Below are positions 1 through 64,000 of a DNA stretch of 64,000 nt, piece by piece. The DNA is taken from the NCBI GenBank assembly GCA_965368975.1, contig CBDUPA010000009.1, forward strand, positions 128,001 to 192,000, in the 5' to 3' direction. Made by a program: the position numbers and the translations under genes. Every line of letters begins with the position of its first letter. The stretch's first letter is position 1. This DNA comes from an uncultured bacterium (GTDB taxonomy: Bacteria > Acidobacteriota > Thermoanaerobaculia > Multivoradales > JAHZIX01). Under the pieces are notes generated by a model that was given only the letters and a program-made list of their open reading frames with translations, ran no database searches and had not been told where the DNA came from.

Positions 1-802
1 CGCGCGTGTCTTCCAGTTCGAGCAACGTGCGGGCCAGCTCGACGACCGCCCAGCACTCGAAATAGACCGTGCGCCGGGCCAGCAGATCGTCTGCCGGTTC
101 CACCCGCGCGATCAGGTCTGGGTCTTCGCTCCAATCCACCCAGCCAACAGGACCGAAGAAGCCGATGGTGTCGTTCTTGACGGTGTAGCGCTGGACGTAC
201 TTGGCGACCAGCTCTTCCTTCTGGCGCTGGCCGCTGGAAGTGTCCGCCGGATCGGCGTCCAGCAGCTTGTGCAGCGCCGTCTTGTAGGCGTGGTGGTTCT
301 GCCACAGCACGGCCTCCTGGAAGCGCGCGTCAGCGGCGATGTCCTGCAGCCGTCGACTCTGCTCCGTGTGGGTCTGCGAGAAGGCCGCCTCGAAGGCGGC
401 CTGCGCCGCCGCTTCTTCGTCACGGGCAGCGACGACCGCGTCGACGGTAGCCGCCGCCAGGACCTCCGCGAGGCGCGCGTGCAGCTTGCCCTTCTTGAGC
501 TTCTCGAGCGACTTGAGCAACAGCTTGCGGCGCGGCTGGTTGGCGTCGCTGCGCTCCAACCCGTCGAGGCTCGCGCGCAGCGCGTCGCATGCCACTTCCT
601 GAGCGGCTGCCCGTCGCTGCCGTGCCTCTGCGAGGCGGTCGGCGGCGGCAGCGCACCCCGGGAAGCTCAAACGCTGCACCAGGGCCGTAGGAAAGCCGGT
701 GCCGCGCAGACCAGCCCAGCGCCAGGCTGTCCATTCATCGCGGAACGGTACGTGATTGCGAGGGACGGAAACCGTCACTGGACACTGCACTGGGCACTGC
801 AC
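1..802 (-). CDS. Lantibiotic dehydratase N-terminal-domain protein (short LanB / PEARL-like peptide aminoacyl-tRNA ligase), runs off the left edge
   Basis: Manual translation (not in the ORF track): WTAWRWAGLRGTGFP...FQEAVLWQN...KEELVAKYVQRYTVKNDTIGFFGPVGW...RRTVYFECWAV. YxQRYxxKNDTIGFFGP is typical of stand-alone LanB glutamylation-type domains. GGAGGA lies 7 nt before a GTG at 802; alternative GTG starts at 790 and 778. Confidence 0.8.
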   Translation of the reverse strand, partial: MQCPVQCPVTVSVPRNHVPFRDEWTAWRWAGLRGTGFPTALVQRLSFPGCAAAADRLAEARQRRAAAQEVACDALRASLDGLERSDANQPRRKLLLKSLEKLKKGKLHARLAEVLAAATVDAVVAARDEEAAAQAAFEAAFSQTHTEQSRRLQDIAADARFQEAVLWQNHHAYKTALHKLLDADPADTSSGQRQKEELVAKYVQRYTVKNDTIGFFGPVGWVDWSEDPDLIARVEPADDLLARRTVYFECWAVVELARTLLELEDTR

Positions 803-810
803 TGGGCACT
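776..810. repeat. 12-bp tandem repeat (CACTGGRCACTG, about 3 copies) over the start of the LanB-like gene
   Basis: cactggacactg cactgggcactg cactgggcact; each unit carries an in-frame GTG on the minus strand. Confidence 0.8.
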
Positions 811-883
811 CCTCCACAAGGTACGAACGAAAGCGTATCGACAGCTCAAATCAATGCCGCGGGGGGCAAAACAGGGCGCTAGC

Positions 884-3061
884 CTAACCCACTCGGAGTC
901 GAACATCCACCGCCAGACAGGCTTGCGGATCCTCGCTGGCCAGGAAGGGATTGATGTCCAGCTCGCGCACGGCCGGGTGGCGTTCGGCCAGCTGGGCCAA
1001 GCGCAGCAGCGTGTCCTCGAGCCGCGACAGGTCCACCGGCGCGTCGCCGCGCACGCCTTCGAGCAACGGGAAGCCGCGTATGCCACGGATCATCTCGCCC
1101 GCCTCGGGCGGGGCCAGTGGCGTGACACCGAAGCGGACGTCGTGGAAGACTTCGACGTAGCGGCCGCCGAGGCCGAACATCAGGAGCGGCCCGAAGCGCG
1201 GGTCGGTCGAGATGCCGAAAATCACCTCCCGGCCCCCATGCACCATGCGCTGCAGCAGGTACCCCTCGGCCTGCAGACCTGCCGCGGCCAGCTGCTGCGT
1301 CATGGTGGCGAGCGCTTGCTCGACGGCAGCCTCGTCGGCCAGGTCGACGGCCACCGCTCCCGCGTCACTCTTGTGCACCAGGCCCGGCACCTCCGCCTTC
1401 AGCACCAGCGGGAAACCGACGTCTCGCGCCGCGGCGACGACGGCATCGGCGGTGTCGACGATGCGCCACGGCGCCACCGGAATGCCGTACAGCTCGAGCA
1501 CGCGGAAGGCGTCGGCGGCGGGTAGGTAGCCGTCGCTGGTACCGGCCAGTAGCGCCGCCACCGCCGCATCGTCGACGTCGAAGGGCGCCGGCGCCGCCTG
1601 CGGCCGCTGGCGCCAGGCGGCATAGCGGGCCAGGTGAGCGAGGGCGCCAGCGGCATCCTCGGGGAAGTGGTAGATCGGCGGTAGATCGTGGCGGCCCTCG
1701 ATCTCTTCGTAGAACTCCTCGGTCGCCATCACCACGGCCAGCACAGGTTTACCCACGACTGGCTTGCCCACGACGGGCTTGCCGCTGGCGTCGTGGTACC
1801 GCGCACAGGCAGCGGCGACGGCTTCGATCACATCCTTGGGATTGGTGGCCAGCGGCGTGACGTTGATCACCATCACCAGGTCGACCTCGTCATCCTCCAA
1901 CACCACCTCGACGCTGCGGCCGTAGGCCTCGGCCCCAGCGGAGGCGATCATGTCGACCGGATTGGCCGTGCTCGCCTCCGGTGGCAGGAACGACGCCAGC
2001 TTCTGCCGGCTGGCTGGCGTCAGCGTCGCGATCTCCAACCCCAGGTTGACGGCGGCGTCCGTGGCCATGATGCCCGGCCCGCCGGCGTTGGTGACAATGG
2101 CCAGGCGGCGTCCACGTGGCAGGGGGCAGCAATCGAAGGCACGAGCGACATGGAACAGCTCGGCGATCGAACTGACGCGCTGCACGCCGCAGTGTTCGAG
2201 GAAGGTGGAGACGGTGAGATCGGTACCGGCCAGAGCGCCCGTGTGACTGCTGGCGGCGCGGGCCCCCTCGGCAGTGCGCCCCGACTTGACGATCAGGATC
2301 GGCTTGCGCCGGCTCACCCGCTTGGCAATCTCGGTGAAGCGGCGCGGGTTGCCGAACGACTCCAGGTACATGGCGATCACCCGCGTCGCCTCGTCTTCCT
2401 CCCAGTACTCCAGCAGGTCGTTGCCCGAGACGTCCGCCTTGTTGCCCACCGAGACGAACTGCGTCAAGCCGATGCCGAGATCCGCCGCAACGTTCAGGAT
2501 GGCGACGCCGAGGGCACCGGACTGGCTGACAAAGCCGATCGAACCGGCGCGTGCCGGCGGCGGCGCGAAGGTCGCGTTGAGCGACATCGACGGGTCGGTG
2601 TTGATCACCCCCATGCAATTCGGCCCCACCATGCGTACACCCGCCGCCCGCACCCGCTGCTGGAGCTGCCGCTCCAGCTCCGCGCCCTCCGCGCCCGTCT
2701 CACTGAACCCAGCGGTGATCACCACCAGGCCGCGCACCCCGGCGGCCAGGCAGTCCTCGAGAGCTTCCAGGACCCAGCGCCGCGGTACCACCAGGATGGC
2801 CAGGTCGACCGGATCCGGAATCGCCGCCACCGACGGGTAGCACTTCAGCGAGTGGATCACCTGCGCATTCGGATTGACCGGGAAGACGGCGCCCGAGAAC
2901 TCGTTGATCAGCAGGTTGTGCAGCAGCGCGAAGCCGATCGAGTCGGGATTGCGCGAAGCACCGACCACCGCCACGGAGCGGGGTTCGAAGATCGCCGCCA
3001 GGCCTTGCGAGCCGAGCATCGTCACTGCGGTGGGGTCGGCGGGATGAGCATCGCGCGTCAT
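884..3061 (-). CDS. Acetate/acyl-CoA ligase (ADP-forming), fused CoA-binding and ATP-grasp domains
   Basis: IFEPRSVAVVGAS, GPNCMG, SQSGALG, SVGNKAD, ASSHTGALAG, TNAGGPG, HKSDAGAV, DPRFGPLLMFGLGG, ELDINP. Confidence 0.92.
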   Translation of the reverse strand: MTRDAHPADPTAVTMLGSQGLAAIFEPRSVAVVGASRNPDSIGFALLHNLLINEFSGAVFPVNPNAQVIHSLKCYPSVAAIPDPVDLAILVVPRRWVLEALEDCLAAGVRGLVVITAGFSETGAEGAELERQLQQRVRAAGVRMVGPNCMGVINTDPSMSLNATFAPPPARAGSIGFVSQSGALGVAILNVAADLGIGLTQFVSVGNKADVSGNDLLEYWEEDEATRVIAMYLESFGNPRRFTEIAKRVSRRKPILIVKSGRTAEGARAASSHTGALAGTDLTVSTFLEHCGVQRVSSIAELFHVARAFDCCPLPRGRRLAIVTNAGGPGIMATDAAVNLGLEIATLTPASRQKLASFLPPEASTANPVDMIASAGAEAYGRSVEVVLEDDEVDLVMVINVTPLATNPKDVIEAVAAACARYHDASGKPVVGKPVVGKPVLAVVMATEEFYEEIEGRHDLPPIYHFPEDAAGALAHLARYAAWRQRPQAAPAPFDVDDAAVAALLAGTSDGYLPAADAFRVLELYGIPVAPWRIVDTADAVVAAARDVGFPLVLKAEVPGLVHKSDAGAVAVDLADEAAVEQALATMTQQLAAAGLQAEGYLLQRMVHGGREVIFGISTDPRFGPLLMFGLGGRYVEVFHDVRFGVTPLAPPEAGEMIRGIRGFPLLEGVRGDAPVDLSRLEDTLLRLAQLAERHPAVRELDINPFLASEDPQACLAVDVRLRVG

Positions 3062-3076
3062 GAAACGTCCTTCTCC

Positions 3077-4027
3077 TTAGCTATCGACGGGTGTGAGGCG
3101 GCTTGCGGGCATCAAGATCTGCAGCGCCGCCGGTGCGATGCGGAGGCGCACCGGTAGCTTCCAGGATAGTGGATCGCCGTCGAGTTGCAGCCGCACCCCC
3201 TCTGGGCCACGCAACCGCACCTCGCGCACTGTCGCACGTTCGAGGCCGGGCCGACCCCCGGCGACACCGAGCACCGTCGCCAGGGCGAGCTTGAGCGTCG
3301 ACCAGCGATCCCGCTGCCGCAGCAGGACGAGATCGAGCAGCCCGTCGTCCGGACGCGCGCGCGGCGCCAGCCGGAACGGCCCACCGTAGAGCGGTATGTT
3401 GCACACTGCGGCGAACGAGCCGGTCGCTGGCAACCCTGCCAGCGGCGGCTCCTGGTCCACCACCTCGACCTCGATCTCCGCATAGCTGTAGCGGCCCCAT
3501 TCGAGCAGCCCGCGCAGCAGCAGCCCACCGGCCCCGAAGGCGGCCTTCAGGCGGGCATTCTGCTGCGCCAGAATGTGGCCATCGAGCCCGGCGGAACACA
3601 TCATCAGGAACGGCTCCTCCCGCGACGCATCCGCCTCCGGCGCGCACAAACCGACGTCGAACGGCTGTGGCCGCAGCGCCCCAGCCTGCTCGGCGGCGCG
3701 CAGCGCATGGGCCGGCAGACCGAGGGCGCGCGGCAGCACGTTGGCGGTGCCCGCGGCCAGGATGCCGAGAGTGGTCGAGCTACCGAGCAGACCGCGCGCG
3801 GTCTCACGCTGGGTGCCGTCACCGCCGAGCGCGAAGGCGACCTCGGCCCCGGCCTCGACCGCCTCGCGTGCCAACCGCGTGGCGTCGCCCGGTCCCTGCG
3901 TCGGCCGGGGCTCGACGTCGAAGCCGGCCGCCCGCAGCAGACTCGGTAGCTGAAGCGCCAGGCGCCGCGCCCGACGACGGCCAGCCATCGGGTTGAAGAT
4001 CAGAACGGCGGGGCGTAGAGCAGTCAA
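3077..4027 (-). CDS. Diacylglycerol/lipid kinase family protein (YegS/DAGK-like)
   Basis: IFNPMAG, GGDGT, GTANVL, DDGLLD, QLDGD motifs. Confidence 0.88.
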   Translation of the reverse strand: MTALRPAVLIFNPMAGRRRARRLALQLPSLLRAAGFDVEPRPTQGPGDATRLAREAVEAGAEVAFALGGDGTQRETARGLLGSSTTLGILAAGTANVLPRALGLPAHALRAAEQAGALRPQPFDVGLCAPEADASREEPFLMMCSAGLDGHILAQQNARLKAAFGAGGLLLRGLLEWGRYSYAEIEVEVVDQEPPLAGLPATGSFAAVCNIPLYGGPFRLAPRARPDDGLLDLVLLRQRDRWSTLKLALATVLGVAGGRPGLERATVREVRLRGPEGVRLQLDGDPLSWKLPVRLRIAPAALQILMPASRLTPVDS

Positions 4028-4071
4028 CGTGGTGCTTCGCGCAATGGGTATCGGTCCGCAGCCGGGCCTTT

Positions 4072-5112
4072 TCAGTCTTCGAACAGGCTGCCCGTGGTGC
4101 CGGGACGCACCGGATAGCCAAGATGGCGGTAAGCCCGGCGCGTGGCGACACGGCCGCGTGGCGTGCGCTGCAGGAAACCTTCCTGGATCAGATAGGGCTC
4201 GTAGAAGTCCTCCAGCGTGCCGCGATCTTCCCCCACCGCCGCCGCCAGCGCCCGCAGGCCGGCCGGCCCACCGTCGTAGTGTTCGATCAGCACACTGAGG
4301 ATCTTGCGGTCCAGCTCGTCGAAGCCGAACTCGTCGACCTCCAGCAGTGCCAGCGCACTGCGGGCGGTTTCGAGATCCACCACACCGTCAGCCTCGACCT
4401 GGGCGAAGTCGCGCACGCGCCGCAGCAGGCGATTGGCGATACGCGGCGTGCCTCGGCTACGGCGCGCGATCTCCTCGGCACCCTCGGCCTCCATCGGGAT
4501 TTCCAGCAGACCGGCCGAACGGCGAACGATGGTCTCGAGGTCCGCCGGACTGTAGAAGTCCAGGCGCTGCACGATACCGAAGCGTGCGCGCAGCGGCGGC
4601 GAGATCATGCCCGCGCGCGTGGTCGCCCCCACCAGCGTGAAGCGTTGCAACGGCACCTCGATGGTCTGCGCCGCCGGCCCCTGGCCGATCACCAGGTCGA
4701 GGCGATAGTCCTCCAGCGCCGGATACAAGATCTCCTCGACCGTCGACCCCAGGCGATGGATCTCGTCGACGAACAGCACCTCCCCGGCCTCCAGGTTGGT
4801 CAGGATCGCGGCCAGGTCCCCGGCCTTCTCCAGCACCGGCCCCGAAGTGACGCGGATCGGCACATGCATCTCCTGAGCGACGATGTGCGCCAGCGTCGTC
4901 TTGCCCAGGCCCGGCGGCCCGAACAGCAGCACGTGATCCAGGGGCTCGCGGCGCTGCAAGGCAGCACGGATCGACACGTCGAGGTTATCCACGACCTTGG
5001 TCTGCCCAACGTACTCGTCGAGCAGACGCGGGCGCAGTGACGGCTCGGCGATCAGGTCGTCGTCGTGCGGCGCGCCGGACAGTAGGAAAGGATCGGGCTC
5101 CATCAAAGTCAT
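4072..5112 (-). CDS. ruvB: Holliday junction branch migration helicase RuvB
   Basis: [70 protein letters not shown]. Confidence 0.98.
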
Positions 5113-5126
5113 TCTACCCGCGGTGC

Positions 5127-6590
5127 TCAGGACTCCACGGGCGTGCTACGCAAGTACTCGACGAAGTTGCGCAGATGACGCAGCGCCCCCTCCCGCCCGT
5201 GCGCGGCCACCAGGTCGAACAGCGACGGCCCCGCCTTGCTGCCGCTGAGCGCCATGCGCGTCGGATGGATCAACACCCCAGCCTTGACGCCCAGCTCGTC
5301 GGCGGTGGCCCGCAGTGCTGTTTCCAGCGGCTCGACCTCGAAGGCGTCGAGCGCGGCGTAGGCATCGATCAGGCGTTCGACCTGCTCGGGCAGCTCGTCC
5401 TGCTTGAAGAACTTGGCGCACAGCTCGGCGTCGTAGTCCAGCCGCTCCTGGAAGTACGGCTTGACCACCTCGGCCAGTTCCGCCAGCGTGCGCGTGCGCG
5501 TGCGGTGCAGCTCGAGCGCCTGACGCAGTCGCGGCTGCTGCGCCTCGTCGAGATCGCCGAGACCGGCGGTGTCGAGGAAGGGCTGCAGGTAGGGCATCAG
5601 CTCGTCTAGCGGCTGGCCGGACATGTACTGCGCGTTCATCCAGCCCAGCTTGTCGACGTCGAACACCGCGGCCGAGCCGTTCAGTCGCTCGACGGTGAAC
5701 AGCTCGATCATCTGCTCGCGGCTCATCTGCTCCAGGTCGCCCCCCGGCGACCAGCCGAGCAGCGCCAGGTAGTTGTACAGCGCCGCTGGCAGCAGTCCCT
5801 GGTCGCGGAATTCCTCCACCGACGTCGCGCCGGTACGCTTGGACAGACGCTTCTTGTCCGGCCCCATGATCAGCGGTAGGTGGGCGAAGACCGGCGTCTC
5901 GGCAGCCAGCGCCCGGAACAGCTCGATGTGCTTGGGCGTGTTGGAGAGGTGATCCTCACCGCGGATGACGTGGCTGACCGTCATCTCGACGTCGTCGCAC
6001 ACCACCGACAGGTGGTAGGTGGGCGAACCATCGGAACGCAGGATGATGAAGTCGTCGAGGTTGGCCGCCGGGATCGTCATGTCGCCGCGCACCAGGTCGT
6101 GGAAGCAGACGTCCGCGTCGCCACTCTTGAAGCGCACCGCGTACGGTTCGCCCGAGTTCAGGCGCCGCTCGACCTCTTCCGGAGATGGCCGCTCGAACAG
6201 GTCCCGGTAGCGCGCCGGCTGGCTCGCCTTGACCGCCGCCTGCCGCCGCGCGTCCATCTCCTCCTGCGGCACCTGGCACGGATACGCCTTGCCCTCCGCC
6301 AGCAGCCGCTGCGCCGCCTCGCGGTGACGTTCGACGCCCTCGCTCTGCAGGAACGGCCCTTCGTCCCACTCGATGCCGATCCAGCGCAGGCCACCGCAGA
6401 TCTGCTCGATCATCGCCTGATCCGAACGCGCGCGGTCGGTGTCCTCGATGCGCAGAATGAACGCGCCGCCCAGGTTCTGTCGCAGCAGCTCGTTGTAGAT
6501 CGCGGTTCGGGCGCCGCCGACGTGGAGGAAACCAGTCGGCGACGGGGCGAAGCGGACGCGCACGGGTCCCCGCAGTGCGGTCTTGCTCAT
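5127..6590 (-). CDS. gltX: Glutamate--tRNA ligase
   Basis: [17 protein letters not shown] (HIGH motif), [24 protein letters not shown] (KMSKS equivalent). Confidence 0.97.
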
Positions 6591-6620
6591 GATGTCGTTT
6601 CTCCGAAGGGGGTTGTGAAA

Positions 6621-7226
6621 TCAGCCAGGAGTGGTGCTTGGACGCGCGCCGGTGGCCTCATGGGAAGGATCGTCGAGGTTGACACCGCGGCGCGAAAGCA
6701 ACCGGCGCAACCGACCATACAGCCCTTCCCCGAGCAGGCCGCGGCCGGCGGCAGTGAGATTTTGCAGCACGGAATGGAGGTCTTGCGAGCCGCTCCAGTG
6801 CTTGAGAGCATGGCGTTCCAGCTCTGGATCGAACGTATTCGCCAGCACCGCGATCGCCAGCACGAGGTCGTCCATGAACCCGGCCGGCCCAACCAGTGCC
6901 TCGGGCCACAGGTCGAACGGCAGGACGAAGTAGAGCAGCGCGCCCCCGATCAACGCGCGCGACCGCTCCGGCACCTCGCGGTCGAGCATCAGGCGCACCA
7001 GCAGCATGAAGACGTCCGGCACCAGCAGCAGCGCTTGCGCCGTCTGCTCCCCGAGCTTGCCGGCCTTCTTCTCGACGGTGCCGAGCACGCGCTGGCGCAG
7101 GCGGTCGTAGAAGTTGAGCAGCCGCGATTGCTGCAGCGCCGGCAGCTCGGAGGGGGCCGAGGTGGGCAGCAGTTCAGCGTCGAGGGGTTCGTCGAGTGGT
7201 CCGGCTGGGGCCGGGGTCGTGCTCAT
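6621..7226 (-). CDS. YkvA / DUF1232 family membrane protein
   Basis: LLLVPDVFMLLVRLMLD...ALLYFVLPFDLWPEALVGPAGFMDDL; ATG at 7226 chosen, because the longer ORF start overlaps the next gene. Confidence 0.8.
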   Translation of the reverse strand: MSTTPAPAGPLDEPLDAELLPTSAPSELPALQQSRLLNFYDRLRQRVLGTVEKKAGKLGEQTAQALLLVPDVFMLLVRLMLDREVPERSRALIGGALLYFVLPFDLWPEALVGPAGFMDDLVLAIAVLANTFDPELERHALKHWSGSQDLHSVLQNLTAAGRGLLGEGLYGRLRRLLSRRGVNLDDPSHEATGARPSTTPG

Positions 7227-7285
7227 CAGGACGATGGTACCACTGGGCGGGGGAGGGGGAGAGGGGCGTGCCGTTGCCCTCTGGT

Positions 7286-7312
7286 GTAGGGGTAGGCCCA
7301 TGTGCCTACCCT
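7286..7312 (+). repeat. GTAG-type REP-like palindrome at the left edge of the island
   Basis: GTAG followed by the stem GGGTAGGC-ccatgt-GCCTACCC. Confidence 0.5.
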
Positions 7313-7375
7313 GCGGCGACAGCCGCATCCGGATCCGGCCCCTGCCCCGCATCCGGTTAAGATGGGCGGCAGATC

Positions 7376-10300
7376 TTGGACGGAGAGGGAATCTTGGACT
7401 GTAAGCGTGAGACCGATGTTGTTGACTGGCGAGACATCCGTGGAAATAGGCATGCTTTCGACCGCTTTGTCGCGCTCTTGCACACTGGCGAGGCCATCGG
7501 ATTTGTCGGTGCTGGCGCGGGGGCCGGCCTGTATCCGCTGTGGCCAAAGCTGATCGAGCAGCTGGCTGATGCCGCGGTAGCGGCCGACGAGAGCAAGGCG
7601 GCTCTGAAGACCGCATGGTGTAGCAAGGACTTCGACCCCCTGCAAGCCGCTCAGCAGATCCGGGACTGCCTGGGAGAAGGCACTTTCGGGGAATGGATCC
7701 GAGGGATTTTCGGACCACGCGAGGGCACGGATGGCAAGCCCTACACCGCAACGCACGCGGCGCTAGCCCGCCTGGGCTTCAACGCCTTCGTAACCACCAA
7801 CTACGACCCCGCGCTCAAGCTCGCCTGCAGCGATGCAGGGCTGGGCAAGCTGGTGCAGGACTTCGACTGGCAGCACGACCGGGTCGGCCTGTGGTTGCAG
7901 GGTCAGCTCTCGACCGAGCGCGAGTTTTCGATCCTGCACGCGCACGGCAAGCATGACGACATCACGAGCGTGATCCTAGGCGCCAAGGATTACCGCCGAG
8001 CCTACGGTGATGAGCGTTACCAGGAGCTGTTCAAGCAGCTCTGGACGTGCCACCGCCTCGCTATCGTTGGTTTCAGCTTCGGTGACGCCTGGCTCAAGGT
8101 GATCGCAGACCAGGCACTCTCGAGTGTGGATGCAAGGAGGATCAGTGGGCCCCGGCACGTGGCCTTGTTGGGCTTGCCCGAGGAGCACATCAGCGCAGCC
8201 GAAGCCTACCGGGCTCAGGTCGAGGAGCCCTGGCACCTGCATGCACTCTTCTACCCGATCGTGACGAAGTCTGACGAGAACGGTGCGACCTACCCGGATC
8301 ACAGCGCCCTCGGCGATGTCTTGAAGAGGCTTCTCGGGGAGGTCGAAAGCCCCCGGGCGAAGGCAACGACCAAGGCTGCCAGACCCAAGACGGATCCCGA
8401 CCCGCTCGACGTCTGGTTCGGCCAGGTCGAAGCCGAACACCGCCGCCTCGGCGACCACTTCGACCGCCCTGCCGAGTTGCACCTGATCGAGCAGGCATGG
8501 GTCGAGGTCAAGGTCATGCCTGCCCACCAGGAGCGTCGAGACGTGCGGAGTGAGGATGTCGGAGACGGCAAGCTCCCCGGCCACCCAACGACGCTGGACA
8601 AGGTTCTCGATTGGCCCATCGGCTCGCCGAGCCGGAACGAGGGCCGGTGGCTGCTCGAAGGTCCGCCGGGCTCCGGCAAGACGACGCTACTGAGACACCT
8701 GGCAGCACGACTAGCACGAGGGAAGAGCCACGCTGCTATACCGGTCTTCGTCTCGCTCCCACGCCTGATCGAGACGGGACAGGAGCTTCTGACCCACGCC
8801 ACCGACGGCCTCGGCCTGGCCAACCTCTCCCCGGTGCGTGACGCTCTGGCGGCTGCTGGTCGAGCGGGTCGTCTCCTCTTGCTGCTCGATAGCTTCGACG
8901 AGATCCCACGCGAGCGCCGAGCCCCTGTGCGCCGACTTCTGACGCAGCTACGACAGGATGAAGCTTGGTCCAAGTGCAGGCTGGTTGTGAGCAGCCGGCC
9001 GATCGGGCGCGGCCAAGCGCTGGAAGAGCTACCACGACTCGACTTGTTACCTCTGGATTTTGGGCGGCGCCAGGAGTTCCTGGAGACCTGGTTCCGGTAT
9101 GCCGGCCAGCCTGAGTACCGCAGTGAGCCGGAGTGGACGCCTGAAGCGGAAGCAGCGCAGGCGATCACCTACCTCACGGATACCCGCGGCCTGCGAGACC
9201 TGAGCGGCATTCCGCTCTACCTGACCCTGCTGGCGGTGCTCTGGGAGCAGGGGGTACAACCCTCCGGCAGGCTGGCCGAGTTGTACGCCAAGATCTTCGA
9301 ACTGCTGCTCGATGGCGAGCATCGGCGCGAACCGCAGCCGATGCCAAACCAAGACGCTGTCCGCGAGGCGCTGCAGCACCTCGCCTTCGGCATGACCGAG
9401 GACGATTGCTGGGCCGAAGCGAAGAAGAAGCTCGAAGGGCGACTACGGACAGCGGAAGAGTTGTGTGATCGCTTGGGACTCGTTGCGGCCTGGAAGCGGA
9501 ATCTCTTCACCTTCCTAGACGACGTCCACGAACGGACGCAGATCCTCGGACCGCACGACGGCGGACGCGGTGACTGGCGTTTCTGGCACCGGACGTTCCG
9601 CGAAGCCCTTGCAGCGGAATGCCTGAAGGAGCATTACGCCGAGAGAGGGGACGGCGAGGCTCTGCTGGAGTGGGCTCGGCAACTGGAAGAAGGCGGCGAG
9701 GGTCGCTGGGGTGAGCCGCTGGCTTTGCTGGCAGGTGGGATGGATCATGCTGACGACCTGCTGTTGCAACTGGGCGAGGCAAACCCCAAGCTGGCGGTGC
9801 GTGCCGCGGTCTTCGCTCAGGGACTGAAGTCGGAGACGGTGCGGGCGACGCTGAACCTGACCGAGGGTGACCTGGACGAGCGCGCGCAGGTCTTCGAGAG
9901 CATCCCGGACCAACTCGGCGACCCCGACGCCTGCCTGGCGCTGGTGGAGCAGCTGCGACAGAAGGAGCGCAATGGCTTCGACCTCTTCTGGCTATGGTGG
10001 ATTGCCGAGGAAGCCGGGCGACGGTGGAAGGTGGAGTCGCGGGTGGCGGACGTGCTGGATCGGTTCTTCGAACACATCCCGGCACCGAAAGGTGCGGAGC
10101 TATTCCAGAGCGTCGAGTCCAAGCTGGATGGCCGGGTGCCGCTGTGGCGGGAGGTTCCGGAAGGAGAGGGATGGGTGGGGAGTCCGGAGGATGAGAAAGA
10201 GCGATGGGATTGGGAAGGACCGCGACACCAAGTGAGAATCGTCCGGCCATTCTGGCTCGGCTCGGTTCCGGTGACCAATGCACAGTACGCGGCCTTCGAT

Positions 10301-10885
10301 CCAGGCAAGGCGCCGGAGACGTGGGAAGGAGTCGAGCCAGAGAAGCTATTCGCACACCCTCGGGTGAACGTCACTTGGTACGAGGCCGTGTCGTTCTGCC
10401 GCTGGCTGGAGAGCCTGAAGGAGTTCGCAGGCTGTGGCGTGCGGCTACCCGAGGAAGAAGAGTGGGAGTACGCTTGCCGGGCCAGGACGGAGACGCGGTT
10501 CTGGAAGGGGGATGAGGCGCAGCAGCTGGCGGAAGTCGGCTGGTACGAGGACAACTCCGGGAATCGAACCCACCAGGTTGCTGGCAAGCCTGCGAATCCC
10601 TGGGGCCTGTACGACCTACATGGCAATGTGTGGGAGTGGGGAATCTCTGAATGGGATGAAGAGCGGTACCAGGGGCGGTCGTCCGAGGATGCCTATACGG
10701 CAGATCCTGCCGCCCCGGCGGCAGATCCTGCCGCCTCCCCCCGCGTCTGGCGCGTGTTGCGCGGCGGCGGCTACGGGAACGCGGCGCTGTGGTGCCGGTC
10801 GGCGTTCCGGGTCTGGTTCGACCCGTGGGTCGGGTGGGACGGGTGCGGGTTCCGTGTGCTGCTGTCCTCCGCCCCGAGCCGATAG
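7376..10885 (+). CDS. NLR-like protein: SIR2-like effector, NACHT/STAND NTPase and FGE-sulfatase (C-type lectin fold) domain; putative DGR target 1
   Basis: SIR2_2 motifs FVGAGAG, FVTTNYD, LHAHG, VGFSFGD; Walker A GPPGSGKTT and Walker B LLLLDSFDE; FWHRTFREALAA; CLec motifs VTNAQYAAF, VTWYEA, RLPEEEEWEYACRA, NPWGLYDLHGNVWEW, RVLRGG...GFRV. Start codon uncertain. Confidence 0.9.
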   Translation: MDGEGILDCKRETDVVDWRDIRGNRHAFDRFVALLHTGEAIGFVGAGAGAGLYPLWPKLIEQLADAAVAADESKAALKTAWCSKDFDPLQAAQQIRDCLGEGTFGEWIRGIFGPREGTDGKPYTATHAALARLGFNAFVTTNYDPALKLACSDAGLGKLVQDFDWQHDRVGLWLQGQLSTEREFSILHAHGKHDDITSVILGAKDYRRAYGDERYQELFKQLWTCHRLAIVGFSFGDAWLKVIADQALSSVDARRISGPRHVALLGLPEEHISAAEAYRAQVEEPWHLHALFYPIVTKSDENGATYPDHSALGDVLKRLLGEVESPRAKATTKAARPKTDPDPLDVWFGQVEAEHRRLGDHFDRPAELHLIEQAWVEVKVMPAHQERRDVRSEDVGDGKLPGHPTTLDKVLDWPIGSPSRNEGRWLLEGPPGSGKTTLLRHLAARLARGKSHAAIPVFVSLPRLIETGQELLTHATDGLGLANLSPVRDALAAAGRAGRLLLLLDSFDEIPRERRAPVRRLLTQLRQDEAWSKCRLVVSSRPIGRGQALEELPRLDLLPLDFGRRQEFLETWFRYAGQPEYRSEPEWTPEAEAAQAITYLTDTRGLRDLSGIPLYLTLLAVLWEQGVQPSGRLAELYAKIFELLLDGEHRREPQPMPNQDAVREALQHLAFGMTEDDCWAEAKKKLEGRLRTAEELCDRLGLVAAWKRNLFTFLDDVHERTQILGPHDGGRGDWRFWHRTFREALAAECLKEHYAERGDGEALLEWARQLEEGGEGRWGEPLALLAGGMDHADDLLLQLGEANPKLAVRAAVFAQGLKSETVRATLNLTEGDLDERAQVFESIPDQLGDPDACLALVEQLRQKERNGFDLFWLWWIAEEAGRRWKVESRVADVLDRFFEHIPAPKGAELFQSVESKLDGRVPLWREVPEGEGWVGSPEDEKERWDWEGPRHQVRIVRPFWLGSVPVTNAQYAAFDPGKAPETWEGVEPEKLFAHPRVNVTWYEAVSFCRWLESLKEFAGCGVRLPEEEEWEYACRARTETRFWKGDEAQQLAEVGWYEDNSGNRTHQVAGKPANPWGLYDLHGNVWEWGISEWDEERYQGRSSEDAYTADPAAPAADPAASPRVWRVLRGGGYGNAALWCRSAFRVWFDPWVGWDGCGFRVLLSSAPSR
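10736..10885 (+). repeat. Putative DGR variable region VR1 with 3' IMH-like segment (10847-10881)
   Basis: Only 6 A in 10741-10880; aligns codon-for-codon with 12832-12984 (minus strand), with differences concentrated at codon positions 1 and 2. Confidence 0.8.
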
Positions 10886-10887
10886 GC

Positions 10888-11186
10888 GATCTTAGATCAT
10901 AGAGAGTGTGGGTAAACCCGGCAGGCCGGCACAGCTTGCCGACCACCCTGGCTGATTCTGCCGGCAGTACTTCAGCAGATTGAGCCCAATCCCAGCTTTT
11001 CTGGTCGGAGTCAAGAGAGACATAGCGGTTGCTCCCGGCAAGATCTGCCGCCCCTGGTATCCGAGCTATCTGAACTCTGACCGGCAACAGCGCAACTTTG
11101 CCGGCTCGCACTGGGTGCCGGCCGATTCCTCCAGGGCTACCGGCAAGAATTGCCGCTCCGCCGGCAAGCCGGCAACTTCTGCCACC
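10888..11186 (+). repeat. ~300-nt non-coding element downstream of target 1 (left arm of a long inverted repeat)
   Basis: Homologous to the reverse complement of 12532-12832; shared blocks GATCATAGAGAGTGTGG, TTCTGCCGGCAGTA, CAACAGCGCAACTTT, CCGGCAAGA; several GGCA..TGCC hairpins. Confidence 0.85.
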
Positions 11187-11285
11187 CGGCACACGCCGCT
11201 GCACAGAACCGCGCAAATTTGCATTTCACCTTCGAGAAACGTCTACAAAGAGAGAGCAGACGAAACGAACCTTCGAGACAAAGTC

Positions 11286-11646
11286 ATGGAACTCTCCGCC
11301 CGCGCCGCCGCTACCCTGATGGGCCGCAGTCCGCGCACCGTCCGAGCCCAACTGGCTCGCGGGGATCTTCCAGGTGTTAAGCGCGAGGGGCGCTGGTGGA
11401 TCGATCGGTCGAACCTGCCCCTCACAGACGCACAGCGGCGTGGCCTTCACGCCAAGGCAGATCAGGTGCGCTCGGTTGTAGAGCACGCTCTGCCTTCACG
11501 AGCGGCGCAGCGGCTTGGTGAGCGGACACGGTCCGTCGCGGACTTGGACGGTTTCCGCCTGGGTGCCGACGTCCTGGCTTCCTTGCGCGCGGCTGAGGCC
11601 AGCGACCTTGCCCCCGAGGAGCGAAGAGCCGTGGCCTGGCGCCTGG
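11286..11646 (+). pseudogene. HTH (excisionase/MerR-like) protein with the start of a four-helix-bundle/Avd-like domain, truncated at the RT junction
   Basis: MELSARAAATLMGRSPRTVRAQLARGDLPGVKREGRWWID is HTH_17-like; SVADLDGFRLG resembles the four-helix-bundle N-terminal motif; after AVAWRL the frame runs on as non-protein-like sequence over the RT to a stop at 12053. Confidence 0.65.
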
Positions 11647-12531
11647 TTCCTCTTCCTGGAGGAGCAGTTGGAGGATCTGCAGGCCGAGCTTTCGGCCGGC
11701 ACCTACCGGCCGCAGCCGTGCGACTTCGTCTCGATCCGCGATCCCAAGCCGCGCGTCATCGCCCGCACCCTGCTGCGCGACCGCATCGTGCAGACCGCGG
11801 TGGTGCACCAGCTCGACCCGATCTTCGAGCCGACCTACACCCACGACGACTACGCTTGCCGTCCGGGCTACGGCACGCACCGGGCGGTGCTGCGCCTGCA
11901 GGAGTTTCAACGCCGCTACCGCTTTGCCCTGCACCTGGACGTCCGCTCCTACTTTCCGTCGATCGACCGCGACATCCTGCTCGCCTTGCTGAGTCGGCGC
12001 ATTCGGGACGTCAGGTTCCTGGATCTCGTCGCTCGGTTGCTCGCGATCGGTGACGAGCTACACGGGCACCCGGAGCTGCGCAAGCTGGCTGGGCTCGACC
12101 CCGACTGGCCTCCGCCGGGTCGTGGCTTGCCGATCGGCGCCCACAGCAGCCAGATGCTGGCGGCACACGTCTACCTCAACGGCTTCGACCACTGGGTCAA
12201 GCGGCAGCTGAAGGTACCGGCCTACTTGCGCTTTCTCGACGACACCTTCTATTTCGCCGACGGTCGCCGCAAGCTGGAGCGCTGGCGCAAGAGGATCGCT
12301 GAGTGGCTGATGGCCGAGCGCGGTCTGCGCTTAAAGCACCCGCAAGCCCGTATCGTCTCGTGCCATGGTCATCTCAACGCCCTGGGCCACCGGATCTCGC
12401 GCCAGGATATCCACTGTCTGAAGCGCCCCTTGCGGCGCTTGCACCGCCGCATCCGCCAGCATCTCGACGGCAGCTTGGACGTCGAATTGGAACGGACCAT
12501 CGCCTCCAGCGTTGGCATCATTCTGTTCTGA
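11641..12531 (+). CDS. DGR-type reverse transcriptase, N-terminally truncated or frameshifted
   Basis: GTYRP, RDPKPRVIA, RDRIVQ, YACRPGYGTHRA, LHLDVRSYFPSID, GLPIGAHSSQ (DGR-type SQ), YLRFLDD. No maturase or endonuclease tail, and no convincing start before AWFLFLEEQL. Confidence 0.85.
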   Translation, partial: AWFLFLEEQLEDLQAELSAGTYRPQPCDFVSIRDPKPRVIARTLLRDRIVQTAVVHQLDPIFEPTYTHDDYACRPGYGTHRAVLRLQEFQRRYRFALHLDVRSYFPSIDRDILLALLSRRIRDVRFLDLVARLLAIGDELHGHPELRKLAGLDPDWPPPGRGLPIGAHSSQMLAAHVYLNGFDHWVKRQLKVPAYLRFLDDTFYFADGRRKLERWRKRIAEWLMAERGLRLKHPQARIVSCHGHLNALGHRISRQDIHCLKRPLRRLHRRIRQHLDGSLDVELERTIASSVGIILF

Positions 12532-12832
12532 GGTGGCATGTTTGGCCGGCTTGCCAGGTGCGGGTGGCAAGTCTTGCCGGCAACCCTGGCAAGATCGGCT
12601 GGAACCCTGAGAAGGCCGGTAAAGTTGCGCTGTTGACGGTCAGAACTCAGGTGGCTCGGGTGCCAAGCGCGGCAGATATTGCCGGATACGACCCGCCCAA
12701 TCTGGCTCGCCTTGGCAAGTATTCTGGCGATCTGGCGAACTCTGGCGATCTACTGCCGGCAGAAACGGCCGAGTCGGCCGGCAAGCCCTGCCGGCCTGCC
12801 AGCTTCATCCACACTCTCTATGATCAAAGATC
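12532..12832 (-). repeat. ~300-nt non-coding element downstream of target 2 (right arm of the long inverted repeat)
   Basis: Reverse complement aligns essentially gap-free with 10888-11186; begins immediately after the RT stop codon (12529-12531). Confidence 0.85.
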
Positions 12833-12984
12833 TACGGCCGGCTCGGGGCGGAGGACAGCAGCACGCGGAACCCCAGGCTCCGGAACACGACCCACGGGTG
12901 CCACCCGTCCCGGCACGCCGACCGGCACCTCTGCGCCGAGTCCCAGCAGCTGCCGCCGCGCACCACGCGCCCGACGCGGGGGGA
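12832..12984 (-). repeat. Putative DGR variable region VR2 with IMH-like segment (12839-12873)
   Basis: A-poor on the coding strand; the 35-nt 3' block matches VR1 with 1 mismatch. Confidence 0.8.
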
Positions 12985-15900
12985 GGTGGCAAGATCTGCC
13001 GGGTGGGCAGCTGGCTCGACCGGATGCGGTGCCTCCGAGGTCCGTCCTTTGTAACGCTCTGCATCGAACTCGGACGCTGTCCACTCCCAGACGTTGCCAT
13101 GGACGTCGTAGAGCCCCCAGGCATTGCCGGGTTTTCCACCCACAGGATGCGTGGTTCCCTCTATGCCTTCCCCGTACCAACCAACCTCGGCCAGTCGCTC
13201 CTCGTCCTCGCCATTCCAGTACCGCGCTTCCGATCCCGCCCGGCACGCGTACTCCCAAACTTCCTCTTCTGGCAGGCTGGGGGCCGCACCCTCGAAACCC
13301 GGCTGGCAGGCCAGCCAGCGGCAGAAGGACACCGCCTCGTACCAGGTCACCACGACCTGAGGATGCGTGGCCAGCTCTTCTGGGTCGATGCCTTTCCAAC
13401 GATGAGAGTTCTTGCCCGGATCGAACGCTGCGTACACGGCATTCGTGACCGGTACCGCCGACAGCCAGCAGTCCGCCTGCAGTTCGACCTGATGTCTTGG
13501 TGTCTCGCGCTTCCGCTGGTCGTCGTCGACCTCATCGTCTCGGGAACCCACCCAGCCGACTCCCGCAGGAATTCGACACCACAGATCCTTCTCCTCGCCG
13601 TCCGGCCGCTGCCAGCGGCGCAGTAGCTCCGGATCCTCCACCTTGGGCAGATCATCGTAGATGCGCCGGCGCAAGCTCTCCGCCCGTTCGCGCAGGCCTT
13701 CCGAGGCTTGCCCCACCTGCCAGGCCGCATGGTCCAGGAAGTAGAGGTCATTGCCGTTGCGCACGCCCTGGCGCAGCCGATCGATCAGCCGCAAGCAGCG
13801 CTCCGGGTCCCCGATCAGCTCCGGCAACTGCTCGTAGACCTTCGACCGCTCCTCCCACTTATCCGTCAGCTCCAGGACCTCGCGCACGGTCTCGTCGCTG
13901 ACATTCTGCGCTGTCGGTAGGGCGCGCAGCGCGAGATCCCGATTGGCCTTCATCAGCTCCTCGAGCAAGGCATCCGCGTCCTCGACCCCGCCACACACCA
14001 GCGCGAAGGGCTCCGCCCACCGGCTCTCCTGCCCTTGCACCTCCCGGGCATGCTGGAGCAGGGTCTTGGAGTCCCACTCCGCCATTCGCTCGGCAGTCAG
14101 CGCTTCCTTGAAGGTCCGGTGCCAGAAGCGCCAATCCGCATCGTGGCCATCGTGCGGTCCGAGAATGCCGACCTTCTCGGCGACATCTTCCAGGAAGAGA
14201 TCCACCTTGCCATCCCAGCGATGTACCTTGCGCAACTCCTCGCGCACCGCCGCCAGGTCGTCCCGGTACATGCGTTCCTGCAGCTGCCCGAAGCGTTCCG
14301 CATCGCAGTTGTCGCAGGTCATCGATTCGGCGAGCAAGCGCAAGGTCTGGCGCACCAGCTCGGGGCGCTGGATCTTGTCGAAGCTCTTGTCGCCGGAGCC
14401 CAGCTTGTGCTTGCCTTCGATCAGCAGGTCGAACACCTGATCGTAGAGCTTGGAGCGGTTGCGCGACGGCTTGACGCCGTCTTCGAGCAGCAGGGCCATG
14501 AGTGTCAGGTAGAGGGGATTGCCGGTGAGTTCTTCGAAGCCGGGACCGTCGAGTTCGCGCAGAGCGTCCCTGGCTCGGGCGTGGTCCTCTTTCTTCTCGT
14601 TGCGCCCGAACCAGCGCGCCAAGAACTGGAGACGGCGCTCGCGATCGAGGGGTTGGAGCTGGAGTTCCTTGAAGCTGCCATCGAAGCGCCGATAGCCGAT
14701 GGGGCGCGTGGTGACGACGATGGGCGTGGTGGGCCAGCGGTCGGCAAGGCGGCGGACCTGCTGCTCGGCCTCGGGCCGGATCTCGGCGCTGACTTCGTCG
14801 AGGCCATCGAGCAACACGAGCAGCCGGCCTTCTTCGCCGGCATGGTCGAGGACACGGCCGGTACCCTCTCCAAACCCTTGACGCGCCATCTGTGTCTCGA
14901 CGCGATCCAGCAGGGACTTGCCGTCGCGCAGCAGCACGGGCAGCGACTGAAAGAGGGGGATCCAGCGTCGCTCGGCGTTCTTGGCCAGCTTGGCGGCGAG
15001 GTGGCGCAGGAGGGTGGTCTTGCCGGAGCCGGGATCGCCGCGCACGATCCAGCGCCGGGTCACCCATGGGTGTCGGGCTGGATCCAAGTCGAGTAAGTCT
15101 TCCAGGCTCTGATAGGGACGCAGAGGCTCCGCTTCTCCGAAACCACCAGATTCGGGGGAGTCGGCATCCCCCGTTCTTCCGGACGGCCGCCGCCGGGCCA
15201 GCTGGCCTTGCTCAGCCGCAGTCAGTTGCAGCTCGACATAGACGCGATCGAGCAGGACGAGTTCCTGATCGCGCTGGAAGGCCGGCACGAGGCGTTGGTG
15301 GGTGGACTCGACGTAGTGGAGCCAGGCGCTCAGGAGATCGTGCTGGTGTTCCTTGGGTATCGCGGCCTGGTGTTGTTGCAGCCCCTCGCGGAGCGCATGG
15401 AACTTGGCGATGCCGGCGTCTGAGGGTTCGACCTCCTCTTGGACAACATCCAGCACACGCTGAGCGCCAGCTGCCGGGTCATCGTCGCCGGTTGCCAGAA
15501 CGAGGGCGGCGGCGGCACGTTCTTCGGCGGCCTGGAAGTCGTCCAGGGCCTTACGGCTGTCGAGCCCCAGCGCGGCGGCCAGACCCCGGTAGGCGATCTT
15601 CTCGACAAAGAAGGGGGCCAGGGCATCGACGACCTGCCGGCGGAGAGACGGCGGCAAGCGACGTGCCGCGCCTGGATCGCCGACCGTGGCGGGCAAGTCT
15701 TTCTCTGTACAGCCGATGTACTTGGAGATGATCTTGGACAGGTCGATGCGGTACGCGTCGACACCGGCTTGCTCTTCCGTGCTTGCGGAAGCGATGCGCT
15801 CGAAGCGCTGCCGCAACCACGACGGCCAGGGCGTCGGCGCGAGATCGACAGCGAGCAGCTTACGGTCCGAACTGTGGCACAGCGTGTCCTTCCACAGCCG

Positions 15901-16560
15901 CCGCAAACTGCTGTGCGCCAGCGCTTCCGGCGAGACGAGAACCACGCCGACACTCGCGTCGGCAGGCACCTCGGGCCAGGGCTCGTCCTCCGACGGAATC
16001 CCCACCTCGACGCGCGCCAGCCCCTTGGGATCGACTTCGCGCAGACACGCTTGCAGATCTGCCGCCAACGCTTCGGCCCACTCCCGATCCACCGGTGCGG
16101 CGCTGAGCCACCAGACGGGCGGGTCGTTGCGGAAGAAGGCGCCGAAGAAGAGTTCGACGAGATACGGATGCCTACGGGCGCGTTCTTCGAGTTCGGTGCG
16201 ACCGAGGAACTCGGTCTCCAGGTCTCCGGCTTCCTTTTTGACGCGAGTCTCGAGATTCTTCGACAACGCACACGTCGCCAGCAAAGACCAAGCCTTCGGT
16301 TTCGGCTCTGGCGGATCGGCCAGAACCTTCCGGATCTCCTTCAGCGCCTCCGCCGGCCCCAATTCCTTCACCCGCTTGCACTGCGTCACCACCCGCCGAC
16401 CCTTCGGATCGACGCTGATCAGGTCGCAACCTTTGTCGTTGCCGGCATCGCCCAAGTGGCGCAGCTGCGTATGACCTTCAGCCCCCAGCAACGCGAAGCA
16501 GAAGCGCTCGAAAGCCTTGGCGCTGAGGGAGTGGAACTGCAGCTCGGTCGAAGCACGCAT
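12832..16560 (-). CDS. NLR-like protein: Mrr-type restriction endonuclease, TIR-like region, NACHT and FGE-sulfatase/CLec domain; putative DGR target 2
   Basis: FERFCFALL...DKGCDLI...VVTQCKR (Mrr_cat PD-(D/E)xK type); WLSAAPVDREWAEALA (TIR-like start, weak); GDPGSGKTT, LVLLDGLDE, FWHRTFKEALTA; NAWGLYDVHGNVWEW, RVVRGG...GFRV. Confidence 0.88.
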   Translation of the reverse strand: MRASTELQFHSLSAKAFERFCFALLGAEGHTQLRHLGDAGNDKGCDLISVDPKGRRVVTQCKRVKELGPAEALKEIRKVLADPPEPKPKAWSLLATCALSKNLETRVKKEAGDLETEFLGRTELEERARRHPYLVELFFGAFFRNDPPVWWLSAAPVDREWAEALAADLQACLREVDPKGLARVEVGIPSEDEPWPEVPADASVGVVLVSPEALAHSSLRRLWKDTLCHSSDRKLLAVDLAPTPWPSWLRQRFERIASASTEEQAGVDAYRIDLSKIISKYIGCTEKDLPATVGDPGAARRLPPSLRRQVVDALAPFFVEKIAYRGLAAALGLDSRKALDDFQAAEERAAAALVLATGDDDPAAGAQRVLDVVQEEVEPSDAGIAKFHALREGLQQHQAAIPKEHQHDLLSAWLHYVESTHQRLVPAFQRDQELVLLDRVYVELQLTAAEQGQLARRRPSGRTGDADSPESGGFGEAEPLRPYQSLEDLLDLDPARHPWVTRRWIVRGDPGSGKTTLLRHLAAKLAKNAERRWIPLFQSLPVLLRDGKSLLDRVETQMARQGFGEGTGRVLDHAGEEGRLLVLLDGLDEVSAEIRPEAEQQVRRLADRWPTTPIVVTTRPIGYRRFDGSFKELQLQPLDRERRLQFLARWFGRNEKKEDHARARDALRELDGPGFEELTGNPLYLTLMALLLEDGVKPSRNRSKLYDQVFDLLIEGKHKLGSGDKSFDKIQRPELVRQTLRLLAESMTCDNCDAERFGQLQERMYRDDLAAVREELRKVHRWDGKVDLFLEDVAEKVGILGPHDGHDADWRFWHRTFKEALTAERMAEWDSKTLLQHAREVQGQESRWAEPFALVCGGVEDADALLEELMKANRDLALRALPTAQNVSDETVREVLELTDKWEERSKVYEQLPELIGDPERCLRLIDRLRQGVRNGNDLYFLDHAAWQVGQASEGLRERAESLRRRIYDDLPKVEDPELLRRWQRPDGEEKDLWCRIPAGVGWVGSRDDEVDDDQRKRETPRHQVELQADCWLSAVPVTNAVYAAFDPGKNSHRWKGIDPEELATHPQVVVTWYEAVSFCRWLACQPGFEGAAPSLPEEEVWEYACRAGSEARYWNGEDEERLAEVGWYGEGIEGTTHPVGGKPGNAWGLYDVHGNVWEWTASEFDAERYKGRTSEAPHPVEPAAHPADLATSPRVGRVVRGGSCWDSAQRCRSACRDGWHPWVVFRSLGFRVLLSSAPSRP

Positions 16561-16599
16561 CGAGAGACCTCCAAAAACGTCGAAAAGACGTCGGAGATC

Positions 16600-18258
16600 T
16601 TACCCCGTGCGCATGAAGTGCCAGCGCAGATCCCCTTCGAAGCGCTGGTAGACCTCCGGCTGGATCCGCTGCTGGAACTCCCGCAGCACCGACGACAGGT
16701 GCGCGCCGCGGGCGACGGCCTCGATGGCGTCGGCGGCGTCGGCTCCGGCGCGGCTGATGTAGGTCTGCCACACAGCTTGCCGCACCGATCCCGTGGACAG
16801 CGAGATGTTCGGCATCTTCGCCACGCCGCGCTTCAGGATCGAGAGCTTGTGCTTGAGGCTCTTCTCGTCGTCCATGGCTTCGCGCTGCCAGGGGGTGAAC
16901 GGCTTGGGCACCAGCACGCTCGCGCCGAGCTGGATGTGACCGATGATGCCGGTCTCGCGGGCCAGCTCTTCGAGCATGATGCTGCGAGCTTCGGCGGCGA
17001 GTTCAAGGATGCCCTGGATGTCGTCGAGCGTTTCGTCCGGCAGGCCGACGATGAAGTAGAGCTTGAGCTGGGTCATGCCGCTACGGAAGATGAGGCGGAT
17101 CTTGTTCAACAGGACGGAGTTGGGGATCGGCTTGCCCATCTTGCGGCGCAGCTCGTCGGTGCCGGTTTCGGGCGCCAGGGTGATCGAGCGATCGCCGCTG
17201 CGGTAGAGGGCGTCGAGCACGGACTCGTTGACGGCGGGGATGCGGATCGACGAGACGGAAGCGCGGAAGCCGAGGTCGACGGCTTGCTGCAGGATCTTCG
17301 CCACTTCCGGGTGGTCACCGACGGCGGTGGCGACGAAGCCGACCTGGTCGGTGAAGTCGCGGGCGCGTTCCATGGCGTCGAGGATGTAGCCAGTGGGGTG
17401 CCAGCGGAATTTCCCCATGCCGAAGGTGGCCCAGCAGTAGCGGCACTTCTCCGGGCAGCCGCGCGACATCTCGATCAGGAACTTGTTGGCGAACTCGGTG
17501 TGCGGGGTGAGGATGCTGCTGGTGGGCAGGTGGCCAGGGAGTTGCATTTGCTCGGAGGTAATTTCGAGCTTGCGCAGTTTGTCGAGGCCGTCGAGTTCGT
17601 GGATGTGGTGGTGCGCCGGCACGAAGAAGCCGGGCTTGGACGCAAGCTGCTCCAGGACGGCTTCGCGCGCGTGCTTGTTGCCGTCGGCGTCTTCCAGGCT
17701 AGCGAGGAGCGGGGTAACCAGGTTCTCACCGGAACCGAGCGCGAAGACGTCGACGAACTCGGCCATCGCCAGGGGGTTGATCGAGGCGCAGGAGCCGCCC
17801 ATGACGATCAAGGGATCCCACGGACCGCGGTCGCGACGGCGGGCGGGGATGCCGGCGCGGTCGAGCATGCGGACGAGGTGCACGTAGTCTTCCTCGAAGG
17901 AGACCGAGAAGGCGATACAGCCGAACTCGCTGAGCGGCGTGTCGGCCTCGACGGACAGCGGCATTTCCACCGGAGCGTGTGCGCGGCCGCCGTTGGCCGT
18001 GATGCCGTCGAGAAAGAAGCGCTGACACGACCAGTTCGGACGCGCGTGCACCAGCTCGTAGATGCGCTGGAACGCCAGGCTCGACATGCCGACGTGGTAG
18101 CTGTTGCCGTAGGCGAGCGCTAGCCGGTGGTCACCGTGGTGGTTGAAGTCGCGCAGGGTGCGCTCGTCAGCGCGGTGCTGGCCCCAGTCGTGGCGTTGAG
18201 AACTCTTGGCCGCTGTGCCGCGACGGCCACGACCGCGCGCGGTGGATCGCTTCGCCAT
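16600..18258 (-). CDS. Radical SAM protein (YgiQ/TIGR03960-like)
   Basis: YHVGMSSLAFQ, IEMSRGCPEKCRYC (CxxxCxxC), LAPETG, KLYFIVGLP, VPKPFTPWQ; ATG at 18258. Confidence 0.88.
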   Translation of the reverse strand: MAKRSTARGRGRRGTAAKSSQRHDWGQHRADERTLRDFNHHGDHRLALAYGNSYHVGMSSLAFQRIYELVHARPNWSCQRFFLDGITANGGRAHAPVEMPLSVEADTPLSEFGCIAFSVSFEEDYVHLVRMLDRAGIPARRRDRGPWDPLIVMGGSCASINPLAMAEFVDVFALGSGENLVTPLLASLEDADGNKHAREAVLEQLASKPGFFVPAHHHIHELDGLDKLRKLEITSEQMQLPGHLPTSSILTPHTEFANKFLIEMSRGCPEKCRYCWATFGMGKFRWHPTGYILDAMERARDFTDQVGFVATAVGDHPEVAKILQQAVDLGFRASVSSIRIPAVNESVLDALYRSGDRSITLAPETGTDELRRKMGKPIPNSVLLNKIRLIFRSGMTQLKLYFIVGLPDETLDDIQGILELAAEARSIMLEELARETGIIGHIQLGASVLVPKPFTPWQREAMDDEKSLKHKLSILKRGVAKMPNISLSTGSVRQAVWQTYISRAGADAADAIEAVARGAHLSSVLREFQQRIQPEVYQRFEGDLRWHFMRTG

Positions 18259-18263
18259 CTTGG

Positions 18264-19778
18264 TCAGGGACCGGTCCAGGTGACGGCTGGCGGTGCGGGC
18301 TGATCGTCGTCGACGCGCACGCGCAGGCTCCACGGCGTCTCGGTCACGCGGCCCAGGCGATCCTCGGCTTCGATTTCGAGCACCAGGTCTCGGCTCGTCG
18401 CCGGGGGTGACACCTCTGGCGGTGCCAGAGTGCCGCGACGCCAGGTGCGCCAGGCGTCGCTCCCCTCGGCACCTGCCTGGCGCCAGCGGTAGCGCACGGC
18501 CTGGACACCCGAAACATCGTCGTGCATCAGCAAGCGGAGGCTGGCGCCCGGGGCCAGCTCGGCGACGCCGTCCGGCGTGACCCGGCCCGCGCCTTCGATG
18601 GCAACGGCGACGGTGGGCGGATCGAGGTCGATGCGCTCTTGAGTGATGGTCAGGGGCCAGGGTCGGCTGGGGTAGCCGTCGAGGCCGCTGTCGCTGACCG
18701 CGGTGACGCGCCAGTAGAGGTCGCCGACCGGCAGGGCTTCCTCGGGCAGCCAGCTGAGATCGCCGAGTCCATCCTGACGGCGCAGGAGCTGTGAGCAATC
18801 GCCGTTGGCGCAGATCTCGACGCTGTAGCTCGCCGCCTCGGCGACGGCCTTCCAGCGGAAGCGCGGGTTGGCGAAGTCCCAGGAGGAGCGTCGTGCGGGC
18901 GTTTCGGCGGTGGGCGCGGCCAGCAGCCGCTCGGGCGGCGCGGGCGGGCCGTCTTCCGGGACCGACGTTCCCATGCCGCGGGGCACCGCCACCGACTCGC
19001 CGGCCGCCGCCACGTCACTGATGCCGCGGTAGACCATGACCTGGGCGCCGCCACCCTCGGGACGGCGCGCGCGTGTCCGAGCCAGGCCGCTGGCGTCCGG
19101 GCGCGGTCGTGCCAGGGCGTCGCCGATGACGATCTCGATCTCCTTCGACCCCGCGCGCTCCGGCCGAGACTGCACTTCCGCCTGGCCGCGGCGGATCTCG
19201 ATCGAGTCGCGACTAACGCCTTCGAGGCTGGCGTCGATACGCTTGAGGTAGATCTGCGAGTCCTCGCCCACGAGCAGGCGGGAACGGTCGTCGAAGGTCA
19301 GTTCGGCGGAGCTGCGCGTGTAGGTGCGGACGCCGTCACGCTCCTTCAGCTGGTCGCCAATCACGGCACGCTGCGTTTCGAAGGTCGGGTGCAACTGCTT
19401 CTCGACCCGGCGGCTGACGTCGGTGAGCTCGGCGCGCCGGGGCTCGGGGGGCCGGAAGGTGATGACGCGTAGCCGCTGGCCGATGCGCAGCAGGTTCGGG
19501 TTGTTGATCTGGGGATTGAGGCGCAGGTTCTCACGCCACAGGCGCGAGGTGCCGAGGTGGCGGAAGGTGATGGCTTCCAGGGTGTCTCCGGAAACGACGC
19601 TGTACCAGTCCACTTTGTCGCCGGTGCGCGGCAGCGGCGGTAGCTGGTAAGGGTCTTGCGCACGGCTCGGGGTGGTGACCAGCAGGCTGGTGCCGAGAAG
19701 GAGAGCGCTGGCCAGCAGCCAACCGGTCCGACGCGAGTTCGAGGCGGGCAGATTCACCGTAGAGGGGGCCGAGATCAT
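18264..19778 (-). CDS. Exported LysM + FecR-like + Ig/FN3-like domain protein
   Basis: Signal peptide; YSVVSGDTLEAI...NPQINNPNLLRIGQRL (LysM); GDQLKERDGVRT..SSAELTFDDRSRLLVGEDS (FecR-like). Confidence 0.75.
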   Translation of the reverse strand: MISAPSTVNLPASNSRRTGWLLASALLLGTSLLVTTPSRAQDPYQLPPLPRTGDKVDWYSVVSGDTLEAITFRHLGTSRLWRENLRLNPQINNPNLLRIGQRLRVITFRPPEPRRAELTDVSRRVEKQLHPTFETQRAVIGDQLKERDGVRTYTRSSAELTFDDRSRLLVGEDSQIYLKRIDASLEGVSRDSIEIRRGQAEVQSRPERAGSKEIEIVIGDALARPRPDASGLARTRARRPEGGGAQVMVYRGISDVAAAGESVAVPRGMGTSVPEDGPPAPPERLLAAPTAETPARRSSWDFANPRFRWKAVAEAASYSVEICANGDCSQLLRRQDGLGDLSWLPEEALPVGDLYWRVTAVSDSGLDGYPSRPWPLTITQERIDLDPPTVAVAIEGAGRVTPDGVAELAPGASLRLLMHDDVSGVQAVRYRWRQAGAEGSDAWRTWRRGTLAPPEVSPPATSRDLVLEIEAEDRLGRVTETPWSLRVRVDDDQPAPPAVTWTGP

Positions 19779-21244
19779 GGCTGGTCTCCTGCGGACGGAC
19801 GGACACGGATTTCCCAGGTCGCCTCGGAGCGATGTCCCAGGCGGTCGATGGCGCGTGCCACCAGGCGATTGCGGCCGGCGTCCGGGAAGCGCACATCGCG
19901 CGGCGCCACCGTCCAGTGGATGCCGTCGACGGCGACCTCCTGGATCTCGACCCCGGCACCGTCATCCATGGCCTCAATGTGCACGGACTCACCTTCGAGC
20001 AGCTGCAGCGTCTCGCCGGGAGGGACGTGGCTGCCGTCCGGGGCACGCAGGACGAAGCGGGGTCCCTCTCGATCGACCCTCCACGTAGCCTCTACCTGCG
20101 TCACATTGCCGACACGGTCGACGGCTCGCAGGCCTAGGGATGCTGCGTCGACCACGAGCTTGGCGGCGTCGAGGCCGCGCGGCTCGGCGCTGACGATCTG
20201 CTCGCCGCTCCAATCGAGTTCGGCGACGCCAGCCACGTCATCTTGGCTCGTCAGCTCCACCGTCACGGGGGGACGGTAGACCCATTCGCCGTCACGTTCG
20301 ACGCCCATGCTGGTCAGGCGCCAGTTGACGCTGGGACCTTCGGCATCGACGACGAAGTCGAGCGGTGCGAGGTCGGCCTGGTTGCCAACCCGGTCGAGCG
20401 CGGCAACTTCTGCGCGGTAGCGACCCGCTGGCCAGTCCTGGCGTCGCCAGTCGTCGAGGCTCACGTCTTCGCCGTTGATGCGCGGCGTCCAGCGGTCGAG
20501 CCCGGTTTCCGGATCGGAGACGCGGGCTTGGAGCTGCACGGAGGGTGGCGCGACCAGGGTTGGGACGCCGTCGACGGCGGTCTCGAGCCAGGCGTCACCC
20601 TGCAGCTGGATATCGCCACGCGGGGGCTCTGCATCGACCAACAGGCGGACGGTCGCGTCGTCGGTGCGATTCCCAACGGTATCGACCGCCCAGGTGGTGA
20701 TCTCGACGCTGCCCGTGTTCGGCAACAGCGCTTCCGCCAGCGCGCCGGCGGAGGCGATTTCGCGTGTACCCTCGCGGTCGATCTGCAGCACCACCTCGGC
20801 AACGCCGGCCGGAGCGTCTTCGGCTCGGCTGGCCGCACGGGCCCCGGGAGGCACCCACAAGCGCTGGATCGTGTCCTTGACCGGCTGCGGTGTCACCTCG
20901 AAGCTCAGTTGCGGCGCGTCACCGTCGACCCACAGCAAGAGAAACCGGGGCTCGGAGAGATTGCCGGCTTGATCCCGGGACACGACAGTCAACCAGTGGC
21001 GGCCCGCATCCGGCGCCGTCACTTCGGTGACTGGCTGCAGGAGGCCGCCGTCGAGGGCCGCCTCGTAGCGCACGCCCGCTTCGGGTGCGGCGAGGTCGAG
21101 TCGACCTCCCGGAGGAACGATCAACGGGGCAGCGGCAGGGCCGTCAGCCGGCCGTGCCGCCGAAGGGGTCGGTGCTGCGGTCAGAACCGCCAGCAGCAGC
21201 GCCGTCGTCCACGAACGGACAGTAGACACTTTGGCTCTTCTCAT
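19775..21244 (-). CDS. Exported protein with repeated Ig-like beta-sandwich modules
   Basis: Signal peptide; repeated DxAGN/DRVGN...VDxxxP motifs; start uncertain (overlaps the kinase 3' end). Confidence 0.65.
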   Translation of the reverse strand: MRRAKVSTVRSWTTALLLAVLTAAPTPSAARPADGPAAAPLIVPPGGRLDLAAPEAGVRYEAALDGGLLQPVTEVTAPDAGRHWLTVVSRDQAGNLSEPRFLLLWVDGDAPQLSFEVTPQPVKDTIQRLWVPPGARAASRAEDAPAGVAEVVLQIDREGTREIASAGALAEALLPNTGSVEITTWAVDTVGNRTDDATVRLLVDAEPPRGDIQLQGDAWLETAVDGVPTLVAPPSVQLQARVSDPETGLDRWTPRINGEDVSLDDWRRQDWPAGRYRAEVAALDRVGNQADLAPLDFVVDAEGPSVNWRLTSMGVERDGEWVYRPPVTVELTSQDDVAGVAELDWSGEQIVSAEPRGLDAAKLVVDAASLGLRAVDRVGNVTQVEATWRVDREGPRFVLRAPDGSHVPPGETLQLLEGESVHIEAMDDGAGVEIQEVAVDGIHWTVAPRDVRFPDAGRNRLVARAIDRLGHRSEATWEIRVRPSAGDQP

Positions 21245-23090
21245 AGTTCACCTGCTTTGACTTCATCCGGCGAAGGCGCTCCACACTCCAGGGCTCGGCG
21301 CTGAGCGCTTCCAGCCGGGGAATCAGATCTTGCGCCCGTCCCAAGCGCCGGGAGGGTTGCTTCTCGAGCAATCCGTCGATCAGCTCTGCCAGTGCGTTGG
21401 GAACGTCTGGGCGCTGTGCCTGGATCGGCGTCACGTCCTGCCGCACCGTGTTCATCAACATTTCACGCATGTGGGCGCCGCGGTACAGGCGCTGTCCTGT
21501 GAGGCATTCGTAGAGGATGACACCAAGAGAGAACCAATCGCCGGGCTCGGCATAGCCGCGGCCGGTAATCGCTTCTGGGGGTAGATAACCTGGGGTACCG
21601 AAGATCCTGCCGGATTCCGGCGCCAGCTCCGAGGCGAAGCGGGCGATACCGAAGTCGACGACTTTGATGGTGCCGTCCCAACCGAGCAAGATATTCCCGG
21701 GTTTGACGTCATGGTGCACGATACCTTGGGCATGTGCTGCCTGCAAGCCGCTGGCCATGGCGACGGCCAGCGGCAGAAGTTCCTGCACCTCCAGTGGCCC
21801 GCGGAGCTTCTGGTAGGCCTCGAGGGTGAGGCCGTCGACCAGCTCCATGGCGATGAAGCCGGCGGAACGCTCTTGCTGTACGTCGAAGACCGCGACCACA
21901 TTCGGGTGATTGATGCGTGCGATGGTCACGGCCTCGCCGAGCAGAGCGGCAACCTTCTCGCCGCGCTCGCTCTCGTCCAGCGTCTTGCTGACCCGCACGG
22001 TTTTCAGGGCTACCGGCCGCTGCAGCACCGGATCCCAGGCTCGGAAGACGGTTCCCATACCCCCTTCGCCCAGAACGTCGATCACCTGGTAGCGGCCCAA
22101 GAAGACCTTGTCGAGCTGCTCCCGATCGTTGAGATGGCGCTCCAGGATCTCCAGCGACGCCCGCAACTGGTCGATCTCGTCACCGCCGCCTGTGGCCTCG
22201 AAGCCGATCAGGCGCTGCTGGTCGCTGAGCAGGCGGCGGATGGGACGCACGACGGTGGCGTAGGCCGCGGTGGTGGTGACAGCGATCAGCAGCAGCGCAC
22301 CGACGATGGCCAGCAAGGACAGGCGATCCATGCGCCGTGCCTGCGCCTCGGCGACCTCGACCCGTTGCTGCGAGACGACGATCCACGACGTGCCCGGAAT
22401 GGGGAAGTAGGCCCCCAGCACCCGGCGATCGCCATCGCCGAAGACACCGCTACCGATCTGGCCGCTGGTGAGAGCGCGCTGGAAGAGTTCGGTCGGCAGC
22501 TGTTCGGTCGAGGTGATCGTGCCGGTGACCAGTGCGCCATCGGTGTCCAAGATCGCTTGGTCGACCGCGTTGCCGATTTCTTGTGGGTTGAGGACGTCCG
22601 CGAGATCGCCGGCGAAGGAGACGAGCACGACGTCGCCCTGACCGTCAGGCAGAGCGCTCCGGCTGCGTAGCCAGGCCGTGGTTTCGGTTTCCAGATAGGT
22701 TGCAGGAGCCTGCAGCACCTGGTCGATGGCAGCAACATGTTCGCGGCGCTGGGCGCGCAGAAGTTCCGTGCCGTCGGCCCCATGCAGGACGATGGCGACC
22801 AACTCCGGTTCCGCTTGCAGCATTCCAGCCAGCAAACCGGAGGTTTCGGCCGAGCCGGGAGCCGTCGACACCGCAGGATGATTGGCCAGCGTTCGGGCCA
22901 ACAGCGTGCGTCGCCTCAGCAGCTCAGAAACGCGCTCAGCGCGCGTACGTGCCGCCAGGATCTGGGCTGCCAGGACGTTGTCGCGCAGGGTCTGGTGGAC
23001 CTGGGCGCGGTCGGTCAACACCACGGCGAGCGGCACAACGCCGACCAGCAGCAGGGCCAAGATGACGCGGGTGATCAGAGGCAGGCGCAC
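21144..23090 (-). CDS. Membrane serine/threonine protein kinase with extracytoplasmic Cache-like sensor
   Basis: Two TM segments; LGEGGMGTV, VALK, HHDVKPGN, DFG, GTPGYLPPE. Confidence 0.9.
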   Translation of the reverse strand: MRLPLITRVILALLLVGVVPLAVVLTDRAQVHQTLRDNVLAAQILAARTRAERVSELLRRRTLLARTLANHPAVSTAPGSAETSGLLAGMLQAEPELVAIVLHGADGTELLRAQRREHVAAIDQVLQAPATYLETETTAWLRSRSALPDGQGDVVLVSFAGDLADVLNPQEIGNAVDQAILDTDGALVTGTITSTEQLPTELFQRALTSGQIGSGVFGDGDRRVLGAYFPIPGTSWIVVSQQRVEVAEAQARRMDRLSLLAIVGALLLIAVTTTAAYATVVRPIRRLLSDQQRLIGFEATGGGDEIDQLRASLEILERHLNDREQLDKVFLGRYQVIDVLGEGGMGTVFRAWDPVLQRPVALKTVRVSKTLDESERGEKVAALLGEAVTIARINHPNVVAVFDVQQERSAGFIAMELVDGLTLEAYQKLRGPLEVQELLPLAVAMASGLQAAHAQGIVHHDVKPGNILLGWDGTIKVVDFGIARFASELAPESGRIFGTPGYLPPEAITGRGYAEPGDWFSLGVILYECLTGQRLYRGAHMREMLMNTVRQDVTPIQAQRPDVPNALAELIDGLLEKQPSRRLGRAQDLIPRLEALSAEPWSVERLRRMKSKQVNYEKSQSVYCPFVDDGAAAGGSDRSTDPFGGTAG

Positions 23091-23121
23091 AGCGAGCCGG
23101 TTCCGGGGGGGAGCGGAACGC

Positions 23122-23580
23122 TCAGTTCTTCATGCGCACGACGTTGCCAGCACTCGCCTGGCCAGCACTGGCACTGCCCACATCGGCGCCTGCGGTCGCT
23201 GGTGACGTACGAACGGACGCTGGCGCCGATCGCTCTCGGCGGCTCATGGCGCACCGCCCCTCGAACAGAGCCCCTTCCTCGATCACGAGAGCGGCGGTAT
23301 CCAGCTCGGCGTATACCTTGCCCTCAGGAGCGATCTGCACCTTCCGGCGAGCGCGCACGTGGCCTTGCACGAGACCGGAGATCAGAACCTGGTCGACCTC
23401 GATCTCGCCGTCGATCTGGCCGCGCTCACCGACCACCAAGGTTCCTTCCGAGGTGATCCGGCCGGTGAAGTGGCCGTCGATGCGGAAGGTGTTCTCAAAA
23501 CGAAGCTCACCCTGTATGTGACTTCCGGCATCCAGGAACCCATTGAGGTCACTGGTCACTGGTTCCGACTTGAATCGCAT
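23122..23580 (-). CDS. Bactofilin (polymer-forming cytoskeletal protein)
   Basis: GSHIQGEL.F...RIDG.F.G.I...LVIEEGALFEGRCAM. Confidence 0.9.
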   Translation of the reverse strand: MRFKSEPVTSDLNGFLDAGSHIQGELRFENTFRIDGHFTGRITSEGTLVVGERGQIDGEIEVDQVLISGLVQGHVRARRKVQIAPEGKVYAELDTAALVIEEGALFEGRCAMSRRERSAPASVRTSPATAGADVGSASAGQASAGNVVRMKN

Positions 23581-23651
23581 GGATTGACCTCTTCTCCAAC
23601 AAGCAGCAGTAGCATCCACTACCGTTAGTGCAGTTCCTCGCGGCGCTCCGC

Positions 23652-24563
23652 TCAGTCCCGTTCCATCAGTGCGTCGAACAGGCGCATCAACTCGTCTTCT
23701 GAATGAAAGTGTATGCGAACTTGCCCGCCCTTGCCGCGACGGCGAATCTCGACGCGCGTCTGGAGCTGGCGGGTGAGCCGGTCCGCGGCGGCCGAAGTGT
23801 GCACGTCTGGGGCCGCCGGCACTTTGGGGGCAGCCTTGGCCGGGTCGCTCGCCAAGCGCTCCATCTCGCGCGCCGACAAACCGTCACGAGCTGCCTGCTC
23901 GGCCAGCTCGACCTGCCGAGCCTCGGTGAGCGTCAGCAGAGGTCGCACCTGCCCGGGCGTCACCTGACCACCGCGCAGCAGATCGAGAACTTCCGGCTGT
24001 AAACGTAGCAGGCGCAAGGAGTTCGTGACCGTCGTGCGGGCCTTGCCAACCCGCTTAGCGATCTCTTCTTGCGACAGCTGGAAGGATTCCTGCAGCGAGC
24101 GATAGGCCTCGGCTTCTTCCACCGGGTTCAGGTCGGCGCGCTGCAGATTTTCGACCAGTGCTAGCTCCAGCAGCTCCCGATCACCGTCGACCTCGCGCAC
24201 CACGACCGGAACGGCGTCGAGGCCGGCGCGCTGTGCAGCACGCCAGCGCCGCTCGCCCGCGATGATCGCGTGCTTGCCGTTCTCGCGCGGCGTGACCACG
24301 ATCGGCTGGATCACCCCCTGGGCGCGGATCGAGTCCGCGAGCTCTTCGAGCCCCTGCTCGTTGAACTCCGTTCGCGGCTGGAACCGGTTGGGCTCCAGCA
24401 GGTTGACGGGAAGAGCGCGAACTCCGGCGGCTGGCTCGGAATTCGCTTCCGTCGCTGGCGCCGTCGCCCCGTTCTCCGTCTCCTCCGTGTCGACCATGCC
24501 TGCCGGCAGCGGGCCACCCAGGAGAGCATCGAGACCGCGGCCCAGGCCGCGCTTCTTACTCAT
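23652..24563 (-). CDS. parB: Chromosome partitioning protein ParB
   Basis: KKRGLGRGLDALL, PNRFQPR, GVIQPIVV, IIAGERRWRAA, ALVENLQRADLNPVEEA. Confidence 0.97.
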   Translation of the reverse strand: MSKKRGLGRGLDALLGGPLPAGMVDTEETENGATAPATEANSEPAAGVRALPVNLLEPNRFQPRTEFNEQGLEELADSIRAQGVIQPIVVTPRENGKHAIIAGERRWRAAQRAGLDAVPVVVREVDGDRELLELALVENLQRADLNPVEEAEAYRSLQESFQLSQEEIAKRVGKARTTVTNSLRLLRLQPEVLDLLRGGQVTPGQVRPLLTLTEARQVELAEQAARDGLSAREMERLASDPAKAAPKVPAAPDVHTSAAADRLTRQLQTRVEIRRRGKGGQVRIHFHSEDELMRLFDALMERD

Positions 24564-24574
24564 CGCCCCGAAAC

Positions 24575-25336
24575 TCAGGCGGCGCGCTGGAGGAACTCGC
24601 GGGCGAGATCCAGATAGGCCTTGGCGCCCCGACACTTGATGTCGTACTGGAAGATCGGCATGCCGTGGCTCGGAGCCTCCGCCAGACGCACGTTTCGCGG
24701 GATGATGGTCTCGTAGACGTTGCCCATGAAGTGGGTGCGGATCTCGTCGGCGACATCCTTGGACAGGTTGGTCCGGTCGTCGTACATGGTCAACAGGATG
24801 CCGTTGATGCCGAGATCCTTGTTGATCGCGCGCTGGACGCGCTGCACCGTGGCCATCAACTCACTGACGCCCTCGAGGGCGAAGTATTCGCACTGCAGCG
24901 GTACCAAGACCTGGTGCGCGGCTGTCAGAGCGTTGACCGTGAGGTGGCCGAGCGAGGGCGGGCAGTCGAGCAGGATGATTTCGTAGTCGGCGGAAAGAGC
25001 GTCCAGCATCGCGCGTAGCCGGCGCTCCCAGCCGTCGTGACCGACGAACTCGACTTCGACGCCCACCAGGTCGCGGTTCGAGGGCAGCAGATCGAGATTG
25101 GGAAAGCCACTCGGGCGCACGGCTTCGCGCGGTGGGCAGTCACCAGACAGGGCGTGGTAGAGGTGAGGTTCCTCTGCAATCTTGCCAAGTCCTCGCGTTG
25201 CATTGCCCTGGGGATCACAGTCCACCAGGAGTACCTTGCGCTCCAGGGCTCCTAGCGCGGCACCGAGGTTGATCGCGGTGGTCGTCTTGCCGACGCCGCC
25301 CTTCTGATTGACGATCGCGAGAATCTGGCTGTTCAT
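24575..25336 (-). CDS. parA: Chromosome partitioning ATPase ParA/Soj
   Basis: NQKGGVGKTT, DCDPQGNAT, DCPPSLG, PLQCEYFALEG, IPRNVRLAEAPSHG. Confidence 0.97.
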   Translation of the reverse strand: MNSQILAIVNQKGGVGKTTTAINLGAALGALERKVLLVDCDPQGNATRGLGKIAEEPHLYHALSGDCPPREAVRPSGFPNLDLLPSNRDLVGVEVEFVGHDGWERRLRAMLDALSADYEIILLDCPPSLGHLTVNALTAAHQVLVPLQCEYFALEGVSELMATVQRVQRAINKDLGINGILLTMYDDRTNLSKDVADEIRTHFMGNVYETIIPRNVRLAEAPSHGMPIFQYDIKCRGAKAYLDLAREFLQRAA

Positions 25337-25398
25337 TGGGATGCTCTCCCTCTCCTTCTGCTGGTCAACATCTTCCCAAGTCCCGATCTGGCTTGCTT

Positions 25399-26052
25399 TC
25401 ACTCGCTTCGGCGGTACTCGACGATCCGCCGACATTCACTGCCCGTGAGCGCGAGCTCACGGTGGAATGCCCACCCCTCACACAGTTCCGGATCCATCTC
25501 ACCCCACCATAGGAACAACCGAGCATCAGGCCTCAACAAAGGCATCAAGACCTGCCATTGAGCGCGGTTCAGCTTGAGGGCACGGACGGTCAAGAACTGT
25601 ACGTCTGCCGGCTGAATTTCGGCGACGAAAGCCGGCGAAAGGGGAACGTCCACTCTAGCATTGAGGCAGGAGCTGGGCAATCCAGCGCGGTGCGTTGCGG
25701 AAGTCAGAAACGCCCACTTTCGCTGTCTTGGCTCCACCAGCACCACGTGCATTCTGGGTCGTGCCGCCGCCAGCACCACGCCGGGGAAACCACCGCCGGA
25801 TCCGAGGTCCAGAAGCCGGCCCTGGGCGTCGCCCAGAAGCGGCAAGGCCTGCAGGGCCTCACCGTAGTGTCGCTCGACCACATCCTCCGCCGTGCCCGGC
25901 CCGACCAACGACAGGCGCGGGTTCCAGCGGCGGAGCTCCTGGTAGTGCACCCACAGCTGCTCGTGGACGGCTTGCGGCAGGCCCTCCGGCGACGCCGCGG
26001 CGAGACGGGCGGAGAAGTCTGCAAGGGAAAGGTCTGGGAGCTGTGCCGCCAT
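25399..26052 (-). CDS. rsmG: 16S rRNA m7G527 methyltransferase RsmG (GidB)
   Basis: RWNPRLSLVG, LDLGSGGGFPG, LVEPRQRKWAFL; position upstream of parA. Confidence 0.92.
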   Translation of the reverse strand: MAAQLPDLSLADFSARLAAASPEGLPQAVHEQLWVHYQELRRWNPRLSLVGPGTAEDVVERHYGEALQALPLLGDAQGRLLDLGSGGGFPGVVLAAARPRMHVVLVEPRQRKWAFLTSATHRAGLPSSCLNARVDVPLSPAFVAEIQPADVQFLTVRALKLNRAQWQVLMPLLRPDARLFLWWGEMDPELCEGWAFHRELALTGSECRRIVEYRRSE

Positions 26053-26086
26053 GGTAGACGGATCCTGCCCGCCTACCGAGGGCGGG

Positions 26087-26539
26087 TCAAGCCAGCGCTG
26101 CCCCGGCAGCTGGTGGCGGCCCGTCCACGGGTGGTTCGGTGCTGTCTGGGTCCGAGATTCGGCACAGCCGGCACAGCAAGAGGGCGACCAGATTGCTGGT
26201 CAACCAGTAGAGCACCAGGCCGCTAGCAGCGTGCAGGAGGAAGAGCGTGAAGACGACCGGCAGGAGGAGGAAGAGGCGGACCCACCACTCGAGCCAACCG
26301 TAGTCAGCAGGGGCGGCGAGGCCTCCAGGGGGCGGTGTCGCGGTAGCCCGCGAGAGACCGGGCGCGAATGCGCGGCCCAGCTGATCAGCGACCGGGAAGA
26401 ACGCGTACCCGGCGAAGAGCAGAGTTGAAGCGAGAAGAAGGGCGACCAGGGGTAGGTGTGGGTCCACGACGAGTTTCCTTCCTTGTGAGCATGACTGGGT
26501 AGTAGGTAGTGAAGGAAGGCTTCTATACGCAGACGCCAC
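26087..26539 (-). CDS. Small membrane protein containing YidC-derived segments (mini-YidC)
   Basis: DYGWLEWWVR and RLFLLLP...ASGLVLYWLTSN match DFGWFPWLAR and RLFLLLP...ASGLVLYWLTSN in the neighbouring YidC; start uncertain. Confidence 0.55.
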   Translation of the reverse strand: MASAYRSLPSLPTTQSCSQGRKLVVDPHLPLVALLLASTLLFAGYAFFPVADQLGRAFAPGLSRATATPPPGGLAAPADYGWLEWWVRLFLLLPVVFTLFLLHAASGLVLYWLTSNLVALLLCRLCRISDPDSTEPPVDGPPPAAGAALA

Positions 26540-26643
26540 CGACCGGTTGCAGGTCAGCTCAGTGAAAGCAGGATGTACCCCAAGAGGACGTCGAGAGGCT
26601 GGAGATGAGCGAGGAGCGGGGAAGGCCAGATAGCAAAAGCGGG

Positions 26644-26659
26644 TGTTTCACGTGAAACA
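26644..26659. promoter_or_regulatory. parS centromere-like site (perfect palindrome)
   Basis: TGTTTCACGTGAAACA, within the longer palindrome GCGGGTGTTTCACGTGAAACACCCGC (26639-26664). Confidence 0.95.
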
Positions 26660-26691
26660 CCCGCATGGGAGAGGACGAGGCGACGAGGTCA

Positions 26692-26707
26692 TGTTTCACG
26701 TGAAACG
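26692..26707. promoter_or_regulatory. Second parS site, overlapping the jag stop codon
   Basis: TGTTTCACGTGAAACG. Confidence 0.9.
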
Positions 26708-28396
26708 TGCGTCGTCATCCTCGTCTTCGTCGTCCTCATCGTCATAGTCGTCGTAGTCATCGTCGTCATCGAGGTCGTCGTCCTCGTCTTCGTCTTCGTC
26801 GTCATCCTCGTCGTCGTCGAACTCGTCGTCATCGTCGTACTCGTCATCGTCGTACTCATCGTCATCATCGACGTCGTCGTACTCGGCGTGATCGCGTTCA
26901 GCATCATCGGCGGGAGTATCGTCAGCGGCGAGCCCGCCTTCGACGGACTCGTCCTCTCTCGGATCCTCGTAGTCGTCATCGACTCGACGGGGGCGGCGGC
27001 GCGGCTTCACATCGCCACCCGCACCCTCGGCCTCGCGCTGGGTCTCTTCACCCTTCTGGTCGGCAGGCCGGATCGACAGGCGCTTGAGATAGCCCTTGCC
27101 CATGCTCTCCGTATAGACGTCCGGGTTGTCGGCCAGTGCCAGGTGGACGATGCGCCTTTCGGCGGGGTTGAGCCAGTCGAGGGTGACTGGGCGGCCCTTG
27201 CTGATGACCTGCCGCGCGGTGCGCTCCGCCAGGTCGCCCAATTCCTGCTCGCGCATCTCGTGGAACCCGTCGCAGTCGACGCGGCAGGGCACCAGCTCTC
27301 CGCCCAGCGAGCGGATCATCTTCGGCATGAGGTGCTCCATCGCGAACAGACCCTTGCCGTAGTGGCGCAGCAGCAACTTGGTATCCCGGCCCTCGAGGTC
27401 GATCTCGATCCTGTCGGCGGTCTGGTAGACCTTGCCCCAGGCGTCGATGCGCATCAGGTCGAGTAGGCAATCGAGTGCCTGGCGTGCGAACTCCGCCAGT
27501 TCACTCTGCGACTCCGGCTCCTCGCGATACCGCCGCCGCGGCGCAACGCGCCGCCCACGATCACCGCCTCGACCGCGATTACCGCCGCGCCCGCGATCAC
27601 CGCCACGTCCGCCGCTGGGCTTCGGCCCACGGCCTCGCTCCTCAGAACCACGCCCGCCTGCAGCTCGCTGCCCCTCAGCACCCTGCTTGCCCCCGTCACG
27701 ACTACCGGACGCTGGCCGGCCGCCACGGCCGCGGCCACCGCGACCTCCACCACCGCTGGAGCGCTCATCGCCGGAACCGCGACTCTCCGCGCGACCGCCT
27801 TCAGCTCGCGCGTCACCAGACAGCTGCTTGCCCCCCTGCTCACCCACCGCTCCTTCAGCTGGCTTCCGATCCCGACCACCGCGGCCACCACGGCCTCGGC
27901 GACCGCGTCCTCTGCCGCCCGGCCCTCTGGAGCGCTCGCCAGAGTCTGCCGGGCTGGCGGCTCCGATCTCTCCGGCAGGTTCGTCGCTCGTGGCGCTTTC
28001 GGACGTCGCTCTGTCTGTATGGGCCTTTGGCTCAGTACGGGTCTTTGGCTCAGTACGGGCCCTTGGCTCAGTACGGGCCTGCGGTTCCGTGCGCGGCGTT
28101 GGTACCGTGCGCGGCTTTGGCTCCGCCTCAGGCATCACCTCCGCCGGCCGCTTCGGCGGGGAAGCGGGGGCCGGCAACGACGAGATCGTCGGCGCCGGCA
28201 GCGGACCCGCGGGGGCCTCCAGCCGCGGGTCATCCGCATCGACCTCGATCAAGAACCGCTTGCGCGAGTTGACGAAGCCGTGCCGCTTCTCAACGGGCTG
28301 ATACTTCACTTCCTCGGGCTTGAGATCAAACTCCTTCGCCGCGGCCATCAAGGCCACGCCCAGAGTGTTGCCCGAAAAAAATCGACGCTTGCTCAT
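26696..28396 (-). CDS. jag: Jag/KhpB (EloR) RNA-binding protein with long low-complexity linker and acidic tail
   Basis: Jag_N-like start; R3H motif LNPAERRIVHLAL...TESMGKG; follows yidC. Confidence 0.88.
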   Translation of the reverse strand: MSKRRFFSGNTLGVALMAAAKEFDLKPEEVKYQPVEKRHGFVNSRKRFLIEVDADDPRLEAPAGPLPAPTISSLPAPASPPKRPAEVMPEAEPKPRTVPTPRTEPQARTEPRARTEPKTRTEPKAHTDRATSESATSDEPAGEIGAASPADSGERSRGPGGRGRGRRGRGGRGGRDRKPAEGAVGEQGGKQLSGDARAEGGRAESRGSGDERSSGGGGRGGRGRGGRPASGSRDGGKQGAEGQRAAGGRGSEERGRGPKPSGGRGGDRGRGGNRGRGGDRGRRVAPRRRYREEPESQSELAEFARQALDCLLDLMRIDAWGKVYQTADRIEIDLEGRDTKLLLRHYGKGLFAMEHLMPKMIRSLGGELVPCRVDCDGFHEMREQELGDLAERTARQVISKGRPVTLDWLNPAERRIVHLALADNPDVYTESMGKGYLKRLSIRPADQKGEETQREAEGAGGDVKPRRRPRRVDDDYEDPREDESVEGGLAADDTPADDAERDHAEYDDVDDDDEYDDDEYDDDDEFDDDEDDDEDEDEDDDLDDDDDYDDYDDEDDEDEDDDARFT

Positions 28397-30231
28397 GACT
28401 TCCCCTTCCCGGCGCGCTTACCTCGCGAGCCCTTACCGTCGGACACCTTGTCCGTAGACTTCTTACCCTTGCCTCCACCCTTGTCGTCGCCGCCCGATCG
28501 CCGCTCGCGCCAGCCGCGGTAGAACCACTGCTGCACGATCGTCACCACGTTGCTAGTCAGCCAGTACAGCACCAGGCCACTGGCGAAGTTCAGGAAGACA
28601 AACGTCAAGATGAAGGGCAGCAACAAGAACAGACGCCGCTGCATCGGATCACCGCCCATGGGCATCATCAGCTGCTGCAGCAGTTGCGTACCACCCATGA
28701 TGATCGGCAAAAGATACACGGGATCCGGAACCGCCAGGTCTTGAATCCAGAATATCCATGGTGCGTTGCGCAGCTCGATAGCGCCGCTCAGCAGGTAGTA
28801 GAACGCCAGGAAGACGGGGAACTGGGCGAGCATCGGCAAGCAACCACTCACAGGATTCGTGCCGGCTTCGCGGTAGACCGCCATCACCTCGTCGTTCATC
28901 TTGCGTTGGGCTTCCATGTTCGGTCGCCCCTGCTTGTCGCGCAGCTTGCCCTTGTACTTGTGGCGTACCGCCTGCACCTTCGGGTTCAGCTCTTGCATCA
29001 CCTGCATGTGCACCATCGAGCGATGGGTCAGTGGCAGCAGGCCCAGCCGGATCAGGATCGTCATGATGACGATGGCCCAACCGTAGTTGTGTCCACTCCA
29101 GTTCTCGTACACCCAGCGCAGGCCGAGCTGCAGCGGCCGCGCCAGCCAGGGGAACCAGCCAAAGTCGACGGTCGTCTCCAAGCCATAGGGGAGGGCAGAC
29201 AGCCGCTGGTAGTTCTTGCCGCCCCAGAAGGCGGTGAACTGCATGCGCTCTCCGCGACCCCGCACCACCATGCCCAGTTCGCGCGACAGGGCACGAAGCT
29301 CGTCGGTCATCTCCTCCTCGACCGGCTCCAGGACGAAGCGATCCAGGCCTTCTTCTTCATCACTCGTCTGCACTCGATAGGGCTCGAGCGTGATCTCGGA
29401 GATACCCTGGCGCGGGATCACGGCGTTCAGGAAGTAGGTGTCGTCGAGCGCGACCCAGTCCAGCTGCGACGCTGGCAGCGCCGTCGGATCCGCCTTCTTC
29501 GCGTTCAGTACTTCCTTGTCACCGGCCAGTCGATACACCGCTCCGTGCCGGAAGCGCGTGTTCTTCAGCTCCTCAACGGTCGGCTTCCGGATGCCCGGGC
29601 CGACCAGCAGAGCCCAGTCACTCAAGCCTGCGGCGGTGACGTCGACCTCGAGAGTGCCATCATCGCGGAAGGTGTAGAGCTTGCGTACCCGGCCCTCGGG
29701 ACCGCTGTAATCGAAGGTCAGCGTCTGCCCCCCCTCGACCGAGGACTCCAGCGCATGGACGAAGAGCTGGTCGTCGACGGAAAGCTGCTCATGCGTCAGC
29801 GGATCGATCAAGGCATAGGTGTAGGGAGCCGCAGTGTGCGGATGCACCAGCTCCAGAAGCTCACCTTCGCCACCCTCGTGTCGGGCCAGGCGTAGGGAGA
29901 CGAGTTGACCACCACGGTTGCTGAACTCCGCGCGCCAGGACTCGGTCTCCACCGCGACCAGCGCTTCGCTGTCAGCTTGCAGCAGGACCGGTGCGACAGC
30001 GGCCGTCTCGCCTCCTGCCGCGTCCGGCACGGCCTCGGCTTCGCTCCCGGCTTCCTCAGAAGCCGCGGGTTCCGAGGTAAAGCCCGCTGGCAGCTGCGGC
30101 TCCAGCGCGTCCTCGACGGCCGGTCCGACCGGTTCCTCCACCGGAGGCTGCGGAGGGTACAAGACCCCGTACCAGAGAAAGATGAAGGCCCACGAAATCA
30201 GGATGGCGAAAATCAGCCGGCGAGTATCCAC
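28393..30231 (-). CDS. yidC: Membrane protein insertase YidC
   Basis: NYGWAIVIMTILIR, MQELNPK, GCLPMLAQFPVF, ELRNAPWIFWIQDL, GLVLYWLTSN. Confidence 0.97.
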   Translation of the reverse strand: MDTRRLIFAILISWAFIFLWYGVLYPPQPPVEEPVGPAVEDALEPQLPAGFTSEPAASEEAGSEAEAVPDAAGGETAAVAPVLLQADSEALVAVETESWRAEFSNRGGQLVSLRLARHEGGEGELLELVHPHTAAPYTYALIDPLTHEQLSVDDQLFVHALESSVEGGQTLTFDYSGPEGRVRKLYTFRDDGTLEVDVTAAGLSDWALLVGPGIRKPTVEELKNTRFRHGAVYRLAGDKEVLNAKKADPTALPASQLDWVALDDTYFLNAVIPRQGISEITLEPYRVQTSDEEEGLDRFVLEPVEEEMTDELRALSRELGMVVRGRGERMQFTAFWGGKNYQRLSALPYGLETTVDFGWFPWLARPLQLGLRWVYENWSGHNYGWAIVIMTILIRLGLLPLTHRSMVHMQVMQELNPKVQAVRHKYKGKLRDKQGRPNMEAQRKMNDEVMAVYREAGTNPVSGCLPMLAQFPVFLAFYYLLSGAIELRNAPWIFWIQDLAVPDPVYLLPIIMGGTQLLQQLMMPMGGDPMQRRLFLLLPFILTFVFLNFASGLVLYWLTSNVVTIVQQWFYRGWRERRSGGDDKGGGKGKKSTDKVSDGKGSRGKRAGKGKS

Positions 30232-30298
30232 GAATCTGGCTTCCTTCCTTGCGGGGGTTCTTTCGAACAGAAATGGGTGTTCGCGCCGCGGATCGTCT

Positions 30299-30505
30299 CT
30301 ACGGTACGTCGATACCCCCCGGGAACGGGGGCTGACACCGCAAAAGCCGACGAGCTGCGAGTAGTGTGCCGCGGCCAGCGCCGTACTTGAGAATCGCCAG
30401 GCGAGCGTATTCGGAGCAGGTGGGGGAGTAGCGGCAGGCCCGAGGTAGGAGCGGCGACAGCCATCGCTTGTACAGGACGAACAGACCGGCCAGCAAGCGC
30501 TTCAC
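30299..30505 (-). CDS. yidD: Membrane protein insertion efficiency factor YidD
   Basis: YKRWLSP...CRYSPTCSEYA...RLLRCQP..PGGID. Confidence 0.95.
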   Translation of the reverse strand: MKRLLAGLFVLYKRWLSPLLPRACRYSPTCSEYARLAILKYGAGRGTLLAARRLLRCQPPFPGGIDVP

Positions 30506-30544
30506 CGTAGCTTCCTCACGGTACCTTCCTCACGGTAGCTTTCT
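30503..30544. repeat. 14-bp tandem repeat (3 copies) containing an RBS-like sequence and GTG of yidD
   Basis: Minus strand: AGAAAGCTACCGTG AGGAAGGTACCGTG AGGAAGCTACGGTG. Confidence 0.8.
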
Positions 30545-30550
30545 CGACGA

Positions 30551-30994
30551 TCATCCGTTTCGAGGATAGCTGCGACCGCCAGCGGCGCGGTCGTCGCGGG
30601 AGCGGGGATGCCCTTGCCGCTGCGATCCGAGCAGCCAGCCTAGAGCTCCGAGCAGCTCTAGACGAAGTTCGTCGAAGTCCAATTCGCCGACACCCGGCTT
30701 GAGGTGGATCACCAGATCGCGCGCCGGCAGCCGGGCGCGTCGTGCCCAGCGCCGGTAGACCTCACGGATCCGCCGCTTGAGCCGCTGCCGAGCGACAGCC
30801 TTGCCCACCTTGCGGCTGGCGGTGATGCCGAGACGCGGATGCCCGAGCGAATTGTCGATGAAGTGGAGCACCAGATGGGCGGCGTGCCGACGGCGACCGA
30901 AACGGTAACACCGCTGGTAGTCCGCGCGCCTCCGGAGCCGCTCCTCGCGCCGCAGGCGCTCGTCACGCGGTCCAGGCCGGAGAGGATCCGGCAT
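30551..30994 (-). CDS. rnpA: Ribonuclease P protein component
   Basis: RLGITASRKVGKAVARQRLKRRIREVYR. Confidence 0.95.
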   Translation of the reverse strand: MPDPLRPGPRDERLRREERLRRRADYQRCYRFGRRRHAAHLVLHFIDNSLGHPRLGITASRKVGKAVARQRLKRRIREVYRRWARRARLPARDLVIHLKPGVGELDFDELRLELLGALGWLLGSQRQGHPRSRDDRAAGGRSYPRNG

Positions 30995-31047
30995 CGTGCC
31001 TCGTCATAGCGTGGTTGCTCGGGACAGGTTGGCTCGAAACGACTCGC

Positions 31048-31182
31048 TCAGGCGCTGAGACGCTTACGGCCCTTGGCGCGGCGGCGGCGAAGAATGGCAC
31101 GGCCGGCACGCGTGCGCATGCGTTCCCGGAAGCCATGCTTCTTCTTACGGCGGCGGTTGTTGGGCTGAAATGTTCTTTTCAC
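31048..31182 (-). CDS. rpmH: 50S ribosomal protein L34
   Basis: (M)[43 protein letters not shown]; GTG start. Confidence 0.98.
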
Positions 31183-31296
31183 GGCTCTCGATTCCTTGGT
31201 TCTTGACGAGTGTATGCAAATCCGGCCACACACGATGGTGGCTCGGGGTCTGGCGGTTTCGAGTCTGGCAGCTGTAGATCTTGGCAGTCGGAAGAT

Positions 31297-31386
31297 TGGC
31301 GGAGAGGGTGGGATTCGAACCCACGGACCGGTTGCCCGGTCAACGGTTTTCGAGACCGCCCCATTCGACCACTCTGGCACCTCTCC
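31297..31386 (-). tRNA. tRNA-Ser(CGA)
   Basis: GGAGAGG acceptor stem, anticodon arm GCGGT-CT-CGA-AA-ACCGT, long variable arm, GGTTCGAATCC, 3' CCA. Confidence 0.96.
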
Positions 31387-31416
31387 GTACTCGGACTCTT
31401 CTTCCGAACTGGATCA

Positions 31417-31509
<93 letters not shown>

Positions 31510-31570
31510 TCAAATTGTCAATCGGCACCGGCGTCTGCCGCTCTTGTCTCGCACCCGCTGCGATTCTTGT

Positions 31571-32056
31571 CTAGTTGTTCTGACTCGGGCGCCGACGCAG
31601 AGCGGCGAAGAACGCTTTCAATTGTGCCTCACATTCCGTCTGCAGCACCCCGGCGGTGACCTCCATCCTGTGATTGAGCCGAGAATCTTGCACCAGATTG
31701 CCCAGCGTGCCGCAGAACCCGCCTTTGGGGTCCGGCGTGCCGTACACCACGCGCTCGATTCGGCTGTTGACGCAGGCACCCGCACACATCGCGCAGGGTT
31801 CCAACGTCACGAACAGAATGCAGTCAAGGAGCCGCCATCCACCCACCACCCGCGCCGCCTGCCGGATCGCCAGCAACTCGGCATGGGCCAGGGGGTCTCG
31901 ATCCATCTCGCGCCGGTTGTGCGCGCGGGCGATGATCTCGCCTTGACGCACGATGACGCAACCGATGGGAACCTCCCCCTGCTCCGCAGCACGTCGAGCC
32001 TCGACCAGGGCCTCGCGCATCCAACGCTGATCGTCGTTCATGGTGACGTCGCTCAT
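31571..32056 (-). CDS. tadA: tRNA adenosine(34) deaminase TadA
   Basis: GEVPIG, AHAE, TLEPCAMCAGA, DPKGG. Confidence 0.96.
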   Translation of the reverse strand: MSDVTMNDDQRWMREALVEARRAAEQGEVPIGCVIVRQGEIIARAHNRREMDRDPLAHAELLAIRQAARVVGGWRLLDCILFVTLEPCAMCAGACVNSRIERVVYGTPDPKGGFCGTLGNLVQDSRLNHRMEVTAGVLQTECEAQLKAFFAALRRRPSQNN

Positions 32057-32192
32057 CGTGGCGTACGCAAGACACAGCGGCAGAACCCGCCGCGCGCTAA
32101 CGGAACGCGCATTCTAACCGAAGGGCCCGGCGGTCGTAAACCTCGAGTTGTCCAATCTAGCCAGCGCAGAGCCCTCATTGCGGCCCTCGCGC

Positions 32193-34907
32193 TCAGAATT
32201 CATACGTCAGCCGCGTGTAGTAGTGACCACCGTTGAAACCGAAGGGCGCCGTCCTCCGCGGATACACGAAGATACCGTTGAACGATAGGTCGTCGCGGTT
32301 CTCGTCCGGGTAGACGTCGAACACGTTGTTGGCGCCGACGGACAGCCCGAGGCCGTTGCCCAGGTCGTAGGAGAGGTCGAAGTCGGTCAACCACTTGCCC
32401 GTCGAGACCATGTCGCGGCTGGGGTCCGACGCCACCTCGACCGTCTTGACCGCACCAAACTTGTTGAAGCGCAGCAGGGCAGAGAAGCGGTCGACACTCA
32501 GCTTGGCCGTCAGATTGTACAGCTCCCGCGGCTGCGCGCTCTCCATCCGCTCGCGCTCGATACGATCGAACAATCTCTCGCCCAGACCGGCCAACACCGG
32601 TGGTGTCCGTACCGTGCCCACGACCTCCGTCTGGTTCCAGTTGGCAGCACCCGTCAGCGACAGCGTCGCGCGCGGTCCGACCGCGCGTGCCCAGGAGATC
32701 ACCAGGTCGACACCCTCGGTCTCCGTATCCACCGCGTTGGTAAAGAACTGCGCCGCACTCACGCCCAGCGGGCCGAGCACATCCTGGATCGGGCCACCCC
32801 CCGCCTCGGCGCGGAACTGCCCGGAGACGACGATACGATCATCGATCTCGATACGGAAAAAGTCCGCCGTGACCGACACATTCCGCGACGGTCGCCAGGT
32901 GAAGCCGGCGGAGTAGTTGGTCGAGGTCTCTTCCTTCAGCGCCGGAACGCCAAAGCCTTGCGCCACGGCACTGTCGTTGCGGAAGGTCCCCACTTCGAAA
33001 GGAACCAGTTCGCCGCTCGTCTCGTCGAAGACGAACTGCGTCGAGGTGTTGTTGAAGTAAGCCTGATGCAGGGACGGAGCGCGGAAGCCAGTGCTCAACG
33101 AGCCACGCAGAGCAAAGTCGTCGCTCAACTCCTGGCGGACCGCCACTTTGCCGCTGACGTTGTCACCAAAGTCATCGTAGTCCTCGTAGCGAGCAGCAAT
33201 CGCGACCAGGGTGCGATCAGAGAGGTTGAACTCCAGATCGCCGTAGATGCCGACATTGTCGCGCGACTCGTCGACCTCGTTGCTCGGGCGAAATCCCGGG
33301 AACACCTGAATGCCCGGAGCCGCCACACCACCGTACTGGTCCGGCACCCCGCCATCGATCCACGACGCCTCTTCTCCCGCCTCGATCTCGTAGTTGTCTC
33401 GGCGCCACTCGACGCCAAAGGCGACATTGACCGGCGAGCGTAGGCCCCAATCGACCGTGCCGAAGACGTCCACGTTGAAGCTCGTCTGCTGGAAGTTCAG
33501 CGTCCCGGCTTCCGCCTCCGTCGGGCTGCCGACTCCAAGAGACACATTATTGGAGTTTGTAATGTCGAAAGCAAAGCTGTTGTCTCCATGCGTCAGACTC
33601 GCATCGACGGACCAACGACGGAAGATCTTGCGCAGACCGACGCTCAACGACGCATCGTCGACCTCAGTGTTGATCAGCGGCAGGAAACCATCTGGATGGA
33701 TCTCGGGCACGGTACGCGCGTCGAGAGCACGGCGATAGAAGCCGCCGGACTCGCCCTCACGCTGCGAAATGCCCCCAAAGAAGTAGGCGTCGGTGCTGTC
33801 ATTGATCGGCACCAGCGAGTTCGCGAAAAGGTAGAGGTTCTCCGATTCGGCATCGCCGTAGCGATGATTGAGCCGGTCGAACGTCGCCTCCCGCGGGTCC
33901 GGCGAGCCATCAGGCAGCAGGTTGTACTGCTGGCGCGGATCTGGACCTGCACGATTCGTCAGACCGCGGTCCCGATACTCGGCGGTCAGGTTGAAGTAGC
34001 CGCGGTCCCCGATCGTCCACCCCTTGTTGGCACTGACCTGCACGACCTCGCCGTCCCCCTCGAACTGCTCTCCCAGGCTGACGCCCACCCGCGTCTTCTC
34101 GGTAGCGCCCTTGAGCACGATGTTGATGACACCCGCAATGGCGTCCGAACCGTATTGCGCCGCCGCCCCGTCGCGCAGGATCTCCACGCGTTCAATGGCA
34201 CTGGCCGGAATGGCGTTCAGATCGACGCCAGCGGTGCCGCGTCCGACCGAACCGTTGACGTGCACCAACGCACTGGTGTGGCGTCGCTTGCCATTGATCA
34301 GCACCAACGTCTGATCCGGGCCCAAGCCTCGCAGGGTCGAGGGCCGCACGATATCGGTGCCGTCGCTGATGGTCGACGTCGAGTGGTTGAACGAGGGTGC
34401 GAGGAACTGGATCTGCCGGCTCGTTTCCGTCAGGCCGCCGGCCGACAGATCTTCGCTGCTCAGCACGTCGACAGGTACCGGCGTTTCGAGCGTCGTGCGT
34501 GCGGCGCGGGAACCGACCACGATCAGCTCCTCGCCGAAGCTGGCCAAGGCCGGCTGGAGAGCAAAGTCCACCGTCGTCGCGTCTCCGGCCTCTACCGTGA
34601 CCCTCTTCTCTTGCAACTCGAAGCCGGGCGCCGTGGCCAGGACAAGATAGCTCCCCGGCGGAACACTCACGCGATACCCACCCGTACCGTTGGCTCGGGC
34701 TTCGCGCTGGACTTCCACCACCAAGATCGTTGCACCCGCCACGGCGGTGCCGTCCTCCGCGTTCGTCACTGTTCCCGCCAAGGTCGCCGCCTCCGCCTGC
34801 AGCTCGCTCGCGCTGACCAACGCGGTCCAAAGGCCCACAACCACCAGCAACGCCGTCCACGCTCGACTCATTCGCACTCTTCTCATCGCTCTCTCCTCTC
34901 GAAACAC
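32193..34907 (-). CDS. TonB-dependent receptor
   Basis: Signal peptide, carboxypeptidase-regulatory-like N-domain, plug LRGLGPDQTLVLINGKRRH, ERVEILRDGAAAQYGSDAIAGVINI, C-terminal F. Confidence 0.95.
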   Translation of the reverse strand: MFREERAMRRVRMSRAWTALLVVVGLWTALVSASELQAEAATLAGTVTNAEDGTAVAGATILVVEVQREARANGTGGYRVSVPPGSYLVLATAPGFELQEKRVTVEAGDATTVDFALQPALASFGEELIVVGSRAARTTLETPVPVDVLSSEDLSAGGLTETSRQIQFLAPSFNHSTSTISDGTDIVRPSTLRGLGPDQTLVLINGKRRHTSALVHVNGSVGRGTAGVDLNAIPASAIERVEILRDGAAAQYGSDAIAGVINIVLKGATEKTRVGVSLGEQFEGDGEVVQVSANKGWTIGDRGYFNLTAEYRDRGLTNRAGPDPRQQYNLLPDGSPDPREATFDRLNHRYGDAESENLYLFANSLVPINDSTDAYFFGGISQREGESGGFYRRALDARTVPEIHPDGFLPLINTEVDDASLSVGLRKIFRRWSVDASLTHGDNSFAFDITNSNNVSLGVGSPTEAEAGTLNFQQTSFNVDVFGTVDWGLRSPVNVAFGVEWRRDNYEIEAGEEASWIDGGVPDQYGGVAAPGIQVFPGFRPSNEVDESRDNVGIYGDLEFNLSDRTLVAIAARYEDYDDFGDNVSGKVAVRQELSDDFALRGSLSTGFRAPSLHQAYFNNTSTQFVFDETSGELVPFEVGTFRNDSAVAQGFGVPALKEETSTNYSAGFTWRPSRNVSVTADFFRIEIDDRIVVSGQFRAEAGGGPIQDVLGPLGVSAAQFFTNAVDTETEGVDLVISWARAVGPRATLSLTGAANWNQTEVVGTVRTPPVLAGLGERLFDRIERERMESAQPRELYNLTAKLSVDRFSALLRFNKFGAVKTVEVASDPSRDMVSTGKWLTDFDLSYDLGNGLGLSVGANNVFDVYPDENRDDLSFNGIFVYPRRTAPFGFNGGHYYTRLTYEF

Positions 34908-35011
34908 CTTGGCTCATCGAACCTGATCAGTATGAAGAGGCAACAACCTCCAAGCAAGCCCGCGCAGGCCCGCCGCGCCTCACAGACAGACTTCGATATG
35001 CTCGCCGCGCC

Positions 35012-35512
35012 ATGGACACAAGTACTACCGCCCACCACGGTCTCGACGCCCGCCCGAGTGACGTGCGCAAAACCCTACCGCGCGCCCTGGACCTCTGCTC
35101 CGCGCGCTGGGAGCCAGCCGAGAAGTCCGACTTGCCGCCGGACGCCGCCTGGGCCGGTCGCCTCCGCCTCCCCGTCAGTGCCGGCCTGCGCCACGGCGAA
35201 CTCACCGGCACTTTGGTCGCAACCGGGAAAGACGGCGGCTGCAGCCTCGAGTTGCACGTCGAGGACAGTCACTATCGGGTGCACCGACCAGCACTCATGC
35301 TGCTGCTGATCGCGGGACTCGGTGCTGTCATCCTGCTGCTCGCACCGATCCTCATGATCTTCTGGCCCCCCTTCCTCAACGCCGTACCCCTCGGAATCGT
35401 CCTGGCGCTGGGAGGTTGGTTCCTCGTGGTCTCGCGCCTACGCACCTTCCAGGCCGCAGACTTCCTCAAGCTGCTCGAAGATCTGACGGCGGGCAAAGAC
35501 CCGGACGGCTAG
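35012..35512 (+). CDS. Hypothetical membrane protein
   Basis: 166-aa ORF with two C-terminal hydrophobic helices. Confidence 0.65.
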   Translation: MDTSTTAHHGLDARPSDVRKTLPRALDLCSARWEPAEKSDLPPDAAWAGRLRLPVSAGLRHGELTGTLVATGKDGGCSLELHVEDSHYRVHRPALMLLLIAGLGAVILLLAPILMIFWPPFLNAVPLGIVLALGGWFLVVSRLRTFQAADFLKLLEDLTAGKDPDG

Positions 35513-35576
35513 CGTCCAGCCGGAATCGCCGAGGAATACTGGTCACGGGTTCCGTGTTACTCTAGATATGGACCCT

Positions 35577-35930
35577 GGGGGCGTACATGGCTTCGACGGG
35601 AAACGAAGACGACTCCGGGGGCTGCGTGTCGAGCATCCGCTCGTAAAACGGCTAACATACCTGCCAACGATAACTACGCTCTCGCGGCTTGACCGCGACG
35701 TCCCTCCAGCACGCCCTGATCTACGGCAGCTGGTACGGGCGACGCTAAAGTAGATCACTCGACGGCCAAGGTCTCGTGAGGTCGTCGCAGTATTCACCGA
35801 GGCTGGCTGGGACTCAAGGTGGCTTCCACCGGCGCCGTTCCGGCGAGATTTAGCGAAGCGAAGATACACACGTAGATGCCCCTAAAGGCGTGTTTCTCGG
35901 ACGCGGGTTCGACTCCCGCCGCCTCCACCA
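35577..35930 (+). ncRNA. ssrA: tmRNA
   Basis: 5' GGGGGCG...TTCGACGGG, 3' GGTTCGACTCCCGCCGCCTCCACCA; tag reading frame ANDNYALAA-stop. Confidence 0.96.
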
Positions 35931-35958
35931 ATCTCTCTCCCGACCGACCTCTCAGCGG

Positions 35959-37071
<1,113 letters not shown>

Positions 37072-37173
37072 GGTCCGGCCCTCGGGATCGAGCGCGGAAC
37101 CCGATCTTCCGCGCCCAAGATTTCGCTTGTCCTGCGTCGACACTCAAGCGTCGACGCTCAGAAATGCACGCCG

Positions 37174-37560
37174 TCAGAAATCTACACTGTCCGGATCGAT
37201 GCCGCCGGGCACTTCTTCTTCTTCGTCCTCGGACACCCCGGCACTCTTGTCGAGACACTCGTGGACCCACTGAAGGAAGCTGCGGTCACCGTGCTGGATC
37301 TGGAACGCCAGAATCTCAGGCAGGTCGTAGCTGTGGAATTCGCGGATCGTCTCGTTGACCTCAGTGAACTCGGCCTCGCTCGTCTTGATCACCAGCATCA
37401 ACTCGCCATCGCTGCAGATCTTGCCCTGCCAGCGATAAATAGACCGGACGCCCGGAATGATGTTGACGCAGGCGGCCTGTCGCCTACACAACAGCTCGCG
37501 GGCGATCAGATTCGCCTGGTCTTCGGTGCCGACTGTCGTGACTACGGTGATCGCGCTCAT
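37174..37560 (-). CDS. cutA: Divalent-cation tolerance protein CutA
   Basis: AACVNIIPGVRSIYRWQG, HSYDLPE. Confidence 0.93.
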   Translation of the reverse strand: MSAITVVTTVGTEDQANLIARELLCRRQAACVNIIPGVRSIYRWQGKICSDGELMLVIKTSEAEFTEVNETIREFHSYDLPEILAFQIQHGDRSFLQWVHECLDKSAGVSEDEEEEVPGGIDPDSVDF

Positions 37561-37676
37561 GGCGGCGCGACCTTACTGCACAGACTGCCCTGAGTCAATC
37601 TCCAAGCCCCCCGTGGCCGCCCCGCCAGCCCACCGCTCTGGCCCACAGGCACTGCTTTCGGGTACATTCAACACCT

Positions 37677-38417
37677 ATGGGCAAGAGAAAGGCCACCGCC
37701 ACGTCGGAAGCTCCAGCCAAGCAGCGTCAGGAATCGGACGCCGCTCGCTCGCCCCACGACCTACGAAGCAGCACACGCATCTGGCTGGAAGCGATCCTCA
37801 TCGCCCTGCTCTTTCTGCGCTTCGCCAACACCTTCGTGCTCCAGACCTTCTACATCCCCAGCGAGTCCATGGTCGAAACGCTCTTGATCGGCGACCACCT
37901 CTTCGTCAACCGCTTCATCTACTCCGGCGACCACGAAGAGGGGAGTTCCTTCCTGCCACAGCGGCCCGTCGAGCGCGGCGACATCGTCATCTTCGACTCC
38001 CTGGAACAACCGGGCCAGGATGTGGTCAAGCGCTGCATCGCCATCGGTGGTGACACAGTCGAGATCCACGGTACCCGCACCCTGATCAACGGCCAGATGC
38101 TGGAAGACGACACCTACGTCAAATACCGCCGCAGCGCCGGCTTCCGCTACCGTTTCGGTCCCGTCACCGTGCCCCAAGGCCACGTCTTCTGCATGGGTGA
38201 CAACCGCGACTCGTCCTACGACTCGCGCGCCTGGGGTCCGCTGCCACTCGATCGCATCAAGGGCCGCGCGTCGATGATCTACTGGTCCTACAGCGGCGAC
38301 GTGTCGGACGGCACCAGCGAAGAAAGCCTCGCCGTGCGCTTGCGTCGCGGAATCGGCATGCTGCTGCAGGCACCGATCCGCACCCGTTGGGATCGCATGT
38401 TCGACGTCGTGAAGTAG
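37677..38417 (+). CDS. lepB: Signal peptidase I
   Basis: IPSESM..TLLIGD, VKRCIA, MGDNRDSSYDSR. Confidence 0.93.
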   Translation: MGKRKATATSEAPAKQRQESDAARSPHDLRSSTRIWLEAILIALLFLRFANTFVLQTFYIPSESMVETLLIGDHLFVNRFIYSGDHEEGSSFLPQRPVERGDIVIFDSLEQPGQDVVKRCIAIGGDTVEIHGTRTLINGQMLEDDTYVKYRRSAGFRYRFGPVTVPQGHVFCMGDNRDSSYDSRAWGPLPLDRIKGRASMIYWSYSGDVSDGTSEESLAVRLRRGIGMLLQAPIRTRWDRMFDVVK

Positions 38418-38423
38418 CGACTC

Positions 38424-39281
38424 ATGCCCGAACCCACGGAGCCCACCCTCGCGGCCACGACACCGGCAACCGAACCGGAGGCACCAGAAGACGCCCTCCG
38501 GGACGCCGCTTCCAAGACAGCTCTGGCCACGCGCCCGCCCAGAACCGTAGCCCAACACAAGCCAGTTCTACGCGAGTATCTCGACGCACTGATGATCGCG
38601 GTGCTCCTGGCGCTCTTCCTACGCACGTTCCTCCTGCAGCCATTCAAGATCCCCACCGGCTCGATGGAGACCAACCTGCTCATCGGCGACCACCTGCTGG
38701 TCAACAAGTTCATCTACGGCGCCACCGTTGCGCCCTCCGAACGGGCGTTGCTGCCCCTTCGTGCCATCCGCCGGGGCGATGTCGTGGTGTTCAAGTTCCC
38801 GCAGGATGCTTCGAGGGATTTCATCAAGCGCTGTGTCGCACTGCCGGGTGATCAGGTCGAGATCGTCGACAAACGCTTGTGGGTGAACGGGAGCGAGGTC
38901 GACGACGACAGCTACGTGCGGCATGAAGACCCCCGCGTCTACCCTCGATCCCTCTACCTACACGACAATTTCCGCAAGCGCGACAACTTCGGCCCCTATA
39001 TCGTGCCGGAGAACACCTACTTCTGTCTCGGCGACAATCGAGACAACTCGCACGACTCGCGCTTCTGGGGCCCCGTCCCCGCCGCCTACGTCAAGGGACG
39101 CGCCTGGATGGTCTACTGGTCCTTGGCCCCGATGACCAAGAAAGCCCGGCCCGCCCACCGAGACGCTCGAGCAGCCCTCGAAGCCGGTGCCGACACTCAC
39201 CCGGCGGCCGGCGCTGAGCCGCCCGCGCGCAGCGCCTTCGCGCGAACCCGCTGGGCTCGTACCCTGCGCCTCGTTCGCTAG
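38424..39281 (+). CDS. lepB: Signal peptidase I (tandem paralog)
   Basis: IPTGSM..NLLIGD, FIKRCVA, LGDNRDNSHDSRFWG. Confidence 0.93.
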   Translation: MPEPTEPTLAATTPATEPEAPEDALRDAASKTALATRPPRTVAQHKPVLREYLDALMIAVLLALFLRTFLLQPFKIPTGSMETNLLIGDHLLVNKFIYGATVAPSERALLPLRAIRRGDVVVFKFPQDASRDFIKRCVALPGDQVEIVDKRLWVNGSEVDDDSYVRHEDPRVYPRSLYLHDNFRKRDNFGPYIVPENTYFCLGDNRDNSHDSRFWGPVPAAYVKGRAWMVYWSLAPMTKKARPAHRDARAALEAGADTHPAAGAEPPARSAFARTRWARTLRLVR

Positions 39282-39312
39282 CCTGTTTCGCTGAGCCTGT
39301 TTCGCTGAGCCT
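39281..39312. repeat. 14-bp tandem repeat GCCTGTTTCGCTGA (2+ copies)
   Basis: Read directly after the second lepB stop. Confidence 0.8.
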
Positions 39313-39417
39313 CCTTCGTTGAGCGATAGAGACACCCCGAGCGACCCCGGCCGTCGCGCTTGCGGTACACTTCCGTTCCCCCCCAGCCTGAACCACACGA
39401 GAGGAGGCCTTGAGACC

Positions 39418-39807
39418 ATGCTCTTTCACACCTCGGAGGGTCACCGTAGACAGCGCGGCGAGGGTCGCCTCGGCTGCATGCTGTGGACTGCGGTGCTGAT
39501 CATCGCCATCGTCACCGCTTGGAAAATGATTCCAGTCAAGGTTGACAGCGCGGAACTCGAATCATTCATGGACGAACAGGCGAAGTTCTCGGCGCGCCGC
39601 TCAGCACCCGAGATCAAGAAGGAAATCCTGAAGCACGCGCGCGAGCTCGACCTACCGGTCGAGGAGAAGTGGATCGACGTCGAGAAAAGCGACGGCAACG
39701 ACGAGATCAGCATGCGCGTCCAGTACACGGTGCCAATCGACTTCTACCTCTTCACCTACGAGTGGGACTTCGATATCCAGGTTGACCGCAACATCTACAT
39801 CTTCTAG
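39418..39807 (+). CDS. Hypothetical single-pass membrane protein (DUF4845-like)
   Basis: GAGGAGG RBS before ATG; RQRGEG followed by a hydrophobic segment; location after lepB. Confidence 0.7.
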   Translation: MLFHTSEGHRRQRGEGRLGCMLWTAVLIIAIVTAWKMIPVKVDSAELESFMDEQAKFSARRSAPEIKKEILKHARELDLPVEEKWIDVEKSDGNDEISMRVQYTVPIDFYLFTYEWDFDIQVDRNIYIF

Positions 39808-41644
39808 CCAGTCACATGGTTCCCGTGGCTTCGCGGCCGCCGCCCTGTGGCGGCTGCGCGCCCGGTTTCGCGCGCTCTCGGGCGGCGCCTCCGGCGGCGT
39901 CCTGCTGCTGATCTGCGGTACCCTGCCCGGGCTCGTCGCGGGCAGTCACTTGGCTGGCCTGCTGTTCTTCCTCAACCCCGACGTCCCCTTCTCCAGCTGG
40001 ACCGTCACGCGTCTCACCGGTGCCTATGCGCTGCTCTTGGGCGCCGTCAGTCTACTGCTCAGCTTTGTGTTGTTTCGACGCCGGCCGCGAGCTGCTCGCC
40101 GCTTTCTGCCGTGGGCCTTGACCACCGTGTTGACGGCCTCCGCGCTGCTCTGCTGGACCCACGCCTCGCACTTCGCCTTCTACCTTCCATCTGGCATCAA
40201 CGAGCGGCTGATCAAGGTCGCGGTCGCCATGACCGTGCTGGCACTGGTCGCGTTCTACACGGCGCTCCTGCACAGCGTGCACCGGCGCCGCTACGGTTGG
40301 CGCAGCGTCCTCGGCTTCGCTCTGATGGTGCTGCTCTCAGTCTTCGTCACCGTGGAGCGGCGCGAAGCCTTCCAGCCCAAGCCACCGCCACTGCGCACCG
40401 GTGCATTGTTCGCGGAGACGCCGCGGCCACGACTGCTGCTGATCGCCATCGAGTCGGCGACGATCGATGCCGTATTGCCACTCGCGGAGCAAGGTCGCTT
40501 ACCGTTCTTCGCCATGCTTCTGCGCGAAGGCACCCACGGACGCCTGCAGACGGTGCGCCCATATCGTCGCGCCACCGCTTGGACGTCCCTTCTCACCGGC
40601 AAGGATCCACACCGCCACGGAATCGTCAGCGAGGAGCTGTACCCACTACCGTTCCTCGGCGCCGAGCAGGAATTGCGCCTGCTGCCCGCTGGCCTTGCTT
40701 TCTCTACCTGGGGCACCTTCGGCGCCGAGCCGATCGCGGTCGACAGCACGCACTGCACGAGCCTCACCCTGCCGCAAGTACTGTCGCGCCTGCAGGTGCC
40801 GTCGGGCATGCTCGGCTGGCCGCACAGTGATCCGGTCGACCCGTACCTGGCCTTTGCGCTTTCCGAGACCTTCTTCCGCGATCCCGCCGAGGATCCGCGC
40901 GAGCCGCGACGGCACGCTCAGCCCGAGAGCCTTACCGCCCGCGCGCAGCTGTTCCACGTCGACGAGCACGAATTGGACCCAGTCTCCGTCTCTCGTTTCG
41001 GTGACCCGGCGCCCGCCCAGGTCGTGCACGCCCTGGCACAAGACGACTGGCGCCAATCGTTGACCCTCTACCAGCAGGAACACCGGGCCGACGTACGCGC
41101 GCTCTTCGTCGCGCTGCCCGGACTCGGGGAGGTCTCGCGGCACTACTACGCCGGCTATGCGGACGTACAGTTCAACGCTGCGCAGGATCCTGACGAACTC
41201 CGCGCCGCCGAACTCTTGGCCGCCTACTATGGCGAACTCGACACCTTCCTCCAGAACCTCTGGCAGCGCATCGGCGAGGAACCCGCCATCCTCGCGGTCG
41301 TGTCACCTGCAGGCATGGCGGAACCGCCGCCGCTCGGCAGCCTGTGGAACAGCCTGCGCGGTAGGCCGCTCGAAGGTACGCAGCAGGAGGCTCCCGATGG
41401 CCTGCTTCTGCTCCACGGTGCCGGCATCCGCCGCGGTGGCCAACTGACCAGCGCCCGCTTGACCGACGTCGTACCAACCCTCCTGTATGCCCTCGGTTAC
41501 CCGATCGCTCGCGACTTCGACGGCAAGGTGCTGACGCTGGCTCTCGACCCCGCTCTCCTGGCCCACCAGCCACTCACCTTCGTCCCCTCCTACGAGCCGC
41601 TACCCCCACCCGCCTCCGCGACCACGACCCGCAACCCGACGTAG
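39782..41644 (+). CDS. Membrane-anchored alkaline phosphatase / phosphodiesterase family protein
   Basis: N-terminal TMs; GRLPFFA.LL.EG..G.L, WTSLLTGK.P..HGI, DVVPTLLYALG..RDFDG; start uncertain. Confidence 0.75.
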   Translation: MTATSTSSSQSHGSRGFAAAALWRLRARFRALSGGASGGVLLLICGTLPGLVAGSHLAGLLFFLNPDVPFSSWTVTRLTGAYALLLGAVSLLLSFVLFRRRPRAARRFLPWALTTVLTASALLCWTHASHFAFYLPSGINERLIKVAVAMTVLALVAFYTALLHSVHRRRYGWRSVLGFALMVLLSVFVTVERREAFQPKPPPLRTGALFAETPRPRLLLIAIESATIDAVLPLAEQGRLPFFAMLLREGTHGRLQTVRPYRRATAWTSLLTGKDPHRHGIVSEELYPLPFLGAEQELRLLPAGLAFSTWGTFGAEPIAVDSTHCTSLTLPQVLSRLQVPSGMLGWPHSDPVDPYLAFALSETFFRDPAEDPREPRRHAQPESLTARAQLFHVDEHELDPVSVSRFGDPAPAQVVHALAQDDWRQSLTLYQQEHRADVRALFVALPGLGEVSRHYYAGYADVQFNAAQDPDELRAAELLAAYYGELDTFLQNLWQRIGEEPAILAVVSPAGMAEPPPLGSLWNSLRGRPLEGTQQEAPDGLLLLHGAGIRRGGQLTSARLTDVVPTLLYALGYPIARDFDGKVLTLALDPALLAHQPLTFVPSYEPLPPPASATTTRNPT

Positions 41645-44469
41645 GCAGCACTGGCTTCTGCACCGAGCGCCTTCGCTGGCCGATCGGCGCTCGCGCCTAC
41701 GACCGCCCCGCCAGTCTCGCCCTGCGCCCACTCCGCCACATTGCCATCGAGATCGAACACGGGATCATCGCCTTTACCGGGCAAGCTACCCACCGGCAGC
41801 AACAGTTTGCCGCGGTCGCCCAGAACGCTCTCTACTTCGTCCAGCAAACGCTCTGCGTCCTCCGGGTTGGGGCTGTAGCCGGCCCAGTGGTCCAGCGTAT
41901 TGCCCCCCTTGCCCGCCGCCGACGCCAGGCGCTTGGCCTCGCGCTCGGTCGGCAACCGGAACGGCCGTCCCGTTCTCTGCTGCAGCCAGTCGGCATACGC
42001 CTTCGCCTGCTCGTAGCTGACGCCCGCCACCGGCAGATCCTGGTTGCCTGCTTCCACCGCCTCGCCGCTGAACGCCGCCCACTGGGCGCGCGTCACCTCG
42101 AAGCGGCCCACTTCCATCCCGGCGAAGTGCACCGTCTCTGGGCAAAGAACACCGCCGCTGTGCACGCCAACCCCCTCCTCACTGTGCGCCACTCGTTGCC
42201 GACCCAGCAGACCGGCCAGTCGTGAATCCGCACGCAACCATGGCCGCGAGGACTGCTCCCTGCCGAACAGGTAACGGTCGAACCAGGCCAGGTCCTCTTC
42301 GACCTTGCGCTGCCGGTGCATCTGCTTCTGCAGCGTGTGGGGTTCATTCGGGAACAGCACCAGGCGCACCGGCGTCCGCTCCAAGTACTGCAACGCGCGG
42401 AACAGGTTCCAGCTCTGGTGCGGCGGAACAGCACGATCCGCCGTGCCGGCAAAGACGATGGTCGGGGTCGTGACCTCCCTGAGCCGGAAGAAGGGAGACT
42501 TCTCGAGGTAGGTTTCGACCTCCTCCCACGGCGGGCCACCGAAATAATAGTTGTCGAAAGCGGCACCAAAGTCGACGTTGGCCCAGTCGCTGAACCACTC
42601 CACATCCGCCGCACCGATCGAGGCCGCGCGGTAGCGGTCCGTGCGCGTCACCAAGTCGGCCGCCAGGATGCCACCGTTGCTCCAGCCAAACAGCGCCAGC
42701 CGCTCCGGGTCCGCAATGCCCCGCTCGATCATGGCGTCGACACCACGCTCGATGTCGACCGTCTCGAGATCGTAGTAGTTGCCGTCGCCGATCGACTCCA
42801 CCCACTCGAGTCCATACCCGGTACTGCCGTGGTAGTTCACCTGCAGCACAAAGGCGCCGCGCTGGCGGAACAGCAACAGTGGACCGCCAAAGCTCTGGCT
42901 CCACGTGTCCCGATCGGCCGAAGATGGGCCACCGTGAATGTCGACGATCAGCGGAGCTGGTCCCTCGGCGGACCCGCTCCGCGCAGCGGCTGGCGGACCC
43001 CCGGGCTGCGGCAGAGGCCAATGCAACAGGCCCTCGACCTGCTCACCCCTGGCTCCCGTCCAGCGCACCACCTCGACCTTGCCCGTCGGCTTGTCGCGGT
43101 AGTCGGGATTCAGGTCCGTCAACCTCCGCACCTCTTGCAACTGCCGATCGGCACATCTCGCCGTAAACCACTGCGGCGGCACGGTGGCTGTCGAGTGGCG
43201 ATACACCACGGTCGCCCCATCCCGGCTCACCAGCAGATCGTCCAGCCGCGAGACATGGGCCCCGGCCAGCGGCTGTCGCAGCCAACCACCGCCGCCAGAA
43301 TCCGCACCGGAATCACCGCCACCTCCCGTGTCGCGCGTGTAGAGCATCCCGACCCGCTCGACTCCCGCGGCCATGAGCGCGATCACCCCCCCCGGCACCG
43401 GCGCGATCACGCCATCCGTACCTGCCGGCCAGTCGAGCTCCACCTGCTCCGTCTCGCCGCTCGCGACATCGTGGTACCACACCTGTTCCACCGTCGCCAT
43501 CCGGTACTGCGCATGGTTGCTGAACTGGTTCAGCAAATAGAAACCCGCCGAGTCGGGGGCCCAGGCAAGACGTGTTGGCAGCAACCAGCGGTTGCGGGGT
43601 AGCTGCGGATCGTCGAACAGGCGGCTCAGCTCACCGCTCTCCAGATCCACCAGGTGCGTCTGTGGTGGAATCTTCTCATCGAAGTCGAAGCGCAGGCTCT
43701 GCTCCGCCACGACAACCGCATGCCGCCCATCCGGTGCCACCGCCAGCGTCTGGATGCGATCAGTGTTGTGGGTCAGCCGCTGGAGCTGCGCCCCCTCTTT
43801 TCGCGCTACCGAGAACAAGCGCACCGGCGGCTCGTTCTCTTCGTCGTCCACCACCGTCGAGGTATCGCCCCGCTTCTCGAGACTCGCTTCGTAGGCTGAG
43901 GGTAGCTCCTGAGCCATCACGACCAGCGTCTCGTCATCGCGCCAATCGAAGCCTCGAATGTCCCGCGCCGAGCGCGTCACCGGATAGGCCTCGCCTCCTG
44001 ACACAGGAATCACCCACAGCTGCGTCTTGGCCACGTCGCCATTGCCGTCGCTGCCCCCCGGCAGATCGCGCGTGCTGAGAAAAGCAACGTAGCGGCTGTT
44101 CGGAGAGAACGCAGGCACGCTGACGACCTGCTGTCCGCGTGTCAGCGCAATGGCGGGAAGTGCCGCGTTGGCTTCCGTCTCGGAGCTGGCGGGACCGAGA
44201 CGGCTCAGGCGCAGGTTCGACAACCGCTTCTCTTCGTCTTCGACCTTCACCACCGCCGTGTGGACCCACACGGCCAGCCGACCATCTGAAGACACCGCCC
44301 ATTGACTCGCGGTCTCGGCTGCTAGCAGGTCCTCAATCGTCCACGCCGCAGGCGACGGGTTGTGCGCTTGTCGTTGATGGTCCATTGCCAGAAGCCCGCA
44401 GTTGAAAGTGCCGTTGAGAAGTAGGAAGAACAGACTCCATACCGCCCGCACCAAGGCAGATCGCGACAT
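41590..44469 (-). CDS. S9 prolyl oligopeptidase family peptidase with C-terminal FGE-sulfatase-like domain
   Basis: Beta-propeller repeats, IHGGP, GWSNGG (Ser), D and EPH triad residues; FEVTRAQW, RLPTERE, DLDGNVAEW. Confidence 0.88.
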   Translation of the reverse strand: MSRSALVRAVWSLFFLLLNGTFNCGLLAMDHQRQAHNPSPAAWTIEDLLAAETASQWAVSSDGRLAVWVHTAVVKVEDEEKRLSNLRLSRLGPASSETEANAALPAIALTRGQQVVSVPAFSPNSRYVAFLSTRDLPGGSDGNGDVAKTQLWVIPVSGGEAYPVTRSARDIRGFDWRDDETLVVMAQELPSAYEASLEKRGDTSTVVDDEENEPPVRLFSVARKEGAQLQRLTHNTDRIQTLAVAPDGRHAVVVAEQSLRFDFDEKIPPQTHLVDLESGELSRLFDDPQLPRNRWLLPTRLAWAPDSAGFYLLNQFSNHAQYRMATVEQVWYHDVASGETEQVELDWPAGTDGVIAPVPGGVIALMAAGVERVGMLYTRDTGGGGDSGADSGGGGWLRQPLAGAHVSRLDDLLVSRDGATVVYRHSTATVPPQWFTARCADRQLQEVRRLTDLNPDYRDKPTGKVEVVRWTGARGEQVEGLLHWPLPQPGGPPAAARSGSAEGPAPLIVDIHGGPSSADRDTWSQSFGGPLLLFRQRGAFVLQVNYHGSTGYGLEWVESIGDGNYYDLETVDIERGVDAMIERGIADPERLALFGWSNGGILAADLVTRTDRYRAASIGAADVEWFSDWANVDFGAAFDNYYFGGPPWEEVETYLEKSPFFRLREVTTPTIVFAGTADRAVPPHQSWNLFRALQYLERTPVRLVLFPNEPHTLQKQMHRQRKVEEDLAWFDRYLFGREQSSRPWLRADSRLAGLLGRQRVAHSEEGVGVHSGGVLCPETVHFAGMEVGRFEVTRAQWAAFSGEAVEAGNQDLPVAGVSYEQAKAYADWLQQRTGRPFRLPTEREAKRLASAAGKGGNTLDHWAGYSPNPEDAERLLDEVESVLGDRGKLLLPVGSLPGKGDDPVFDLDGNVAEWAQGETGGAVVGASADRPAKALGAEASAAYVGLRVVVAEAGGGSGS

Positions 44470-44569
44470 CTCTTCCCTCCCCGAGTAAGTGGCTGAGTTC
44501 GGCCGCCGATCGCGGCTCCGAGGACAGGCCGCTGATCATATCCGATGACGTTGGTGGTATCCTCGCGGC

Positions 44570-46189
44570 GTGCAAGTGCTGGTCTCGAACTCCCCCCTGC
44601 GACTGATCTGCATCGCCCTCTGCCTCACGCTGGCGGGCCTGACTCTGGCAGGGCTTTCGTCCCTGCAGGCCCAAATACCGCCCCCCGCGGGCCCCGCCTC
44701 GACACCAGCGGACGCGAGCAGCGAGTCTGTCGAAGCCCACGATGGCGCCGGCCTGCGGCCCACCGCCTCCTTGTTGCTGGATGGTCGTCAGCACCGCCTG
44801 CCGGTCACCCTGTCGGAAGTCGGCCCTCTCTTTGCCCTCGAACCTCTCCTCGCCTGGTTGGGCGGCGAACTCGAGCCAGGCGCTTACGACGAAGGCTTCA
44901 CGCTGACCCTGCGTGGCACCGCCCTGAGCTTCGGCCCGGAGAGCCAGGCGATCACCCGTGGCGAGATCATCCTGCCGCTGTCCCAGACGCCGCTGGAACA
45001 TGTCAACGGCCTCATGGTACCGCTCGATTTCCTGCGCCTGACCTTCGGCGGCCACCTCGGCTACCGTTTCGACTGGGATGCCACCGCCTGGCAGCTGCGC
45101 ATCGAGGCCTACGAGCCGCAAGAGGTGCAGATCGATGCCACGCTGCTGCATCTGAGCGGCGTCTCGACCCTGTCGCTGCGCTTCCGCTCTCAAGGCCGAC
45201 CGACCGCCGTCCGGTACCGCCTGCAGGACGTGGCCGAGGGGTTGAGCCTCCTTCTGCTCGATGATCGCATCGCCGCCGGCAACCGGCCGCCGCACACCGA
45301 CCCGTTGATTGACGGTGTCCTCTTCAGCAGCAGCACCGTCACCATCGTGGCACCTGCGGATGTGTTAGCCACCCGCCGGCCCGCGGACTCGGGTACCGCC
45401 GAGCAGCTGGTCTTCGAATTCGAGCGCGGCCGCGCGCCGCAGCCAGCCTTGAGCGAGACACAACCACAGCTCGTGCCACCGCCGAGCCGTTCCGTGGGCA
45501 TTGGGCGCATCGTCATCGATCCGGGGCACGGCGGTAGCGAATCCGGCGCCATCGGACCCAGCGGCGCGATGGAGAAGGACCTCGCGCTGCAGCTGGCCCG
45601 TCAGCTGGCCTCGCAGCTGAGCCGGCGGATGAACGTCAAGGTGCTGCTGACGCGCGATGGCGACGAGAACCTATCGCGCGAGGCCCGCACTGCGTTCGCC
45701 AACTTCCAGAAGGCCGACCTCTTCATCTCCCTGCACCTGAATTCTTCCTATGGTCGCGGAGCCCAAGGAGCCGAAACCTACATCCTGAGCCAGGAAGCCA
45801 GCGACGAGCGTGCCGCGGCGGCCGCCGCGACGGAGAACAGCTCTCCCAATGCAGCCGGCTCCGGAGATCCGCTCGAAGACCTCCAGCTCATCCTGTGGGA
45901 CATGGCACAGAGCTACCATCTCGGCGAGAGTCAACGCCTGGCCAACTTCATCCAGCAGGAACTCAACGACGCCATGGGACTGCGTGACCGTGGAGTCAAG
46001 CAGGCACCGTTCCGCGTCCTGATGGGGGCCGCGATGCCAGCCGTGCTGGTCGAACTGGGCTTCATCAGCAATCCCCAGGAAGAAGCGCGACTGCAGGACC
46101 CTGCCTACCAAGCGCAGCTCGCCGCGGCCCTGACGCGGGCGATCATGCGCTACCGTGCCCAAGCGCAGAGCGGAGCCGGTGCGCCATGA
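44570..46189 (+). CDS. N-acetylmuramoyl-L-alanine amidase (Amidase_3)
   Basis: IVIDPGHGG, EKD, LTRDGD, FISLHLN, MPAVLVELGFISN. Confidence 0.93.
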   Translation: MQVLVSNSPLRLICIALCLTLAGLTLAGLSSLQAQIPPPAGPASTPADASSESVEAHDGAGLRPTASLLLDGRQHRLPVTLSEVGPLFALEPLLAWLGGELEPGAYDEGFTLTLRGTALSFGPESQAITRGEIILPLSQTPLEHVNGLMVPLDFLRLTFGGHLGYRFDWDATAWQLRIEAYEPQEVQIDATLLHLSGVSTLSLRFRSQGRPTAVRYRLQDVAEGLSLLLLDDRIAAGNRPPHTDPLIDGVLFSSSTVTIVAPADVLATRRPADSGTAEQLVFEFERGRAPQPALSETQPQLVPPPSRSVGIGRIVIDPGHGGSESGAIGPSGAMEKDLALQLARQLASQLSRRMNVKVLLTRDGDENLSREARTAFANFQKADLFISLHLNSSYGRGAQGAETYILSQEASDERAAAAAATENSSPNAAGSGDPLEDLQLILWDMAQSYHLGESQRLANFIQQELNDAMGLRDRGVKQAPFRVLMGAAMPAVLVELGFISNPQEEARLQDPAYQAQLAAALTRAIMRYRAQAQSGAGAP

Positions 46190-46803
46190 GGCCACCGCGG
46201 AACCCAGGGGAGCCAGCGCAGCCGTCGGACCTGCAACGCTTGCTCCGGCGGCCGGCGGTCTGGATCAGCATTACCACCCTCCTGCTGCTTGCGTTGCTCA
46301 TCTGGCTGTGGCCTGGCGGCACACTGCCAGACCCGGATGATCCGGACGCCGCGACCGACCCGGTCCAGCTGGTGCAGGAACAGCGCCCGGTCGAACTCTT
46401 CTTTCCCACCGCCGGCACCCGCTTACGCACAGAAGCGCGCTCGATCACGGTGCGCGACCGGCCCGAAGCAGAAGTCCGCGCCATTATTGAACAGCTACTG
46501 CTCGGCCCCGAAAGCACCAACCTCTTCCGGCCGCTACCCCAAGGCATCGAGCTGGTCGCCGTCTACCTGAAAGGCGGTGTCGCCTACCTCGACCTGCACC
46601 GTCCCGAGACCGTGCCGCCGCTCGCCGTCGGTTCGAATCAGGAACGGCAAGCGGTCTTCAGCCTCGTCAACTCCGTGGTCACCAACGTGCCCGACGTCGG
46701 ATCGGTCGTGTTGCTGTGGGAGGGTCGCCAATGGCCGACCTTTGCCGGCCACCTCGACACCAGCTTGCCACTGACCGCGAACATGCGCCTGGTCACGCGC
46801 TGA
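46186..46803 (+). CDS. GerMN domain protein
   Basis: TM, then IIEQLLLGP, AYLDL, SLVNS, FAGHLD; directly after the amidase. Confidence 0.85.
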   Translation: MRPPRNPGEPAQPSDLQRLLRRPAVWISITTLLLLALLIWLWPGGTLPDPDDPDAATDPVQLVQEQRPVELFFPTAGTRLRTEARSITVRDRPEAEVRAIIEQLLLGPESTNLFRPLPQGIELVAVYLKGGVAYLDLHRPETVPPLAVGSNQERQAVFSLVNSVVTNVPDVGSVVLLWEGRQWPTFAGHLDTSLPLTANMRLVTR

Positions 46804-46862
46804 CGTCGCGCGGCCGAATACTTCGCGCCGCTCTCCAAGCCACGCGCCCCGGCAGAGCCCGC

Positions 46863-47465
46863 TCAGCCTCCGCGAGATCGGAACCGCGCCACGTCTGCCG
46901 GCGTGTTGATATTGACCAACTCGGCCGGCCCCGCGTCCACCGCTCGCCAACGTACCTCCCGGCACTTCGCCAGCTTGCGCAAGGCGAAGTGCCCCTCGGA
47001 CACCTGCTGCGCCAGGGCCGCCAGAACGGCTGGGCGGTAGAGCGCGCACAGCGGCTGCAGCCCATCGTCATCGCGCGTCAGGACCCAGGACACGCCAGGA
47101 TCCTCGGCAGCGACCGCCAGCACGCGCCGCAGGAGCGCCGCATCGGCCGCCGGCAGGTCGCAGGCGAGCACCAGCAGCGAGGCCCGCGGAAACACGGCTG
47201 CCGCGCCCAGAATGCCCGCCGCCGGACCGGCGCCGGGACCATCAGCAACCGGCTGCGCCAGCGACCGGGCAACGAACTCTCGGCCCCGATCCGCGATCAG
47301 TACGCGCGAGCAGCACCGCTGCAACCGTCCCGCGGCCAGGGCCGCCAGCGTCGGTGCGTGCGGGTCGCCAGGATCGAGCACCAGCGCCGCCTTGTCGACG
47401 CCCATGCGCCGTGACGCCCCGCCCGCCAGCACCAGCCCAACCAGCTCTTCGCTCGCGCTTCTCAT
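46863..47465 (-). CDS. mobA: Molybdenum cofactor guanylyltransferase
   Basis: LAGGASRRMGVDKA, GPAAGI, LACDLP, QPLCALY, NINTPAD. Confidence 0.92.
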   Translation of the reverse strand: MRSASEELVGLVLAGGASRRMGVDKAALVLDPGDPHAPTLAALAAGRLQRCCSRVLIADRGREFVARSLAQPVADGPGAGPAAGILGAAAVFPRASLLVLACDLPAADAALLRRVLAVAAEDPGVSWVLTRDDDGLQPLCALYRPAVLAALAQQVSEGHFALRKLAKCREVRWRAVDAGPAELVNINTPADVARFRSRGG

Positions 47466-47627
47466 TCTCGGCTCTCTCCTTGCACTCAGGCTCGGTTCTG
47501 CGACGCAGCTCTTCCGACGGACCAGCCCACAGGGCCACCTCTTGACCTGCCGCGAGAACCTGACAGGATTGGGGCTTCGCCGCTCGCCCCTATTCAACCC
47601 GCGCCCGACGAGAGATTACCGCAAGCG

Positions 47628-49994
47628 ATGTCGACAGCCCTTACGCCCTCCGCCTCTTCGACCACCTGCCCGCTCGAAAACCGCTTCATCGAGCAGATCG
47701 CCCAGGAGATCGCCTGCCGCCCGCGGCAGGTGCGCGCTGCCGCCGACCTCTTCGCCGACGGCGCCACCGTACCGTTCGTCGCCCGCTACCGCAAGGAAGT
47801 GACAGGCGGCCTGCTCGACGAGCAGCTGGAAGTTCTGGCCAAGCGCCGCGAGTACTTCCTGGAACTGAGCCAGCGCCGCGACACCATCCTGGAGAGCATC
47901 GCCGAGCAGGGCAAGCTGACCGACGAGCTGGCCGCCGCCATCCGTGCCGCCGGCAGCAAGCAGGAACTCGAAGACCTCTACCTGCCCTACAAGAAGAAGC
48001 GCCGCACGCGGGCCCAGATCGCCCGCGAGCGCGGCCTCGAACCTCTCGCCGAGGCGCTGCTGGACGCCGCGCGCAAGGGAGCGGCCGTCGGTGGTGCCAG
48101 CTCGCCAGCGGACCTGGCCGCCACCTATGTCGACGTCGATAAGGAAATCCCGGACGCCGACATCGCCCTCGCTGGCGCGCGCGACATCCTGGCCGAACAG
48201 CTGGCCGAGAACGCCGAGCACCGCGCCGGCCTGCGCAACATCCTGCGCCGCGAGAGTGTGCTGCAGGTGCGTGTGATCAGCGGTAAGGAAGAGGAGGGCG
48301 CGGTCTACCGTGACTACTTCGAGTACCGCGAGCCGGCACGCGAGGTCGCCTCCCACCGCATGTTGGCCGTCCTGCGCGGCGAGCGCGAGGGCGTGCTGCT
48401 GAGCGACCTGGAACTGGACGACGACGCACGCACCGCGGAGCTGGCCGCCAGCTGGGGCGCACCGCTGAGCACACCGTGGGGCGAGCAGCTGCGCCTGGCC
48501 ACTGCGGATGGCTACAAGCGCCTGCTGCGACCCTCGATCACCAACGAGGTGCGCTCGGAACTACGCCAACAGGCTGAGACAGAGGCGATCAACGTCTTCC
48601 GCGCCAACCTCGAAGCGCTACTGCTGCAAGCGCCGCTGGGACAGCTGGCCGTCATGGGCCTCGATCCCGGTCTGCGCACCGGCTGCAAGCTCGCGGTGGT
48701 GGATCGCACCGGCCGCGTCGCGCACACCGCCACCATCTTCCCGATCCCGCCGCGACCGCGCGAAGCCGAGGCGAGCCAAGAAATCCTCTCGGCCCTCAAG
48801 CGCTTCGAGATCAAGGCCGTGGCGATCGGCAACGGCACCGGCAGTCGCGAGACGGAAGCCTTCGTGCGCCGTATCGTCCAGGAGGCCTCTGCCGCGGATA
48901 CACAACTCCAGGGGATCACCGTCGCCATCGTGCCCGAAACCGGCGCCTCGGTGTACTCGGCGTCCGAGACCGCTCGCCAGGAGCTGCCGGATCTCGACGT
49001 CTCGCTGCGCGGAGCCGTGTCGATCGCCCGCCGGCTGCAGGACCCGCTCGCCGAGCTGGTCAAGATCGAGCCCAAGTCGCTGGGCGTCGGCCAATACCAG
49101 CACGATGTCGACCAGCGTTCGCTGGCGCAGGAACTCGACCTGGCGGTCGAGGGCGCGGTCAACCGGGTCGGCGTCGAGCTGAATACGGCATCCGCCTCAC
49201 TTCTGCGCCGCATCTCGGGCCTCACCGACCGCCTGGCACGAGCGGTGATCGAGTACCGGGACATCCACGGCGCCTTCGATTCGCGCAAGACTCTCCTCTC
49301 CGTACCCGGGCTCGGCCCCAAGACCTTCGAGCAGGCCGCCGGCTTCCTGCGCGTGCGCGAGGGCAAGCATCCACTCGACCGCACCGCCGTGCATCCAGAG
49401 CGCTACACGGTGGTCGAGCGCATGGCACAAGCGATGAACGTGCCGCTGGAAGAGCTGGTGGGCAACCACCAGCTGGTCTCCCGTCTCGACCTCTCGACCT
49501 TCGAGGATGCCGATCAAGGCCTCGGCAGCTACACCCTCCAGGACATTCGCGACGAGCTGGAGAAGCCGGGGCGCGATCCGCGACCGGAGTTCAAGGCCCC
49601 GGAGTGGCGCGCCGACGTGGTCAGCGTCGCTGATCTGCAGCCCGGCATGATCCTCGAAGGCCGCGTCTCCAACGTCACCAACTTCGGTGCCTTCGTGGAC
49701 ATCGGCGTCAAGCGCGACGGCCTGGTGCACCTGAGCGAGCTCTCCTCTTCTTGGGTCGACGACCCGCGCACGGTGGTCAAGGTCGGGCAGATCGTCAAGG
49801 TCAAGGTGCTGGAGGTCGACCGTCAGCGCGAGCGCATCGGCCTGTCGATCAAGGCCCTGCAAGGCGGCTCCTCCGCGCCCTCGGGGAACCGTCCCGAGGG
49901 CAGCCGCACCGCCGGTGGCCGCACGTCGCGACCGCCGGCAACACAGAAACCCGCCAGCGTCCAGGACTTGATGCGTAGATTCAACAAGCGTTGA
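47628..49994 (+). CDS. tex: Tex family S1 RNA-binding transcriptional accessory protein
   Basis: GATVPFVARYRKEVTG, LEDLYLPYK, GLDPGLRTGCK, IGNGTGSRET, GVGQYQHD, C-terminal S1 domain. Confidence 0.96.
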   Translation: MSTALTPSASSTTCPLENRFIEQIAQEIACRPRQVRAAADLFADGATVPFVARYRKEVTGGLLDEQLEVLAKRREYFLELSQRRDTILESIAEQGKLTDELAAAIRAAGSKQELEDLYLPYKKKRRTRAQIARERGLEPLAEALLDAARKGAAVGGASSPADLAATYVDVDKEIPDADIALAGARDILAEQLAENAEHRAGLRNILRRESVLQVRVISGKEEEGAVYRDYFEYREPAREVASHRMLAVLRGEREGVLLSDLELDDDARTAELAASWGAPLSTPWGEQLRLATADGYKRLLRPSITNEVRSELRQQAETEAINVFRANLEALLLQAPLGQLAVMGLDPGLRTGCKLAVVDRTGRVAHTATIFPIPPRPREAEASQEILSALKRFEIKAVAIGNGTGSRETEAFVRRIVQEASAADTQLQGITVAIVPETGASVYSASETARQELPDLDVSLRGAVSIARRLQDPLAELVKIEPKSLGVGQYQHDVDQRSLAQELDLAVEGAVNRVGVELNTASASLLRRISGLTDRLARAVIEYRDIHGAFDSRKTLLSVPGLGPKTFEQAAGFLRVREGKHPLDRTAVHPERYTVVERMAQAMNVPLEELVGNHQLVSRLDLSTFEDADQGLGSYTLQDIRDELEKPGRDPRPEFKAPEWRADVVSVADLQPGMILEGRVSNVTNFGAFVDIGVKRDGLVHLSELSSSWVDDPRTVVKVGQIVKVKVLEVDRQRERIGLSIKALQGGSSAPSGNRPEGSRTAGGRTSRPPATQKPASVQDLMRRFNKR

Positions 49995-50096
49995 GGTGTG
50001 TCGTCGACAGCGCACGCTCGGAGACGGTATCGTGACCCGCACGCGCAACCGCGACACACAGAAGTCGTCGCAAGAACACAAGGGGCAAGGGACACC

Positions 50097-50933
50097 GTGA
50101 AGCGAGCCGACAGCATCGAAATCGAAGGCGTCCTACTGCACCTGTCCTCGCCGGTCGAGGAGGTGCCGCCCTGGGTCGGTCAGAGCGAGGTGCTGCACCA
50201 GCTGCTGGCCGCCTGGTCCCGCATCGACGACGAAGATCTACCGCTCAACCCGCGACTGCTGGGCAAGCCCGGCGTCGGCAAAACCAGCTTGGCCTGCGCC
50301 GCCGCACACCAGCTCGGTCTCGACATCTACATCATGCAGGCGACCATGGACACGCGTCCCGAGGACTTGATCGTGGCGCCCGTCCTCGATCCCAGCGGTG
50401 GCATCCGCTACATGGCGTCGCCACTGGTGACCGCCATGACCTGCGGCGGCGTGCTGGTGCTCGACGAAGGCAACCGCATGAGCGAGAAGAGCTGGGCCAG
50501 CCTGGCACCTCTGCTCGATCATCGCCGCTACGTCGAGAGCGCGGTCGCCGGCGTCAAGATCCATGCTGACGCCGACTTCCGCTTCGTCACTACGATGAAC
50601 GAGGACGCCTCGACCTACGAGGTGCCCGAGTACATCCACTCACGGCTGATGCCGCAGATCTACGTCGACTTCCCAGACGAAGACGACGAACGCACCATTC
50701 TCGAGACCCAGGTCCCCTTCGCCGATGGCGAGGTGGTGGCCTACGTCCTCTCCTTCCTGCGCGCCGCACACGAAGCCGACCTCAGCTACTCCGTCCGCGA
50801 TGGCATCAACATCGTGCGCTACGCAATGAAAGTGCTGCACCGCCAGGAGGCAGAATCGGCCGTCGAGGCGGTGAGCATCGCGTTGCAGTTGGGAATCGGC
50901 GCCGAGGAGGCCGCTCAGTTCGAAATCCAGTAG
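50097..50933 (+). CDS. MoxR/AAA_5 family ATPase
   Basis: GKPGVGKT, LVLDEGNR, IHSRL; GTG start at 50097 inferred. Confidence 0.85.
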   Translation: MKRADSIEIEGVLLHLSSPVEEVPPWVGQSEVLHQLLAAWSRIDDEDLPLNPRLLGKPGVGKTSLACAAAHQLGLDIYIMQATMDTRPEDLIVAPVLDPSGGIRYMASPLVTAMTCGGVLVLDEGNRMSEKSWASLAPLLDHRRYVESAVAGVKIHADADFRFVTTMNEDASTYEVPEYIHSRLMPQIYVDFPDEDDERTILETQVPFADGEVVAYVLSFLRAAHEADLSYSVRDGINIVRYAMKVLHRQEAESAVEAVSIALQLGIGAEEAAQFEIQ

Positions 50934-51001
50934 TCCCCACGCTACGGGCCACCACCTTCCGCGCCGATGAACTGGCCCCGGAAGCCGTCCCCGGCATCCG
51001 C

Positions 51002-52993
51002 GTGCTGCCGGTGATCCACGAGCGTCTGGACCTCGCAGCCGTCACTCGCGCCCTGCTCGATGCTGTCCAGCCAGCAGCGGTGGCAGTCGAACTGCCGGTC
51101 ACCCTCGCCGACGTCGTCCGCCGCGCCGTCAAACGCCTGCCGCGTCTTTCGCTGGTGCTCTCCGAGGAAGACGGCGAGGACGCTCTCGTCTGGCTGGTCT
51201 CGCCGGGAGACCCCTTGGTCGAAGCGCTGCGCTGGGCCACCGAACACGAACGCCCGACCGCCTTTATCGATCCCGACGTGCGCTATAGCGAGCGCCACGC
51301 CGACCCGGTGCCAGATCCGCACGCTCTCTGGACCCTCGGCCCGTCCGAGTACCTACGCATGCTCACCCAGGACGCCACTCTGCGTCCCGTCACCAACGCC
51401 GATCGCCTGCGCGAGGCCGGCATGGCCTACCACCTGCAGACGCTGCGCCGACGCCTCGACGAAGCCAAAGCCGAAGCCGAAGCGCCCGCGGGTCCCATCG
51501 TGGCGCTGGTGGGTGCCGCGCACGTCCAGCGCTTGCGCGCCGCGCTCGCAGGCCCCACCGCCACCCCGCTGGCGCGGCAGCACCGCCGGCACGTCGAGCT
51601 GCACCACGTGCACCCGCAGAGTCTCACCGCCCTGATGACCGACATGCCGCTCGGTCACGCCGCCTACGAACTGCTGCGCTCCGGCTCGCCGCCACCGGTC
51701 CCCGACCTCAGCGCCGCCGCCGCGCAGCCGGTTTCCTTGCATATCCACGGCCTACGCCTGATCAGCGGCGAACGTGACGACAGCGCACAGCGTCGCCGCC
51801 GCGCCGTGCCCGAGTACGCAGCCCACCACAGCGCCCGCACTCTGCAGGCCGCGGACAGTGCCGACGAAGCCCCCGTCTACGGCGTCGACCGCCAGCGGCT
51901 CGGCCTGGCCTTGTGGAACGTCGCCGCCAGCTCCTACCGTACCCAGACCCGCGAGGAGCTCGCGACCTGGCAGCGCCGGACCTACTTTGACTTCGCCCGC
52001 CGCTACGCGCGCGTCCAGGGCCTGTTGCTGCCCGGCCTCTACGAATGGGTCGTTGCCGGTCGCGGCGTCGCGGACGACAACCTGGCCTGGGAAGTCTTCG
52101 ATGCCGCCCGTTGCTACCCCTGGCAAGCAGAAACCGCGGACGACCTCGGCACCGTGCGCATCGAAGACGACATGCTCAACCTGGGCAGCCGCAAGGTGCG
52201 CTTCCGGCGCCGCTTCTTCCGTGTCAAGCAACGCCCGATCGCTGTGCCGGTACGCCAGCGCCCGCAGACCGACGACCCCGCCGACTGGCTACAGGCCTTC
52301 GACGACCTCAACACCTGTTCCTACCCGCAAGAAGACCTGGTGATCGAGGACTACGCTCGTTTCCTGCAGCGCAAAGCCGTCGGGTTGCTGAGCGCCGAGA
52401 ACGAGAAGAGCGAACCCTTCGCCACCAGCCTGCTCGACGGTATCGACTTGCGCGCCACACTGCGCAACGTCCAGGATCGTCGGATCTACGTTCGCCAGCT
52501 GGGTCGAGTGCCCGGCGCCGCCGGTTCCGTGATCCTGATCTTCGACGACGACCCCGACGGCGAGCGCTACCCCTACCTGATGACCTGGCACGGCGAGCAC
52601 GAAGAAGAGTCGGACATGGCCTTCTACGCCACAGATCCGTACCAGCAGATCGTCGGCCCCGGCATCACGCGCGCGACCTACGGCGGTCTGATGATGACCT
52701 ATCCCCCCGATCGCGTGTTCGACATCTGGACCGACCCTGAGTACGGCCGCGCGAACACCAAAGCCGAGGTACTCACGCTGGCCGCCATCGACTACAGCGA
52801 AGAGAAACTGGTCGTCCACGTCGCCGCCAAACCGCCGGCCGCCACCATGAAGCACTACGCCGCACAGCAGAACAAGCGCCTCCTGCACATCCCGCTGGCC
52901 TCGCTGTCCCCCGTCACACTCAAGCGCCTGCGCGTCGTGCACTTCCTGGCCGGCCACGACAAGCGCGACCTCGCAGGTGCGTACATCTGGTAG
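51002..52993 (+). CDS. Hypothetical protein, partner of the AAA ATPase
   Basis: 663-aa ORF with GC-rich codon usage; AVAVELP, REAGMA, VGAAH (TraB/ChaN-like N-terminal motifs, weak); SLLDGIDLRATLR. Confidence 0.75.
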   Translation: MLPVIHERLDLAAVTRALLDAVQPAAVAVELPVTLADVVRRAVKRLPRLSLVLSEEDGEDALVWLVSPGDPLVEALRWATEHERPTAFIDPDVRYSERHADPVPDPHALWTLGPSEYLRMLTQDATLRPVTNADRLREAGMAYHLQTLRRRLDEAKAEAEAPAGPIVALVGAAHVQRLRAALAGPTATPLARQHRRHVELHHVHPQSLTALMTDMPLGHAAYELLRSGSPPPVPDLSAAAAQPVSLHIHGLRLISGERDDSAQRRRRAVPEYAAHHSARTLQAADSADEAPVYGVDRQRLGLALWNVAASSYRTQTREELATWQRRTYFDFARRYARVQGLLLPGLYEWVVAGRGVADDNLAWEVFDAARCYPWQAETADDLGTVRIEDDMLNLGSRKVRFRRRFFRVKQRPIAVPVRQRPQTDDPADWLQAFDDLNTCSYPQEDLVIEDYARFLQRKAVGLLSAENEKSEPFATSLLDGIDLRATLRNVQDRRIYVRQLGRVPGAAGSVILIFDDDPDGERYPYLMTWHGEHEEESDMAFYATDPYQQIVGPGITRATYGGLMMTYPPDRVFDIWTDPEYGRANTKAEVLTLAAIDYSEEKLVVHVAAKPPAATMKHYAAQQNKRLLHIPLASLSPVTLKRLRVVHFLAGHDKRDLAGAYIW

Positions 52994-53037
52994 CGGCATC
53001 CAGGGCAAGCCGACAGACGAACTTCTTCGTATCTCCA

Positions 53038-55680
53038 ATGAACGACCACGGAATACAACCAGACCTCCGGCCCGTTGGAATGCCTGCCATGCAATCTACC
53101 GCTCGTCGCCCAGCCCTCGTCGCCCTTCTCACCCTGCTGCTCCTGCCACTCGCCGTGGCAGCCCAGCCACCGGCAGAAACCGAGGACACCGGCCCAGAAA
53201 CCGCTAGCCCGGAAGTGTTGGGCAACTCCGAAGGACTTCAAAGCGGTCTGCCTCCGCGCTTCCAGCGTTGGCTCGACGAGGTCGACCCGCTGATCCTGAC
53301 CCCCGAGCGGCAAGTCTTCCTGTACTTGAAGACCGACTACCAGCGCGACGAATTCATCCGCCGCTTCTGGCAAGTGCGGGACCCCTACTTGCAGACCGCG
53401 CGCAACGAACTGAAGGAACGATGGGATCGGCGCGTCTCGGAGGCCAAAGCTGCTTTCGGCACCCTGCAAGATGATCGCGCCCGCATCTACCTGGTGCACG
53501 GTCGCCCCGCGGTCAACGTCCCCGTGCGCTGCACCACCACCCGCACGCCGGTCGAGATCTGGGTCTACCGTGGCAGCAATACTGTCAGTTTCGACTTCAT
53601 CCTGCTCTTCGTGCGCCAGCGAGGTGACGGCCCCGCCCGGCTGTGGACCCCGGGTTCGATCTCGCTCGACTCGGTGATGAACCAGGCGCGCGCCTGCATC
53701 AACGGCAACCAGATGGTGCAAGCCATCTCGCTGATCCGCCAGAACCTGACCAACTACGAGCTGGCGATGCAACGGGTCCTGGCCAAGCCACGCCCCCGCA
53801 GCCGCGAATGGCTCGCCACCTTCGTGTCGTTGACCACCGACGTCCCACCCGGCGCGGCTCAGCTGCCGGCCCTGGCCGAGATCGACTTCCTCGGTCGTTA
53901 CCAGAGCCGTACCGTCCTGCAGGGCATCCTGCGCGTCCCGGCGCAAGCCGCCGTGGTCGGAGACTTCGCTGGCTTCCGGTCCTATAACTTCCTGCTCACC
54001 GGGGAGGTGGTCAAAGACGGCAGCCTGCTGGAGAACTTCCGCTACAAGTTCGGCTTTCCAACCCGCGACCTCACCGACAACCCGCTAGCCAGCAGTCAGC
54101 TCGCCAGCCACCAGAACGCCAGCCCGCTGCCCGAGGATCTCGAAATCCCCCTCGCATTCCAGCGCTACCTACGGCCCGGTGACTACCAGCTGATCCTGCG
54201 CCTCGAAGACCTCAACGGCGGTACCTTCTTCCGCCGCGAACTCGACGTCAGCGTGCCGCAGATGGACACCGTCGCCGAGGTCGCCCGCCAGCGCGACGCC
54301 GAGAGCGAGCAACTGTTCGCCGAGGCCACCGACGCGATCGCCAGCGGCGAGACCTCCATCCGCATCCTGCCGCCCGGTCGAGAGCTGCTGGTCGGCTTCG
54401 AGCGCTTCAACACGCTCGCCGTCGGTGAGGACATCCGCAAGATCACCTTCTACCTCGACGACCAGCCGATTCTGACCAAGAACCGGCCGCCCTTCAACGT
54501 CGAGATCGACCTCGGCGACTTCCCGCAGTTGCGCGAGCTGCGCGCCGAAGCGCTGGACGAGGCAGGCAATGTCGTCGCCACCGACAGCCTGCTGATCAAC
54601 TCCGGCGGCAACCGCTTCGGCGTCAAGCTCATCGAACCACACAAAGGCGGCAGCTATCGAGACAGCCTGCTCGCCAAGGTCGAGGTCGAAGTGCCTGAAG
54701 ACCGGACGCTCGAACGCGTCGAGCTCTATCTCAACGAGACGCTCATGGCGACGCTGTACCAGGAGCCCTTCACGCAGCCGATCGCCTTACCGCCCGGCGA
54801 ACCCGTCGCCTACGTGCGTGCCGTTGCCTATCTGCCAGACGGCAATTCCACGGAAGACCTGGTGTTCATCAACGCCCCGGCCTACCTAGACGAAGTCGAC
54901 GTCCAGTTCGTCGAGCTGTTCACCACCGTGCTCGACGACGATGACCGCCCGGTAGCGGGCCTGAGCCGCAGCGACTTCACCATCTCCGAGGACGGTGTCG
55001 AGCAAACGATCCAGCGCTTCGAGAACGTCGAAGACCTGCCGATCCACGTCGGCGTCCTGCTCGACAGCTCGGGCTCCATGCGCCGCTCCCTGGTCCAGGC
55101 GCGCGAGGCTGCGCTCACCTTCTTCCGCAACATCCTGACACCAAAAGACCGCGCCGCCGTCATCACCTTCAACCGCGTCCCCACCCTGGCCGTCAAGCTG
55201 ACCAACGATCTGACCCAGCTCGGCGGCGGCCTCGCCGGGCTGACCGCCGAGGGTGAGACCTCGCTCTATGACAGCGTCCTCTTCGGCCTCTACTACTTCA
55301 CCGGCATCAAGGGGCAACGCGCGCTCTTACTGCTCTCGGACGGCCGCGACGAAGGAAGCCGCTTCACCTTCGACGACACCCTCGAGTACGCTCGCCGCGC
55401 CGGCGTCACCATCTACACCGTCGGCCTCGGACTGCGCGACGGCGATGCGCGCAGCAAGCTGATGCAGCTGGCCGAAGAAACCGGCGGCGGCAGCTACTTC
55501 ATCACCGAGATCGAGCAGCTAGAAACGATCTACGCCCAAATCGAGAGTGAGCTGCGGTCGAAGTACTTCCTCGCCTACCAGAGCTCCAACAACGACCAGG
55601 ACAGCGGCTTCCGCGCCATTGAGGTCGAAATGGAGGATCGGGACCTCGAGGCGAAGACGCTGAGCGGCTACTACCCGTAG
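53038..55680 (+). CDS. GWxTD domain + Ig-like + VWA domain protein
   Basis: FIRRFWQVRDP, DDRARIYLVHGRP, EIWVY; VWA LLDSSGSM, LLLLSDGRD, LAEETGG. Confidence 0.88.
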   Translation: MNDHGIQPDLRPVGMPAMQSTARRPALVALLTLLLLPLAVAAQPPAETEDTGPETASPEVLGNSEGLQSGLPPRFQRWLDEVDPLILTPERQVFLYLKTDYQRDEFIRRFWQVRDPYLQTARNELKERWDRRVSEAKAAFGTLQDDRARIYLVHGRPAVNVPVRCTTTRTPVEIWVYRGSNTVSFDFILLFVRQRGDGPARLWTPGSISLDSVMNQARACINGNQMVQAISLIRQNLTNYELAMQRVLAKPRPRSREWLATFVSLTTDVPPGAAQLPALAEIDFLGRYQSRTVLQGILRVPAQAAVVGDFAGFRSYNFLLTGEVVKDGSLLENFRYKFGFPTRDLTDNPLASSQLASHQNASPLPEDLEIPLAFQRYLRPGDYQLILRLEDLNGGTFFRRELDVSVPQMDTVAEVARQRDAESEQLFAEATDAIASGETSIRILPPGRELLVGFERFNTLAVGEDIRKITFYLDDQPILTKNRPPFNVEIDLGDFPQLRELRAEALDEAGNVVATDSLLINSGGNRFGVKLIEPHKGGSYRDSLLAKVEVEVPEDRTLERVELYLNETLMATLYQEPFTQPIALPPGEPVAYVRAVAYLPDGNSTEDLVFINAPAYLDEVDVQFVELFTTVLDDDDRPVAGLSRSDFTISEDGVEQTIQRFENVEDLPIHVGVLLDSSGSMRRSLVQAREAALTFFRNILTPKDRAAVITFNRVPTLAVKLTNDLTQLGGGLAGLTAEGETSLYDSVLFGLYYFTGIKGQRALLLLSDGRDEGSRFTFDDTLEYARRAGVTIYTVGLGLRDGDARSKLMQLAEETGGGSYFITEIEQLETIYAQIESELRSKYFLAYQSSNNDQDSGFRAIEVEMEDRDLEAKTLSGYYP

Positions 55681-55739
55681 ATCGCCGAACTCGCGCGTGC
55701 CTTCTTACCGGACGTGGCGACCGGTGCTAGCATCCGAGT

Positions 55740-56903
55740 ATGAGCTACCACGCCATCGTCCTGGGCCTCGGTGCCATGGGCAGCGCCGCCGCTTGCCAGC
55801 TGGCACGCCGAGGCAAGGCGGCGGGGCACAAGATTCTGGGCCTCGACCGCTTCCACCCACCCCACACCTTCGGCTCCTCGCACGGCGACACGCGCGTCAT
55901 TCGCCAGGCCTATTTCGAGCATCCCGACTACCTGCCGCTGCTCAAGACCTGCTACGACCGCTGGCACCAGCTGGAGCACGACTGCGGCGAGACGCTCCTG
56001 CAACAAACGGGCGCGCTGATGATCGGGCCGGAGCAGTCGGAAGTCGTCGCCGGCAGCCTGCGCACGGCACGCGAGCACGACCTGCCGCACGAACTGCTCG
56101 ACACCGCCGAGCTGCGCCGCCGCTATCCCGTACTCACGCCGCCCCCCGGCACCATGGCGCTGTACGAAGAGATCGCCGGTGCACTGGCACCCGAGCGCTG
56201 CGTCGCCGCACACCTGGAAGCCGCGGCGGAAGCCGGCGCGGAGCTGCACTTCGGCGAGCGCGTCGAGAGCTGGACAGCCGATCCGGGTGGTGACGGCGTT
56301 ACCGTACGCACCTCCGCCGGCACCTACCACGCCGAGCACTTGGTTCTGGCCGCCGGAGCCTGGATGCCGAGCTTGCTCTCTCCGTCTGCATCCGCCGCAG
56401 CGTCGAAACTACGAGCTGACCGCAAGGTCTTGATGTGGCTCGAACCTGAGGGCGGCGAGCCCGGCTTCCTGCCGCACGAGTTCCCGATCTGGGTGTGGGA
56501 ACCGGAAGGGGAGTACGCCTTCTACGGCTTCCCAGCGCTCGATGGCCGCGGCGGCGGCGTCAAGGCCGGCCTCCACACCAACCGCGACTTCTGCCTCGCT
56601 GACGAACTCGATCGTGACGTCCACGGCGAGGACGCCGACGCTCTGTACAAGCTGTTACGGCAGTTCATCCCACGCCTCGAAGGCGAGATCCTGCACAGCA
56701 CGGTGTGTATGTACACCCATACCCCGGATGACCACTTCCTGCTCGGCCCCCACCCGGATCACTCGCAAGTCACGGTGGCGGGCGGTTTCTCTGGACACGG
56801 CTTCAAGTTCTCGGTACTGGTCGGCGAGATCGTCGCGGACCTGGTGCTCGAGGGGAAGACGACGCATCCGATCGGGTTGTTCGCGCCGGGTCGCTTCCGC
56901 TAG
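55740..56903 (+). CDS. solA: N-methyl-L-tryptophan oxidase / monomeric sarcosine oxidase
   Basis: GLGAMGS, GSSHGDTRVIRQAY, CMYTHTPD, GFSGHGFKF. Confidence 0.92.
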   Translation: MSYHAIVLGLGAMGSAAACQLARRGKAAGHKILGLDRFHPPHTFGSSHGDTRVIRQAYFEHPDYLPLLKTCYDRWHQLEHDCGETLLQQTGALMIGPEQSEVVAGSLRTAREHDLPHELLDTAELRRRYPVLTPPPGTMALYEEIAGALAPERCVAAHLEAAAEAGAELHFGERVESWTADPGGDGVTVRTSAGTYHAEHLVLAAGAWMPSLLSPSASAAASKLRADRKVLMWLEPEGGEPGFLPHEFPIWVWEPEGEYAFYGFPALDGRGGGVKAGLHTNRDFCLADELDRDVHGEDADALYKLLRQFIPRLEGEILHSTVCMYTHTPDDHFLLGPHPDHSQVTVAGGFSGHGFKFSVLVGEIVADLVLEGKTTHPIGLFAPGRFR

Positions 56904-57022
56904 ACCTCGGACTCTTGGAGGCCAGAACCTCGGGCCTGCCGGCAGGGAGCCTGCATGGTAGCGTACGCTGGCACCTCGCCCCCACGAGGAAACGAGAGGC
57001 ACGATAGAAGGAGGTACGCACC

Positions 57023-57721
57023 ATGGCGAAGACGTTGTTGCTCGGGTTGACTCTGCTGCTCGCATCGCATGCACAAAGCCACGTCCAAGAGACCGTCGAT
57101 CCCGCGACAGACCCGCCGCAACCAGCAGCCGTTTCCGCCACCGCCCCCTCCGAGGGTAGCCCTCCTCCCGTGGCAACCTTGCAAGCCACCTCTCGCGAGG
57201 GCCTCGAATGGCTCCAGCCCACCGTCGGTACCTGGCAAATGCAAGCTCGCTTCACGCCGGACGACGGCACCACCTGGCACCAAGTCACCACCGACGCCAC
57301 CGTCACCACCCTACTTGGCGGTAGATTCCTGCACGAGGCGTTCTACCTCCAGTTTCCCAACGGCCAGCGTATGCACATCGAGTGCACGCGTTCCTACGAC
57401 AACTTCCAGAAGCTCTACCGCGCCGTGTGCCTGGACGACGCCATGGCACTCATGGACGTTTACGAAGGCACCTGGCACGAGCAGAAGCTCGTCCTCTCCA
57501 ACGTCGGGCCCAACACGTTCTTCCTCACCGGTCCGCAGGGTGCCATCAAGGTCAACTCGCGGCAGATCCTCCACAGCTTCACACAGGACGGCTTCCAGGT
57601 AGACTGGGAAGCAACGGCGGATGGCGGCAAGACTTGGTCCCCCGCCGGTTTCTTCACATACTCTCACCATAAACCGGAAGGCCTTGGCCAGAAGCCGGAA
57701 GATGAGATCCCACCCCAATGA
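57023..57721 (+). CDS. Exported DUF1579-like protein
   Basis: Signal peptide; LQPTVGTW, LLGGRFL, YD...Y, DGGKTW. Confidence 0.7.
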   Translation: MAKTLLLGLTLLLASHAQSHVQETVDPATDPPQPAAVSATAPSEGSPPPVATLQATSREGLEWLQPTVGTWQMQARFTPDDGTTWHQVTTDATVTTLLGGRFLHEAFYLQFPNGQRMHIECTRSYDNFQKLYRAVCLDDAMALMDVYEGTWHEQKLVLSNVGPNTFFLTGPQGAIKVNSRQILHSFTQDGFQVDWEATADGGKTWSPAGFFTYSHHKPEGLGQKPEDEIPPQ

Positions 57722-58686
57722 AAAATCATCGGTACTACTACAAGCACATCGGAAATCTGCGCGAGCGTCTCAACACCTACGTGCCGCGCGACGAGCTGCG
57801 CGAGCTGCACAAGATCCGTCCCGCGCGTCACTTCTTCGTCCTCGCCCGCCTCTTCCTGTGGGTCGGCCTGTGCGGCTGGGCGCTGTGGCAGGACGCCTAC
57901 CCCTGGCTGTGGATCCCGGCAGCGGCGATCCAGGGCTTCAACATCTTGGGCTTCATCATCCTGCTGCACGACCAGGTTCACGAGGTGATCTTCCAGAAGC
58001 CGAGACCGCGCTTGATGCGCTTCCTGGGCCTGCTCTACGCTCTCCCGAGCGCCATCTCCGCCACCCAATTCCGCATCTGGCACCTCGACCACCACAACGA
58101 GCTCGGCTCCGAAGAGGACGACCCCAAGCGGGCGTACCTCTCGCCCAAGCGCAACGCGCGCTGGTACAAGATGCTGTACTTCACGCCCTACCTCTTCTGG
58201 CTCTACGCCCGCGCCGCAGCGGTGGAGGCCAAGACCTACTCTGCCGAAGAACAGAGCACCATCCGCCGGGAGCGCTATGCCAACATCGCGATCCACGGTC
58301 TGATCGTCGCGGCACTGCTGTACTTCGGTGGCCCGTGGATCCTGCTGCGCGTCTATGTCGTCCCCGTCTTCTTCGTCTTCCCCATAGCCTTCGTGCTCAA
58401 CCGCCTGGGCCAGCACTACGACATTGACCCCAAGGACCCTGCCAAGTGGTCCACACTGGTCAACGGCAACCCGGCCTGGCGCTGGTTGATGGTGTCGTCG
58501 AACTTCCACATCGAGCACCACTACTACCAGCGCGTGCCGTTCTACAACCTGAAGCGGCTCAACGGCCTGTTGCAGCCCTTCTTCTCCGAGATCGGGCACC
58601 GCAACCGCACCTACCGGGAGCTGCTCTGGGGTTGGCTGGTGAAGAACCGGCAGCCGCATACGAATTGGGACCTGCTCGGGGAGTAG
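57718..58686 (+). CDS. Fatty acid desaturase family protein
   Basis: His boxes HDQVH, HLDHH, HIEHH. Confidence 0.9.
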   Translation: MKNHRYYYKHIGNLRERLNTYVPRDELRELHKIRPARHFFVLARLFLWVGLCGWALWQDAYPWLWIPAAAIQGFNILGFIILLHDQVHEVIFQKPRPRLMRFLGLLYALPSAISATQFRIWHLDHHNELGSEEDDPKRAYLSPKRNARWYKMLYFTPYLFWLYARAAAVEAKTYSAEEQSTIRRERYANIAIHGLIVAALLYFGGPWILLRVYVVPVFFVFPIAFVLNRLGQHYDIDPKDPAKWSTLVNGNPAWRWLMVSSNFHIEHHYYQRVPFYNLKRLNGLLQPFFSEIGHRNRTYRELLWGWLVKNRQPHTNWDLLGE

Positions 58687-58699
58687 GGCAGCCGCGATC

Positions 58700-60133
58700 G
58701 TGATCCAGCTCGCGTTTGATCGCGGCACGCTGAAGCTGCATGCCTCAACGCCCGTCGACCTCGACTCGCCACCCGACTCGCCACCGCTGCCCACCGGCGC
58801 GACACTTCCCGGCTGCCGCTTCGACAAGCGCACCAAGTGCTGGCGCGCACCGGCGCACGCGTATCGCCAGATCATCCTCACCCTGCGCGGCGCCGAGGTC
58901 GAGTACCTGGACGACGCCCGTGCCTACGACAAACTCGACTTCGAACGCCAGCTGATCCGCAAGCCGTTCCCGCACCAGCAGGAGGCGGTCGAGGCGTGGT
59001 GGACGGGCTCCCCGGCCGCCGGTGACACGGTGGCCGAGCGGCGGGGCAAGGGAGTCGTGGTATTGCCGACGGGCGCGGGCAAGACGTTCTTGGCCCACTT
59101 GGCAATGGAGAAGGCCGGCTGCAGTACGCTGGTGATCACACCAACGCTGGACCTGATGCAGCAGTGGTACAGCGGCCTGCTCGACGGCTTCGACATCGAC
59201 GTGGGGCTGATCGGCGGCGGCTACTACGAGCCGAAGGCGGTCACGGTGACAACCTACGATTCGGCCTACATCCACATGGAGCGCCTCGGGAACCGCTACG
59301 GCCTGCTGGTGTTCGACGAGTGCCACCACCTGCCGGGACCATCCTACGCTAGTGCCGCCGAGTGCTCCCTGGCGCCCTTTCGGCTCGGCCTCACCGCGAC
59401 GCCGGAGCGCGAGGACGGGGAAGAGCGCCAGTACGAGTGGCTGATCGGGCCGACGGTCTATCGACGCGAGATCCGGGAGCTGGCAGGCAGCTATCTGGCG
59501 GACTACGAGACGATCCAAGTGCCGGTGCGCCTGTCTGACGAAGAGCGGCGCGAGTACGAGGAGACGCGGGCGGTGTATCTGGCCTTCGTACAGCGCCAAG
59601 GGTTACAACTCGGTTCGCCGCAAGGCTGGCGCATGTTTCTCATGGCGACTTCGCGCTCGCGCCAGGGGCGCGAGGCGTTTCTCGCCTATCAGACGCAGAA
59701 GCGGATCGCGCAGGCATCCGAAGGCAAACTACGCAAGCTCGAACAGCTGATGGCGCGCCACCGGCACGATCGGGTGCTGATCTTCACCCACGACAACGCC
59801 ACGGTGTACCGCATCTCGCGGCAATACCTGGTCCCAGCGATCACGCACCAGACCAAGGTGAAAGAGCGGCACGACCTGCTGCGCGGCTTCAACGACGGCG
59901 AGTTCCCCTTCCTGGTGACGTCGAAGGTGCTCAACGAAGGCGTCGACGTGCCTGCGGCCAACGTCGGGATCGTGCTTTCGGGCAGCGGCAGCGTGCGCGA
60001 GCACGTGCAACGGCTGGGGCGCATCCTGCGCAAGGCCGAGGACAAACAGGCGGTGCTGTACGAGGTGGTGTCGGAAGATACGGCCGAGCGTTACGTCAGC
60101 CAGCGGCGCAGGAGGCACGGTGCTTACCAGTGA
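58700..60133 (+). CDS. XPB/Rad25-like superfamily 2 helicase
   Basis: LPTGAGKT, DECHH, GLTATPER, LNEGVDVP, QRLGRILR. Confidence 0.92.
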   Translation: MIQLAFDRGTLKLHASTPVDLDSPPDSPPLPTGATLPGCRFDKRTKCWRAPAHAYRQIILTLRGAEVEYLDDARAYDKLDFERQLIRKPFPHQQEAVEAWWTGSPAAGDTVAERRGKGVVVLPTGAGKTFLAHLAMEKAGCSTLVITPTLDLMQQWYSGLLDGFDIDVGLIGGGYYEPKAVTVTTYDSAYIHMERLGNRYGLLVFDECHHLPGPSYASAAECSLAPFRLGLTATPEREDGEERQYEWLIGPTVYRREIRELAGSYLADYETIQVPVRLSDEERREYEETRAVYLAFVQRQGLQLGSPQGWRMFLMATSRSRQGREAFLAYQTQKRIAQASEGKLRKLEQLMARHRHDRVLIFTHDNATVYRISRQYLVPAITHQTKVKERHDLLRGFNDGEFPFLVTSKVLNEGVDVPAANVGIVLSGSGSVREHVQRLGRILRKAEDKQAVLYEVVSEDTAERYVSQRRRRHGAYQ

Positions 60134-61400
60134 CCTGATCCGCGCGCGGCTCTACCAAGGCGTCATCAAGCCGAGCTACGTCAAGGAAGACGAGGATCTC
60201 CTGCGTCTGGCCGAGACGCTGATCGACATCTTCCAGCGGCATGTCGGCCGAGCGCGCCACGAGCTGGATGCGGAGCTCAAAGAGCAGATCGGCTCGGGTA
60301 CCGAGTTTCTGCTCCATCGCGGGCTGGCCAAGTTGCTCTACGACCGCTGCGAGCTGGACACCCACGCCAGTGTCGAGCCGGACGTGCTGCGCCAGGTTGC
60401 GTTCGAGACAGCCGCGCGCGCCTGGCGAGCGCCGCTGCCAGCCGCGGTAGGAGACGCCGCGGACTCCCTGCCCAGCCGCGCCTTCCACTTCGACCGCGCG
60501 GCGGTGATCGACGAAGTGGTGCGGTCTCACGAGTTCGACGACGACGACGAGGACGGACCGGTCCGGTTGGATGCCGGGCGCTTCGAGCACAACCTCTACG
60601 CCGACCTCAAGGACCAGCAGGTCTTGCAGCGCGTCGAACCATGTTCGCCGGAATGGCTCCTGCGGCGCTACAACACGGCGCTCGCACAGGCGGTGCTGCT
60701 GCGCGCGGTCGAACTCGAAATCGACATTCGCGGCCAGGAACCACAGCAATACCGGGCGCTGTGGCGCAAGATCAAGTTCTTCCAGCTACTCTACCGTGTC
60801 AAGGGTGATGCCGACTCCGGCTACCAGCTGCGCCTCGACGGGCCGCTCTCGCTCTTCCAATCGAGCCAGCGCTACGGGCTCCAGATGGCGTCGTTCCTGC
60901 CGACGTTGTTGCACTTCCGCGGCTGGACGTTGGAGGCCAGCGTGCGCTGGGGCAAGCGACGGCGGGCGACCTTCCAGCTCGATGATCGCAGCGGCCTGAC
61001 GCCGCACACCCGGCTCACCGGCCAGTGGCAACCAGAGGAGCTGCGGGCGTTCCCGGGGCAGTTCCGCAAGCTCGAGTCAGATTGGCGGGTGTCGGAGGAC
61101 GGTGAGTTGATCGACCTGGGTGGGGAAGGAGTGCTGGTGCCGGACTTCGTGTTCGAGCATCCGCTCACGGGCACGCGCGTCGCCTTCGAGCTCTTCGGCT
61201 TCTGGAACCGCGGCGCCGTCAAGGGGCGGCTACGACAGCTGCGCAAACATGGTCCCGAGAATCTCCTGCTCGGGCTGTCGAAGGCGCTGGCGGCCGGCGA
61301 GGAGGTCGAAGAACTGGAAGCGATGGGGACGGAGGTCTATGTCTTCCGCTCCACCCCCATCGCGCGCCGAGTTCTCAAGCGTTTGCGAGCCTTTCTCTAG
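60120..61400 (+). CDS. DUF790 family (Bax1-like) nuclease
   Basis: MLTSDL start, LYADL, RYNTALAQAVL, LDGPLSLF..RYG, VPDF..ELFGFW; overlaps the helicase. Confidence 0.88.
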   Translation: MLTSDLIRARLYQGVIKPSYVKEDEDLLRLAETLIDIFQRHVGRARHELDAELKEQIGSGTEFLLHRGLAKLLYDRCELDTHASVEPDVLRQVAFETAARAWRAPLPAAVGDAADSLPSRAFHFDRAAVIDEVVRSHEFDDDDEDGPVRLDAGRFEHNLYADLKDQQVLQRVEPCSPEWLLRRYNTALAQAVLLRAVELEIDIRGQEPQQYRALWRKIKFFQLLYRVKGDADSGYQLRLDGPLSLFQSSQRYGLQMASFLPTLLHFRGWTLEASVRWGKRRRATFQLDDRSGLTPHTRLTGQWQPEELRAFPGQFRKLESDWRVSEDGELIDLGGEGVLVPDFVFEHPLTGTRVAFELFGFWNRGAVKGRLRQLRKHGPENLLLGLSKALAAGEEVEELEAMGTEVYVFRSTPIARRVLKRLRAFL

Positions 61401-61420
61401 GCATGGCTCTAGGCCCGGCT

Positions 61421-62275
61421 CTAATCGTCCGCGTAGGTGATCTCCAGCATCCGAATGCGGCGCAAGGACAGCCAGGCCGCCAGGGCGATCATCACGAGCA
61501 GACCCGGCACGGCCAGCCACGCCGGGGTTGGCTTGACCAGAATCTCGAACATCTGGCCTCCGGTGCGCACCGGCACCAGGGACATCAGGTAGTGGATGAT
61601 GCTGATCTTCTTCAGTGCGACCGGCAACAGCGGGTTGATGAGCTCCCACACGGCGAGCGCCACTGGCGGCCAGACGGGGTTGCGGAAGTAAAGCCCGAAG
61701 AGCATGAAGAGCGCTCCGTAGCCGGCACAACCCAGCACTGTGACACCGAGATACGCCAGGTAGTGCCCGACCACGGTGCTCGCTTCAGGGGTTCCCGGTA
61801 GGCCGGCCATCACCAGCCCGTAGGTGCACGTCATCGACAGGCCGAGGACGACCACGGAGCTGGCCAGGCCGGCCAGGAACTTGGACGAGACCAGGATCTC
61901 GCGCCGCACCGGGCACAGGAAGTAATAGTGCAGACTGCGGTCCATCAGGTCGCCACGGAACAGCTGCATGAAGAGAAACAGGCAGCTGAGGAAGATGGCG
62001 GTGATGAAGTAGGAGCTGAAGAGAACACCGAAGAACATCGTCGGGTTACCCCGATCCCCGGAGGTGATGTTGAGCACCACCAACATGGCGATCAGCAAGC
62101 CGACCGGCAGGAGCGCCAGGATGTACATCGGCAGAGCTCGCAAGCTGAGAATGTTCTTGCGGATCTCTAGCCGCAGGATGCCGAGAACCTGATTGCGGTA
62201 GAGCTGCCGGGGCTCGCTCGGCAGCTCGTGCGCCGGCTCGAGGGAGGTCAAGGAAGGTGCAGTCGTCGTGGTCAT
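61421..62275 (-). CDS. ABC transporter permease
   Basis: Multiple TMs; DRSLHYYFLCPVRR...SKF. Confidence 0.85.
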   Translation of the reverse strand: MTTTTAPSLTSLEPAHELPSEPRQLYRNQVLGILRLEIRKNILSLRALPMYILALLPVGLLIAMLVVLNITSGDRGNPTMFFGVLFSSYFITAIFLSCLFLFMQLFRGDLMDRSLHYYFLCPVRREILVSSKFLAGLASSVVVLGLSMTCTYGLVMAGLPGTPEASTVVGHYLAYLGVTVLGCAGYGALFMLFGLYFRNPVWPPVALAVWELINPLLPVALKKISIIHYLMSLVPVRTGGQMFEILVKPTPAWLAVPGLLVMIALAAWLSLRRIRMLEITYADD

Positions 62276-62279
62276 GGCT

Positions 62280-63365
62280 TCAGACCTCCGGCTCGGGCTG
62301 GATCAGCTCATCGCCGCTGATCAGATAACGGTACACCGCCTGCACATCATCGTCCGCGGGTGCGACGGTCTCGACGTGGAGTTCCATGTCGGTCACCAGT
62401 TGATTGAAATCTAGGAAGAAGCGGTCGGCGTCGCGCGTCTGCACCAACAGGCCTCGACGATCCTCGTGCAGCTCTACCGACACCGTCGCCGGCAGTGCAA
62501 ACAGCCTTGCTGCCAGCGTCGGCGCCTGGTCGCAGCGCAGCAGCACCTGCATCGGGTGCTCCTTCATCTCGTCGCGGACACCGTGGATGTTGCCCTCGGC
62601 GACCACGTAGCCACTGTTGAGCAGCACCACACGGTCGGAGATCATGTCGACTTCGTGCAAGATGTGGCTCGAGATGATCAGGTGCCGCCCCTCGTCACGC
62701 AGCTCTTTGAACAGCGCGATGATCTCGGCACGCGCCATCGGATCGAGTCCGTTGAGCGGCTCATCGAGCACCAGCACGTTCGGCTCGTGGCACATCGCTT
62801 GCGCCAGCTTGATGCGCTGACGCATGCCCTTGCTGAAGCCAGCCACCTTGCGGTGCGCCGCCTCGGCGAGGTTGACGCGCTCGATGGAGCGCCAGGCCAG
62901 ACCGTCGGCCACCGCATGGTCGTAGCCGTGGACACGCAGATAGGCGTAGAGGAAGCCGTGGCCAGTGAGATCCGGGAAGGAGTCGTACTGACTACAGAAA
63001 CCGACGCGCCGAAACATGTCTTGCGGCTCCGTGGGGTCAGTACTCAGAACCGTCACGGTTCCTTGTGTCGGCCGCAGCAAGCCGGTCATCAGGTTCATCA
63101 GCGTGCTCTTGCCAGACCCATTGGGCCCGACCAGAGAGATGATCCCGGGTTCGAGCGTCAGGCTGACGCGATTGACCCCCAAAACCTCGCCGTAGAAACG
63201 GGAGACATCCTCGAAGACGATGCAACAGGACGGGTCGACTCCCGGAGCCGGGTCTTGGCTCGCGTTCGACTCGACGACGATGCGGTCAGCACCGACCTGC
63301 TCGGCGGGAAGCTCGGCAAGCGGCTGTGCCGGTTGCGCGGGATGTTGTTGGTTCTGCGGGTCCAT
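62280..63365 (-). CDS. ABC transporter ATP-binding protein
   Basis: GPNGSGKS, FSKGMRQR, LDEPLNGLDP, SSHIL; ATG at 63365. Confidence 0.93.
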   Translation of the reverse strand: MDPQNQQHPAQPAQPLAELPAEQVGADRIVVESNASQDPAPGVDPSCCIVFEDVSRFYGEVLGVNRVSLTLEPGIISLVGPNGSGKSTLMNLMTGLLRPTQGTVTVLSTDPTEPQDMFRRVGFCSQYDSFPDLTGHGFLYAYLRVHGYDHAVADGLAWRSIERVNLAEAAHRKVAGFSKGMRQRIKLAQAMCHEPNVLVLDEPLNGLDPMARAEIIALFKELRDEGRHLIISSHILHEVDMISDRVVLLNSGYVVAEGNIHGVRDEMKEHPMQVLLRCDQAPTLAARLFALPATVSVELHEDRRGLLVQTRDADRFFLDFNQLVTDMELHVETVAPADDDVQAVYRYLISGDELIQPEPEV

Positions 63366-64000
63366 CACACCACCTCGTAGGCCCGCACTTTGCGGGAAAG
63401 TAGGAAGACGCAGAAAGCGCACACCAGAACGATCATGAACAGCGCCGCGCCAAGCGGCACGCTCTGCGCATCCACGGGTTGCCGGAAGAGGGCGGCCCAC
63501 AGGCGCTCGTTGATCGCGAACAAGTCGACCAGGCTGCCCCACTCGCGTCCTCCCGACGGAATGAACAGGGCGTTGACCAGCGCACCGATGGCGGCGGAGC
63601 CGAAGAAGACGCCGAACATCGACAGCCGGGCAATCGCCTTCCACTTCACCCACACCGACATCGCCAGACCGATCAGGCCGAGCTGCAGGATCCACAGCAC
63701 CGTCGACCCCAGGATGGCCGGGATCAGCCACAGGTGCTCGCTCGCCCAGCCGCCGGAGTGCATGACCGCCTGCAGCTCCCACAGGCTCAGCAGCGGCATC
63801 CAGGTGATGGCGGACAGCAGCAAGCCAGCAACGCAGAGCTTGGCCGCCACGTATTCGCCGCGGGTGAATGGCCGACTGAGGTAGAGCGGCAGAGCATTGT
63901 TGCGCAGGTCCGGGGCCACCAACGAGGGTCCCAGGAAGATGGCCATGAAGAAGGCGAAGACCATCTGCACGTTGCTGAAGTTGTAGAAGAAGCTCGGGCC
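63365..64000 (-). CDS. ABC transporter permease (5' end outside window)
   Basis: DLRNNALPLYLSRPFTRGEYVAAK; multiple TMs. Confidence 0.85.
   Translation of the reverse strand, partial: GPSFFYNFSNVQMVFAFFMAIFLGPSLVAPDLRNNALPLYLSRPFTRGEYVAAKLCVAGLLLSAITWMPLLSLWELQAVMHSGGWASEHLWLIPAILGSTVLWILQLGLIGLAMSVWVKWKAIARLSMFGVFFGSAAIGALVNALFIPSGGREWGSLVDLFAINERLWAALFRQPVDAQSVPLGAALFMIVLVCAFCVFLLSRKVRAYEVV

Follow-up and report, generated by a model that had tools for sequence, protein, structure and literature searches.

A probable DGR relic between two convergent NLR-like sensor genes of an Acidobacteriota-labelled genome

Introduction

STAND/NACHT-CLec proteins diversified by DGRs have already been published as "putative antigen sensors", degenerate loci included (Dore et al., 2024, PMC10907252). 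The text of that paper describes NACHT proteins with an N-terminal effector and a C-terminal FGE/CLec VR, DGRs that commonly have two targets, and genomes with several related loci, one of them complete and the others with missing or pseudogenised machinery, and the locus presented here resembles those loci in all these respects. It differs in its effectors, which are SIR2_2 and Mrr_cat instead of peptidase and TIR (the word "SIR2" does not occur in that text), in its Acidobacteriota-labelled clade (nor does "Acidobacteri"), and in having an HTH_17 gene, VR-flanking palindromes with an AT-rich box and a strict convergent mirror, although the supplements of the same paper may show similar layouts.

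The DGR of Bordetella phage BPP-1 (mtd-avd-TR-brt) shares with the present element the RT homology, the adenine-only differences between TR and VR, the GC-rich IMH-like 3' end of the VR, the placement of TR adenines at codon positions 1 and 2 and, in intact relatives of our locus, Avd. Unlike the phage DGR, the present element is chromosomal and has two oppositely oriented targets and an extra HTH gene; its IMH is followed by an AT-rich direct-repeat box, whereas BPP-1 has a GC-rich inverted repeat, and the copy studied here lacks TR and Avd. Antiviral STAND proteins (Avs, bacterial NACHT) have the same tripartite effector-NTPase-sensor organization with SIR2, nuclease or TIR effectors, but their sensors are TPR-like repeats, while in the putative defence proteins described here the sensor is a DGR-written CLec/FGE domain. 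In remote-target DGRs such as the Treponema and Legionella types, VRs at a distance from the RT can be supplied by one TR, and two targets are present in about 13% of DGRs, according to the text of Wu et al. (2018, PMC5758913); unlike those cases, the VRs studied here agree only partially, along a portion of their sequence, with the sole TR available.

We have analyzed a window of 64,000 nucleotides on one contig (C9) of an uncultured bacterium, for which an earlier note had proposed a DGR-like locus diversifying two immune receptors. Contigs C15, C16 and C2 belong to the same genome, and G-numbered genomes (G002, G429, etc.) are relatives.

Organization of the locus

The two sensor genes, T1 and T2, are convergent, and an HTH_17 gene (HTH-X) and a DGR-type RT lie between them (Table 1). 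The convergence on a central HTH and RT with inverted non-coding arms had been recognized correctly in the earlier note; its term "head-to-head" has to be replaced, because the genes stand tail to tail. Inverted symmetry spans about 10300/13420 to 11185/12530, and the arms of ~300 nt (10886-11185 vs 12831-12530) are 72% identical (221/307 columns). Rfam assigned no known RNA to the arms, giving two sub-threshold chance matches (E = 0.91 and 0.92), and a promoter/terminator scan was uninformative, with one promoter-like site and no terminators.

Table 1. Features of the locus, in window positions
Feature	Position	Strand	Remarks
T1 sensor, SIR2_2 - NACHT - FGE/CLec	7376-10885	+	1169 aa, ORF intact; Pfam and translation
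Two CGGCAGATCCTGCCG palindromes	10698-10733		In T1 coding sequence, directly 5' of VR1
VR1, 140-nt short form	10740-10879	+	IMH-like 3' end included; comparison with C15 TR
Left non-coding arm	10886-11185		AT-rich box 10888-10909; palindromes 10927, 11036, 11141, 11170
HTH-X, HTH_17 accessory gene	11286-11650	+	ATG at 11286; ~120 codons homologous to G002 gene
RVT_1 ORF	11515-12531	+	Pfam RVT_1 47 bits, above curated cut-off
Deletion junction	11640-11655		GCCTGG microhomology; comparison with canonical cassette
RT body	11655-12531	+	Homologous to C15 RT, residue ~35 to stop codon
1,099-nt run	11722-12820		100% identical to C15 6849-5751; RT body and right arm
Right non-coding arm	12530-12831		Inverted copy of left; AT-rich box 12811-12832; palindromes 12565, 12670, 12757, 12779
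T2 sensor, Mrr_cat - degenerate TIR-like - NACHT - FGE/CLec	12832-16560	-	1242 aa, ORF intact; Pfam
VR2, 140-nt short form	12841-12980	-	Comparison with C15 TR
Palindrome	12987-13001		One mismatch to pattern; directly 5' of VR2 in coding sense

The layout with inverted arms, which the earlier note did not recognize, is not peculiar to this locus and turned out to be conserved throughout a small clade: Acidobacteriota-labelled MAG relatives have kept the layout, the HTH accessory gene and the VR-flanking palindromes with the unique AT-rich box. Canonical cassettes were found in G002 and G429 in the order HTH-X, Avd, TR, RT (the G429 Avd scores 58 bits with bAvd), and where the relatives are intact, the two oppositely oriented VRs share a single TR. 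A search of metagenome contigs gave 28 loci, none with RT identity >40%, and added no close relatives. A genome-contig search gave 15 loci, and L019, the one examined, is too fragmentary for its layout to be read; the G359 contig (3.5 kb) is too short for this purpose.

Two sensors with different effectors

All of the following Pfam matches exceeded the curated cut-offs: for T1, SIR2_2 (PF13289; 59.3 bits vs 24.5), NACHT (67.7 bits) and FGE-sulfatase (128.8 bits), and for T2, Mrr_cat (PF04471; 28.9 bits vs 21), NACHT (52.4 bits) and FGE-sulfatase (125.2 bits). Both proteins have the NLR-like STAND architecture of an N-terminal effector, a central NACHT NTPase and a C-terminal sensor, with readable P-loop (GxxGSGKTT) and Walker-B-like (LLLDxxDE) motifs, and the SIR2-NACHT-CLec order proposed earlier for the plus-strand gene was thus borne out. 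The view that the two share NACHT and CLec homology and have unrelated N-termini was likewise right: identity is 43% across 865 residues from just ahead of NACHT to the C-terminus, and no similarity was found when the N-termini were compared. T1 carries a defence-type SIR2 domain and in PADLOC matched LmuA (E = 6e-17) and ThsA (E = 2.6e-7); the sensor locus matched no PADLOC defence system, and the NCBIfam antiphage EruA score (35.1 bits) was far under the cut-off of 1000.

For T2, described previously as Mrr/TIR-like-NACHT-CLec, the Mrr, NACHT and FGE parts hold, and the TIR part is weak. An Mrr-like restriction endonuclease fold is indicated by the Mrr_cat match, which recurs in all nine family members with D46, Q60 and K62 invariant, residues that we take to be the catalytic ones of the conserved D...QxK. 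With TIR_2 the score was 15.5 bits, below the cut-off of 28, and three of nine relatives matched at E <= 0.05. The TIR-like segment can be aligned to a true TIR (74.9 bits) of the G375 homolog, in which ADEW, presumably containing the TIR catalytic glutamate, corresponds to RRLW of T2; a PDB profile search gave no TIR match. Whole-gene dN/dS against the C15 paralogs was 0.22 for T1 and 0.21 for T2, and both are intact genes under purifying selection.

A truncated cassette with a DGR-like RT

The RT showed 31.8% identity to BPP-1 brt (E = 1e-20), and its best PDB match was 8ub7_A (E = 1.8e-31), which we take to be bRT, as compared with 5.8e-23 for the group II intron GsI-IIC. The NCBIfam scores stayed far under the cut-offs (group II RT 115.6/300 bits, retron St85 33.1/235, Drt3a 35/200), the best UG model of PADLOC gave E = 5.9e-20 and its generic RT model 5.5e-42, and Pfam found no maturase domain on the RT. 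By these matches and scores the RT is DGR-like, and is not assigned to group II introns, retrons or UG/DRT. The combination that would have refuted the earlier note, an RT clustering with group II intron, retron or UG RTs and no TR for these VRs in the genome or its relatives, does not apply, because a partly matching TR exists on C15.

The same note had spoken of a DGR-type RT cassette, and of this the kind of RT stands and the cassette does not: in comparison with the canonical one, the 3' part of HTH-X, Avd, TR and RT codons 1 to ~34 are missing, roughly 1 kb. In the alignment of C9 with C15, a 474-nt stretch of C15 that contains TR and the RT start is replaced by 125 nt of C9, which are the continuation of HTH-X (72% identity in tblastn with residues 1-113 of the G002 HTH-X). 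The possibility that C9 11515-11640 encodes a diverged N-terminal part of the RT was also considered, and was ruled out because the segment continues the HTH-X of G002. The G002 homolog has 196 aa; the HTH-X ORF of the window, past its ~120 homologous codons, runs out of frame across the RT to 12053. At the junction, HTH-X codon ~120 is fused to RT codon ~35, with 6 nt of shared sequence. The first 77 codons of HTH-X have a dN/dS of 0.06 against C15, and none of the three mirror loci of the genome (C9, C15, C2) has lost the HTH gene.

Searches by tblastn with the G002 and G038 Avd proteins gave no match on C9, and on C15 they recovered no more than the final 25 residues; C16 carries the sole full homolog of the genome. 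The window RT lacks its first ~34 conserved codons, and its frame is cut off from any homologous start. The frame itself is open from a TTG at 11515 (349 aa, no stops) with a non-homologous N-terminus, and it could still yield an N-terminally altered enzyme. Because TR and Avd are absent and the RT is truncated, the locus is unable to diversify its sensors by itself, and an autonomous DGR was ruled out by the absence of TR.

The paralogous module on C15 has a TR and an intact RT and lacks Avd, and it looks like a working DGR as judged from its sequence; the third mirror locus, on C2, is more reduced still and has palindromes of a TTGACA type. The 1,099-nt run identical between C9 and C15 begins 67 nt from the deletion junction, with five differences in those 67 nt, while genes flanking the run have dS of 0.58-0.81 and the contig flanks are ~81% identical. 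An exact run starting so near the junction suggests recent templated repair.

Adenine footprint and the search for a TR

VR1 and VR2 fall within the final ~47 codons of the FGE-sulfatase domains, and are 3'-end CLec/FGE VRs with an IMH-like GC-rich end. This 3' end is common to all four VRs of the genome (VR1, VR2, and VRa and VRb of C15) and is one A>G position apart from TR. The C15 TR and VRb are 152 nt long, and VR1, VR2 and VRa are 12 nt shorter (140 nt). Over the 152 nt, TR and the adjacent VRb differ by 10 mismatches, all within the 28 adenines of TR and none elsewhere, and 27 of these adenines are at codon position 1 or 2. In the first 74 nt of the four VRs, the 14 variable columns are exactly the 14 TR adenines and none of the other 60 vary (chance 2.2e-15); against the C15 TR, VR1 has 11 and VR2 has 9 mismatches there, every one at a TR adenine. 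In the IMH-proximal half, the differences from TR include non-adenine changes, with 22 non-A or gap columns for VR1 and 17 for VR2. The VR segments have dN/dS of 1.11 and 2.29, as compared with 0.22 and 0.21 for the whole genes. The adenine-only footprint shows that T1 and T2 were diversified in the past, and the proposal that a DGR diversifies the two receptors holds to this extent, but not for the locus acting by itself today.

No TR was found by an ungapped adenine-tolerant scan of the window, nor, for the window locus, by blastn with word size 7 across the whole genome; a genome-wide scan with the 107 columns invariant among the three short-form VRs matched those three VRs only. The sole TR of this VR family in the assembly is the partly matching one on C15. 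Because the assembly is fragmented (59 contigs, completeness 99.3%), a short-form TR could sit in unassembled sequence. It could even be supposed that both the absence of TR and the 1,099-nt identity arose in assembly and that the true locus has a full cassette including a short-form TR of its own, as three short-form VRs lack a TR partner in the assembly and a perfect 1.1-kb repeat lies within two contigs with flanks of ~81% identity. We regard this as highly improbable: the 6 nt shared at the junction are too short for a k-mer graph jump, the loss of identity at the left end of the run is gradual, C15 and G375 have independently lost the same cassette interval, C2 holds a still more reduced mirror locus, and contamination is 0.09%.

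Another possibility is that the C15 locus still diversifies T1 and T2 in trans with its TR and RT, possibly together with the Avd of the C16 DGR, so that one donor would serve four sensors in two mirror loci. The window VRs have retained the recipient-side features of VRb, namely the identical IMH-like 3' end, the palindromes and the AT-rich box, which occurs only 3' of VRs (4/4 occurrences in the genome), and the agreement with the C15 TR outside adenines in the first 74 nt points in the same direction. Remote targets and trans action are documented in the text of Wu et al. (2018, PMC5758913), and that of Dore et al. (2024, PMC10907252) reports degenerate loci in which diversification continues in nature. 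On the other hand, the length difference between the short VRs and TR, the non-adenine changes in the IMH-proximal half and the lack of Avd on C15 itself speak against it. Marker transfer in homing is polar, proceeding 3'-to-5'. Since homing begins at the IMH (Wu et al., 2018, PMC5758913), a single event templated by the present TR would be expected to convert the IMH-proximal half, and this is seen in none of the three short VRs. The text of Wu et al. also records that 29% of DGRs have no accessory genes and that functional TR/VR pairs of unequal length have been shown, and by these data the Avd loss and the 12-nt gap become weaker arguments for decay than they look. On balance, we consider present-day diversification in trans unlikely.

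Proposed history of the locus

We think it quite probable that the window holds a decayed DGR relic, which underwent a ~1-kb deletion and an overwriting by the C15 copy and has kept intact sensors with binding sites written in the past. It would be one of at least two paralogous copies (C9 and C15) of a ~9.1-kb chromosomal module of a small Acidobacteriota-labelled clade, and this module consists of two convergent effector-NACHT-FGE/CLec sensors around HTH-X, Avd, TR and RT. A deletion at the GCCTGG microhomology would have taken away the 3' part of HTH-X together with the whole of Avd, TR and the first ~34 RT codons, and the C15 copy would have overwritten the remaining RT body and the right arm by gene conversion or templated break repair, perhaps in the same event. 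T1 and T2 are now most likely STAND sensors of fixed specificity, in which ligand binding by CLec/FGE would lead to NACHT oligomerisation and effector activation, with NAD+ depletion by SIR2 predicted for T1 and DNA cleavage by Mrr for T2. New variants of VR1 and VR2 would arise only through the C15 TR and RT in trans.

A possible targeting layer

The palindromes at the VR flanks follow the pattern CGGCA-N5-TGCCG, which has 64 sites genome-wide, 14 of them inside the C9 and C15 loci. A genome-wide REP-like origin was examined and rejected, because ~27 sites are expected by our own composition estimate and 64 thus represent at most a mild background excess. These cis-elements and the HTH accessory gene appear new: nothing in the literature searched, with supplements outside its scope, linked DGRs with an HTH_17/excisionase-type accessory gene, with palindromic sites, or with Acidobacteria and NACHT. 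It is conceivable, though we hold it only tentatively and think it rather doubtful, that the HTH_17 protein, arrays of its presumed CGGCA-N5-TGCCG sites bracketing every VR and the genome-unique AT-rich box directly 3' of each IMH form a DGR targeting or regulatory layer that is new to print. If so, this layer would mark recipients and let one TR and RT write oppositely oriented, even remote, NLR-like genes. Because the HTH gene outlives the retroelement, it may also regulate how the two potentially suicidal sensors are expressed.

Significance

Among bacterial proteins, NLR-like sensors written by a DGR are the closest counterpart of immune receptors that are diversified somatically, and we know of none that has been characterised experimentally. 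The window locus is, in all probability, a relic and not an active hypermutation machine. This one genome presents a natural series, with C15 apparently competent as donor, the window copy freshly disabled and C2 nearly erased, in all of which the sensor pairs are intact. Concrete handles for reconstitution are offered by the two outputs (SIR2 and Mrr), by the conserved HTH gene and by the VR-flanking elements, namely the arrays of palindromes and the AT-rich box. The series makes testable what becomes of "adaptive" receptors after the loss of their diversifier and which cis-elements define a DGR recipient.

Converging sensors and a template repeat in a paralogous locus

The two sensor genes of the window, T1 and T2, converge on an HTH_17 ORF and a reverse transcriptase (RT) ORF, as the earlier note had described, except that their orientation is tail to tail and not the head-to-head arrangement it named. 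The two proteins are 43% identical across 865 residues, from just N-terminal of NACHT to the C-terminal end, where the FGE-sulfatase domain represents the CLec fold of the targets of diversity-generating retroelements (DGRs), and their N-termini are unrelated; the earlier view of a shared NACHT/CLec part joined to different effectors, SIR2_2 and Mrr_cat by Pfam, is thus borne out. The N-terminal family of T2 is rare (8 proteins with E <= 1e-5 among a collection of 5.8 billion proteins); Mrr_cat matches were obtained for 9/9 aligned members, and D46, Q60 and K62, which we take to be catalytic residues, are invariant. The segment linking Mrr to NACHT in T2 aligns with a true TIR domain in a homolog from the relative G375, but its own score is under the Pfam cut-off, and the glutamate in the ADEW motif of the G375 domain, presumably also catalytic, is missing from it. 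We take this segment for a degenerate TIR scaffold; of the "Mrr/TIR-like" N-terminus proposed before, the Mrr part stands and the TIR-like part is weak.

Features of the window and of the other loci (Pfam matches of the window ORFs are over curated cut-offs; coordinates outside the window are those of the extracted locus)
Feature	Locus	Position	Strand
T1 (SIR2_2, NACHT, FGE-sulfatase)	window	7376-10885	+
T2 (Mrr_cat, NACHT, FGE-sulfatase)	window	12832-16560	-
HTH_17 ORF and RVT_1 ORF	window	between T1 and T2	
Sensor Ta	L001 (G000:C15:1-14000)	2002-5733	+
RT	L001	6040-7053	-
TR	L001	~7187-7338	-
HTH ORF	L001	7118-7636	-
Sensor Tb	L001	8041-11523	-
Third mirror locus, ORF	L068 (G000:C2:333000-352000)	10739-13000	+
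Third mirror locus, ORF	L068	13296-13571	-
Third mirror locus, ORF	L068	13664-17296	-
RVT_1 + GIIM protein	L068	2599-4512	-
Second-type DGR, targets	L016 (G000:C16:84000-102000)	4883-8110, 9988-13203	
Second-type DGR, Avd	L016	~8183-8521	
Second-type DGR, TR	L016	8587-8717	
Second-type DGR, RT	L016	8841-9959	
Inverted RT 3' end	L015 (G002:C4)	421-517 vs 2803-2899	
HTH-Avd fusion	L061 (G375:C474)	6630-7133	-
Region of HTH-X frameshift	L014 (G038:C43)	~11040-12740	
Complete mirror DGR	L067 (G429:C70:4000-23000)		

An ungapped adenine-tolerant scan found no template repeat (TR) in the window, and sensitive blastn of the whole genome placed the variable-repeat (VR) family at five places only: VR1 and VR2 of the window sensors and, in a paralogous mirror locus of contig C15, VRa, VRb and a further copy that is non-coding. 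This copy is a bona fide TR; over 152 nt it differs from the adjacent VRb by 10 mismatches, all among its 28 adenines and 0 elsewhere, and 27/28 of the adenines fall in codon position 1 or 2. In the first 74 nt of the four VRs, the 14 variable columns are exactly the 14 adenines of the TR (0/60 other columns variable; chance probability 2.2e-15), and the window sensors were therefore written by adenine mutagenesis. The diversification of both receptors claimed in the earlier note accordingly holds as past writing but not as the work of a TR at the locus itself; the finding it had named as fatal, an RT of another kind together with no TR matching these VRs in this genome or its relatives, does not apply, since the C15 TR matches them apart from adenines over the first 74 nt. 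The C15 locus carries the genome's sole TR of this family and an intact RT, with no accessory protein (Avd); the HTH ORF of this locus runs on across the whole TR, in the frame used by the VR.

The window sensors are under maintenance: against the C15 paralogs, dN/dS was 0.22 for whole T1 and 0.21 for whole T2, 0.08 and 0.12 for their NACHT/middle parts, and 1.11 and 2.29 for the VR1 and VR2 segments.

Decay of the cassette and probable copying from the paralogous locus

The window cassette is decayed. Positions 7484-16607 are homologous to the C15 locus at ~81%; within them, a 474-nt part of C15 that includes the TR and the beginning of the RT is matched by 125 nt in the window. The canonical cassette is seen in intact relatives: G002 has, in this order, target, arm, HTH-X (the HTH_17 accessory gene, 196 aa), Avd (133 aa, with a bAvd score of 36 bits, under the 40-bit cut-off), TR and RT, and G429 has the same set (bAvd 58 bits, HTH_17 55.7 bits). 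The 125 nt of the window continue HTH-X, with 72% identity to residues 1-113 of the G002 protein, and join the RT out of frame near codon 35 at a GCCTGG microhomology, so that the HTH-X 3' part, Avd, TR and RT N-terminal segment are gone; this RT segment is conserved in the three full-length RTs compared (C15, G002 and G038). Of the "HTH plus DGR-type RT cassette" reported earlier, the HTH_17 and RT genes are thus present and the complete cassette is not. C15 has suffered an independent deletion that removed the rest of HTH-X and left only the last 25 residues of Avd, and another in G375 fused HTH in frame to the Avd C-terminal half. HTH-X of G038 has a frameshift. The accessory genes are an unstable part of the locus in these relatives, yet the TR/VR differences of G375 and G038 are adenine-specific.

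Window positions 11722-12820 (RT body and right arm) are identical to C15 6849-5751 across 1,099 nt, and the 67 nt preceding this run differ at 5 positions. The genes around the run diverged from their paralogs long ago (dS 0.58 for T1, 0.81 for T2 and 0.64 for HTH), and we infer recent gene conversion or templated repair. Since the run starts no more than ~70 nt away from the deletion junction, copying and deletion may go back to a single event, in which case the locus would have lost its own TR recently. Such a loss would explain why VR1, VR2 and VRa share a 140-nt form that has no TR in the assembly; when the genome was scanned for a TR of this short form, only these VRs themselves came back. 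At the AT-rich box described below, one 7-nt unit of a GATC-containing direct repeat differs between the loci (window 12820, C15 5751-5745), precisely where the identical run stops on its right side.

The short VRs might instead be served in trans by the C15 TR, and they do retain an IMH-like end (the GC-rich VR 3' end), the AT-rich box and palindromes; moreover, some known DGRs have TR and VR of unequal length or lack Avd (Wu et al. 2018, PMC5758913). The C15 TR and VRb, however, are 152 nt long; compared with them, the short VRs lack 12 nt and show numerous non-adenine differences in the IMH-proximal half, the very end at which homing starts (Wu et al. 2018). The short form looks ancestral, since the repeats of G002, G038 and G375 are 142-146 nt and align without gaps, and the derived form common to TR and VRb indicates that information passed between these two after it arose, since when no overwriting of the three short VRs has taken place. 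We therefore judge, short of proof, that VR1, VR2 and VRa are not currently served by the C15 TR.

Mirror layout in relatives and in the same genome

The inverted symmetry runs ~300 nt beyond both stop codons, and the non-coding arms are 72% identical, in agreement with the earlier description of inverted arms. The mirror layout is real and not peculiar to this locus: convergent FGE targets surround the cassette in 5/5 loci with both sides visible (window, C15, G038, G375 and G429), and G002, whose contig begins within the left VR, fits as well. One TR corresponds to both VRs in G038, G375 and G429, where adenine/other mismatches were 13/1 for VR(-) and 13/4 for VR(+) in G038, 13/0 for VR(+) in G375, and 9/0 for VR(-) and 13/2 for VR(+) in G429. 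The symmetry of G002 reaches 97 nt into the RT 3' end, with an inverted fossil of this stretch of RT coding sequence situated 5' of the HTH gene, which points to origin by inverted segmental duplication; this suggests that a segment comprising target 3' end, arm and RT end was duplicated. A complete mirror DGR is present in G429, which represents a different family within the phylum and has an RT 38% identical; its HTH-X, bAvd, TR and RT are enclosed by a pair of NACHT-FGE genes that form inverted repeats over 3.1 kb.

A third mirror locus of the source genome, on contig C2, has a TIR/SEFIR-kinase (Pkinase)-FGE gene converging with a Metallophos-NACHT-FGE gene, and its centre holds just an 80-aa HTH ORF and an RT C-terminal remnant; a 637-aa group II intron-type RT is encoded ~9 kb away. 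The convergent layout is absent from the other DGR type of the same family (C16 and G001). The C16 DGR has co-oriented STAND-FGE targets, an RT 39% identical, VRs with 22/5 and 22/15 adenine/other mismatches, and the sole full Avd of the genome.

The window covers positions 128001-192000 of contig C9 in the source genome (G000; 7.13 Mb, 59 contigs), and housekeeping genes stand beside its locus (RuvB, a class I Glu/Gln-type tRNA synthetase and a radical SAM protein), and no phage-like genes were seen among 7 flanking ORFs scanned. Close relatives are few: RT matches with E <= 1e-70 occur in 4/401 sampled genomes of the class, and the closest taxon-labelled matches carry the labels Acidobacteriota and Thermoanaerobaculia. 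The kind of system is already known. DGRs diversify NACHT/nSTAND-CLec proteins, usually two targets each, with peptidase or TIR effectors and in locus classes of which one is complete and others "degenerate" (Dore et al. 2024, PMC10907252); FGS-DGR coupling occurs in conflict systems (Kaur et al. 2020); and accessory classes avd, HRDC, MSL and CH1, 48 architectures and remote targets have been described (Wu et al. 2018). In a literature search limited to main texts, we met no description of an HTH_17 gene as a DGR accessory, of palindromes bracketing the VRs, of the AT-rich box or of SIR2/Mrr outputs.

Palindromes, the AT-rich box and the HTH gene

The AT-rich box GATC[AT]TAGAGAGTGT has exactly 4 copies in the 7.1-Mb genome, and every one of them follows immediately on the stop codon of a VR; both arms of G002 and of G375 have the box too, and G038 has a diverged form. 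The third VR of G002 is without the box and has 10 non-adenine mismatches. The window has 8 copies of the palindrome CGGCA-N5-TGCCG (0.28 expected), 7/8 within 10698-12793, and 14 of the 64 in the genome lie in the window and C15 loci. The palindrome stands immediately 5' of 8/8 visible VRs of the source genome, G002 and G038 (one with a mismatch), 5' of 0/4 TRs and of 0/2 G375 VRs. This site lies within coding sequence (…ADPA/ADLA…), and protein constraint may contribute there but cannot explain the copies in the arms. In G429 this half-site is repeated in arrays throughout the arms, as CGGCAA/TTGCCG. An inverted match of 32 nt (78%; 7354-7385 vs 11032-11063), situated shortly before the start codon of T1, holds GGCAGATCTTG and does not fit the palindrome pattern at <=1 mismatch.

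The palindromes of the C2 locus are of a different type (TTGACA…TGTCAA), together with a different putative HTH recognition helix, and the HTH protein may bind the palindromes. Full-length HTH-X was found in 2/401 sampled genomes of the phylum, the source genome and G429, the latter copy inside the mirror DGR. Over the first 77 codons, the HTH genes of the window and C15 have a dN/dS of 0.06 (28 synonymous and 6 non-synonymous differences), this low despite the decay of both cassettes. From these sequence comparisons we infer that the function of the HTH protein would outlast the retroelement: the protein might regulate the sensor pair, or else mark genes as recipients.
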